64,000 nucleotides of DNA, taken from the NCBI GenBank assembly GCA_951406725.2, contig OX597818.1, positions 71,176,001 through 71,240,000 on the forward strand. The letters are read 5' to 3'. This document shows, one piece after another, positions 1 through 64,000 of the stretch. The position numbers and the translations under genes were made by a program. The stretch comes from Octopus vulgaris (taxonomy: Eukaryota). The notes beneath the pieces are model-generated. The model searched no databases and was not told the origin of the DNA. It saw nothing but the letters and a program-made list of their open reading frames with translations. Position 1 is the first letter of the stretch, and each line of letters begins with the position of its first letter.

Positions 1-210
1 ACCAAATGGCGGTGCCACAGCTCGTGAGCTGAAACTATATAAAATTAAAATGAAATAAAATATATTCCAAGAAAACTGAAGGAAGGTAAAATATGCCCTA
101 TTCATAAAGGAGGTAGCAGAGCGGAAGGCCAAGAACTACAGACCTATCTGTAAAATCATGTAAGAACACAAAATGGCGGTGCCCCAGCATAATAAAATAA
201 AATAAAAAAT
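1..210 (+). mobile_element. LINE family A fragments: 3' end and tail, 85-bp internal ORF2 piece, second 3' end and tail
   Basis: 1-37 and 150-190 match the family A 3' terminus (ggcggtgcc...); 66-149 matches ORF2 (KLKEGKICPIHKGGSRAE). Confidence 0.8.
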
Positions 211-432
211 AAATATATATATATATATATATATAAACATGTGCATATATATGTACATATATATATATATTATACATACATATATATGTACATATATATA
301 TATATTATACATACATATATATGTACATAGATAGATATATAGATATATGTATATATACATATATATATACATATATATATATACATACATATATATATAC
401 ATAAATATATACATATATATATATATACATAC

Positions 433-493
<61 letters not shown>

Positions 494-526
494 ATATATA
501 TATACATACATATGTATGATTTTGAT
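211..526. repeat. (TA)n/(TACA)n microsatellite
   Basis: Directly visible. Confidence 0.95.
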
Positions 527-2424
527 TTTTGATTTTTGATTTTTCCAGCTTCAGCTCATGAGCTGTGGCCATGCTGGGGCACCGCCATTTGGTTTGCTAC
601 ATGGTTTTACTTCACAAATGCTTTTTAGCAACTGCCATTTGGTGCATGAGAGAGTTCGATGCAGCTGCCCTCATCTGCACCTCTTGCCGTGAAGTTGGTT
701 CATCTGGGATACCTGACAAGAAGAGATCCAGTTTCATTTTATAGACATCTGCATCCACCCCATGCAGGTCTCTTAGGTTCGTTGGGAGGATATTGAAGAG
801 CTGTGGGCCTCTGAAGCCCAGGCTATCTTGTCCTACATCTTGATGGCAAATTTGGAGTCCTTGGTACTACGCAGTGGCGTCCGGTTCTGGCATTTGTGTA
901 ACTCTCGATGCCAAAGTTTTGGACAGGTCCTTCCAGATATATATTATGGCATATCTTTCTCGCCTACGCTCCAGGGAATAGAGCTTTAATCTCTTGAGTC
1001 TTTCCCAGTAGCTTATATGCTGCACAGAGGCTATCTTCTTCGTGTAGCTTCGTTGGATCGCCTCAAGTTCTGTGATCAACTTGACACTGGATGGTGACCA
1101 TAGCTGAGAGCAATAGTCAAAGTGGCTTAGGACAAGTGTCTTCCAGAGGACCATCATGGTTTCTTGTTCTCTTGTTCTAAAGGTTCTAAGAATCTATCCG
1201 GCCAGCCGTCTACATTTCATTGCCAGTTTAGCAACATGTACATGAAAGGTCGCGTCATCACTCATGTAAATACCCAGGTCACGCACTGATTGTGCCTCTG
1301 GGATTGCAATCCCTCCGGGTCCAGTGTATTCATTGGGTATTGCATTCAATTTTGCATGCTGATAGCATAAAGCTTGAAACTTTTCAGCATTGAACTGCAT
1401 GCTATTCTTTTCAGCCCACTTGTATATTTTGTCCAGCTCACATTGCAGGTGCTTAGTGTCTTCAGGGTTTTGTATTGCCTGTGAAACTTTTGTATCATCT
1501 GCATAACTTGTGATCGTGGCTCTCTGCGTGGCTGAGGGCATGTCTGAGAGGGCCATTATGAACAGTAGTGGTCCCAAAACAGTGCCCTGCGGAACACCGC
1601 TCACTATTTGCGTGTTAATGGAAGTGGCCCCATTGGCTACTACCACCTGACTTCTATTCTTCAGAAAGTCATGAAGCCATTCTCCCAATTTTCCAACTAT
1701 GCCAAGATCACGCAGTTTGTGACATATCATTCCATGATCGACTTTATCAAAGGCCTTTGCAAAGTCGAGATATATGACTTCCACATTTGAGTGGTTGAGC
1801 AGTCGTTTCAGCACCCAGTCATAGTGTTGTAGGAGCTGAGTTAAGCAGCTTCTTCCTGGTCGGAAACCATGTTGGGTGTCAGGCAGCAAGTCATTTTCTT
1901 CAAGGAAGGTGATTAGTTTCCTTCTGACTATTCGTTCCATGACCTTGCTGATGAGTGAGGTCAGAGAGATAGGTCTGTAGTTCTTGGCCTCCGCTCTGCT
2001 ACCTCCTTTATGAATAGGGCATATTTTACCTTCCTTCAGTTTTCTTGGAAGTTTGCCAGTTGCAAGGAAGCTCTGAAAGAGAGACTGCAGTGGTCTTGCT
2101 AGGACTCTCTTACATACTTTTAGAAGGATTGCCGGGAATCCATCGGGGCCAGTAGCTGAGTTTCTTTTCATCTCATCTATAGCCTTTATTACATCGTCTT
2201 CCTTTATATTGATGTAATCAATCATCTGACCCCATATCTGCAGTGGTGAAGAAGTCAGTTGGATTGGTGATTTGGAAATGCCCAAGGGGTGGGGTGAAAA
2301 CACTCTTGAATTGCTCATTTAGTATTTCACTTACCCTCATTGGATTTCCTGTGAGTGTGCCATCCCTTTCAAGGAGTGGCCCTATCCTACAGTGCACCGT
2401 AGCTGTTTCTTTGGCATACCTGTA
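527..2424 (-). mobile_element. 5'-truncated LINE family A copy (APE-RT, CR1/L2/Proto2-like group) with (AAAATC)n tail
   Basis: ORFs 1194-2318 and 867-1157 carry RT motifs QHGFRPGRS, YLDFAKAFDKV, GVPQGTVLGP, YADD; frameshifted; 3' motif at ~547-590. Confidence 0.93.
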
Positions 2425-4607
2425 ATGCAAGCCATACGCTACAAATGTGTCCCAGAGAGAAAGGCCACTGTACACAAGAACAATATCCCCAAAGAGAGGA
2501 AAATTTTAATGAGACGGCGTACAAAAATTTCAAATCGCCTAAACAAACAAATTGAAAGCAGTGAAAAGTCCCGCCTGAAAATTAAACTGTTGGAAATTGA
2601 AAAATGTCTGCAACTCTCCCATGAAAAGGAAAGAGCAGACAAAGAAGCCTGGGCTATAGACAACATAAAATCTAACCCCAGAGCTTTCTACAGGTATGCC
2701 AAAGAAACAGCTACGGTGCACTGTAGCATAGGGCCACTCCTTGAAAGGGATGGCACATTCTCAGGAAAACCAATGAGGGTAAGTGAAATACTGAATGAGC
2801 AATTCAAGAGTGTTTTCACTCCACCCCTTGGGCATTTCCAAATCACCAATCCACCTGACTTCTTTACCACTGCAGATATAAAATTAGAGGCGGCAACGAT
2901 TGATTACATCGATATAAAGGAAGACGATGTAATAAAGGCTATAGATGAAATGAAAACAGACTCAGCTACTGGCCCCGATGGATTCCCGGCAATCCTCCTA
3001 AAAGTATGTAAGAGAGTCCTAGCAAGACCACTGCAGTTCCTCTTTCAGAGCTTCCTTGAGCTGGCAAACTTCCAAGAAGACTGAAGGAAGGTAAAATATG
3101 CCCTATTCATAAAGGAGGTAGCAGAGCGGAGGCCAAGAACTACAGACCTATCTCTCTGACCTCACTCATCAGCAAGGTCATGGAACGAATAGTCAGAAGG
3201 AAACTGATCACCTTCCTTGAAGAAAATGACTTGCTGCCTGACACCCAACATGGTTTCCGACCAGGAAGAAGCTGCTTAACTCAGCTCCTACAACACTATG
3301 ACTGGGTGCTGAAACGACTGCTCAACCACTCAAATGTGGAAGTCATATATCTCGACTTTGCAAAGGCCTTTGATAAAGTCGATCATGGAATGATATGTCA
3401 CAAACTGCGTGATCTTGGCATAGTTGGAAAATTGGGAGAATGGCTTCATGACTTTCTGAAGAATAGAAGTCAGGTGGTAGTAGCCAATGGGGCCACTTCC
3501 ATTAACACGCAAATAGTGATCGGTGTTCCGCAGGGCACTGTTTTGGGACCACTACTGTTCATAATGGCCCTCTCAGACATGCCCTCAGCCACGCAGAGAG
3601 CCACGATCACAAGTTATGCAGATGATACAAAAGTTTCACAGGCAATACAGAACCCTGAGGACACTAAACACCTACAATGTGAGCTGGACAAAATATACAA
3701 GTGGGCTGAAAAGAATAGCATGCAGTTCAATGCTGAAAAGTTTCAAGCTTTATGCTATCAGCATGCAAAACTGAATGCAATACCCAATGAATACACTGGA
3801 CCCATAGGGATTGCAATCCCAGAGGCACAATCAGTGCGTGACCTGGGTATTTACATGAGTGATGACGTAACCTTTCATGTACATGTTGCTAAATTGGCAA
3901 TGAAATGTAGACTGGCCGGATGGATTCTCAGAACCTTTAGAACAAGAGAACAAGAAACCATGATGGTCCTCTGGAAGACACTTGTCCTAAGCCCCTTTGA
4001 CTATTGCTCTCAGCTATGGTCACCATCCAGTGTCAAGTTGATCACAGAACTTGAGGCGATCCAACGTAGCTACACGAAGAAGATAGCCTCTGTGCAGCAT
4101 ATAAGCTACTGGGAAAGACTCAAGAGATTAAAACTCTATTCCTTGGAGCGTAGGCGAGAAAGATATGCCATAATATACATCTGGAAGGACTTGTCCCAAA
4201 CTTTGGCATCGAGAGTTACACAAATGCCAGAACTAGGTGCAACTCTGTTGTGCCTTGGACTCCAAATTTGCCATCAAGATGTAGGACAAGATACTGTGAT
4301 AGCCTGGGCTTCAGAGGCCCACAGCTCTTCAATATCCTCCTGAAGAACCTAAGAGACCTACATGGGGTGGATGCAGATGTCTATAAAATGAAACTGGATC
4401 TCTTCTTGTCAGGTATCCCAGATGAACCAACTTCACGGCAGGAGGTGCAGATGAGGCCACTGCATCGAACTCTCTCATGCACCAAATGGCAGTTGCTAAA
4501 AAGCATTCGTGAAGTAAAACCATGTAGCAACACCACATGGCGGTGCCCCAGCATGGCCACAGCTCGTGAGCTGAAACTAGAATCAATCAATCAATCAATC
4601 AATCAAT
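2420..4607 (+). mobile_element. 5'-truncated LINE family A copy with (AATC)n tail, head-to-head with the preceding copy
   Basis: ORFs 2392-3084, 3180-4343 (RT, YADD) and 4250-; 3' motif 4539-4577; tail 4581-4607. Confidence 0.93.
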
Positions 4608-4621
4608 ATATATATATACAC

Positions 4622-4688
<67 letters not shown>

Positions 4689-4938
4689 CATATACATATA
4701 TATACATATATATACATATACATATATATATACATATATACATACATATATATATATATACATATATATACATATACATATATATATATACATATATATA
4801 CATACATATATATATATATATATAATATATATATACACATATATATATATACACATATATATATATACATATATATATACACATATATATATATATATAC
4901 ACACACATATATATATACATATATATACACATATATTT

Positions 4939-4987
<49 letters not shown>

Positions 4988-5245
4988 TATACACACACAT
5001 ATATATATACATATATATATACACATATATATACACATATATACATACATATATATATACACATACATATATATATACATATATACATATATATATACAT
5101 ATATATATATATACATATATATATATGTGTATATATATGTGTATATATATATGTATATATATATGTGTATATATATATGTGTATATATATATATGTGTGT
5201 ATATATATATGTATATATATATTGATAAAACGGTAAGATATACAC

Positions 5246-5293
<48 letters not shown>

Positions 5294-5402
5294 ATACATA
5301 TACATATATACATATACATATACATATATACATATACATATACATATATATATACATATACATATATATATATACATATACATATATATATATACATATA
5401 TA
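4608..5402. repeat. Compound (TA)/(CA)/(TACA) microsatellite
   Basis: Directly visible. Confidence 0.9.
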
Positions 5403-5812
5403 TGTAGTGATGTTACTGTGTAGGGTTCGGCGCGCATGCGCAGAATGGGACTACTTCCGGGTGGCCACCGGAAGTCTTCCCCATGCGCATGTGCGGGAAA
5501 CGACCCCGAAGGCCCGCTAAACTCGATTCTCTCTCTCTGGCAGACAGCCAACGCGAACAGACGTGCATTTCGTAGACACTGATAACCTCACCGACTTAGC
5601 CGCCAACGACATCGAACCACTTCAACAAACGAACAAGAAGCTGTCCATCAGAGGCTGTCCTTCTCCCATCAGATATACGTACGCCATCGCAATTAATAAA
5701 CAAACTGCTGTCTTTCACCGATACCTGACTTCGTCTGTTATGTCTTACTAAATTGTATGTGACGGGATCGGATCGACACCCTTTCAGTGAAATTGATACA
5801 GATCCTGTTACA
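5403..5812 (+). repeat. 5' LTR (410 bp)
   Basis: Starts TGTAGT, ends GTTACA; AATAAA at 5695-5700; near-identical to 10269-10676. Confidence 0.95.
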
Positions 5813-5814
5813 AT

Positions 5815-5824
5815 TGGTGACCCC
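5815..5824 (+). promoter_or_regulatory. Primer-binding site complementary to the tRNA-Trp 3' end
   Basis: TGGTGACCCC 2 nt after the LTR. Confidence 0.75.
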
Positions 5825-6194
5825 AAGTTAAAAAAAAAAAAAGAACAGAAGACGCAGCGAAAAGGTTTTGCCAGATAGAGCACTGAACATTCATTTTTCA
5901 TTTTTCTTTTCCTTTTCAGGACGGCGAGGTGGATACAAACAAAAGCTTTATTCATCGAACTCAGTACACTGAAAAAAAAAAAAAAGAAAACACACACATT
6001 ATTTTTTTTCTTTTCTGTACCTTGTTTTCCTTTGTGCACACACACACTTATTTTTTACTACCCACGAGGTACACTCACACACACACCAGTACACAAAACA
6101 CCATTTTGATTTGCTTTGTCGGTTCCACGTGTTCTCTCTCCATTTCTCCTTCATACCTTCTGCCCCTCCTTACAGACGATCCTTCCGAAAAAAC

Positions 6195-6939
6195 ATGGCT
6201 GCATCAGGTTTGCCTTCATTCACGGGGGATTCGGGTCTGTGGCTTGCGCAGGTGGAATCCCATTTTGCCGCGCATGCCATTTCTCCACAGCAGCAGTTAC
6301 ATCTGCTGTACTCAAGTTTGCCCTCCCGGCTCGCCACATCGGTGAGGGATCTCATTATGAGTCCCCACCCTGACGCCACATATGCGTCAGTAAAGGCAGA
6401 GATCCTCCGCCGCAACACGCGGTCGGAGGAGAGTCAGTTCAATGAGCTGATGGCCGACGAGCAGTTGGGGGACAGAACTCCATCCCAGTTCCTGCGCCAT
6501 CTAAGGGAGCTCAGCGGCAACGCAGCGGACGCGCCGCTCTTACGAAAAATATTTTTTCCAGGCTGCCTGCCCACGTGCAGACAATGTTGGCCACGGCACT
6601 GGAGTCTGTGTCTGTGGACCAGATCGCCACGATGGCCGACAAAGTATTAGAGTTTTCGCGACCATCTCCCTCGCGGGGCCTGTACGCATGTACAGAGCCC
6701 CCTCTGACACCTCCGACGAACGATAAACTAGCCGAGAAGATCGATGCGCTTACGCAGAGAATCGATGATCTGTGCCGTTCGATCGGGCGCCAACCTCGCA
6801 GTCGTAGTCGCAATAGCTCTATTTCCCGTAGTCGGAGTGACTCTGTTTCTCGTTCCGGCTGGTGCTGGTACCATTCAAAGTATGCCGAAAGGTAGATCAG
6901 TGTACCCAGCCGTGCACTTTCAAGCCCTCGGAAAACTAA
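6195..6939 (+). pseudogene. gag: Gag, with two 1-nt frameshifts (~6555, ~6890)
   Basis: LPSFTGDSGLWLAQVESHF...LGDRTPSQFLRHLR; reconstructed C-terminus CWYHSKY..QCTQPC; TAA 6937-6939 after GGAAAAC. Confidence 0.85.
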
Positions 6940-9900
6940 ATCTGGAGGAGGTGAGCACCTCACCTTCTTCCATCTCGTTTCCCAAAAATCGTGCATTCTT
7001 TGTAAAAGATCTGGTGTCGAAGAAATTCTTCATGGTGGACACCGGCTCTTGTTGCAGCATCTGGCCCCTTCGTCTGGCTGCAGACAAGCCCAAGCGCTCT
7101 TTAATTGTCTTGCATGCTATTGACTCGTCTCCCATAACCACTTACGGTCAGATTTCGCTGCGCCTCGACATCAACCTTCGTCGAGATTTTCAATGGGTTT
7201 TCGTCATCGCTGACATCCCGCATCCTATTCTCGGCACTGATTTCCTGGATAGGTTTAATCTATTGGTGGATGTCAGGCGTCGGAGGCTTCTTGATAGCAC
7301 GACGTCGCTCTCTACACCGACTGGGAGTTCCACCACTGCGGTCCTTAGCCCGACATTCTTTGTTGCCACCTCTGGAGACCCTTTTCACTCTCTTTTGGTT
7401 TCATTTCCGGAGCTAGTGGACATTGCCTTTAAACCGGAAACGCCTACCCACTCGACACTCCATTTTATCACCACCACTGGGCCGCCTGTATTTTCGCGCC
7501 CACGGCGCCTTGCGCCCGACCGACTAAAAACGGCCAGGGCCGAGTTTGAGCACGTGCTTCAACTTGGCCTTATACGCCCCTCCACCAGCCCATGGGCATC
7601 TCCCCTTCATTTGGCGCGAAAGGGCGAGTCTGATTTTCGCCCGGTTGGAGACTATCGACGCCTCAATGCCGTAACAATAGCCGACAGATATCCGATCAGA
7701 AATCTCCAGGACTTTACGGCAAATCTCCATGGTTGTACCATTTTTTCGAAGGTCGACCTTATACGCGCGTACCATCAAATACCGGTCAACCCAGCCGACA
7801 TTCCGAAAACTGCGATCACTACCCCCTTTGGGTGTTTTGAGTTTTTGTATATGAGTTTCGGTTTGTGGAATGCTACTAGCACTTTCCAGCGTTTCATTGA
7901 TGAGGTTGTCCGCGGTCTTGATTTTGTGTTTGCCTATGTCGATGATATACTCATTGCGAGCGACACACGTGAAAATCATCTCCAGCACCTTTCTCAGCTT
8001 TTTCAGCGTCTTCGCGCTTATAGTATACGTATAAATCCCGACAAGTGTGTTTTCGGACGCTCTTCCCTAGATTTTCTAGGCCATCATATTGATTCGAGTG
8101 GAATCAGCCCTCTCTCGTCAAAAGTCGATGCCATTCAACGCATCGCACCCCCCACTTCCTTGCGCCAGCTCAGGCATTATCTAGGGATGATCAATTTCTA
8201 CAGACGTTTTATTCCCGGTTGTGCAGATAAGCTACTACCTCTCACCAGGCTATTAAAGGACACTCCTAGAAAGGACAGTCAAGTCACCCTCTCTGTTGAG
8301 GCAGTGACAGCCTTTGAGTCCATTAAGAAGGAGCTGGCTTCTGTTTCTTTGCTTGCACATCCAGTTCCTGGTGCTTCTCTCTCTCTTTGACTGTAGACGC
8401 ATCGGACACTGCGATTGGCGCTGTGTTACAACACACAGTGGATGATCATATTCGACCTCTGGCTTTCTTTTCCCGTCAACTGCAACCAGCTGAACGACGA
8501 TACAGCACCTTTGATCGTGAACTCCTAGCGATCTATCTATCGGTTCGTCATTTCCAGCATCAACTTGAAGGGCGAGATTTTGTGATCTATACGGATCACA
8601 AGCCCCTTACGTTTGCCCTGTGTTCAAAAACGGACAAACTCTCACCTCGTGCTTTCCGGCACCTGGATCTTATCTCTCAATTCACTAGTAACATTCGACA
8701 CATACCTGGAAAAGAGAACGTTCCTGCTGACGCTCTCTCTCTCGCCTTCCAGTCTGCGCCCTTTCGTCTCCTGCTGCTATCGACTTAGCTGCCATCTCGC
8801 AGGAGCAGCCACCTTTGGCGTCGTTAGACTTAACTTCTCCCAAGTTCTCCTGTTGCCAGTTTTCCTACCTTCCGCTTCCGTCAGCCGAAGGCACCATTCT
8901 TTGTGATACTGCCACTGGTTCTCCCAGGCCACTCGTGCCTGAGAACCATCAACGCTCAGTGTTTGAAGCACTGCACTCCGTATCACATCCTGGCATGGCT
9001 GCCACCCTTAACCTAATCACTGCTCGGTTTTTCTGGCCGAATATGCGTCGCACTATTACTTCTTGGACACGCACCTGCTCCAAGTGTCAACGGTCCAAGA
9101 TTCAACGGCACGTTCGTGCCCCGCTTGGACAATTTCCCCCCACGGAGGCCCGTTTTCGCCATGTCCACATCGATCTGGTTGGACCATGGCCTGTGAGTCG
9201 CGGGTTTTCTTATCTGTTAACTTGTGTCGATCGCTTCTCCCGCTGGCCAGAAGCCATTCCGATAGCAGACATTTCTGCTGAGACTGTTGCGCGAACTTTC
9301 GTTTCAAACTGGATTTCTCGCTTCGGAGTCCCGTCCCGATTGACAACTGATCGTGGACGTCAGTTTGAAGCCTCGCTATTTCGCGAATTGTCGCGAATTT
9401 TAAGTGTGCACCATATCCACACCACTAGCTACCATCCAGCGTCTAATGGATTAGTTGAGCGGTTCCATAGACAGCTCAAGGCTGCTCTTCGTGCCTCTTC
9501 AGATCCACAGTCTTGGATTGAATTTCTGCCCATTGTGCTCCTCGGTTGTCGGACTGCTGTCAAGGCAGACCTGGGGTTTTCTGCTGCAGAGCTGCTGTAT
9601 GGTACCACACTGGCATTGCCTGGTACGATGTTGGTGCTAGACACTTCCCAGTCCCATGATCCGGCGACTTATGTCACCAGACTGCGTGCATATTTTTCGA
9701 ACCTTCCACCCATGGTTCCCAGGAAGCAATCTCCACCATCCCATCTTCCACAGGATATGGAAACTTGGTCGCATGTTTTTGTTCGGGACGACTCTGTGAA
9801 GGGGCCACTTGTTTCTCCCTATAAAGGACCTTTCCGTGTGCTTTCTCGCACACCAAAGGTTTTCACTATTGAGATAAATGGTCGTTCGGAGACCGTTTCC

Positions 9901-10134
9901 GTGGACCGATTAAAAAAAGCGTATTTTGAGACGTCTTCATCTTTTGATGACAACCTTGACACACCCACCTATGCACCTTTAACAACACCTTCACCTGCAC
10001 AGACGCCTTTGCCTTCACCGGCTCCTACAACACCACCCTCGCCGTCAACGGGTGCCCCGAGCACACCGTATGTTACACGATCGGGCAGAACAGTGCATTG
10101 GCCCAAGAAACTTTCAAAGACAATCTATATTTAA
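6930..10134 (+). pseudogene. pol: Pol (protease, RT, RNase H, integrase), with two frameshifts in (CT)n runs
   Basis: VDTGS protease; YVDD RT; DAS/YSTFDRELLA RNase H; [32 protein letters not shown] integrase; YKGPF. Confidence 0.92.
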
Positions 10135-10256
10135 CTTTCTTTCAAATTTTTCTTGTTTTGTATGATATTATGTACCAAGTCTTCTGGGGGATCGGCAAGC
10201 CATCTGTTTTTCTGCAGCACCACCACAAATTTTCTTGTTGTCGTACTTTCGCACTC

Positions 10257-10265
10257 GAGGGGGAG
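10257..10265 (+). promoter_or_regulatory. Polypurine tract
   Basis: GAGGGGGAG just 5' of the 3' LTR. Confidence 0.75.
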
Positions 10266-10268
10266 CCC

Positions 10269-10676
10269 TGTAGTGATGCTACTGTGTAGGGTTCGGCGCG
10301 CATGCGCAGAATGGGACTACTTCCGGGTGGCCACCGGAAGTCTTCCCCATGCGCATGTGCGGGAAACGACCCCGAAGGCCCGCTAAACTCGATTCTCTCT
10401 CTGGCAGACAGCCAACGCGAACAGACGTGCATTTCGTAGACACTGATAACCTCACCGACTTAGCCGCCAACGACATCGAACCACTTCAACAAACGAACAA
10501 GAAGCTGTCCATCAGAGGCTGTCCTTCTCCCATCAGATATACGTACGCCATCGCAATTAATAAACAAACTGCTGTCTTTCACCGATACCTGACTTCGTCT
10601 GTTATGTCTTACTAAATTGTATGTGACGGGATCGGATCGACACCCTTTCAGTGAAATTGATACAGATCCTGTTACA
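10269..10676 (+). repeat. 3' LTR (408 bp)
   Basis: Differs from the 5' LTR by one substitution and one CT unit, as far as seen by eye. Confidence 0.95.
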
Positions 10677-10692
10677 TATATATATACATAAC

Positions 10693-10731
<39 letters not shown>

Positions 10732-10787
10732 ATACATATACATATATATATACCTATACATATATATATACATATACATATATATAC

Positions 10788-10846
<59 letters not shown>

Positions 10847-10850
10847 CATA

Positions 10851-11790
10851 TTGACTTCCGGCTTCGTAGAGTAAACATGTGTTGCTTTGCCCTGTGATAA
10901 AAAAACAAGAAGGTTTGCATAAATCGACGAAATAATAGGCGAAAACTCATAAAAAACGTAGAAATTGTTACCTTATAGACGTGTACTCGGATATTTTGGT
11001 TAAAGACCGCAATATATTTTGCTACAAGTCAAGTATAGTACACTAAAGTTTAGCAACGCACGCCAGATTTCCCTGTCGAAATAAGCACGTGGTGAAATCT
11101 TCTAAATTTATTTCCAGTCGACTCTAACAGCAAAAAGAACCGTTTTTCTTTTCTTTTTTTGAAAAAAACCTCTTCGTATACCTCTTATAAGATAAGTACC
11201 CCTTTTCATTCATTCATTTTCCCGTAATTCAATGTAAGGTCTCTGTTTACATTCTGTAATAATCTATCGTTAACTCCGTTACATCTATTTTTTATATATT
11301 TATTTATTACTCTGTTTATATATGTGTATGCGCACATGTGTGTATATATTTGTATATATATGTGTATATATATGTATATATATATATGTGTGAATATATA
11401 TGTATGTGTGTGTGTTAGAAGTATAGTCGCAATTAGCTTAGATTAGAAGAAATTGTCTGTAGCGACGGACAGATATATATTTTCTTTTTCTATTTTCTCT
11501 GTTTACATTCTGTAATAATCTCTTGGCTTGTTTTTTTAGCTCTTTTATTTTCTTTATATACTTATTTGTCATTTTTCTTTATATATGTGTATGTGCACAC
11601 GTGTGTATATATGTGTATGTATATATATATATGTATACATATGAATATGTGTGTGTGCAATTAGTTTCGTTTAGAAATTGTCTGCGGACAGATATACTGT
11701 ATATATTCTTTTTCTATCACTTCTTTCTAGCTCTGTCTCTTCCCTTCTTTCCCTCACGCATTTCCATGTCTCATCATTACTCTCTTCTTT
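10851..11790 (+). promoter_or_regulatory. Putative 5' leader/internal promoter of LINE family A
   Basis: Begins abruptly after (TA)n with ACTTCCGG; relatively CpG-rich; internal duplication 11260-11480/11497-11710; grades into the satellite. Confidence 0.4.
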
Positions 11791-14700
11791 CAGCTCTCAA
11801 TCTCTCTTCATTCTCTTCTTTCCAACTCTCCACTTTCAGCTCTCAATCTCTCTTTAAGCACATAGACGCTTTCTTTCTCTCTTTCAGCTCTCAATCTCTC
11901 TTTAAGTACACATAGACGCTTTCTTTTCTCTTTCACTCTCAATCTCTCTTTTAAGCACATAGACGCTTTTCTCTTCTTTCAGCTCTCAATCTCTTCTTCT
12001 AGACGCTTTCTTTCTCCTCTTTCAGCTCTCAATCTCTCTTTAAGCACATAGACGCTTTCTTTCTCTTCTTTCAGCTCTCAATCTCTCTTTAAGCACATAG
12101 ACGCTTTCTTCTTTCTCTTCAGCTCTCAATCTCTCTTTAAGCACATAGACGCTTTCTTTCTCTCTTTCAGCTCTCAATCTCTTTAAACATCGCTTCTTTC
12201 TCTTCTTTCTAATCTCTTCTCCTTTTTCTTTCAGCTCTCAATCTCTCTTTAAGCACATAGACGCTTTCTTTCTCTTCTTTCAGCTCAAAATCTCTTTAAG
12301 CACATAGACGCTTTCTTTCTCTTCATTCAGCTCTCAATCTCTCTTTAAGTACATAGACGCTTTCTTTCTCTTCTTTCAGCTCTCAAGCTCTCTTTAAGCA
12401 CATACACGCTTTCTTTCTCTTCTTTCAGCTCTCAATCTCTCTTTGAGCACATAGACGCTTTCTTTCTCCTCTTTCAGCTCTCAATCCCTCTTTAAGCACA
12501 TAGACGCTTTCTTTCTCTTCTTTCAGCTCTCAATCTCTCTTTAAGCACAAAGACGCTTTCTTTCTCCTCTTTCAGCTCTCAAGCTCTCTTCTTTCTTTTC
12601 TTTCTTACTCTCTTTTCAGCTCTCAATCTCTCTTTAAGCACATAGACGCTTTCTTTCTCTTCTTTCAGCTCTCAATCTCTCTTTAAGTACATAGACGCTT
12701 TCTTTCTCTCTTTCAGCTCTCAATCTCTCTTTAAGACATAGACGCTTTCTTTCTCTTTTTCAGCTCTCAATCTCTTTTAAGTCATAGACGCTTTCTTTCT
12801 CTTCTTTCAGCTCTCAATCTCTTTTAAGCACATAGACGCTTTCTTTCTCTTTCAGCTCTCAATCTCTTTGACATAACGCTTTCTTTCTCTTCTTTCAGCT
12901 CTCAATCTCTCTTTAAGCACATAGACGCTTTCTTTCTCTTCTTTCAGCTCTCAATCTCTCTTTAAGCACATAGACGCTTTCTTTCTCTTCTTTCAGCTCT
13001 CAATCTCTCTTTAAGCACATAGACGCTTTCTTTCTTTCTTTCAGCTCTCAATCTCTCTTTAAGCACATAGACGCTTTCTTTCTCTTCTTTCAGCTCTCAA
13101 TCTCTCTTTAAGCACATAGACGCTTTCTTTCTCTTCTTTCAGCTCTCAATCTCTCTTTAAGCACATAGACGCTTTCTTTCTCTTCTTTCAGCTCTCAATC
13201 TCTCTTTAAGACATAGACGCTTTCTTTCTCTTCTTTCAGCTCTCAATCTCTCTTTAAGCACATAGACGCTTTCTTTCTCTTCTTTCAGCTCTCAATCTCT
13301 CTTTAAGTACATAGACGCTTTCTTTCTCTTCTTTCAGCTCTCAATCTCTACGTACATAGACGCTTTCTTTCTCTTCTTTCAGCTCTCAATCTCTATTTAC
13401 GTACATAGACGCTTTTTTTCTCTTCTTTCAACTCTCAATCTCTCTTTAAGTACATAGCCGCTTTCTTTCTCTTCTTTCAGCTCTCAATCTCTCTTTAAGT
13501 ACATAGACGCTTTCTTTCTCTTCTTTCAGCTCTCAATCTCTCTTTAAGCACATAGACGCTTTCTTTCTCTTCTTTCAGCTCTCAATCTCTCTTTAAGCAC
13601 ATAGACGCTTTCTTTCTCTTCTTTCAGCTCTCAATCTCTCTTTAAGCACATAGACGCTTTCTTTCTCTTCTTTCAGCTCTCAATCTCTCTTTAAGTACAT
13701 AGACGCTTTCTCTTCTTTCAGCTCTCAATCTCTCTTTAAGCACATAGACGCTTTCTTTCTCTTCTTTCAGCTCTCAATCTCTCTTTAAGTACATAGACGC
13801 TTTCTTTCTCTTCTTTCAGCTCTCAATCTCTCTTTAAGCACATAGACGCTTTCTTTCTCTTCTTTCAGCTCTCAATCTCTTTTAAGCTCATAGACGCTTT
13901 CTTTCTCTTCTTTCAGCTCTCAATCTCTCTTTAAGTACATAGACGCTTTCTTTCTCTTCTTTCAGCTCTCAATCTCTCTTTAAGCACATAGACGCTTTCT
14001 TTCTCTTCTTTCAGCTCTCAATCTCTCTTTAAGCACATAGACGCTTTCTTTCTCTTCTTTCAGCTCTCAATCTCTCTTTAAGTACATAGACGCTTTCTTT
14101 CTCTTCTTTCAGCTCTCATTCTCTCTTTAAGTACATAGACGCTTTCTTTCTCTTCTTTCAGTTCTCAATCTCTCTTTAAGCACATAGACGCTTTCTTTCT
14201 CTTCTTTCAGCTCTCAATCTCTCTTTAAGTACATAGACGCTTTCTTTCTCTTCTTTCAGCTCTCAATCTCTCTTTAAGCACATAGACGCTTTCTTTCTCT
14301 TCTTTCAGCTCTCAATCTCTCTTTAAGTACATAGACGCTTTCTTTCTCTTCTTTCAGCTCTCAATCTCTCTTTAAGCACATAGACGCTTTCTTTCTCTTC
14401 TTTCAGCTCTCAATCTCTCTTTAAGCACATAGAAGCTTTCTTTCTCTTCTTTCAGCTCTCAATCTCTCTTTAAGCACATAGACGCTTTCTTTCTCTTCTT
14501 TCAGCTCTCAATCTCTCTTTAAGCACATAGACGCTTTCTTTCTCTTCTTTCAGCTCTCAATCTCTCTTTAAGCACATAGACGCTTTCTTTCTCTTCTTTC
14601 AGCTCTCAATCTCTCTTAAGCACATAGACGCTTTCTTTCTCTTCTTTCAGCTCTCAATCTCTCTTTAAGCACATAGACGCTTTCTTTCTCTTCTTTCAGC

Positions 14701-17700
14701 TCTCAATCTCCTTTAAGCACATAGACGCTTTCTTTCTCTTCTTTCAGCTCTCAATCTCTCTTTAAGCACATAGACGCTTTCTTTCTCTTCTTTCAGCTCT
14801 CAATCTCTCTTTAAGCACATAGACGCTTTCTTTCTCTTCTTTCAGCTCTCAATCTCTTTAAGCACATAGACGCTTTCTTTCTCTTCTTTCAGCTCTCAAT
14901 CTCTCTTTAAGCACATAGACGCTTTCTTTCTCTTCTTTCAGCTCTCAATCTCTTTTAAGCACATAGACGCTTTCTTTCTCTTCTTTCAGCTCTCAATCTC
15001 TCTTTAAGTACATAGACGCTTTCTTTCTCTTCTTTCAGCTCTCAATCTCTCTTTAAGCACATAGACGCTTTCTTTCTCTTCTTTCAGCTCTCAATCTCTC
15101 TTTAAGCACATAGACGCTTTCTTCTCTTCTTTCAGCTCTCAATCTCTCTTTAAGCACATAGACGCTTTCTTTCTCTTCTTTCAGCTCTCAATCTCTCTTT
15201 AAGCACATAGACGCTTTCTTTCTCTTCTTTCAGCTCTCAATCTCTCTTTAAGCACATAGACGCTTTCTTTCTCTTCTTTCAGCTCATAGACGCTTTCTTT
15301 CTCTTCTTTCAGCTCTCAATCTCTCTTTAAGACATAGACGCTTTCTTCTCTTCTTTCAGCTCTCAATCTCTCTTTAAGCACATAGACGCTTTCTTTCTCT
15401 TCTTTCAGCTCTCAATCTCTCTTTAAGCACATAGACGCTTTCTTTCTCTTCTTTCAGCTCTCAATCTCTCTTTTAGCTCATAGACGCTTTCTTTCTCTTC
15501 TTTCAGCTCTCAATCTCTCTTTAAGTACATAGACGCTTTCTTTCTCTTCTTTCAGCTCTCAATCTCTCTTTAGTACATAGACGCTTTCTTTCTCTTCTTT
15601 CAGCTCTCAATCTCTCTTTAAGCACATAGACGCTTTTCTCTTCAGCTCTCAATCTCTCTTTAAGTACATAGACGCTTTCTTTCTCTTCTTTCAGCTCTCA
15701 ATCTCTCTTTAAGCACATAGACGCTTTCTTTCTCTTCTTTCAGCTCTCAATCTCTCTTTAAGCACATAGACGCTTTCTTTCTCTTCTTTCAGCTCTCAAT
15801 CTCTCTTTAAGCACATAGACGCTTTCTTTCTCTTCTTTCAGCTCTCAATCTCTCTTTAAGTACATAGACGCTTTCTTTCTCTTCTTCTCAGCTCTCAATC
15901 TCTTTAAGTACATAGACGCTTTCTTTCTCTTCTTTCAGCTCTCAATCTCTCTTAAGTACATAGACGCTTTCTTTCTCTTCTTTCAGCTCTCAATCTCTCT
16001 TTAAGCACATAGACGCTTTCTTTCTCTTCTTTCAGCTCTCAATCTCTCTTTAAGTACATAGACGCTTTCTTTCTTCTTTCAGCTCTCAATCTCTCTTTAA
16101 AGTACATAGACGCTTTCTTTCTCTTCTTCAGCTCTCAATCTCTCTTTAAGTACATAGACGCTTTCTTTCTCTTCTTTCAGCTCTCAATCTCTTTAAGTAC
16201 ATAGACGCTTTCTTTCTCTTCTTTCAGCTCTCAATCTCTCTTTAGCTTTTAAGTACATAGACGCTTTCTTTCTCTTCTTTCAGCTCTCAATCTCTCTTTA
16301 AGCCATAGACGCTTTCTTTCTCTTCTTTCAGCTCTCAATCTCTCTTTAAGTACATAGACGCTTTCTTTCTCTTCTTTCAGCTCTCAATCTCTCTTTAAGT
16401 ACATAGACGCTTTCTTTTTCTTCTTTCAGCTCTCAATCTCTTTAAGCACATAGACGCTTTCTTTCTCTTCTTTCAGCTCTCAATCTCTTCTTCTCAATCT
16501 TTAAGTACATAGACGCTTTCTTTCTCTTCTTTCAGCTCTCAATCTCTCTTTAAGTACATAGACGCTTTCTTTCTCTTCTTTCAGCTCTCAATCTCTCTTT
16601 AAGCATAGACGCTTTCTTTCTCTTCTTTCAGCTCTCAATCTCTCTTTAAGTACATAGACGCTTTCTTTCTCTTCTTTCAGCTCTCAATCTCTCTTTAAGT
16701 ACATAGACGCTTTCTTTTCTTCTTTCAGCTCTCAATCTCTCTTTAAGTACATAGACGCTTTCTTTCTCTTCTTTCAGCTCTCAATCTCTCTTTAAGTACA
16801 TAGACGCTTTCTTTCTCTTCTTTCAGCTCTCAATCTCTCTTTAAGTACATAGACGCTTTCTTTCTCTTCTTTCAGCTCTCAATCTCTCTTTAAGCACATA
16901 GACGCTTTCTTTCTCTTCTTTCAGCTCTCAATCTCTCTTTAAGCACATAGACGCTTTCTTTCTCTTCTTTCAGCTCTCAATCTCTCTTTAAGCACATAGA
17001 CGCTTTCTTTCTCTTTCTTTCAGCTCTCAATCTCTCTTTAAGCACATAGACGCTTTCTTTCTCTTCTTTCAGCTCTCAATCTCTCTTTAAGCACATAGAC
17101 GCTTTCTTTCTCTTCTTTCAGCTCTCAATCTCTCTTTAAGCACATAGACGCTTTCTTTCTCTTCTTTCAGCTCTCAATCTCTCTTTAAGTACATAGACGC
17201 TTTCTTTCTCTTCTTTCAGCTCTCAATCTCTCTTTAAGTACATAGACGCTTTCTTTCTCTTCTTTCAGCTCTCAATCTCTCTTTAAGTACATAGACGCTT
17301 TCTTTCTCTTCTTTCAGCTCTCAATCTCTCTTTAAGCACATAGACGCTTTCTTTCTTCTTCTTTCAGCTCTCAATCTCTTTAAGCACATAGACGCTTTCT
17401 TTCTCTTCTTTCAGCTCTCAATCTCTCTTTAAGTACATAGACGCTTTCTTTCTCTTCTTTCAGCTCAATCTCTCTTTAAGTACATAGACGCTTTCTTTCT
17501 CTTCTTTCAGCTCTCAATCTCTCTTTAAGCACATAGACGCTTTCTTTCTCTTCTTTCAGCTCTCAATCTCTCTTTAAGCTAGACGCTTTCTTTCTCTTCT
17601 TCAGCTCTCAATCTCTCTTTAAGACATAGACGCTTTCTTTCTCTTCTTTCAGCTCTCAATCTCTCTTTAAGTACATAGACGCTTTCTTTCTCTTCTTTCA

Positions 17701-20700
17701 GCTCTCAATCTCTCTTTAAGTACATAGACGCTTTCTTTCTCTTCTTTCAGCTCTCAGCTCTCATCTCTCTTTTAAGCACATAGACGCTTTCTTTCTCTCT
17801 CTTTTTAACAGCTCTCAATCTCTCTTTAACACATAGACGCTTTCTTTCTCTTCTTTCAGCTCTCAATCTCTCTTTAAGCACGTAGACGCTTTCTTTCTCT
17901 TCTTTCAGCTCTCAATCTCTCTTTAAGCACGTAGACGCTTTCTTTCTCTTCTTTCAGCTCTCAATCTCTCTATAAGTACATAGACGCTTTCTTTCTCTTC
18001 TTTCAGCTCTCAATCTCTCTTTAAGCACGTAGACGCTTTCTTTCTCTTTCTTTCAGCTCTCAATCTCTCTTTAAGTACATAGACGCTTTCTTTCTCTTCT
18101 TTCAGCTCTCAATCTCTCTTTAAGCACATAGACGCTTTCTTTCTCTTCTTTCAGCTCTCAATCTCTTTAAGCACATAGATTTTTCTCTTCTTTCAGCTCT
18201 CAATCTCTCTTTAAGTACATAGACGCTTTCTTTCTTCTTCTTCTCAGCTTTCTCTCTTTCAGCTCTCAATCTCTCTTTAGCACATAGACGCTTTCTTTCT
18301 CTTCTTTCAGCTCTCAATCTCTCTTTAAGCATAGACGCTTTCTTTCTCTTCTTTCAGCTCTCAATCTCTTTTAGCACATAGACGCTTTCTTTCTCTTCTT
18401 TCAGCTCTCAATCTCTCTTTAAGACATAGACGCTTTCTTTCTCTTCTTTCAGCTCTCAATCTCTCTTTAAGTACATAGACGCTTTCTTTCTCTCTTTCAG
18501 CTCTCAATCTCTCTTTAAGCACATAGACGCTTTCTTTCTCTTCTTTCAGCTCTCAATCTCTCTAAGACATAGACGCTTTCTTCTCTTCTTTCAGCTCTCA
18601 ATCTCTCTTTAAGCACATAGACGCTTTCTTCTCTTCTTTCAGCTCTCAATCTCTCTTTAAGTACATAGACGCTTTCTTTCTCTTCTTTCAGCTCTCAATC
18701 TCTCTTTAAGCACATAGACGCTTTCTTTCTCTTCTTTCAGCTCTCAATCTCTCTTTAAGCACATAGACGCTTTCTTTCTCTTCTTTCAGCTCTCAATCTC
18801 TCTTTAAGCACATAGACGCTTTCTTTCTTTCTCTAATCTTTTTAGCTTTCTTTCTCTTCTTTCAGCTCTCAATCTCTCTTTAAGCACATAGACGCTTTCT
18901 TTCTCTTCTTTCAGCTCTCAATCTCTCTTTAAGCACATAGACGCTTTCTTTTTCTTTCTTTCAGCTCTCAATCTCTCTTTAAGCACATAGACGCTTTCTT
19001 TCTCTTCTTTCAGCTCTCAATCTCTCTTTAAGCACATAGACGCTTTCTTTCTCTTCTTTCAGCTCTCAATCTCTCTTTAAGCACATAGACGCTTTCTTTC
19101 TCTTCTTTCAGCTCTCAATCTCTCTTTAAGCACATAGACGCTTTCTTTCTCTTCTTTCAGCTCTCAATCTCTCTTTAAGCACATAGACGCTTTCTTTCTC
19201 TCTTTCAGCTCTCAATCCCTCTTTAAGCACATAGACGCTTTCTTTCTCTTCTTTCAGCTCTCAATCTCTCTTTAAGTACATAGACGCTTTCTTTCTCTTC
19301 TTTCAGCTCTCAATCTCTCTTTAAGTACATAGACGCTTTCTTTCTCTTCTTTCAGCTCTCAATCTCTCTTTAAGTACATAGACGCTTTCTTTCTCTTCTT
19401 TCAGCTCTCAATCTCTCTTTAATTACATAGACGCTTTTCTTTCTCTTCTTTCAGCTCTCAATCTCTCTTTAAGCACATAGACGCTTTCTTTCTCTTCTTT
19501 CAGCTCTCAATCTCTATTTACGTACATAGACGCTTTTTTTCTCTTCTTTCAGCTCTCAATCTCTCTTTAAGTACATAGACTCTTTCTTTCTCTTCTTTCA
19601 GCTCTCAATCTCTCTTTAAGTACATAGAAGCTTTCTTTCTCTTCTTTCAGCTCTCAATCTCTACGTACATAGACGCTTTCTTTCTCTTCTTTCAGCTCTC
19701 AAACTCTCTTTAAGCACATAGACGCTTTCTTTCTCTTCTTTCAGCTCTCAATCTCTCTTTAAGCACATAGACGCTTTCTTTCTCTTCTTTCAGCTCTCAA
19801 TCTCTCTTTAAGCACATAGACGCTTTCTTTCTCTTCTTTCAGCTCTCAATCTCTCTTTAAGCACATAGACGCTTTCTTTCTCTTCTTTCAGCTCTCAATC
19901 TCTCTTTATGTACATAGACGCTTTCATTCTCTTCTTTCAACTCTCAATCTCTCTTTAAGCACATAGACGCTTTCTTTCTCTTCTTTCAGCTCTCAATCTC
20001 TCTTTAAGCACATAGACGCTTTCTTTCTCCTCTTTCAGCTCTCAATCTCTCTTTATGTACATAGACGCTTTCTTTCTCTTCTTTCAGCTCTCAATCTCTC
20101 TTTAAGCACATAGACGCTTTCTTTCTCTTCTTTCAGCTCTCAATCCCTCTTTAAGCACATAGACGCTTTCTTTCTCTTCTTTCAGCTCTCAATCTCTCTT
20201 TAAGCACAAAGACGCTTTCTTTCTCTTCTTTCAGCTCTCAATCTCTCTTTAAGCACATAGACGCTTCTTCCTCTTCTTTCAGCTCTCAATCTCTCTTTAA
20301 GCACAAAGACGCTTTCTTTCTCCTCTTTCAGCTCTCAAGCTCTCTTCTTTCTCTTCTTTCTTACTCTCCTGTTTCAGCTCTCAATCTCTCTTTAAGCACA
20401 TAGACGCTTTCTTTCTCTTCTTTCAGCTCTCAATCTCTCTTTAAGCACATAGACGCTTTCATTCTCCTCTTTCAGCTCTCAATCTCTCTTTATTACATAA
20501 ACGCTTTCTTTCTCTTCTTTCAGCTCTCAATCTCTATTTAGGTACATAGACGCTTTCTTTCTCCTCTTTCAGCTCTCAATCTCTCTTCTTTCTCTTCTTT
20601 CTTACTCTCCTCTTTCAGCTTTCAATCTCTCTTCTTTCAGCTCTCTTTAAGTACATAGACGCTTTCTTTCTCTTCTTTCAGCTCTCAATCTCTCTTCTTT

Positions 20701-20990
20701 CAGCTCTCAATCTCTCTTCTTTCAGCTCTCAATCTCTCTTCTTTCAGCTCTCAATCTCTCTTTAAGCACATAGACGCTTTCTTTCTCTTCTTTCAGCTCT
20801 CAATCTCTCTTTAAGCACATAGACGCTTTCTTTCTCTTCTTTTAGCTCTCAATCTCTCTTCTGTCTTGCTCTCCTCTTTCAGCTCTCAATCTCTCTTTAA
20901 GTACATAGACGCTTTCTTTCTGTTCTTTCAGCTCTCAATCTCTCGTCTTCCTCTTCTTTCTTACTCCCTTCTTTCGGCTCCCAATCTCTC
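11790..20990. repeat. 49-bp tandem satellite, ~185 copies
   Basis: Unit AGCTCTCAATCTCTCTTTAAG(C/T)ACATAGACGCTTTCTTTCTCTTCTTTC; period 49 (13501 vs 13550); degenerate edges. Confidence 0.97.
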
Positions 20991-21103
20991 TTTATGTACA
21001 TTGACGCTCTCTTTCTCTATTTCTTCCCTACCCCCTATTGCACTATTAAGTTAATATAAATTTATATAATTAGATAGATTGATAGATAGATAAAATATTA
21101 AGA

Positions 21104-21997
21104 ATGTCCAGAACCTGGAAAAGTGACGAATTGACGTTGTTTTTGAGAGGATGGCGATGCGCCGACGGAGATAATCCGAATAATATAATTACGGCTGCGC
21201 TGAAGAGCAGCGGATACAAACGGACGTTAGCTCAAATAGAACGGAAGAAGCAGGAGTTTATACGCTCCTATGCACTTATCAGATCGCACATTAACACGCT
21301 GGATGCCATCTTTGACAGCGAACAATGTAAAGATGGCAACGATGGAGACGCGGATGCTAATGAAAAAAGTCACCCCCACCTGGTAGACACCCAGGAAAAA
21401 AACTCCAGTGAGAAACCTGCCCGGGAAGTAAACCCAAGTGCAACTGCTCCTACCAGCACCAAAAGCCATGGAGATAAAAGAACCAAAAAAGGAGGAAAAA
21501 CTAAAACTAAAACTCAGGCAAAACCAAAAAATGAAACAGCCAAGGATAGAAGCAAACCTGACTATCCATATACCAAAAAGGATGGAAACAAACAGCGCAC
21601 ACGGGTGTGTAGGTTCTTTCTGAGAGGTGCCTGCTGGCTTGGAGAGGAAGGTTCAGGCTGCGCTTTTGCACATCCGGGACCCTGCCGCAGAGACACGAAA
21701 CAGGTCAGAAACCAACTACCGAAAGGAAAAGGGATGGACCACGCACCACCTGCCCCAAAACGGAAGTACACAGATGTGGTGCATGCCACAAACCGCCAAC
21801 GTGTTGTTGAAAGGACAGCTGCTGAACAAGAATCTTTTTTGTGCATGGCACAAAAGATTGTACAGCAGCTAACCTGGCTCCATCAAACTCAAGCTCGCAG
21901 ATGGGACTATCCACAGTTCACAAGACCACCACAGCAAATAGACCCAAGGTGGACACCACCGGCAACAGCATACACCTCACCTCGATGCTCCTACTGA
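21104..21997 (+). CDS. LINE family A ORF1: Myb/SANT-like (trihelix) N-terminus plus CCCH zinc finger
   Basis: W..DE..LFL..W...I..AL...GYKRT..QI..K......Y; CRFFLRGAC(x8)CAFAH; overlaps ORF2. Confidence 0.8.
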   Translation: MSRTWKSDELTLFLRGWRCADGDNPNNIITAALKSSGYKRTLAQIERKKQEFIRSYALIRSHINTLDAIFDSEQCKDGNDGDADANEKSHPHLVDTQEKNSSEKPAREVNPSATAPTSTKSHGDKRTKKGGKTKTKTQAKPKNETAKDRSKPDYPYTKKDGNKQRTRVCRFFLRGACWLGEEGSGCAFAHPGPCRRDTKQVRNQLPKGKGMDHAPPAPKRKYTDVVHATNRQRVVERTAAEQESFLCMAQKIVQQLTWLHQTQARRWDYPQFTRPPQQIDPRWTPPATAYTSPRCSY

Positions 21998-24900
21998 ACA
22001 TCAGAGGACTACTAACACACAGTAACAGGACAAAAATCCCGTTCTTGAGAGACTTTGTTGCATGCAATCAAGCCTTATGCATAGCACTTACAGAAACACG
22101 CCTGAAACCGGACGTAGCGGATGCGGAATTACACATACCACAGTATGTTGTACTACGGACCGACAGAAAAGAAAGGAGTCATGGAGGAGTTGCTATGTAC
22201 ATCCGCGAGGACTTCAAACCCCAGGTCCTTTTGTCATACTCAAACTCGGTGTGTGACACACTAATTGTACATGTAAGGCAACTTGGTGTACTTGTGTGTG
22301 CTACATATCGGCCTCCAGATGCCCCAAGCCATATAGGCAAGTTTGAAGACTGCCTTATAAAAATAGAAGAAGTTCTAGTCACACTAGAACAGCACATAAG
22401 TGTACTTCTCATGGGAGACTTCAATCTACCCAATGTCAGATGGCCCGAGGGCCTTTCTCTCCCAGGAATGACACGATGTGAACGGGGACAGGCGAGGTCC
22501 CACCTGAACCTCATCAACACCCTGTACATGGAGCAAGTAATACTCCAACCAACCAGGGCAGGTAACACACTGGATCTCTGCTTCACAAATAATATGGATC
22601 TCATCCATAATGTGAAAGTGACACCGACACTACTCTCGGATCACAACATGGTAGAGCTGACCATGTACGGGCCAAAGGAAAGCATGGACATGCAGCCTAC
22701 AAGAAACTCAGAATCTTTCCAGCTTGAACTTCAATAAGGCAAACTGGAAACAAATTGAGAAAGAGATCCTCAAACAAAACTGGCCTAAATGTCTCCGCCA
22801 GACATCGACATGAAACTTCAACAATTCATGTCTGTAATGCAAGCCATATGTTACAAATGTGTCCCAGAGAGAAAGGCCACTATACACAAGAACAAAATCC
22901 CCAGAGAGAGGAAAATTCTAATGAGACGGCGTACAAAAATCTCAAATCGCCTAAACAAACAAATTGAAAGCAGTGAAAAGTCCCGCCTGAAAATTAAACT
23001 GTTGGTAATTGAAAAATGTCTGCAACTCTCCCATGAAAAGGAAAGAGCAGACAAAGAAGCCTGGGCTATAGACAACATAAAATCTAACCCCAGAGCTTTC
23101 TACAGGTATGCCAAAGAAACAGCTACGGTGCACTGTAAGATAGGCCCACTCCTTGAAAGGGATGGCACACTCACAAGAAATCCAATGAGGGTAAGTGAAA
23201 TACTAAATGAGCAATTCAAGTGTGTTTTCACCCCACCCCTTGGGCATTTCCAAAACACCAATCCAACTGACTTCTTCACCACTACAGATATGGGGTCAGA
23301 GGCGGCGATGATTGATTACATCAATATAAAGGAAGACAATGTAATAAAGGCTATAGATGAGATAAAAACAAACTCAGCTACTGGCCCCGATGGATTCCCG
23401 GCAATCCTTCTAAAAGTATGTAAGAGAGTCCTAGCAAGACCACTGCAGTCTCTCTTTCAGAGCTTCCTTGCAACTGGCAAACTTTCAAGAAAACTGAAGG
23501 AAGGTAAAATATGCCCTATTCATAAAGGAGGTAGCAGAGCGGAGGCCAAGAACTACAGACCTATCTCTCTGACCTCACACATCAGCAAGGTCATGGAACG
23601 AATAGTCAGAAGGAAACTAATCACCTTCCTTGAAGAAAATGACTTGCTGCCTGACACCCAACATGGTTTCCGACCAGGAAGAAGCTGCTTAACTCAGCTC
23701 CTACAACACTATGACTGGGTGCTGAAACGACTGCTCAACCACTCAAATGTGGAAGTCATATATCTCGACTTTGCAAAGGCCTTTGATAAAGTCGATCATG
23801 GAATGATATGTCACAAACTGCGTGATCTTGGCATAGTTGGAAAATTGGGAGAATGGCTTCATGACTTTCTGAAGAATAGAAGTCAGGTGGTAGTAGCCAC
23901 AGTTCGTCATCCGGGACACCTGACAGGAAGAGATCCAGTCCTACTTTAAAGACATCCGCATCTACACCATGCAGGTCCCTCAGGTTCTTCAGGACGATAT
24001 TGAAGAGCTGTGGGCCTCTGAAGCCCAGGCTATCACAGTATCTTGTCCTATATCTTGATGGCAAATTTGGAGTCCTTGGTACCACGCAGTGGCACCCGGT
24101 TCTGGCATTTGTGTGACTCTCGATGCCAATCTATCGTTCCATTAACATGCAAATAGTGAGCGGTGTTCCGCAGGGCACTGTTTTGGGACCACTACTGTTC
24201 ATAATGGCTCTCTCAGACATGCCCTCAGCCATGCAGAGAACCCTGAGGACACTAAATATGAGCTGGACAAAATATACAAGTGGGCTGAAAAGAATAGCAT
24301 GCAGTTCAATGCTGAAAAGTTTCAAGCTTTATGCTATCAGCATGCAAAACTGAATGCAATACCCAATGAATACACTGGACCCGGAGGGATTGCAATCCCA
24401 GAGGCACAATCAGTGCGTGATCTGGGTATTCACATGAGTGATGACGCGACCTTTCATGTACATGTTGCTAAACTGGCAATGAAATGTAGACGGCTGGCCG
24501 GATGGATTCTTAGAACCTTTAGAACAAGAGAACAAGAAACCATGATGGTCCTCTGGAGGACACTTGTCCTAAGCCACTTTGACTATTGCTCTCAGCTATG
24601 GTCACCATCCAGTGTCAAGTTGATCACAGAACTTGAGGCGATTCAACGTAGCTACACGAAGAAGATAGCCTCTGTGCAGAATATAAGCTACTGGGAAAGA
24701 CTCAAGAGATTAAAACTCTATTCCTTGGAGTGTAGGCGAGAAAGATATGCCATAATATATATCTGGAAGATCCTGGAAGGATTTGTCCCAAACTTTGGCA
24801 TCGAGAGTCACACAAATGCCAGAACCGGGTGCCACTGCGTGGTACCAAGGACTCCAAATTTGCCATCAAGATATAGGACAAGATACTGTGATAGCCTGGG

Positions 24901-25100
24901 CTTCAGAGGCCCACAGCTCTTCAATATCGTCCTGAAGAACCTGAGGGACCTGCATGGTGTAGATGCGGATGTCTTTAAAGTAGGACTGGATCTCTTCCTG
25001 TCAGGTGTCCCGGATGACCAACTTCACGGCAGGAGGTGCAGCTGAGGGTAAAATCATGTAGCAAACCAAATGGCGGTGCCCCAGCATGGCCACAGCTCAT
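21826..25100 (+). pseudogene. LINE family A ORF2 (APE endonuclease and RT) plus 3' end, disrupted
   Basis: LLNIRGL, ALTET, GGVAMY, YRPP, MGDFNLP, TLDL, SDHN; RT in 22789-23949; deletion removes YADD at ~24238; inverted insert 23900-24129. Confidence 0.92.
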
Positions 25101-26377
25101 GTTTGTGACATATCATTCCATGATCGACTTTCTCAAAGGCCTTTGCAAAGTCGAGATATATGACTTCCACATTTGTGTGGTTGAGCAGTCGTTTCAGCAT
25201 CCAGTCATAGTGTTGTAGAAGCTGAGTTAAGCAGCTTCTTCCTGGTCGGAAACCATGTTGGGTGTCAGGCAGCAAGTCATTTTCTTCAAGGAAGGTGATC
25301 AGTTTCCTTCTGACTATTCGTTCCATGACCTTGCTGATGTGTGAGGTTAGAGAGATAGGTCTGTAGTTCTTGGCCTCCGCTCTGCTACCTCCTTTATGAA
25401 TAGGGCATATTTTACCTTCCTTCAGTTTTCTTGGAAGTTTGCCAGCTGCAAGGAAGCTCTGAAAGAGGAACTGCAGTGGTCTTGCTAGGACTCTCTTACA
25501 TACTTTTAGGAGGATTGCCGGGAATCCATTGGGGCCAGTAGCTGAGTCTGTTTTCATTTCATCTATAGCCTTTATATCGATGTAATCTATCGTCGCCGCC
25601 TCTGATTTTATATCTGCAGTGGTAAAGAAGTCAGTTGGATTGGTGATTTGGAAATGCCCAAGGGGTGGAGTGAAAACACTCTTGAATTGCTCATTCAGTA
25701 TTTCACTTACCCTCATTGGATTTCCTGTGAGTGTGCCATCTTTCCAAGGAGTGGCCCTATTCTACAGTGCACCGTAGCTGTTTCTTTGGCATACCTGTAG
25801 AAAGCTCTGGGGTTAGATTTTATGTTGTCTATAGCCCAGGCTTCTTTGTCTGCTCTTTCCTTTTCATGAGAGAGTTGCAGGCATTTTTCAATTTCCAACA
25901 GTTTTATTTTCAGGCAGGACTTTTCACTGCTTTCAATTTGTTTGTTTAGGCAATTTGAAATTTTTGTACGCCGTCTCATTAAAATTTTCCTCTCTCTGGG
26001 GATTTTGTTCTTGTGTACAGTGGCCTTTCTCTCTGGGACACATTTGTAGCATATGGCTTGCATTACAGACATGAATTGTTGAAGTTTCACGTCGATGTCT
26101 GGCGAGGAGAGACATTCAGGCCAGTTTTGTTTGAGGATCTCTTTCTCAATTTATTTCCAGTTTGCCTTATGGAAGTTCAAGCTGGAAAGATTCTGAGAGT
26201 TTCTTGTAGGCTGCATGTCCATGCTTTCCTTTGGCCCGTACATGGTCAGCTCTACCATGTTGTGATCCGAGAGTAGTGTCGGTGTCACTTTCACATTATG
26301 GATGAGATCCATATTATTTGTGAAGCAGAGATCCAGTGTGCTACCTGCCCTGGTTGGTTGGAGTATTACTTGCTCCA
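25101..26377 (-). mobile_element. Inverted internal LINE family A segment (end of APE to start of RT)
   Basis: ORFs 25054-25716, 25713-26090, 26151-; fused to the 3' end of the + copy. Confidence 0.9.
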
Positions 26378-27628
<1,251 letters not shown>

Positions 27629-27738
27629 TGACTGGCCTGGTGCAGCCTTCGGGCTCCCCAGACCCCAGTTGAACCGTCCAACCCATGCTAGCATGGAAAA
27701 CGGACGCTAAATGATGATGATGATGATGATGATGATGA
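27629..27738 (+). mobile_element. RTE family R1 3' end with (GAT)n tail
   Basis: Matches 59435-59541. Confidence 0.85.
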
Positions 27739-27759
27739 TATATATATACACATATATAT

Positions 27760-28701
27760 AGTAAGTACATTTGGAGACTTAAATCACAAAATATTAATTA
27801 TAGTTTAATTTGGGAAATAATTTGTAAAACTAAATCATATACTATAGGAGCTAATTGTTTTTATTTATGCTCTAATGAGTTTAAAGAAATTTTATTTTAT
27901 AAGTATGATAATTTACTTAATACAGGTGAAGAGCGCAAAATAAAATGCAGACATAGGTTACTTTACCTATATAATAAGTTTCATGATAAATAACAATAAT
28001 AGTTCCCTATTAAAGATTACTTTAGTTTAATATTAAATTTAGTTTAGAATATTATATATATTTAGTTATGTAGTCTAGGCTTTAATTATAGTTAGTCTTT
28101 AATTGATATTTCTTTGTTTTAATTAGTTCATTTTTAATGTATATTAATATATAACAGTTTATGGTACGTTTAAACTTTAATAATTTATATTAGATTTATT
28201 TTATTTTCTTTACTTATTTATTTATTTTATTTTATTATGTATTTTTATTATGTATATGTTATATGTATATTTGAGGATATATTCTTATGGATGATTGGGT
28301 GTATTTAGTGGTGTATATATTGAGATTTGTATGTATGTGTGAATGTTTACGATCCCTTTGTATTTTATTTGGTATGTTGAATTGACAGTTTTTATTTGGG
28401 TATTGTCTGTTATAATACACGTTTATATAGATTTTTGGGAGATTGTCCGTGAATATGTAGGTATGGGTGTGTATGCATGTGTGCGTGTGTACAAGTGCAA
28501 GTGTAGATGCGGGAGTGTATGAGTGCTATGTAATTGAGTGGGATTATTTATGCACTTGTATACATGAATGTTTTGAATGTGCGTGTGTTTGCACCCGTCT
28601 GCGTGTACACACTCATATATAAATATATTATATTAATATTTATTTACTTTTTTGAAAGACTGTTTCTTATATATATGTGTATGTGATGTTATGTGTGAAT
28701 G

Positions 28702-28733
<32 letters not shown>

Positions 28734-30930
28734 ATGTTTATGTTTGTATATGTATTTATTTAATAATTTATTGAGTGTGGGAATGAATATATTGGTGTAT
28801 ATATCGAGGTTTGTACGTATGTATATGTTTGTGAGAGTGTGTATATGGTTATGTTTGTGTGTGTGTATATATGTGTGTGTATTTGTGTGTATTGTTTTTT
28901 GGTAAGGGGTTTTATTTGTATGTATGGATTTCATTTATCATGATTATTTTATTTAGAATTTTTTAGTATTTTAGTCCCCATGCATTATGGCTTGGTTTGT
29001 TGCTCATGGTAGTTTTTTATTGGGTATTGTCTTGTAGCCATTTATACGTATATTTGGATGTCTAGGAGAGTGTCCATGAATATGTATGTTGCATGGGTGT
29101 GTGTGTATGTGTGCGCGTGTATAAGTGCATGTGTAGATGTGGGAGTGCATGGTGCTATGTAAAAGTGTGTGCTTGTGTATGCACTTGTATACATGCATGA
29201 TTGATGTGCGTGAGATTGCACCCATTTTTTAAGGATGTATATGTTTATTTATCTGTATGGGTGTGGGAGTGAATTTTTGGTGTATATATCGAGGTTTATA
29301 CGTATGTATAGGTATGTGTGAGTGAGGTGGGTATTTGTATATGTCGTGGGTGTGTGGTTTACGTGTGTGTATTTGTGTGTGAATGTATAGGTTAGGGGGA
29401 TTGCTATATAGGTATGTTATAGAGTTTAGTAAAGGGAGGTTTTATCATTATATGTATTTATGAGTTTTAGTTTATCATGGTAGTTTTATTAAAGAATTTG
29501 TAGTAATTTATGTCTATTTATGATGTTTGTTATTTTATTACATTATTCCATTCATAATTTTTAAGTAATGTTCGTTTACCACGTGAATATAATTTTTAAT
29601 TCCATTTATTCCATTCATAATTTTAAATGACGTTCGTTTCCAGAGCGCGAATACTTTTTATACATATGTTAGTTTCCTATGGTAACGTAATTTTGTTTGA
29701 CGTTTTTAACGGCTAGAGTTTAATTTCACTTCATAAATTGAAACTGATTTGAAAGTATGTATATTTTTTTCTCCTTATGTTAATCTTGTTACTTATGATA
29801 TTCTGGTTACTTATGAAGTATTTTATATATCGTATTATGTGTAGTAAGGTTGTTTTTCTTTTGAGTGTTTATGTATGTGTGAATGTGTGTGTGTGTGTGT
29901 ATTTTAGTTGTGTAATTTATTTATCTGTATGAGTGTGGGTGTGAACATATTGTTGTATATATTGAGTTTAGTACGTATGTATATGTATATGTGAGGGGGT
30001 ATACGTATATGTTGTGTGTGTGTGTTTTACGTATGTATATTTGTGTGTGAATGTATATATGGAGATTGCTATATAGGTATAATTGTGTATGGTAAAGGGA
30101 GTTTTATCATTATATGTATATGGGTTTCATTTATCATGATGGTTTATTAATGATTTGTAGTAAATTCTGTATATTTAAGTTGATTATATATTATTCCATT
30201 CATAATTTTAAAAAAAAAACGTTCGATCACCACGTGTAAAGAATTGTTTATTTTTCTTTTGAGTGTTTATGTATGTGTGAATGTGTGTGTGTGTGTGATT
30301 GTTTGCGTAATTTATTTATCTGTATAGATGTGGGTGTGAATATATTGGTGTATATATCGAGTTCTGTATGTTTGTATATGTATGTGTGAGCGGGTATACG
30401 TATATTGTTTATGAATGTGGGTTGTATGTGTGTGTGAGGGAGTATGAATAAGTATTGTGTTGAAGTATTTGGCTATTTTATTTATTTATCGTTGCCTAGA
30501 CGTTTTTATGTGTATGTATAGGGATATATATATAGGTGTGTGAGTTAGTGTATGTATTTAGATATGGTTATATATACTTAGTTATATGTGTATGGGTGTA
30601 TATATAGTTTATTTTTATGTTGTTTTATATTTAATTGTTGATAGGTTTATTTTAGTTTATATATTGATTATATATGGATTATATATAGGTTATATATAGA
30701 TTATATATTTATATTTTTTCATTGATACTTTAATTATTTTAAAATTATTTTTTATACTTATATTTTAAAATATTGATATTTTAGATCGGAAATCCACCTG
30801 AAGATTGTCGTTCAAGACATGAAACAATTGTAGTGGCGGCTTTTTTTACTTTTTATTAAAATTTTATGTATTGATTAAGTCTTTCCTTGTTTGTTTTGCA
30901 AAATAGTGGTTTTGTCTCTAATTAATATTA
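27760..30930 (+). mobile_element. 5'-truncated Penelope-like element: endonuclease C-terminus, long 3' region, hammerhead
   Basis: 27760-27993 translates [17 protein letters not shown]...LC..E...LLN...E...KCRH...stop; hammerhead at 30794. Confidence 0.75.
30794..30836 (+). ncRNA. Minimal type I hammerhead ribozyme
   Basis: CCAC-CUGAAGA-stem II (UGUC/GACA)-GAAA-C AAUU G-UA-GUGG. Confidence 0.85.
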
Positions 30931-30949
30931 TATATATACATATATATAT

Positions 30950-31540
30950 ATAAGTAGTTGATAGAATTATCTTCTTATGGATAATTCGGTTAACCGATAC
31001 CTGGGTAGCAAATTCACATCAGAGAAGACACGTTTGAAGTTACGTGCTTTCGTGTGGAAATTTGTATGTTTTTTTTAAAAATATAAATATATGAAAGAAT
31101 GGAGTTGAACAACGAATTAACAAAATTACTTTATTTTCGACATATGTTTCGAAGGCTGCATATTCCTAATTGCGAAGGAATAAGGAGTATATTATGCTGC
31201 TTTCAGGAAAAGCAAGGAACTTATGTCAACATCAAGATGCACAAAAAACTTTTAGATGACTGCTCACACGGAGCCCATAGTGAAAATGAGTGTCTCTTTA
31301 AAAAAATTCCTTTATAAGGAGTGACGTCAAAATGGTTGGATGTAGAAGAATCTAGAAGGTTCTAAGGGTTCAAACGAAGTAGGAGAAGAGAGGCATAAGA
31401 ATAGGAAGGTGAAAGGGTGCAGTTCAAATGAATGGTGAATTTTCTTTTGTTAGTGAGTGTCTGTGTGTGTGACTGTATATAACGGTATTAATGTGTGTGT
31501 GTGTGTATGTGTGTGCGTGATTATGTTTGTGATTATGTTT
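30950..31540 (-). mobile_element. Penelope-like family P2 3' part with a damaged hammerhead
   Basis: Homologous to 55500-55940 and 62700-63026; CUGAUGA core partly deleted at ~31203. Confidence 0.7.
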
Positions 31541-31559
31541 TAAGGTGAAATTCAAGCTC

Positions 31560-32259
31560 CTTCCATTTCATCATGTACTGTCTATGGTCCATTGCTTTCT
31601 CATGTTCTTCTAAGGACTTGCTTCAGAGATTGTCAACTGCTGAATCCTTCAGATGTTAGTCTCATTTTACAATGACCGAACAGATTGCAACAGAAACAAC
31701 ATACCACATCATGCTGAATTGAATATACAAACCACATTCGAACTATGTTTTTGCCATTTGGCAGCATCTTAGAAAAGAAGTCAGGATTGAATCTGCGGTT
31801 TTCTTTTGATTTAGAAAATTGGTACCTTTTTACTTGAACAGCTCCAAGTTTCATAATGTGATTACGCATGCCATCAGATATAGTTTCTAGCCAAGATGCA
31901 GGGTCAGTAGTGATAGTGACTGCTTCTTGTTGCACAACCATATTTTCAGCAATAGGTAAAGATTGTTGACAGTATGCATCATATAAGTCCTTTGCATTTC
32001 CCTCCGCTGCTGAAAATGTAGGAACCTGCTGTGAATTTTCATCGCATCCTTGCATTTGTTGTTGTTCGGTGTTTCCATCATTATTTGCTTGCCCGTCTTC
32101 TCCGGGCTGTGGTGCATTGCTATTCGATGATAATAATGTCACTGATGTATATGGTAGCATAAATTGATCCATAATTCCAGCCATACGCTTCCTGTCGTTT
32201 GCCAGTTTCTCTCATTTTGTGCACCAGGTTCATGCTTTCAGAACAACATCACTTGAGAT
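31560..32259 (-). pseudogene. hAT transposase / ZMYM1-like N-terminal relic (TTF-type zinc finger)
   Basis: RRFNPDFF.K.LPNG....R.WFVYS...D.V.CFCC.LFG, in-frame stop, then LEEHE...DH. Confidence 0.75.
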
Positions 32260-32967
32260 CTGAAATACAAGGTGATCAGTAAAAATAGCATGAAATTTAT
32301 TGCATAAGATTAATACAAGATTTACAAATGTTACATACACACGTAATACTTTGGGCCTTATCAACAATTATAAATACATATCTTGGTCTATATGTATTTG
32401 GTCATGACAAACAGATACAGGTGACACACATACAAGTGTAATGTGTGGGCATAAGTATAGCTACAGAACATGCAGTGAAATATAAATTTAAAATATGCAA
32501 ATTATGTATTAAACCCATTTTTGCCCGTTGTTCCATTTAGTGGGATGGTTCATTTTGTTTTTCAGATATCATTTCAAATAATCTATTTTCCAGACAGTCA
32601 CCGTTGACGCTTACATTTTGCTACCAAAGAATCCTGTTACTCTATTTCAGTGATTTTCATGATAAATTGGTATAAGAAAGCTTTCATTACGTTCATCAGG
32701 TTCATAAGAAATGATGGAAATTGAGGGAGACACAAGATCTTGGTTTGATTTTTTTCTATCCCTTGTTTTGGAGCTTTCCAGAGAAAGATCAGTGTCATTG
32801 TCACAACTAGGTTTAAAATATCCACAAATATCCATTTCAAATCAAGTTATGTTAGAATCTTTTTAAAAAATCTTTAAAAAATACTCATACAAATTAAAAT
32901 ACAAAAAATTTCCAGTCCAAAACAAAAGCAAACTATTTCAAATTATATATTTTTGAACAATAGATGT

Positions 32968-33122
32968 GAATGGCTGTATGGTAAGTAGCTCGCTTACCTA
33001 CCACATGGTTTCCAAGTTCAGTCCCACTGTGTGGCACCTTGGGCAAGTGTCTTCTACTATGGCCTCAGGCCAACCAAAGCCTTGTGAATGGATTTGGTAG
33101 ATGAAAACTGAAAGAAGCCCAT
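32968..33122 (+). mobile_element. tRNA-derived SINE S1, 5' part
   Basis: Similar to 33421-33580. Confidence 0.75.
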
Positions 33123-33181
33123 CTAGGTAAAATTATACTAATGTGTCCATCTGTTTTAATTTAATTTGATTCTATGTCTTT

Positions 33182-33269
33182 ATGCAGCTGAAGATTGTTC
33201 TGCATTTAAATTGATGTAATGATTGCATTGTTCAATGAAATGGAATTGCATGAAACAATAGTACTGCAT
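33182..33269 (+). ncRNA. Type I hammerhead ribozyme in a short Penelope-like 3' remnant
   Basis: AUGCAG-CUGAAGA-(~57-nt stem II region)-GAAA-C AAUA G-UA-CUGCAU; perfect 6-bp stem I. Confidence 0.75.
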
Positions 33270-33298
33270 TACCTCTGGATATCCTGTTGCTTAATTTG

Positions 33299-33347
<49 letters not shown>

Positions 33348-33418
33348 ATAGGTGGCCTAGTAGGTAAGGTGTTAGAAGTAGTGACATAATCTCTGCCAGG
33401 AAATTCATTTTTTTTATA

Positions 33419-33583
33419 GGCGCAGGAGTGGCTGTGTGGTAAGTAGCTTGCTTACCAACCACATGGTTCCGGGTTCAGTCTCACTGCGTGGCACCTTGGG
33501 CAAGTGTCTTCTACTATAGCCTCGGGCCGACCAAAGCCTTGTGAGTGGATTTGGTAGACGGAAACTGAAAGAAGCCCGTCGTA

Positions 33584-33634
<51 letters not shown>

Positions 33635-33848
33635 ATGTCTGTGTGTCTGTGTTTGTCCCCTCAACATCGCTTGACAACCGATGCTGGTGTGTTTACGTCC
33701 CCGAAACTTAGCGGTTCAGCAAAAGAGACTGATAGAATAAGTACTAGGCTTACAAAGAATAAGTCCTGGGGTCGATTTGGTTGACTAAAGGCGGTGCTCC
33801 AGCATGGCCACAGTCAAAATGACTAAAACAAGTAAAAGAGTAAAAAAG
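33419..33848 (+). mobile_element. Full-length tRNA-derived SINE S1 with internal (TA)(TG) tract and LINE-like 3' end
   Basis: A box TGGCTGTGTGG, B-box-like GGTTCAGTC; 3' GGCGGTGCTCCAGCATGGCCACAGTC..GACT; (GTAAAA)n tail. Confidence 0.85.
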
Positions 33849-34786
33849 ATAATGAAATTATTGTATACAGTGCTCAGGTGCACCACAACTTGTCAAAAGT
33901 GCGTATAAAGCATATGCAGTAATGTACAAATGTCTGGGAAGTGAACAGTGTATGAGTCAGATACAAGCTTGCGTGTGTATTGAGGGGAGAAAATCAGGTG
34001 TAGTGTTAGCGAATCTCAGGAAGCATGGAAGTTTTGAAGGATGCAGTGCTCTGACAACTAACAACTGATGCCAGCAGTTTGTTCCATGCTTCAGCAACTC
34101 TTAGCGTGAAAAAATGTTTCCAAAAGTCATGGGAGCTGTACTGTTTTCTGACTTTGTAAACATGTCCATGGGTGTTAGACAGGTGGAGTTTGAAAAGGTG
34201 CTTAGAGTTATTGTTAGTAAAATGGTTAATAATTTTATGGGTGTCTGCCAAGTCAGCTGCCAGATGTCAGAGTTTCAATGTATCCATGCCCAGGGAAGTA
34301 AGGTGTTCAGAATATGGCAAATGCCTGATGGAGGGTATTCTCATGGTTGCGCGTCACTGAACAGCTTCCAGACGATTAACATCCTGGGCAAGATAGGGGT
34401 TCCAGACTGGTGATGCAAATTCCAGGTGAGGTCTTACCATAGCTATATAAAGCCTCAGATAGATAGCCGGAGAGCAGTTCACAAAGGACATGGTAATTGA
34501 TGCCAAGACACCCTCAGCCTTCTTGGCAATTTTAGCAATGTGTTTTGTCCAACGCAAATTGCCATTGACAATAATGCCCAGGTCACATTCACAAGAAGAC
34601 TTTTTGAGATTAGCGTTGTGGAGGGAGTAAGTAGACGCTGAGTTTTTCCTCCTAAAATGCATGGTGGTACATTTGTCCACAGCCAGCTTGAGTTGCCAGT
34701 CCACGATCCACTGCTGCATTGTGTCCAGGTCTGATTGTAATAAAGATCTATAGTGTACAGGATCTGTCTTCTTTATTTTGAGGTAC
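33849..34786 (-). mobile_element. 5'-truncated CR1-type LINE (family C)
   Basis: MVRPHLEFASPVWNPY...LEAVQ; FFTLRVAEAWNKL...FK. Confidence 0.85.
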
Positions 34787-34811
34787 ATATATATATATAT
34801 ATATATATCGA

Positions 34812-35325
34812 TACATTATTTTGAAAAGTATTATTTTTTTACTTAAGTTTGTAGTTTCAGAGAAAGGTAAGAAAGTCTTCATATTTGGCACCTTTGGTAT
34901 TTTGACTTTATATATATATATATATAAATGTATGTATGTATGTGAGTGTATATGTTTGTGTGTCTGTGTTTGTCACCCCCACAACATCGCTTGACAACCA
35001 AAGTTGGTGTATTTACGAACCCATAACTTAGCGGTGCGGCAAAAGAGAAGATAAGTCCTGGGGTCAATTTAGTCGGCTAAAGGTGGTGCTCCAGCATGAC
35101 CACAGTGAAATGATTGAAACAAATAAAAAGAATAAAAAGAACAGTCGTAAAAGTTTTTTCTTAAATTCTATTTTTCATTGTTAGCTGTTGCAATATTTTG
35201 ATTGGTTAGACAATAGTACAGTTCAAACTATAAAGTCAAAATACCAAAGATACCAAATACGAAGACTTTCTTACCTTTCTCTGAAACAACAAAATCAAGT
35301 AAAAAATAATACTTTGCAAAATAAA

Positions 35326-35328
<3 letters not shown>
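34812..35328. mobile_element. MITE with ~100-bp TIRs and an internal SINE S1 3' half (~34925-35140)
   Basis: 34812-34910 is the reverse complement of ~35229-35328; TA-rich flanks. Confidence 0.75.
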
Positions 35329-35369
<41 letters not shown>

Positions 35370-36319
35370 ACACAAACTTCTATGTGTTTGTGTGTGTGCA
35401 CGCGCACACTTTGATTTTGGCACAGAAAGAATTTTATCTTCAGTTTTTATTGCATTAGAGGTCAACAGCCACTGTTTTGGGTACAAAGTGGCCAGCTATA
35501 CAGAGAGAGAGAGAGAGAGAAAGAGGAAGAGACAGAGACAGAGAGATTAAGAGATGTGCGTTTGTTTGGTACATGACTATCAAATAGAACTGACTAAAGC
35601 CTTGTTAATGGATTTGGTAGACAGAAACAAAAAAAAACAGTTGTGTGTGTGTGAATGTGTGTACGTATGCCTATGTGTGTGTATATGTTTGTATGTATGT
35701 ATAAGTAGACATCCTCACCTTTCATCCCCACTGCTGCTTTTTCTTGTCTTCTCTGTTGAAGTTGTTCATATTTTCAGTTTTGGGGGATTTCTTTTGTTTT
35801 TTTTCTTTTATCTCCCGAGGGAATTCGTTGACAAGCATTTTTCATTTCTTTTAGATTTATTTACAGTGCACCCTCATACTTTTTACCTCATTTGGCTTGA
35901 AATTTTCAGTCAACTTCTTAACCAAAGTAAATAGATTACTCATCTATGTACTTTGATCTTAACATGGGACCCCCAACTGCAGAGGCCCCTGTGGTTGTAG
36001 GTGCTGCAGGGGCCTCTGCAATGGCCATTTACATCGCCATCATCTGATTGAAAATCACATTCAGCAACTGGATGTCTCAGCTTGATAAATATGTCTATAG
36101 GGCCTCGCTTCACCACCTGTAAATTAAGGATTAAAATAATTAGGCATAACAACAGATTTCTGCCCCCGCCTAACCCGACTTTGGATGATGATAACTTTCA
36201 GAAAAATGGATATTTTTTTAATGAAATTTTTTTATGTATATGTGTTATATCATGTAGATTCTGAATACACAAAATTTTGGTGGGGAAGTGTTTTAGGACG
36301 GGGAGGGGTGGGGAATTTC

Positions 36320-36823
36320 GAAAGCTGGGGCATCCTTTTATGAAAAAATATTTCGCAAATTTTTACAATACGACCCACACTCCACGCACCCTCATATCCC
36401 ACTCTAGACCGACTTAGGCATATTGTTTTTGTTGTTTTTGACCCTTCAAAACCATGGGAGAAGCCTTTTAAGTAAAAAAAAAAAAAGAAAGAAAATATTC
36501 AAAAAATATCGTTAATATTTTTATTGGGCGACAAAATTCATCAATTTAAGAGATATGGCTGTTGTTTCTAGCACATGCCAACACAACTCTCCTCGTTTGT
36601 TTATCAATAGCGATAACGCAAATGATTTCAGCTCAAAAGAGAGCATAGGATTGGTTAGAATTCGAAAAATTAAACTACGTTAAACAAACAAATTACAAAT
36701 TTATCAAAAAAGCCAAGTGAAAATAATGTTTTCTTTTGACACATTCTACCAGTATACGAAGTTTTAAAGTGTTTAGTTAACTAGAAATTGCGTTGAAATC
36801 TGGCTATCAAAAGGAAAAGATCC
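36320..36823 (+). mobile_element. Partial copy of the GGATCTTTTCC-terminated DNA element
   Basis: Homologous to 61825-62329; ends AAAAGGAAAAGATCC. Confidence 0.75.
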
Positions 36824-37269
36824 CAGAAATCTGTAGTTATGCCGATAATTAACATTGTCGCAAATATTCGAGTGTTTCTATTACCTTATTTTATTTAGTT
36901 AAAGTAATTAATTTTTTCTTTAATTCTTTTAATAGAAAAAAATATTGTCTATGCGTAACAATTATAATTGAATTTGTTTTCTTTATGTGTGTTAAAAAGA
37001 AAATTATTATTCTGGTAAAATCTTTGAAATTTGGTGAACACGTTGTTCTGAATTGGTATTTAAGAAATAAAGTTTAACATTTTTTTAAATGTAATAATAA
37101 TAAAGAAGCTATTTGCGTATTATTAAAGGGCCACACACTATTACAGCCACAGTAACAATACACTTGTCCTGACTGATTTGTTTTCAACCTCTCGAGAAAA
37201 AGGAATCGGTAGGTAAGGAATTTAGTTAAGATATTTTGTTCTCATAATTTATCATTATATTACAAACAG

Positions 37270-37702
37270 GGGCAATCTTTCGTCTCTAGTAGACCTTTCC
37301 GTTGATTTCCGTAAAAAAATTTTTTTTTATTACCTATGGGGCTTGCGGGAACTTTTGAAGTAATGAGAGCGAAAGAGACTAAGAGAAAGCGATTGTATGA
37401 CGAGGGAAGTTCTTTTGAAGTTACCGTGCATGGGAAGCATTGAAGTACATGTGTGTGTGTGTGTATGTGTGTTTGATGGGGTGTGGGAGACAGACAGTAT
37501 GTTGTGTAAGTGAAGTGCTTCTGTTAGTGTGTGTGAAGAGACAGAGTAATGTGTGAAAGAAAGAGATAACTGACATTTTTTACTCGGTGTATGTGTATAT
37601 GTATGTATATTACTTCAAAAGTTCCCGCAAGCCCATATGTAAAAAAAAAAAAAAAAATTACGCAAATTGACGGAAAGGTCTACTAGAGACGAAAGATCGC
37701 CC
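37270..37702. mobile_element. MITE with ~95-bp TIRs (GGGC...GCCC) and AAACAG TSD
   Basis: TIRs 37270-37364 and 37609-37702; aaacag at 37264-37269 and 37703-37708. Confidence 0.9.
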
Positions 37703-39764
37703 AAACAGAATAAAAATAGGAAAGCTAAGAGTATTCGTACTTACATTCTTAGACAAATGGGTTTTGACGGCCCCAAACGACAAACGTGCAGATATCCGCA
37801 CGATGCTGGGTGTTCAACTTGTTGATGGCAACTGCACCTCGACTCACTCCCTTATGATTTCTCCCAGTCGTTAGAAACAAATTCCTTTCTACAAGCGCAA
37901 ACACAAATATAATCTTAATGCTACACCAGTAAGCTATGGTAAATTGAAAATATATTATCATGTCACAGATATACAACATTTGCTTACACAATCTCTACCA
38001 CGCTACACCGGTCAGATGGTAAATTGTTTATTGCAGTACAGAAGGCGAAATTACTGAAATTATGCTATTGTGGAAACTAGCCGCGCACCTGCAGCTGACG
38101 GTTCCCGGACTGCGCGGACGCAACACGGGCACGTGCAGACAAGGGAGACAACTCTGTATTAACTATGATTAACAACCTTCACAATTATAGAATTGAAAGC
38201 AATAAATTTATTATAAACATTTTCAAAATAACTTTACCACTCGCTTTACACATAACCGATTCTATCTATTTCAGATAAATAACACTGTCATTAAAAAAAG
38301 ATTCAGAATTCTTTAAAAATTATTGATTCCAAGATTTAATTGTTAAAATTCCTAATTAACATTGAAATGTTCTATTCTGGGCGATTGGTATTCCATGTCG
38401 ATATGGGAACACATCGTCATTCCCTCTCTTTTTCAGCCTCTTTACCTACGTCACGAGGGAAAGTTGTGCGGGTGAAGGATTCCGTCTACCAATACAGAAG
38501 TATTGCCTGTTTCTTTTGTAAATAGAAACCAAAAGCATTAACACAGCTTTAAGGCGAAACAGCGTGCAATATTATTAAAAATAATCTGCACTTTGTCACT
38601 TGCGTACTTTTGCTATGTATCCCTTTACCTGTACTCACTAATCTCTTACCAAAATTTGCAAACGAATGGAAATATTTACCAAACTATGAACCATAACCTG
38701 AATTTTGTGTACTCAGTAAATACGACTACAACAAACCAACTATTTGAACACATTATAAATTATGCTTTTTCTGCATATTAATAATAATACAATCCTACCT
38801 AAAGCCTTCGTTACCATATTAGCAACAACTATATCTGGAATAAAAGTTTTTTACTCTAAAATGGATTCCAATATAAATAAGTTTGATTTTGAAGTATTTG
38901 GGTAATCCAAGAGTTCGTTCCCTTGTTAGATTTTCTCATCGATGGAGAGTAACTATGCTTCGTTTTCAATTCTTTTTCCTTATTACGATTTTATCTTAAT
39001 CATTATTGATTACATTCGTGTATACAAAATACATATAAAATCTCTTTCATTTTTCTGTCCTCTGGATTGTACTGTGACCGGGGAATATACACAACAATGC
39101 ACTTACTGTTCATTAGGTAAGTGTGCTGCAAGATGATTTACTGTTGAGATTTCCCATGGATTTTCTACTTAGAAAGCTGTCAGACTTTCGTATGAGAAGA
39201 GATGTATCTAAAGGAGAAGAGGGGATGTTTGATCTTAACATTATCATTGCATGACACAGCTTCACCATCTGTATTAGCAGTACTTCTTACCTCTACAGAA
39301 GTATAGTCATAACCTTCGTACATGTACTTACAGGTGTATCTTATATTCTGACAGAACAGAGTATGTGCCATATACTTTGTCTAAGTATTCTGGCAAGAAA
39401 ACTTCCACATTTTTTGTCTCCTTGGTCATATTTCTTGATAAATATTTCTTGTTTGTCTTCTCATTTGATCTTTCTGAGCATGTTGTTTCCCCTCTTCCTC
39501 ATTTACAACATCACATTGTTGAGCTCTTTTTTTTTTTTTTTTCCATGGTCTACATATCATCTTGTTGCTTGGCTCTCAATTACTGCATCCTTTCTGCGCC
39601 TCTAAGCCTGATTCAGCTGACTTCAGTCTGTTTTCTTTTCTCATTACGCTTTCCTATTGCAAAACCTTTGATGTTGAATTTTAAGACTGAATGCAAAGAT
39701 ATTTGATATTCAACAAATCAAAGGACTATGAAATAAAAATAACAAAGCAACATCATTAAAGCTA

Positions 39765-40142
39765 TATCTTTTATCTTTACTTGTTTCAGTCATTAGACTG
39801 CAGCCATGCTGGGCCACTGCCTTGGAAGATTTTAGTCAAACAAATCAACTAATACTTATGTTTTTTAAGCCCCTTACTTATTCTGTCAGTATATTTTGCT
39901 GAACCTCTAAGTTACAGGGATGTAAACACACCAACATCAGTTGTCAAGTGGAGTGGGAGTAGAAACAGACACAAACACACACACACACATATATATGATG
40001 GGCTTGTTTCACTCAAGCAAGTCCGCTCACAAGGCCTGAGACAATAGTAAAAGACACCTGCCCAAGATCATCTGCAGTGGGACTGAACCAGCACCATGTG
40101 GTTAGGAAGCAAGCTTCTTACCACACAGTCACAGATGCACCT
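39765..40142 (-). mobile_element. SINE S1, diverged copy
   Basis: Reverse-complement similarity to 33419-33848. Confidence 0.75.
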
Positions 40143-41329
40143 ATAATAGAAACCTAACAGACACTTTTTGAATGTTGAACTTTTGGGAGAGAATGTCCAG
40201 ATTCAGTTTTCTACTCTAAAGAACATACATTAAATCACAGAATTTTTTTAAATATGATGTTAGTCCAACAATACAAAAAGAAAATTAACTCTTTTCCCTC
40301 ACTTCCTTACTGTTACTAAAACTACTTCTCTAACTAACATACCAACCATTACTATTACAAAAAACTACTATAGTTCTCAGTAAATGTGTGTGTGTGGTAA
40401 TTCACTAACATTTTTCTCTTCTCTAACCGCCACCACTAAAATTTCTCTCCCCCACACTGTGGCTGCCATTCCTCTCAGTATAACAAGTCTGCTTTCAATT
40501 GAAAGAATGATCAGAATCTTTATAAGAAAATACTAACATATTAATATTATGATGTAAACAAATAAGAAAGTATTGTAGCCGAAATACACCCAGATGGCTT
40601 GGCTCGGCTTCACCCTTCCCAACCAAACTTCTGCATGCAAGAATGTGCAACTTCATTCAAAATTAGAGAGAAATATTTGTGTTTTGCCAGTAAATGTTTA
40701 ACTGGACACTGTGCCATGGAAGTTCAAGGATCCCAATAGCAAGACACCTACAAAAATAAAATATACATTACATATCAAAAAAATTTACATTGGCTAACAA
40801 ATCAATTTATAAACTTGACAGAAAGAATGAAATTTTTGAAGGCTACAGTGGGTTTGGTGAAAGACAGTTTGAATTGTTCAGAGGACATGAAGAAATAATT
40901 GTAAGAGAAATATCTGGCAAAAAACAAACAACTCTATCGTGTTTTCTTTGTTTTTAGAAATCTTTTGTCCAAGAAATCCTGAACTAAACATAGGTAAGTG
41001 TTTCAGACCATGTGCAAGGGCATTGTAACTGGGCAGCAGCATGATTTATAATGAACATAAGTAGGTATTTTCTAAGGTTCAGTCTCTCTATTATCTTCTT
41101 TTCCTAGTTCCCAATCAATATTCACACAATGTGCGTGTGTGTAACAGTGATTATATATTCCCTTAGCCTGGCAAGATACAAGAAAAACCAACAGTAGTGA
41201 TGGTGCAAAGAAGAAAGCACCCAATAAGTTCTATAAAGTGTTTAGCATTAAGAAAGACAGCAGACACTAGAATCCTCATCAAAGTGCACAACATTGGTGC
41301 AGTCCTCCAGCTTGTCACATCCTGTCAAA

Positions 41330-42040
41330 CCATTTAATCTGAGCAAGTGATTGTATGATGCACGCATACAGACAGCACTTCTACATGGTAGTGAGGTGTG
41401 GGCTTTGGATGCAGAGAACATGCAAAGTTTAGAGGGGAATGAGGCTAGTATACTTTGTTGGATGTGTAATGTAAGTGCACATGTTTGACAGAGTGATAGT
41501 GTATTGAGAGAGAAGTTAGGCATAAGAGAAATTAGATGCAATGTGCAAGAAAAAAGGCTGCACTGGTTTGGTCATGGATGCTGACAGTGCCATAAGAAAG
41601 TAGATGGAACACATGGAAGAGGGAGACGCAGGAAGACATGGGATGAAGTACTGAAGGACGACCTCAAGAAGCTGCACCTTTCAGTTGAGATGACAAAGGA
41701 CTGAGATACCTGACACCTTGCTGCTGTATTCAAGAAGACCCGCACTACATAGCAGAAGTGGTAAGGTCACCCCCCCACCCCACCCCCACCCGGCACATGT
41801 CAAAAGGATTGGCCTGCAAGAGTTGTGTGTTGGCCCAGCATAAAAGGCATCATTCCAGTGCTACATAAGAGCGCTTAAGTGGTGTTTATGCAAAAGCACC
41901 CAGCCCACACTCTGTAAAGTGGTTAGCATTAGGAAAGATATCAAGCCATAGAAACCATGCCAAATCAAAGTCGAGCCAAGTGCAGCTCTAATCAAACTGT
42001 CCAACCCATGTAAAAGAGACAGATGATGATGATGATGGTA
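41330..42040 (+). mobile_element. Old RTE family R1-related 3' fragment
   Basis: Degenerate LYDAC.RTALLHGSE.W and RLHWFGH; (GAT)n tail at ~42022. Confidence 0.7.
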
Positions 42041-42052
42041 GTAGTGTATGTC

Positions 42053-42245
42053 TTTTTACCTGTTTTAGTTATTAGACAGTGGCCATGCAAGGGCAGTGCC
42101 TTTGATGAATTCTAGTCAGACAAATTGACCGAAGGATTTATTTTCTTTCAAGCCTGGTACTTATTCTAACAGTCTCTTTTGCCAAACCACAGGGACATAA
42201 CCAACATCATTTGTCAAGCAGTGATGAGGGGACACACACACATAT
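42053..42245 (-). mobile_element. SINE S1 3' half
   Basis: Similar to 39775-39990. Confidence 0.65.
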
Positions 42246-42419
42246 ATATATAGAATGGACTCTCTTCTCTTTAGATGACATGAGGGTTTGACAATTTCTT
42301 ACTGAACACAGGTGATTTGTTCATAGTGGTCAAATATTTGTGTACACATAAGCTCATTCCCTCCATCAAATCGACATTCCTCGTACAGGGGCAACTACAT
42401 GTCAGATGTCAAAATGATC

Positions 42420-42540
42420 ACAGAGAAATGTGAAATGAAGTGCTTTGCTCAAGAACACAACGCAGCATCTGGACTGGGAATCGAAACCACAACCTCACAA
42501 TTGTGAGTGCAACACCCTAACCACTAACCCATGCACCTAC
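42420..42540 (-). mobile_element. Head of another tRNA-derived SINE
   Basis: Minus strand TAGTGGTTAGGGTG...GGTTTCGATTCCC...GTGTTCTTGAGCAAAGCACTT. Confidence 0.6.
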
Positions 42541-42715
42541 ACACACATATATATATATATATATATATTGTATATATATATAAAAATAAATACATATATA
42601 TATATATATATTGTATATATATATAAAAATAAATACATATATATATATATTGTATATATATATATAAAAATAAATACATATATATATATATTGTATATAT
42701 ATATATATAAAATAA

Positions 42716-42755
<40 letters not shown>

Positions 42756-42971
42756 AGTATGGCGATAACTATTAATTTCCAGTAACGCTGTCGTAATCTC
42801 CTTTAGAGAGACTTAGAAATTTTAATATTTCTATTAATATTAATTTTAATATTTCTATATATATTATATATATATATGTATATATATATATTTGTATTCC
42901 ACCTGCCTTCGTCTTTTGTTTATTTCCGTAAACCTGCCTTCGTCTTTTGTCTATTTTCATAAAGCTTCCCG

Positions 42972-43060
<89 letters not shown>

Positions 43061-43063
<3 letters not shown>

Positions 43064-43584
43064 TCATCATCATCATCGTTTAACGTCCGCTTTCCATGCT
43101 AGCATGGGTTGGACGGTTCAACTGGGGTCTGGCGAGCCTGAAGGCTGCACCAGGCCAGTCAGATCTGGCAGTGTTTCTACAGCTGGATGCCCTTCCTAAC
43201 ACCAACCACTCCGAGAGTGTAGTGGGTGATTTTATGTGCCACCGACACAGGTGCCAGACGAGGCTGGCAGACGGCCACGCTCGGATGGTGTTTTTTATGT
43301 GCCACCGACACAGGTGCCAGACAGTATTTATATATATATATATGTATATATATATATGTATTTATATATATATATATATGTATATATATATGTATTTATA
43401 TATATATATATGTATTTATATATATATATAAACCCATGCTAGCATGGAGAACGGACGTTAAACGATGATGATGATATATGTATATATATATGTATTTATA
43501 TATATATATATGTATTTATATATATATGTATATATATATGTATTTATATATATATTTATATATGTATTTATATATATATGTATG

Positions 43585-43617
<33 letters not shown>

Positions 43618-43895
43618 GTATATATATGTATTTATATATATATGTAAAAGACACGTAAAAGCACCATCCGTTCGTGGCCATTTGCCAGCTCTGTCTGGCA
43701 CCTGTGCAGGTGGCACGTAAAAAACACCCACTACACTCGCGGAGTGGTTGGCGTTAGGAAGGGCATCCAGCCGTAGAAACATTGCCAGATCTGACTGGGC
43801 CTGACGAAGCCTTCCAGCTTCACAGACCCCAGTTGACCCGTCCAACCCATGCTAGCATGGAAAGCGGACGCTAAATGATGATGATGATGATGATG
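43061..43895. mobile_element. Three RTE R1 3'-end fragments in TA tracts (43061-43325 -, 43431-43475 +, 43645-43895 +)
   Basis: CCATGCTAGCATGG palindrome plus (GAT)n tails. Confidence 0.85.
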
Positions 43896-44027
43896 TATAT
43901 ATATATATATGTATATATATGTATTTATATATATATGTATATATATACATGTATATATATATATATGTATATATGTATATGTATATATATACATATATGT
44001 ATATATATATATATGTATATATATGTA

Positions 44028-45693
44028 CTAGCAGTATCGCCTGGCGTTGCTCGGGTTTGTTTCGACCCGCTGGAATTGTAATTTTGAAAAGTAAAAATTT
44101 TGTGAACATTTTTCTGGTCGAAATACACCGAAAAGTGGCGACACAGCAGTGAAAAAATCGTAAAAAATAGGGATTTTCATAGAAAAAAGCATCTTTTTGA
44201 TGTAAATAATTTTTGGTGTTAACATGGTCCGATTTGAATTTTATGTTCTATGGAAGGAAGAGCAACCCTTCTTCTACCATACTCTCAATTTTGGTCAACT
44301 TGCGCCGCAGGGTCTCGGAGGAGATAGTGTTAGTTGAAGGTTACCATTCTAGGTGCCTGAGTAACAACCTCGCGGATTTACAGATAAATGAATTAATTAC
44401 TATTTTACAGAATAAAATTAAATAATTCTTGAAAATTAATTAATATTAATATTTTTTGAACAAAGTAAATAATTTTCAAAACTTAAATAATAATTTTTTT
44501 TACACAAACGCAAACGGGGAAAAGGGGGTGGCGATTTCGATTTACATACCTAAATTTTTTTCTTTTTCATGACATTGTAGCAAAATAGTAGTGAATTATA
44601 TAAATACCAGCAGTACATTTTTTTTTCTGGGGTATTTTTTTTCAACCTCGTCACATATTTGCCCCTTTCAATTTAAACAAAGTCTTAATTAAGCAATTAC
44701 GGCAGCTTAGCAATGGTTTCAATACAGGCGTGACATCTGTATCTCAATTGTTCAAAACCCTTCGAATTTTTTCGCACGTGATGATATCATAGTGAAAACT
44801 TTCAATTACACGCGCTTAGAAGTACGCTGGCAAATTAATACTACCAAAATTTTGAAGTTCGCGCTCCGCTTGTGTGTGTGTGTGTGTGTGTGCGTGCTTT
44901 AGGTGTACGTAGGTATGTGTTTTTGTGTGTGTGTGTCACTGAAGCCATACATACATATATACATACATAACCTCTCTCTCTCTCTTTTCTCTCTCAGTGA
45001 CTCACTACAAAAAGTGAATAAAAAAAGTTCAGTTATTTCTGTCTTTCACTCTGTCTGTCTCTTTACACACACTAACAAAAGCACTTCACTTACACACCAC
45101 ACTTTCTGTGTCGCACAACCCATCAAACACACACACATACACTCACGCACGCACACATGTACATCAATGCTTTCAGAGTGAAATGTTAAAATATTGAGTT
45201 TTCTCGAATTTTGTCTTAATTGGGGGTGAAATTGAAAGAAATATATTATGGCATGACCGAATTGAGTACTTTGAAAAATCTTAGGTAAACTCTAATTGAA
45301 GAAATTGTGTGAGGAGTAAATCGTTATGTATTTATTTGTTTCTGTTTGCTGTGTTTTTTTATTTTTTGAGTAGTAGTTTAAATACTTTCAGTTTAGTCTT
45401 CCTCAAATCACTCTGTCGCTATTTACTTTCATTTTATTCGTTGCACACTGTGTGTGTGCGTTTGCGTGTGGTATATCCCACATTAAGAAAAACATTTGAC
45501 ATATACACCAGAATGTGAGTTTTCTCTAAATTTTGCTTAATTGGGGTTGAAATTTTAAAAACCGGACCTGGCATGACCCGATGCATTCTACTCTTAAAAA
45601 TGCTAGGTAAATTGTAATTGAAGAAATCCTATATTGTAGATTTCTATAACTTACAAAGGGAGGCAGATAAAATCTGCCTTTTATAATAAGAGA
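44028..45693 (-). mobile_element. Non-autonomous Helitron
   Basis: Minus strand A|TC...CCGAGCAACGCCAGG (imperfect hairpin)...CTAG|T; no TSD; internal duplication 45195-45310/45517-45630. Confidence 0.85.
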
Positions 45694-45793
45694 TATATAT
45701 ATATATATGTACTTTGATACTTTGATAGGTTTCGGCCATTATTGGCCCAGGCCATGTCTAACTTAATAGCACCACCTGGTGAAGTCTTTCAAG

Positions 45794-48700
45794 TCAGAAT
45801 TTGGGCACTATGGCCCACTCAAGTAGAGAGTTATTGTTTACAGAGACATATCCGGGTGTAGGGGGTTTATCCGGGATTTCTTGAAGGAATCTGTCCAAAG
45901 ACTTCTTGAACCCTATAGGGTCAGTTTCTGTTTTAATGTGTTTTGGTGTAATGTTAAAGAGAGCGGGGCCAATTGAGGTGAAATAATTGTGCCGTATTGT
46001 TGTTATGAGATGAGAGTGCGATTTTTGTTTTGGGCGGATGGCACGGGGCCCAAGCCTTGGATGTACCTTAAAGGTGATGCCAACATCATTTGGGCAATGC
46101 TGATGGAATATTTTCCACATCATGCAGATGATGTAGCGCTCACGACGATGTTGGAGAGAATAAAGTTTTAGCTTTTCTAGTCGACCCCAATAGTCGAGGC
46201 CTGTCATGCCATCTATCTTTTTTGTGATTGCCCTTTGAGGTGCTTCAACTTTTATGATACTTTGTTTTGTGTGGTGAGACCACAGTGGACAACAGTATTC
46301 AAGGTGGGGTCGGGCAAAAGTGAAGAAGAGAAGGATAATGGTGTGGATATCTCTCGACTGGAAAGTTCTGAGAATCCAGGAACACATTCTGCGGGCCATG
46401 TCAACTTTGGTGTTTATATGAGTGGCCCAGCTTATGTTGTTGTCCACAATTACTCCCAAGTCTCTGATGTTGTTGGATGCCACGAGAGTTTCACCTGAAG
46501 GAAGGGAGTATGGGAGTTTCAGGGCATCCTCTTTTCCAAAGTGGATTAACTCAAATTTATCCTCGTTCAGCAGCATATTGTTTTTTTCTGCCATTGGATA
46601 ACAGCCAGTAGATCTGACTGAAGGCATGTCCGGTCAATCACCTCATTTATGACCTTCTGTAGCTTGGAATCATCTGCAAAGATTTTTATGTTGCTGTGCT
46701 TGATGATGTCATTAATGCCATTAATGTAGATGATGAAAAGAAGTGGGCCCAGCACAGTGCCTTGCGGAACGCCACTACTGACTTTGGCTGGGCTTGATTT
46801 TACCCCTTCAACTACAACATGTTGAGATCTGTCTGTCAGGAAACACTTGATCCATTTCAGTAACTTTCCAGAGACACCAATGTTGGATAGTTTTTTCAAT
46901 AGGATCTTGTGATCAACCCTGTCGAAGGCCTTACTGAAATCAAGGTAGATGACATCGGTGTTGGAGCCCTCTCCCAAAGCTCTCAAAATGTCATCAAAGT
47001 GATGCAGGAGCTGCGTTAGGCAGTCCCTTCCATTACGGAACCCATGTTGGTTAGAGATCAGCCGTCTGTTGCTTTCCAGAAATTGGGTTATTCGAGATCT
47101 CACCACCCTCTCAAATACCTTGATGATATGAGAGGTGAGTGAGATCAGACGGTAGTTCACTGCAAGGGACTTGTTTCCCTTTTTGAAAACTGGGACAACA
47201 GACTGGGACAGAAGGTTTTTTGGAATATAGCCAGCATTCAGTGAGTTTCTCCACAGATTAGCAAGGGGAGATGCAAGCTGGTGTCGACACACTTTCAGGG
47301 CACAAGCAGGGAACCTATCGGGGCCTACTGCTGAATTGTGTTTTATTTCGTTTATCGCCGCTAAGACATCAGGGGCACTAAACGTTATGTCCGATATAGT
47401 GTGTTGGGGGTTGACATCACTGATACAGCCCAGATCGGCCATATCAGGATTGCTGAAAACAGAGCAGTATTGTTTCTGCAGTATCTCGGCCATGGATTTG
47501 GCATTATCTTGGAGAGTGCCAGTTTCATCAATTAGAGGGCCAACAATGGAGACAGTGACCCTGCATTTCCTCGCAAATGAAAAGAACACTTTGGGGTTGA
47601 GTTTGATTTTTTCAATGGTCCACTTCTCATTTGATCTTTGGTTATTGATGAGGGTCTTCATGCATTGTTGGAGGTTATATTTTATGGATTCAAGCAGTGC
47701 GATAGCCATCGAATGTGTGTGTTGCTGTTGGCAGTACTTTAGTTTGTTAATTTTTTTGTTTGTTCTTTTTATTTTTCTGATAATAGTTTTTCTGTTTTGG
47801 GGGATTCTGCACTTTTTGTTCACAGGTCTTGGTGGGGAGTGTTTCGCACATATGTCTGTGACGGTGTCTACAAAGATCTGCCAAGATGTTTTATGGTTGG
47901 TGGAGATGTGTGTATGTGTAAAGGACCAGTCAACATGTGATAGCTCGTTCCTGATTGCATCCCAGTTGGCATTATGGAGATCCATGTTATCAAATGGGTG
48001 GGCTGGAGGGAGGTCACTAGGATTAGCTTTCAGCTGGTGGAATTTCATGTTACAGAGAACCATGTCATGGTCTGAAAGAAGGGTTTTTTCCACTGTAACG
48101 TTATGTATAGTGTTAGTATGGTTACTAAACACTAGGTCCAAAATGTTCTTCTGATGTCTTGTTGGTGCAAGGACAAGTTGGGACAAGAAAAACTTATTCG
48201 TAAAGTCGAAAAGTGACTCTCCTGCTTCTTTGTCAGCGGTTGAGGCAGGAGTGCTTGGTTTCAAACAGTTTGTAGTCCAGTCAACACAGGGTAGATTGAA
48301 GTCTCCCATCATGAGTAGGTTGCTAGAATGGCACTGTTGAATAAAGCACTTAATGCTGTTGAGGCATTCTTTAAAGCACAGTATGAGTGTTTGGGGCGGC
48401 CTATAGAGCCCAATTACTGTCAGGTCATTGGCTTTGTTGTGCACGGTGACTGATTCACAGTAGCCGTTGGAGAATATACTATTTCCATCTGCCGTAAACG
48501 AATCATGCAGGAAAATGGCAGTTCCACCCTTCCTTCTGCCAATACGATCCGCGTGGATGGTTGTGAAATTCTTCACTCTCACTTCGGCTTCCAAGTGGGA
48601 GTTGTCAAGGTGGGTCTCAGTGAGAATGAAGAAAGGGATGTGGTGTGGTTGGTTACCAACCCAGTCTTCAATGAATTGGACCTTCCATCTTTGTGCATTG

Positions 48701-48924
48701 ATGGAAGGGCTGACACCTTGTGCATTGAGTAGAAATGTGGAGGTTAGTGTAGTGGCTGGTTTTGACTGTTGCAGGGGGCTTGGATTTTTTGTGTGTGTTA
48801 GTGACAGCAATGTGGGGAATTGGTGCACTGGGGTAATAGCATAGGATGGTGTTGAGTGATGGCTAGAATATTTTTGTGTATCTCTTTTGCCATGTTCAAC
48901 ATGGCTAAAAAAGAATTTTTCTGC
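45794..48924 (-). CDS. LINE family B ORF2 (APE and RT); one frameshift in the A-run at ~46585
   Basis: LLNAQG, LTETH, YRPP, MGDFNLP, SDH, QHGFR, YLDFSKAFD, GVPQGTVLGP, FADD; C-terminus LDRFLQEIPDKP. Confidence 0.88.
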
Positions 48925-49406
48925 TTAGGGGGCAGTTTTTGGCTGGAGGTGTGGTTGCACTGTTGGATAGGGTTGTAGTTTCCACTTTTGTTGTTGTTGT
49001 TTTTGTGTCTTCCTGAAAAGACTGGACCAGCATTACTGCAGCATGGTGTGTTTTTATTTTTATTTTTATTCAGGTTTGTGTGTTGGCTTGAAGCCCCGTT
49101 TCTGTTTGTGCGTCGGGTCCCTGGAAGATGAGTGAAGGGACAGTCACTCAGTAGACATGTTCTCTCACGTTGGGAATACCGGCAGATTTTGGGACTCCGA
49201 GTTGTGTGTGTTTTGAATTTCGATTTACTATTTGGTGGTGTTGATGTTATTGAGGGATGCGTGCTTTGGCCTTGGCCGGTAGTGCGTCTAGTGCCAGGTA
49301 GATGTGTGAAGATGCAGTCACTATTTGTGCAGAGTCTCTGATGCAGTGAATAATGGCATATTTTGGGGTTTCTTGTTTGTGCCGTGGGGGGCGCATTCTG
49401 CTTCAT
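48798..49406 (-). CDS. LINE family B ORF1 (possibly 5'-incomplete) with two tandem CCCH fingers
   Basis: PKIC-x8-C-x4-C-x3-HLPGTRRT occurs twice. Confidence 0.78.
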   Translation of the reverse strand: MKQNAPPTAQTRNPKICHYSLHQRLCTNSDCIFTHLPGTRRTTGQGQSTHPSITSTPPNSKSKFKTHTTRSPKICRYSQRERTCLLSDCPFTHLPGTRRTNRNGASSQHTNLNKNKNKNTPCCSNAGPVFSGRHKNNNNKSGNYNPIQQCNHTSSQKLPPKQKNSFLAMLNMAKEIHKNILAITQHHPMLLPQCTNSPHCCH

Positions 49407-49626
49407 ATGTTTCTTTAAGTTTTTGTTACTGCAGTAGTATTGAGGTGGTGATGTGGGGGAAGAGAGCAGTGGTTTCTTATTTGGTTTTTTGTTGGTATTT
49501 TTGGTGATAGAAGACGATGGTGGCAGCGGTGGTGATGATGATGATAATTGTGGTGGTTGCCGTGAGAGCAGTGTATATATATGTATATATATATATGTAT
49601 ATATATATGTATATATATATATATGT

Positions 49627-49658
<32 letters not shown>

Positions 49659-49785
49659 GTATATTTATATATGTATATATATGTATATATATATATATGT
49701 ATATATATGCATATATATATATGTATGTATATATATATATGTATATATATATGTATATATATATGTATATATATATATATGTATA

Positions 49786-49832
<47 letters not shown>

Positions 49833-49869
49833 GTATATATATATGTATTTATATCTCTCCTCGATTATT

Positions 49870-52040
49870 ATGGGGTAGAAGACAATCGATGGCAGATTAT
49901 TCGCGACACCACTTGCAGAATAGTCATGTCATCCCTAGGAAAGAGGGAGCGGAGAAATCAAGACTGGTTTGAAGCTCACCTGCCTGAGATGGAGCCTGTC
50001 ATTGCTGCCAAGAGGGAAGCACTGGTCAACTATAAGCGCGACCCATCAGAAAAGAACCTGGCTACTCTGAGAACAGCCAGAAGCGACGCCCAGACGTTGC
50101 GCCAACATCTACTGGCAGAACTTATGCCAGAACATCCAGTGCTGTGCTGACAGTGGTAACATGAAAGGGATGTACGAGGGGATGAAGAAAGCATTCGGGC
50201 CTACTGTCAGAAAGGTTGCTCCACTGAAGTCCAGAGATGGCGAGGTCATCAAGGACCAAGCGAAGCAGATGGAGAGGTGGGTCGAGCATTACCAGAACCT
50301 CTACTCCACTGAGAATGTGGTCACCAGGTCTGCCCTCGCCGGCATTCCTGCTCTGCCTGTCATGGAGGAGCTTGACCTGCCTCCAACAAAGGAAGAACTG
50401 AGCAAAGCAATTGACTCACTCGCTTGGGGCAAGGCACCAGGGCAAGACGGCATCCCCGCAGAAGTCATCCAGTGCGGGAAGCCAGCTCTTCTGGGCCATC
50501 TCCACGAGCTGCTCTGTCAGTGCTGGGAGGAGGGCTCTATCCCTAAGGATATGCGTGACGCAAACATCATCACACTGTATAAAAACAAAGGGGACAGAAG
50601 CGACTGCAATAATTACAGGGGCATATCACTGCTCAGCACTGTCGGTAAGGCATTTGCCAGGGTGGTCCTGAAGAGGTTGCAAATACTTGCAGAGCGTGTG
50701 TACCCCGAGTCTCAGTCTGGCTTTAGGGCAGAGAGGTCTACAATTGACATGATCTTCTCACTCAGGCAGCTTCAAGAAAAGAGTCGAGAACAGAGACAGC
50801 CCCTATACGTGGCCTTCATCGACCTGGCTAAGGCGTTCGACTCAGTCAGCAGGGAGGGGCTGTTTGCGCTCCTGGGTAGGATAGGTTGCCCTCCCAGACT
50901 GCTGAAACTCATCACCTCCTTTCACGACGGTATGCAGGGAACAGTGCAGTTTGACGGATCGCCCTTGGAGTCATTCCCCATCCAGAGTGGAGTGAAACAG
51001 GGTTGCGTTCTGGCGCCGACGCTCTTCGGAATTTTCTTCTCCCTTGTCCTGTCCTATGCCTTCAGAACGTCCGACGACGGAGTGTTCCTCCACACCAGGG
51101 CTGATGGTGGATTGTTCAATCTTGCGCGCCTCAGAGCTAAGACCAAAGTCCGTCAGGTGCTGATCAGAGAGATCCTCTTTGCTGACGATGCCGCCCTAAC
51201 ATCACACAACCAACCGGGTCTCCAGAGGCTGGTCAGCTCCCTGGCGGATGCCTGCCAAGAGTTCGGCCTTACCATCAGCCTGAAAAAGACAGAGATCATG
51301 GGCAGACGGATTGGGAAGGCTGCTGCTGCCATGGCTAAGCTCTCCAGGAGAGTGTGGGAAAACAACATGCTCACAATAACCACCAAGATCGCAGTGTACC
51401 GAGCCTGCGTGCTGAGCACTCTATTCTACGGCAGTGAGAGCTGGACAACATACACCCGGCAGGTATGCCGCCTCAGCGGCTTCCACATGCGGTGTCTTCG
51501 ACGGATCCTTGGCATCTCCTGGAAGGACCGAGTACCAAACGGAGTCATCCTGGAACAGACTAATATGCCAAGCATGTATGCCCTCCTCGTGCGGAGACGA
51601 CTGCGCTGGCTCGGACACGTCTGCCACATGCAGGACGGTCGCATGCCTAAAGACATCCTGTACAGCGAACTCACCACGGGATCCCAACCCAAGGGACGTC
51701 CACAGCTACGATACAGGGACGTGTGCAAGCGCAACCTGAGGACTGCCAACATCTGTGTGGACACGTGGGAGGAAACAGCTGCTGACCGCTCTGCCTGGCG
51801 TCGGACGGTGAGGAAAGGCGTTTCCATGGCTGAGGAGAGGAGAGCACAGCTGTGGTTGGACAGGCGGGACAGGAGGACAACTGCAGCAACACCCCACACG
51901 TACCCATCGATGTTCGTGTGCAGCAACTGTACCAAGGACTGCCACTCTAGAATTGGACTGTTCAGTCACAGCAGATGCTGCACATCATCAAAGTAGGCCC
52001 CACCCTTGGCGCAACCCATTGTCTATCAAGACAGACGGGG
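49870..52040 (+). mobile_element. 5'-truncated RTE/BovB-like LINE (family R2); RT ORF 50161-51996
   Basis: YPESQSGFR, FIDLAKAFDSV, GVKQGCVLAP, FADD; C-terminal CxxC...SRIGLFSH; 3' hairpin TGTCT-ATCA-AGACA. Confidence 0.92.
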
Positions 52041-52087
52041 GATAAAGATATAAAGAAGATGTATTTATATATGTATATATGTATATT

Positions 52088-55021
52088 ACCAGCCACCTAG
52101 TCACCTACCGATCGGCTCTACATACCAGCCAAATTGACTACATCCTTGCCAGGAAAAGGGAAAGATGGCTGCTTATAAATGCCAAAACCTTCCCAGGCGA
52201 AGAATGTACCCCACAACATAAACTGGTAGTTAGTGACTTCAGGATCAGGACTAAGAGGACGACCAGAAGACAACCAACATGGAGAAGAAGGATCTGGAAG
52301 CTTAAAGATCCTGCGAATGGACAGAGACTTAGGGACATATTACTTGAAGCCTTTGACAAAGTAGAAGGGGATATAGCTTCACATGGGGTAGAAGACAACT
52401 GGAGGTCTCTAAGGGACAACCTGCTGAGAGCCACTGACCAGATCTGTGGATGGTGCAAAGTCCCCTCTTGACCCAAAATAATGTGGTAGTGGAACAATGT
52501 TGTAGACAGGGCTATTAGAGAAAAGAGACAGGCTTGGAAGGACTGGAAAAATGGTGGTAGCAGGGAATTGTATCAGACTACCAAAAGAGAAGCTAGGAGA
52601 CAGGTTTATTTAACCAGAAGGGAAACAGATAAGAAAAAATTTGCCAATGTTCTGTGCTGTGAGGACCAAAGACTTGAGGTATTCCATGTTACAAGACAGT
52701 GTGTGAGAGAGAATCATGATGTGGTAGGAGAGAAATGTGTCTGCATGGATGATGGCTCACTTGCACTGAATGAGGATGCAAAGAGAGAGGTTTGGAGACG
52801 CCACTATGAAAGGTTGCTGAATAAAGAAAATGAATGGGATAAAGAGAGTCTACCGAATGTCGACCCAACAGAGGGACCAGCTATCTGAGTTGACAGTTCT
52901 TTGGTAGTTAAGGCAATTAGAAGCATGAAGACAGGGAAAGCCCTAGGCCTATCAGGAATTACTGCAGAGATGCTTAAAATATCTGGTAGTGTTGGCTATA
53001 GCCTAGTCACCTGTATAGTTAACCAGGTGATACATGAAGGAGTCATACCCAATGACTGGTGTAGCAGCATAATAGTCAACTGCTACAAAGGTAAAGGTGG
53101 TGCCCTAGATACAAATAATTACTGAGGTATCAAGCTGTTGGATCAGGTGATGAAGGTTACGGAGAGGGTCATAGCCCAACTAATTAGAGAGATAATCAGC
53201 TTGGATGAGATGCAGTTTGGTTTCAGGTAAAAGCACCACTGATGCCATATTTCTGATGAGACAGCTGCAGGAGAAATACCTAGCCAAGGATAAGCCCCTG
53301 TACCTGGCTTTCGTTGACATGGAGAAAGCCTTTGACAGGGTCCCCCAATCCCTCATCTGGTTGTCAATGAGGAAACTAGGGATAGATGAATGGTTAGTGA
53401 GAGCTGTGCAAGCCATGTACAGAGACTCTGTAAGTAAGGTGAGGGTTGGCAACGAGTACACTAAAGAATTCAAAGTAGAGGTAGGGGTCCACCAAGGTTC
53501 AGTCCTCAGCCCCCTCCTATTTATCATAGTCCTCCAGGTAATAACAGAGGAATTCAAGACAGGATGCCCCTGGGAGCTCCTATATGCTGATGACCTTGCT
53601 CTAATTGCTGAGTCACTATCAGAACTGGAGGAGAAGTTTCAGGTGTGGAAGGAAGGATTAGAATCGAAGTGCCTTAGAGTCAAAGTAGCTAAAACAAAAG
53701 TCTTAATATGTAGGAAGGCAGGCAAATCACAAACGCCTTCAGGTAGATGGCCCTGCTCGATCTGTAGAAAAGGCGTAGGTAGAAACTCTATAAGATGCAC
53801 CAAGTGTAAGCTATGGACACATAAGGGGTGCAGCAATGTCAAAGGAAGGCTAACTGGGAAGATAGTTTTTGTATGTGGCAGATGCTCAGGAGCAATAAAC
53901 ACTGAAAATCTGCAGAAAACAAATTCTGTCACTTTCCAGGGGAAAAAACTAGAAGTAGTCGATAGCTTCCATTACCTAGGTGACCAAGTCAGTAGCGGGG
54001 GAGGGTGCTCTGAAAGTGTAGCTGCTAGAGTAAGAATAGCCTGGGCAACGTTCAGGGAGCTCTTATCTCTGCTGGTGACTAAAGGCCTCTCGCTCAGAGT
54101 AAAAGGCAGACTGTATGATGCATGTGTACGAACAGCCATGCTACATGGCAGTGAAACATGGGCCGTGACTGCTGAGGACATGCGTAAGCTCACGAGGAAT
54201 GAAGCCATTATGCTCCGATGGATGTGTAATTTCAGTGCACATACTCGACAGAGTGTAAGTACCTTGAGAGAAAAGTTGGACCTAAGAAGCATCAGCTGTG
54301 GTGTGCAAGAGAGACGATTGCACTGGTATGGTCATGTGGCGAGAATGGATGAAGATAGTTATGAAAAAGTGCCACACCCTGGCGGTTGAGGGAACCTGTG
54401 GAAGACGTTGACCCAGGAAAACCTGGGATGAGGTGGTGAAGCACGACCTTTGAACTTTAGGTCTCACCGAGGAAATGACCAGAGACCGAGACCTTTGGAA
54501 GTATGCTGTGCGTGGGAAGACCCGGCAGGACAAGTGAGACCATAACCCGTGGCCTCCACCTGGGACGTAGCCAGCCCACTTATGCATACCTTTCCTTCTT
54601 GTGACACAAACCCTACGTGTGAAGACCTGTTGAGGCAAGTGAAAATCGAAATCAAAATCTTTCAACATCAATGGAAATTGTAGCTGAGATACCAGTGCCG
54701 GTGGCACGTAAGAGAACCTATTTCTTTATTACCCACAAGGGGCTAAACACAGAGGGGACAAACAAGGACAGACATAGGTATTAAGTCGATTACATCGACC
54801 CCAGTGCGTAACTGGTACTTAATTTATCGACCCCGAAAGGATGAAAGGCAAAGTCGACCTCGGCGGAATTTGAACTCACAACGTTGCGACAGGTGAAATA
54901 CCGCTAAGCATTTCGCCCGGTGTGCTAACGTTTCTGCCAGCTCGCTGCCTTGCACGTAAGAGAACCATCCGAACGTGGCTGTTGCCAGCGCCATCCCGAC
55001 TGGCCTCCGTGCCGGTGGCAC
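52088..55021 (+). mobile_element. RTE family R1 decayed copy
   Basis: Several stops and frameshifts; VDMEKAFDRV, HQGSVLSP, YADD; PHD-like finger; 3' UTR interrupted by a SINE. Confidence 0.9.
54719..54951 (-). mobile_element. tRNA-derived SINE with Deu/Nin-like central domain and 15-bp TSD
   Basis: GCCTTTCATCCTTTCGGGGTCGATAAA core; GAGTTCAAATT B box; GCACGTAAGAGAACC at 54704-54718 and 54952-54966. Confidence 0.88.
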
Positions 55022-55940
55022 AAACACAATTGTAGGAAAATCCTATAGGTGCATGCACTGGCAGAAACACACCTTCCACTCATATGAATGATGATTAATA
55101 TAGATAACCTTGAATTTAATAATTTGGTTCCACATCTACAACACCATAGACAAAAATTTTTTTATACTCCGTGACTTGAAGGCCTACTACCAAATTCGTT
55201 GGGGTATGTTCTACCTCTGTCTCTCTACCTCTCCCCTTCTCTCTCTCTCCCTCTCTCTATCTTAAGCACACTCAAACACACAGACACAAACCTGTCACTT
55301 TACTAGATATATTTGGCATTTATCCCCCACACAAACAATCACGCACACATATACACACACATAGACACGAATGCAGTTATATACATACACACACATAGGC
55401 ACTCGATCTCATTGGCAAAAGCAAACAACAACGCATCACCATACATACGACTTGCACTCTGTCACCCCCTATTCTTAGAACCTGCCCCTTCCAACCATTT
55501 TTGAACTCTTGAACTTTTTAGAATCTTATCCATCCAACCAATTTTGATGTCACTGCTTATAACGGAATATTTTAAAGAAACACTCATTATCACTATGGAC
55601 TCCATGTGGGCAGTCATCTAAAAGTTTTTGTTCGTCATGATGCTGACATAAGTTCCTTGTCTTTCCTGATGAGAAGACGGCATAATGCACCCTTTATTCC
55701 TTCGGAATTAAGAATATGCAGTCTTCGAAACATATGTCGAGAATAAAGGAATTTTGTTAAATCGTCGTTCAACTCCATTCTTTCATTTATCTATAGTAAA
55801 AAAACACACAAATTTCCACACGCAAGCACATGATTTCTGCCCTTGGCATGTAGCTTCAACCGTGCTTTCTGACGTAAATTTGCTACCCGGGTATCGGTTA
55901 ATTGAATTATCCATACTAGGATAATTCATTCAACTACTTA
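55022..55940 (+). mobile_element. Penelope-like family P2 3' part
   Basis: Possible endonuclease C-terminal relic (LRDLKAYYQIRWG, ~55167-55205); hammerhead at 55661. Confidence 0.65.
55661..55743 (+). ncRNA. Type I hammerhead ribozyme with extended stem II
   Basis: UUUC-CUGAUGA-GAAGAC...GUCUUC-GAAA-C AUAU G-UC-GAGA. Confidence 0.82.
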
Positions 55941-55986
55941 AATATATATATATATATATGTATTTATTTATATATATATATATATG

Positions 55987-56039
<53 letters not shown>

Positions 56040-56105
56040 GTGTGTGTATTTATTTTTATATATATGTACAATATATATATATATATGTATTTACTTTTAT
56101 ATACA

Positions 56106-56265
56106 TTTACGGAGTGGTTGGCGTTAAGAAGGGCATCCAGCTGTAGAAACACTGCCAGATCAGACTGGAGCCTGGTGCAGCCTTCTGGCTTCCCAGATCC
56201 CCGGTCGAACCATCCAACACATGCTAGCATGGAGAATGGACGTTAAACGATGATGATGATGATGA
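56106..56265 (+). mobile_element. RTE R1 3' end
   Basis: Matches 59375-59541. Confidence 0.85.
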
Positions 56266-56381
56266 TATATATATATAATACGTATATATATATATATAAT
56301 ATATGTATGTATATATAATACATGTATATATATAATATATATATATATATACATGTATATATATATACATGTATATATATA

Positions 56382-59300
56382 TAACCTTCCCAGGCGAAGA
56401 ATGCACCCCACAACATAGACTGGTAGTTAGTGACTTTAGGATCAGGACTAAGAGGGCGACTAGAAGACGACCAACATGGAGAAGAAGGGTCTGGAAGCTT
56501 AAAGCCCCTGCGAATGGACAGAGATTTAGAGATATGTTACTTGAAGCCTTTGACGAAGTGGAAGGGGGTATAGCTACACATGGGGTAGAAGACAACTGGA
56601 CGTTTCTGAGGGACAACCTGCTGAAAGCCGCTGACCAGATCTGTGGCTGGTGCAAAGTCCCCTTAAGACCCAAAATAACGTGGTGGTGGAACAATATTGT
56701 TGACAGGGCTATTAGACAAAAGAAACAGGCTTGGAAGGCCTGGAAGAACGGTGGTAGCAGGGAAGGGTATCAGACTGCCAGAAGGGAAGCTAGGAGACAG
56801 GTCTATCTAGCCAGAGGGGAAGCAGATAAGAGAAAATTTGCCAATGTCCTGCGCCGTGAGGATGAAAGACTTGAGGTATTTCGTGTTGCAAGACAGTGTG
56901 TGAGAGAGAATCGTGATGTGGTAGGAGAGAAATGTGTTCGCATGGAGGATGGTTCACTTGCGCTAAATGAGGATGCAAAGAGAGAAGCTTGGAGACGCCA
57001 CTATGAAAGGTTACTGAATGAGGAAAATGAATGGGATAAAGAGAGTCTGCCGAATGTTGACCCTACAGAGGGACCAGCTATCCGAGTTGATAGTTCCGTG
57101 GTAGCTAAGGCAATTAGAAGCATGAAGACAGGGAAAGCCCCAGGCCCATCAGGAATTACTGCAGAGATGCTCAAAATATCTGGCAGTGTCGGCTATAACC
57201 TAGTCACCCGTATAGTCAACCAGGTGATACACGAAGGAGTCATACCCAATGACTGGTGCAGCAGCATACTAGTCAACTGCTACAAAGGTAAAGGTGATGC
57301 CCTAGATACAAATAATTACAGAGGTATCAAGCTGTTGGATCAAGTAATGAAGGTTACGGAGAGGGTCATAGCCCAACTAATTAGAGAGAGAGTTAGTTTA
57401 GATGAGATGCAGTTTGGGTTCGTGCCAGGGAAAAGTACCACTGATGCTATATTCCTGGTAAGGCAGCTGCAGGAGAAATACCTAGCCAAAGATAAGCCCC
57501 TGTACCTGGCTTTCGTTGACATGGAGAAAGCTTTTGATAGGGTCCCCGATCCTTATCTGGTGGTCAATGAGGAAACTAGGGATAGATGAATGGCTGGTGA
57601 GGACTGTGCAAGCCATGTACAGAGATGCTGTAAGTAAGGTTAGGGTTGGCAACATGTACACAGAAGAATTCAAAGTAGAGGTTGGGGTCCCCCAGGGTTC
57701 AGTACTCAGCCCCCTCCTATTTATCATAGTACTCCAGGCAATTACGGAGGAATTCAAGACAGGCTGTCCCTGGGAGCTCCTCTACGCTGACGACCTTGCT
57801 CTTATTGCTGAGTCACTATCAGAACTGGAGGAGAAGTTCCAGGTGTGGAAGGAGGGTTTAGAATCAAGGGGCCTTAGAGTCAACCTAGCTAAAACCAAAG
57901 TACTAATAAGTAGAAAGGTAGACAATCCACAAATATCTTCAGGAAGATGGCCCTGCTCGATCTGTAGAAAAGGTGTAGGTAGAAACTCTATAAGATGTAC
58001 CCAGTGTAAGCTATGGACACATAAGAGGTGCAGCAATGTCAAAGGTAGGCTAACTGGGAAGATAGTTTTTGTATGTGGCAGATGCTCGGGAGCATTAACC
58101 TCCGAAAATCTGCAGAAAACAACTTCCGTCACTTTCCAGGGGGAAAAACTAGAAGTAGTTGATAGCTTCCGTTATCTAGGTGACCAAGTCAGTAGTGGGG
58201 GTGGGTGCGCTGAAAGTGTAACTGCTAGAATAAGAATAGCCTGGGCAAAGTTTAGGAGCTCTTACCTCTGCTGGTGACTAAAGGCCTCTCGCTCAGAGTA
58301 AAAGGCAGACTGTATGATGCGTGTGTACGAACAGCCATGCTACATGGCAGCGAAACATGGGCCGTGACTGCTGAGGACATGCGTAAGCTCGTGAGGAATG
58401 AAGCCATTATGCTCCGATGGATGTGTAATGTCAGTGTACATACTCGACAGAGCGTTAGCACCTTGAGAGAAATGTTGTACCTAAGAAGCATCAGTTGTGG
58501 TGTGCAAGAGAGACGATTGCGCTGGTATGGTCATGTGGCGAGAATGGATGAAGATAGGTGTGTGAGAAAGTGCCAATCCCTAGCAGTTGAGGGAACCCGT
58601 GGAAGAGGTAGACCCAGGAAAACCTGGGACGAGGTGGTGAAGCACGACCTTCGAACTTTAGGCCTCACTGAGGAAATGACCAGAGACCGAGACCTTTGGA
58701 AATATTCAGTACGTGAGAAGACCAGGCAGGACAAGTGAGCCCAGCCCACTTATGAATGCCTTTCCTCCCTTGGACACAAAGACCGGTTGAGGCAAGCGAA
58801 GTCGATATAGAACCTCATCCGACGACAGACACCCATGCCAACCCCCCATGCTTGCGAAGACATGTTGGGGCAAGCGAAATCGAAATCGAAACCGAATTGA
58901 ACCAGCCAGGATCCCTGGCCTGGTGGTACGTAAAAAGCACTATCCGACTCGTGGCCGTGGCACGTAAAATACTCCAATGCGACCGTACGACAGGCACCCA
59001 TGCCAACCCCCTTTGCTTGTGAAGACATGTTGGGGCAAGCGAAATCGAAATCGAATTGAACCAGCCAGGATCCCTGGTCTGGTGGTACGTAAAAAGCACT
59101 ATCCGACTCGTGGCCGTGGCACGTGGCTCGCGACCGTCATTGCCAACCCCTTTGCTTGTGAAGACATGTTGGGGCAAGCGAAATCGAAATCGAATTGAAC
59201 CAGCCAGGATCCCTGGTCTGGTGGTACGTAAAAGCACTATCCGACTCGTGGCCGATGCCAGCACCGCCTCGACTGGCTTCCGTGCCGGTGGCACATAAAA

Positions 59301-59541
59301 TACACCAATCTGACCGTGGCCGTTGCCAGCCCCGCCTGGCACCTGTGCAGGTGGCACGTAAAAAGCACCCACTACACTCACGGAGTGGTTGGCGTTAGGA
59401 AGGGCATCCAGCTGTAGAAACATTGCCAGATTAGACTGGAGCCTGGTGCAGCCTTCTGGCTTCCCAGAACCCCGGTCGAACCGTCCAACCCATGCTAGCA
59501 TGGAGAACGGACGTTAAACGACGATGATGATGATGATGATG
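56382..59541 (+). mobile_element. RTE family R1, 5'-truncated; ORF to 58738 (2 frameshifts); repeat-containing 3' UTR; (GAT)n tail
   Basis: ORFs 56369-57589, 57516-58277, 58274-58738. Confidence 0.93.
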
Positions 59542-61170
59542 ACACTTCTCTGCTACCACCATTCTTCCAGTCCTTCCAAACCTGTTTCTTTTGTCTAATG
59601 GCCTTGTCAACAACATTGTTTCACCACCATGTTACTTTGAGTCAAGAGGGGACTTTGCACCATCCACAGATCTGGTCGGTAGCCCTAATCAGGTTGTCTC
59701 GTAGGAACCTCCAGTTGTCTTCTATACCATGTGAAGCTATATCCCCTTCTATTTCGTCAAAGGCTCCGAGTAATATGTCTCTAAATCTCTGTTCATTTGC
59801 AGGATCTTTAAGTCTCCAGACCCTTCTTCTCCATGTTGGTCGTCTTCTGGGCATCCATTTAGCCCTGATCCTGAAGTCACTAACTACCAGTCCATGTTGT
59901 GGGGTATGTTCTTCACCAGGGAAGGTTTTGGCATTTATAAGCAGCCATCTTTCCCTTTTTCTGGTGAGGATGTAGTCGATCTGACTTGTGTGTCTGCCAG
60001 ATCGGTTGGCGACTAGGTGGCTGGCAGGTTTTCTGAAGTTAGTATTGCAAACCATAAGATCATTTGCGTCACAGAACTCCAGCAGCCTGGTTCCCTCCTC
60101 ATTGCGAGAGCCAAAACCGTAGCCTCCATGTATGCCATGGAAGCCCCTGTCATGTTGTCCAACATGTCCATTGAAGTCACCATTCACAAAAAGAAGGTCC
60201 CTGTCATTCGTCAATGCGGTAGTCTGCAAGAGGGTGTCATAGAATCGGTCTTTATGTCCATTGGGTAGCCCTGGCTGAGGGACATAGGCCGAGATAATGG
60301 TTGCTAACCCATGACGGAACACTAATCTAATTTTAAGTATTCTGTCGCTTACTCTGACTACCTCAATTACCTTATCTACCCATTTCTCCGCAAGAAGTAT
60401 ACCCACACCCCCAACTCTGTCAGTGTTCCCTGCCCAGAAAATCTTGTACCTGTGTTCTTTGCCTGTGAGGAACCTAGCAGAACCTCCTCTCCACCTTACT
60501 TCTTGGATGCAGCACATATCGACACATCTCCATTCAAGCATTTCAACAATCTCACCAGACCTACCTTTCAGTGTGCCGACGTTGAGTGCCAACCCTGAGG
60601 GTGTGGGAGGTATGGGCCCTAGAGACCCTGGGATGGCAGACAACAGCGTCATGTACCTGAAAAGAGAGCTCGCGTTTGGCAGAATTCATAGCAACAATAG
60701 TCTTAGGTTCAACCTGCGTACACTACACTATCATATTTTGCACTGCATGATCACTACCTTATATAGTAGGGGTGGGGTTGGCATAAGGACTTTAGAAGTG
60801 TTCGTGGGAGGCAACCAAGGATGATGAAACAGGGACTTCCGGTATAGGTGGAAGGGGTGGGAGGGCACGTGAGCTAAAGTTAAGACGGAACAATAGAACT
60901 ATATTTACATGATGGTGCAGAAATAGACAAAATAAGATAGAAGAGAGGGAAAATAATAATAAGGGTTTATGATGAATACTGACAGAAATACAATGAGATG
61001 TAGATAACAAGTTGAGAGTTAAAATCGCTTATCTGAAATTTTTCATCCTCTGAGATTCGTATTTTACAGCCAAGGAATCGAAGAGTAGTAAGAGTCAGCA
61101 TGCGTGCTTTAGTTTATATAGGGTGGTGGGTAGGTTTGGCTAAGCTAAAGTAATCGAAAGAGAGGGAGAA
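59542..61170 (-). mobile_element. RTE family R1 5' portion (5' UTR and APE endonuclease)
   Basis: ORF 59642-60652: NVGTLKG, IQEVRW, SAYVPQ, GDFNGH, QIDYIL; 5' boundary approximate. Confidence 0.85.
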
Positions 61171-61238
61171 AGACACATAGTGATACAGAGAGGGGGACAC
61201 GACATGAACTAGCAACAAGTGCTAGTTGTAAGAGAGAA

Positions 61239-62329
61239 GGATCTTTTCCTTTTGATGGACGGAATTTTCTAGTTAACTAAACAATTTGAAACTTCGTATA
61301 CTGGTAGAATGTGTCAAAAGAAAACATTATTGTAAACAAAATTGAAAACAAAATTGTAATCTGTAAGTTTAACGTAGTTTAATTCTTCGAATTTCAACCA
61401 ATGAAATCCCAGCATTTGAGCTCAAATCATTTGCTGCGTTATCGATATTGATAAAGAAACATAGCAGACGCATGCCGCATACACATACACACACTCTCTG
61501 TCACTATCTCTCTCTCTCTCTCTCAAACACATGCATATACATTTGCACAAGCACATAGTAATTAATATATAAGTGTACACACACATACAAACGGAGATAT
61601 ACATACACACACAAGCATACATACACGTTCATGAGTTGGCACTGGTGTCGATAGAATTGACTTAATACTTTTGTATCTCGCAACAATTTTACACAAAAGG
61701 TAAATAAACCAGAAGGGGGGGGGGGGTGTCAATGTTTTATCATTTCGGGGTCGATAAATTAAGTACCAATTATGCACTGGTGTCGAGGATTTTTTTCCCA
61801 ATTTATATCACAGCCTCCGACAATCTGGGGCATCCTTTTATGAATAAATATTTTGCAAATTTTTACAATATGACATACACTCCACGCACACCCTCTAGAC
61901 CGATTTGGGCATATTATTGTTTTGTTTTTGTTGTTTCTGGCCCTTCAAAACCATGGGAGAAGCCTTTTCGGTAAAAAAAAATAAAGAAAATATTCAAAAA
62001 ATATCGTTAATATTTTTATTGGGTGACGAAATTCATCGATTTAAGAGATATAGCTGTTATTTCTAGCACATGCAGAAGACAGAAGACAGAAGAGAGAAGG
62101 ATGAATATGTGTGTGTGTGAGTTTTTAGACGCAGCAAATGATTTGAGCTCAAATGCTAGGATTTCATTGGTTAAAATTCGAAGAATTAAACTACGTTAAA
62201 CTTACAAATTACAATTTTGTTTTCAATATTGTTTACAATAACGTTTTCTTTTGACACATTCTACCAGTATACGAAGTTTCAAATTGTTTAGTTAACTAGA
62301 AAATTCCATCCATCAAAAGGAAAAGATCC
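61239..62329. mobile_element. Non-autonomous DNA element with ~190-bp TIRs (GGATCTTTTCC...GGAAAAGATCC)
   Basis: 61239-61435 is the reverse complement of ~62133-62329; Deu/Nin SINE fragments inside at 61635-61790. Confidence 0.85.
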
Positions 62330-62483
62330 GTATTATATATACATACATATATATATTATATATACATATATATATGTATTATATATACATACATATATAT
62401 ATATTATATATACACACACACACACACACACATATATATATTATATATATACACATATATATATTATATATATATACACACAA

Positions 62484-62542
<59 letters not shown>

Positions 62543-62549
62543 AATATAT

Positions 62550-63026
62550 GAATAAATGAAAGAATGGAGTTGAACGACAAATTAACAAATTTCCTTTATT
62601 TTCGACATATGTTTCGAAGGCTGCATATTCCTAATTCCGAAGGAATAAGGAGTACATTATGCAGATTACTCATTATCACCATGGGCTCCTTGAGAGCAGT
62701 CAGTTAAAAGTTTTTGTGAATCTTGATGTTGACATAAATTCCTTGTTTTTCCTGATGAGAAAGTGGCATAATGGACTCCTTATTCCTTCACAATTAGGAA
62801 TATGCAGCCTTCGAAACATATGTCGAAAATAAAGGAAATTTGTTAATTTGTCGTTCAACTCCATTCTTTCATAAATTTTATAAAAACACACACAAATTTC
62901 CACACGAAAACACGTAGTCTCTGCCCTAGGCACGTAACTTCAACCGTGTTATTTCTGATATGAATTTGCTACCCAGGTATCAGTTAAACGAATTATCCAT
63001 AAAAAGATATTTCATTTTTCTACTCA
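62550..63026 (+). mobile_element. Penelope-like family P2 pseudo-LTR with inverted partial 5' copy
   Basis: 62555-62662 is the reverse complement of ~62766-62872. Confidence 0.75.
62747..62829 (+). ncRNA. Type I hammerhead ribozyme
   Basis: UUUUC-CUGAUGA-G...C-GAAA-C AUAU G-UC-GAAAA. Confidence 0.8.
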
Positions 63027-63035
63027 AATATATAC

Positions 63036-63087
<52 letters not shown>

Positions 63088-63171
63088 TACATATATATAT
63101 ATATATATATAAATGAGTAGCTGGAAACTGTGCATTCCACTGGACAGGCTGTTCCTGTACATGGGTGGTCT

Positions 63172-63716
63172 ATCATCATCATCATCATCATCATTTAGCG
63201 TCCGTTTTCCATGCTAGCATGGGTTGGACGGTTCAACTGGGGTCTGGGGAGCCCGAAGGCTGCACCAGGCCAGTCAGATCTGGCAGTGTTTCTACAGCTG
63301 GATGCCCTTCCTAACGCCAACCACTCCGAGAGTGTAGTGGGTGATTTTATGTGCCACCGACACAGGTGCCAGACGAGGCTGGCGAACGGCCACGCTCGGA
63401 TGGTGTTTTTATGTGCCACCGACACAGGTGCCAGACGAGGCTGGCAGACGGCCACGCTCGGATGGTGTTTTTATGTGCCACCGACACAGGTGCCAGATGA
63501 GGCTGGCGGACGGCCACGATCGGATGGTGTTTGTTACGTCCCCAAAGCACGGAGGCCAGTCTATGCGGTACTGGCTACGGCCACGTTCGGATGATTTTCT
63601 TGTGTGCCACCGGCACTGGTACCACAAAGATACAAATTCCATTGATGTTCATCTATTTTGATTTGTTTTGATTTGATTTGATTTGATTTTCACTTGCCTC
63701 AACAGGTCTTCACAAG
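63172..63716 (-). mobile_element. RTE R1-related 3' UTR with three ~62-bp tandem units
   Basis: (CAT)n tail; repeats at 63345-63530. Confidence 0.85.
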
Positions 63717-63803
63717 TATATATATATATACATGTGTGTGTGTATTATATATATATATGTGTGTGTATATTACATATATATATATATATATATGTATTAT
63801 ATA

Positions 63804-64000
63804 CAGTGGGGGGAAATAAATATTCGTACATGTCAAAATTCTTTATTTATTTAATTTCTAATGAACATAAATGGGATATGCCACTATTATATATTTGCAT
63901 ACACATGCATAAACTAAGAATATGCAAAAGAAACTAATAAATTATAGTAACTAATGAATTTATATACAATTGTAAATATTTAGGGGTGAAAAAAGTATTC
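63804..64000 (+). mobile_element. Tc1/mariner left end (IR/DR type)
   Basis: TA|CAGTGGGGGGAAATAAATATTC, with a similar inner repeat GGGGTGAAAAAAGTATTC at the window end. Confidence 0.7.

Follow-up and report, generated by a model that had tools for sequence, protein, structure and literature searches.

The translation of the second open reading frame (ORF2) of LINE elements is treated as an open question in the available text of PMC3894237, in which stop-start coupling, reinitiation, internal entry and 2A sequences are listed and frameshifting is not. The same text states that little ORF2p is needed by non-LTR elements. In the accessible sections of PMC5009743, mention of frameshifting among non-LTR elements is limited to HeT-A and TART, and no frameshift was found described for CR1-group LINEs in a literature search covering the main texts of openly available articles. 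The canonical eukaryotic -1 signal consists of a heptamer X XXY YYZ in the phase of the upstream frame and a stimulator located 5-9 nt downstream of it (PMC7618472, available part), with G excluded from position 7 of the consensus (available parts of PMC7618472 and PMC3458567). The heptamers U UUA AAC, G GGA AAC and A AAA AAC are among the most shift-prone on mammalian ribosomes (PMC5009743, same sections). The heptamer U6A alone yields 4-6% -1 shifting in reticulocyte lysate, according to the part of PMC3458567 at hand, and such a level may suffice for elements in which little ORF2p is needed.

The window considered here, that is, the whole stretch of 64,000 nucleotides that was analysed, carries on its plus strand the ORF1/ORF2 boundary of a LINE copy that is broken and belongs to an abundant family, referred to as family A. 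A search of the own genome (2.8 Gb, 227 contigs) gave 1,802 candidate places for this family, and many genomic copies keep the ORF2 frame open over 1,039 codons. In the window copy, ORF1 (21104..21997, 297 aa from the first ATG) runs from a CCCH-type zinc finger through a candidate slip site and a predicted helix to a Q/P-rich tail. The finger (21596..21676) matches Pfam zf-CCCH at E 0.012 and Torus at E 1.8e-5, both under the curated cut-offs, and the protein atlas gave no usable match for this ORF1. At the junction, ORF1 reads GAA TCT TTT TTG TGC ATG and thus contains the heptamer T TTT TTG at 21835..21841, in ORF1 phase (Ser-Phe245-Leu246), as a candidate -1 frameshift site. An amphipathic helix pattern, predicted from hydrophobic spacing, begins at the Phe-Leu pair (21836..21901). 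The -1 frame is shut by TGA at 21823..21825, three codons 5' of the U-run, and stays open through the APE endonuclease region to 22737 (21826..22737), where the window copy breaks after 303 codons; the remainder of ORF2, the RT region, is interrupted and truncated (22789..25045). Between slip site and APE lies a -1-frame linker (21835..21984) that is double-coded with the ORF1 tail. In-frame AUGs stand at 21901..21903 (QMG; GTG in 19 of 60 recent copies) and at 21985..21987 (TSM-LLLN, 10 nt 5' of the ORF1 stop); the latter codon is GTG in 17 of 21 older copies and ATA in sister lineages. A GTG occupies 21949 in that frame. The TGA that ends ORF1 (21995..21997) arises from the codons for Leu and Asn in the first APE strand. 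Each coordinate in the original prediction, which had been made from this DNA alone, proved correct. Pfam detects APE in family A and in the second family of the window, family B, and RVT_1 in B; RT motifs are present in family A and in its relative P0001.

Several further observations concern the surroundings of this copy. A C/T-rich tandem satellite of 9 kb (~11500-21000) lies directly 5' of it, more family A fragments occupy 209-4456 and 24795-26381, and the regions 5973-10134 and 50071-60685 hold a decayed gypsy-type LTR element together with several RTE-like LINE pieces, named by their translations. Contigs from 4 of the 24 listed sequencing runs give matches over the stretch, densest at 21824-21877; such contigs cannot show expression or editing.

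The reading favoured here, with a probability of about 0.7, is that ORF2 is produced by -1 ribosomal frameshifting, as a Gag-Pol-like fusion of ORF1 and ORF2. A minority of ribosomes would slip back one base at U UUU UUG or U UUU UUA, at the start of the ORF1/ORF2 overlap, with Phe in the P site and Leu in the A site re-pairing on UUU UUU. The predicted fusion of ~1,280 aa would comprise ~245 ORF1 residues including the CCCH finger, a linker of ~50 residues, APE and RT. Unshifted ribosomes would make ORF1p with its C-terminal helix and Q/P-rich tail, both absent from the fusion, so that ORF1p would be abundant and the enzyme scarce. What drives the shift is probably, for the most part, the slippery U-run itself.

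Conservation was assessed initially within the family A lineage, where 84 of the 120 loci in the junction census spanned the junction. The heptamer T TTT TTG is present in 48 of 60 recent copies and in 14 of 21 older (A2) copies, and it is the family norm rather than a copy-specific mutation. The original prediction had proposed checking for a TTTTTTA consensus; the outcome is negative, and TTA occurs in none of the 60 recent copies. In sister lineage H, the Leu codon is TTA in 9 and TTG in 5 of 18 sequences, and in sister lineage G it is TTA in 5 and TTG in 1 of 11, the remainder being decayed or unreadable in both.

To obtain more distant relatives, 160 loci were fetched from metagenome and MAG contigs by their RT motifs, with the junction ignored; with A and B added, the set comprised 162 loci. 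Two APE-only alignments proved too diverse to seed the locus search, and consequently an alignment of full ORF2 sequences (32 relatives) was used instead. No relative was found among the viral contigs searched. Loci L171-L250 are eukaryote-type LINE contigs within many bacterial and archaeal MAGs and most likely represent host contamination. An APE match was obtained in 102 of the 162 loci, and the region upstream of APE was readable in 76. In 29 of these a long ORF1 overlaps ORF2 in the -1 sense, in 11 it does so in the +1 sense, and 36 show neither (the cut-off of 85 open codons was set after inspecting the data).

Ten families, including A, B and the A/B-type families C and D of the own genome, form what may be called the FL type: ORF1 runs on past a Phe-Leu pair into a helix-like pattern. 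CCCH-like motifs occur in nine of them, the tenth sequence (L094) being cut short. In all ten, the Phe-Leu pair is written T TTT TTR in ORF1 phase (TTA in eight, TTG in A and L184), so that the heptamer fits X XXY YYZ in the zero-frame phase, compared with only 2 of the 39 other Phe-Leu pairs of the same elements. This conservation exceeds what the protein needs. From codon usage, the probability of T TTT TTR is 0.01-0.12 per family, and the product, 10^-14.5, overstates independence because B, C and D are alike (APE identity 55-70%, compared with 19-43% among the others). Since the ten families were chosen after the motif had been seen, two independent denominators were applied. In the RT clade that contains A and B (7 rows, 100/99 support in trees without a named reference), 6 of 7 carry T TTT TTR; among CCCH-pattern elements of the -1 class, 7 of 8 do. 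The exception, L172, which is one of the rows of the RT clade, has an in-phase A AAA AAC at codon 7. An ORF1-frame Met 2-7 codons past the Phe-Leu pair was also seen in all ten families and may perhaps reflect just the make-up of the helix.

In all ten families, the -1 frame opens 1-6 codons 5' of the heptamer and stays open for 38-134 codons from there to the start of APE. Upstream of the opening its stop density is 5-16 per 100 codons, and across the 603 codons of the overlaps the third frame accumulates 48 stops. If ORF1 is recoded synonymously, 20 stops are predicted for the -1 frame of the overlaps; none is observed, a zero that is in part circular, since openness was itself used to define the region. 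Taken by itself, family A does not show a significantly open frame (P 0.39). No AUG precedes APE in 6 of the 10 families (B, L091, L092, L094, L179 and L184). In the A lineage, each of the three AUG positions varies, and no AUG remains in 7 of 21 older copies, with at least one kept in 60/60 recent and 14/21 older copies. The TSM position is AUG in 57 of 60 recent copies and ATA in the other three, ATA in lineages G and H, and Ile in relative P0001. From these comparisons, the TSM AUG of family A is judged to be recent. Family A may shift less and could use an AUG as well.

Family B, on the minus strand at ~45,800-49,700, is young, its 40 best copies being 98-99% alike. Its ORF1 frame (48798..49664, minus strand), with two CCCH-like motifs and a stop at 48800-48798, contains T TTT TTA at 48906..48912, in a context reading SFLAM. 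Both families therefore encode SFL.M at this place, as the original prediction had stated. The -1 frame is closed by TAA at 48925..48927, four codons 5' of the U-run, and the ORF2 frame with APE and RT spans 46567..48924 (all minus strand). The first ORF2 AUG lies 200 codons past the heptamer and 138 codons inside APE, and the -1 frame is open and AUG-less in 26 of the 27 copies with an intact six-T run. The element ends in a short tandem repeat.

Family E of the own genome (L283-L310) is a young LINE with many open ORF2 frames of 949 codons, whose ORF1 terminates on G GGA AAC TAA and which has no AUG before APE in 17 of the 19 copies that reach the junction. Three single copies (L041, L255 and L265) have gained one base or lost two in the T-run, joining ORF1 and ORF2 in frame; these changes are probably copying or assembly slips.

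The wider -1 set was defined by RT similarity and comprised 28 elements, after the near-duplicates L191 and L195 had been dropped and L094 added. Expected counts were derived from the rate of X XXY YYZ upstream in the same ORF1s (29 in 8,287 codons). An in-phase heptamer was found within the overlap in 23 of the 28 elements (5.2 expected) and in the first 12 overlap codons in 17 (1.1 expected), compared with 3 in each other phase; the remaining 5 of 28 have no canonical heptamer in the overlap. U UUA AAC, G GGA AAC and A AAA AAC are among the motifs found, and the variation of the heptamer among lineages argues that selection acts on slipperiness and not on the peptide. By eye, and at the protein level only, at least 9 of 157 database proteins with an N-terminal extension show FF or FFR near the place of the slip site. 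Separately, L105, L106, L181, L191, L195 and L115 carry T TTA AAC or T TTT TTA at the ORF1 stop or close to it, and in L105, L106 and L195 a GC-rich hairpin lies 8-11 nt downstream.

Among the +1-overlap elements, 7 of 11 (L111, L122, L157, L158, L178, L180 and L226) contain an ORF1-frame TTT C in the overlap (0.76 expected), compared with 4 of 29 in the -1 class (2.9 expected); six of the seven also have an AUG before APE. A UUU C in this position resembles the +1 shift of influenza PA-X.

The ORF2 of these families, with APE followed by RT, is of the CR1-group (Jockey superfamily) type, a label based on RT motifs and on a likeness to esterase-type loci. Pfam found no esterase ORF1, the hallmark of the canonical vertebrate CR1, and detected CCCH/Torus or PHD domains instead. 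Zenon elements are described as having no ORF1 and a poly-A tail (PMC13343379, available part); here an ORF1 is present and family B ends in its tandem repeat. L179 and L184 have a CCCH ORF1 and a slip site, yet fall outside the main RT clade in the best tree. A swap of ORF1 plus slip site into these two is possible; it is not established, because monophyly of all nine CCCH/FL-type RT rows is not rejected (p-AU 0.16).

The original prediction had regarded the junction as a conserved recoding or regulatory RNA element, with the same hairpin architecture in both families. The recoding part is strengthened by the in-phase heptamer, the synonymous positions and the distant families, while the shared hairpin architecture is not supported. 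Hairpins around the U-run do exist both in A (inner hairpin 21831..21859, U-run in the 5' arm, within an extended stem-loop at 21817..21870 whose outer stem is formed by 21817-21824 and 21863-21870) and in B (48881..48914, minus strand, z -5.6). Their upper stems differ in length, however, and cannot be aligned with each other, and stable folds are confined to few families. Family A gives z -2.95 over 121 nt but z -0.93 in a 60-nt window, and the figure of 0 in 100 shuffles for its inner hairpin is circular because the pattern was derived from the sequence itself. In 60-nt windows, B (-5.6) and D (-2.1) are the only two of the ten families with z below -2, and the seven families other than A, B and D range from -1.8 to +1.6. 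Lineages A, A2 and, in part, H retain the inner hairpin, which lineage G has mostly lost. Pairing is retained in 87% of the inner-stem cells of 17 hand-picked A-lineage sequences, where many A-to-G substitutions are accommodated as U-G; double-sided changes are limited to 3 cells, in one sequence each, and no lineage-level compensatory change was found among the 17.

Structure at the canonical distance was also sought. In family A, single folds revealed no stimulator 5-9 nt past the heptamer (z +1.0), RNAalifold gave no consensus downstream structure in 15 A-lineage sequences, and a crude H-type scan gave no pseudoknot score above controls in any of the ten families. Downstream structure with z below -2 occurs in B and L094 only. 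The three reservations attached to the prediction for family A (G at position 7, no structure 5-9 nt downstream, in-frame AUGs) are all upheld. Position 7 is G in A and L184, A in eight families, and either in lineages H and G. The downstream -1 frame is open from the heptamer onward, and the stem-loop or pseudoknot 5-9 nt downstream is lacking in family A. As family A departs from two canonical features, the G at Z and the absent downstream stimulator, its site is not classed as a canonical signal. The overlapping hairpin must be unwound by the ribosome before the heptamer is reached, and consequently it cannot be a canonical stimulator 5-9 nt downstream. From the sequence comparisons, the hairpin is not supported as a conserved element and would be at most a lineage-specific modulator. 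Variable structure is compatible with frameshifting, given that HIV-1 and SIV differ in the stems around the U-run (PMC3616985, available part). A side observation in family B is that 48914-48835 (minus strand) can form two mutually exclusive folds, the U-run hairpin and a downstream stem (z -4.1) that starts 5 nt past the heptamer and reuses the 3' arm of the hairpin; unwinding by the ribosome could switch the former into the latter.

Two alternative explanations place the origin of ORF2p in a separate initiation event. In termination-reinitiation, which is considered unlikely, ribosomes that finish ORF1 would restart nearby, at an AUG or another codon, and the U-run would be merely a conserved Phe-Leu at the start of the helix. 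In its favour, 57 of 60 recent family A copies have an AUG 10 nt 5' of the ORF1 stop, and in 8 of 10 families no more than 7 codons separate the stop of ORF1 from the first Asn of APE; moreover, the ORF1 frame past the Phe-Leu pair is conserved as protein, stop-start coupling is known for SART1 (PMC3894237, available text), and L1 tolerates the loss of its ORF2 AUG (PMC1965478, available part). However, a protein constraint leaves codons free, yet T TTT TTR is found at 10 of 10 junctions versus 2 of 39 other pairs. The position of the stop is explained by the Leu/Met-Asn codons of APE, which fix it, and in families B, C, L091 and L094 the ORF1 stop has no AUG within 45 nt of it. Restarting also leaves unexplained why the -1 frame opens just before the U-run and why the slippery heptamers of other lineages, though different, stand in that phase too. 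In the second alternative, ribosomes would enter internally and start at a non-AUG codon just past the U-run, and the open linker would be the N-terminus of ORF2p. Internal entry would account for an open, AUG-less -1 frame and has been proposed for ORF2 of non-LTR elements (PMC3894237, available text). It is nevertheless rated as very improbable: the folds of the ten families and the A lineage disclosed no conserved entry-site structure, and entry of this kind does not require an in-phase X XXY YYZ.

The other two alternatives seek the function in the RNA or in its synthesis. If the conserved unit were an RNA hairpin serving pausing, packaging or ORF1p binding, the U-run would be kept for pairing with the A-rich arm. 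The folds of A, B and D, the fully paired heptamer of L184 (7 of 7 positions) and the high pairing of the inner stem agree with this idea. It is judged improbable in view of the three double-sided cells, the mostly unfolded lineage G and the weak z values of the seven other families; in addition, the helix codons for Lys and Glu are purine-rich and would pair with a U-run regardless, and a hairpin has no need for reading-frame phase. Slippage of RNA polymerase on the T-run, adding one U in some transcripts and creating the fusion at the RNA level, predicts the same open -1 frame, and short T-runs do occur among genomic copies (3 of 30 in family B, 5 of 60 in family A). Most families, however, have a run of six T's, short for a polymerase to slip on. 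Such slippage has been raised for A8 and U8 runs (PMC3458567, available part). The run also keeps a fixed codon phase, and in other lineages its place is taken by G GGA AAC or U UUA AAC, both of them motifs for tRNA re-pairing. This explanation is given a very small probability. Ribosomal -1 frameshifting is retained as the preferred reading.

A broader claim is that frameshifting is a general and ancient route to a Gag-Pol-like enzyme fusion in two-ORF LINEs of the CR1 group, with interchangeable slip signals and little or no need for downstream structure. The chances of this being right are put at about even. The signals would be U UUU UUA/G in CCCH-type ORF1s and U UUA AAC, G GGA AAC or A AAA AAC elsewhere, and possibly a +1 shift at UUU C in the +1-overlap lineages. 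If a whole branch of the group does frameshift, its enzyme would be an ORF1-ORF2 fusion. ORF2 annotations that begin at the first AUG would then be truncated (by 138 APE residues in family B), and retrotransposition assays would need an intact junction. Family A would represent a natural U6G site working without an obvious stimulator. Families B and E, which are young, AUG-less and represented by many intact copies in the own genome, are well suited as test cases.

Among known systems, the closest likeness is to HIV-1 gag-pol (PMC5009743, PMC3616985 and PMC3458567, each in its available part), whose heptamer U UUU UUA is identical to that of 8 of the 10 families and whose two frames overlap in the same -1 sense. 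As in HIV-1, the U-run can lie within a stem (PMC3616985, available part), a third-frame stop stands directly past the heptamer (here in 6 of the 10 families), and the tail of the upstream frame is predicted to be replaced in the fusion. Unlike HIV-1, these are non-LTR elements of the APE-RT type in which no protease was found; a conserved downstream stem-loop is absent from the families, and UUG is used in A and L184.

Among non-LTR elements, the APE-type TRE5-A and TRE3-A of Dictyostelium have two ORFs, and their ORF2 is stated to need a -1 frameshift (PMC5911963). They belong to another host kingdom and another element lineage, and the statement, in the available text, gives neither a slip site nor a test, whereas the CR1-group families have a defined and conserved heptamer. 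The bicistronic RNAs of SART1, with its UAAUG coupling, and of L1, with reinitiation, likewise need little ORF2p (PMC3894237 and PMC1965478, available parts); these routes yield a separate ORF2p and not a fusion, and UAAUG occurs at the ORF1 stop in none of the ten families.

The canonical CR1 elements of vertebrates (PMC13343379; PMC4120745 for subgroup CR1_7; available parts) share the APE-RT ORF2 of the CR1 group, and neither "frameshift" nor "CCCH" appears in the available main text of these two sources. The loci whose ORF1 end is similar to that of vertebrate CR1 (L105, L106 and L181) have their T TTA AAC or T TTT TTA beside the ORF1 stop. In the families described here, by contrast, ORF1 has CCCH fingers in place of an esterase, and 32-134 codons of ORF1 follow the slip site before the stop, so that the helix would be lost from the fusion. 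What sets these families apart from the known systems is a candidate U6A/U6G slip site inside a CCCH-type ORF1, at a mid-ORF1 position, in LINEs of the CR1 group.
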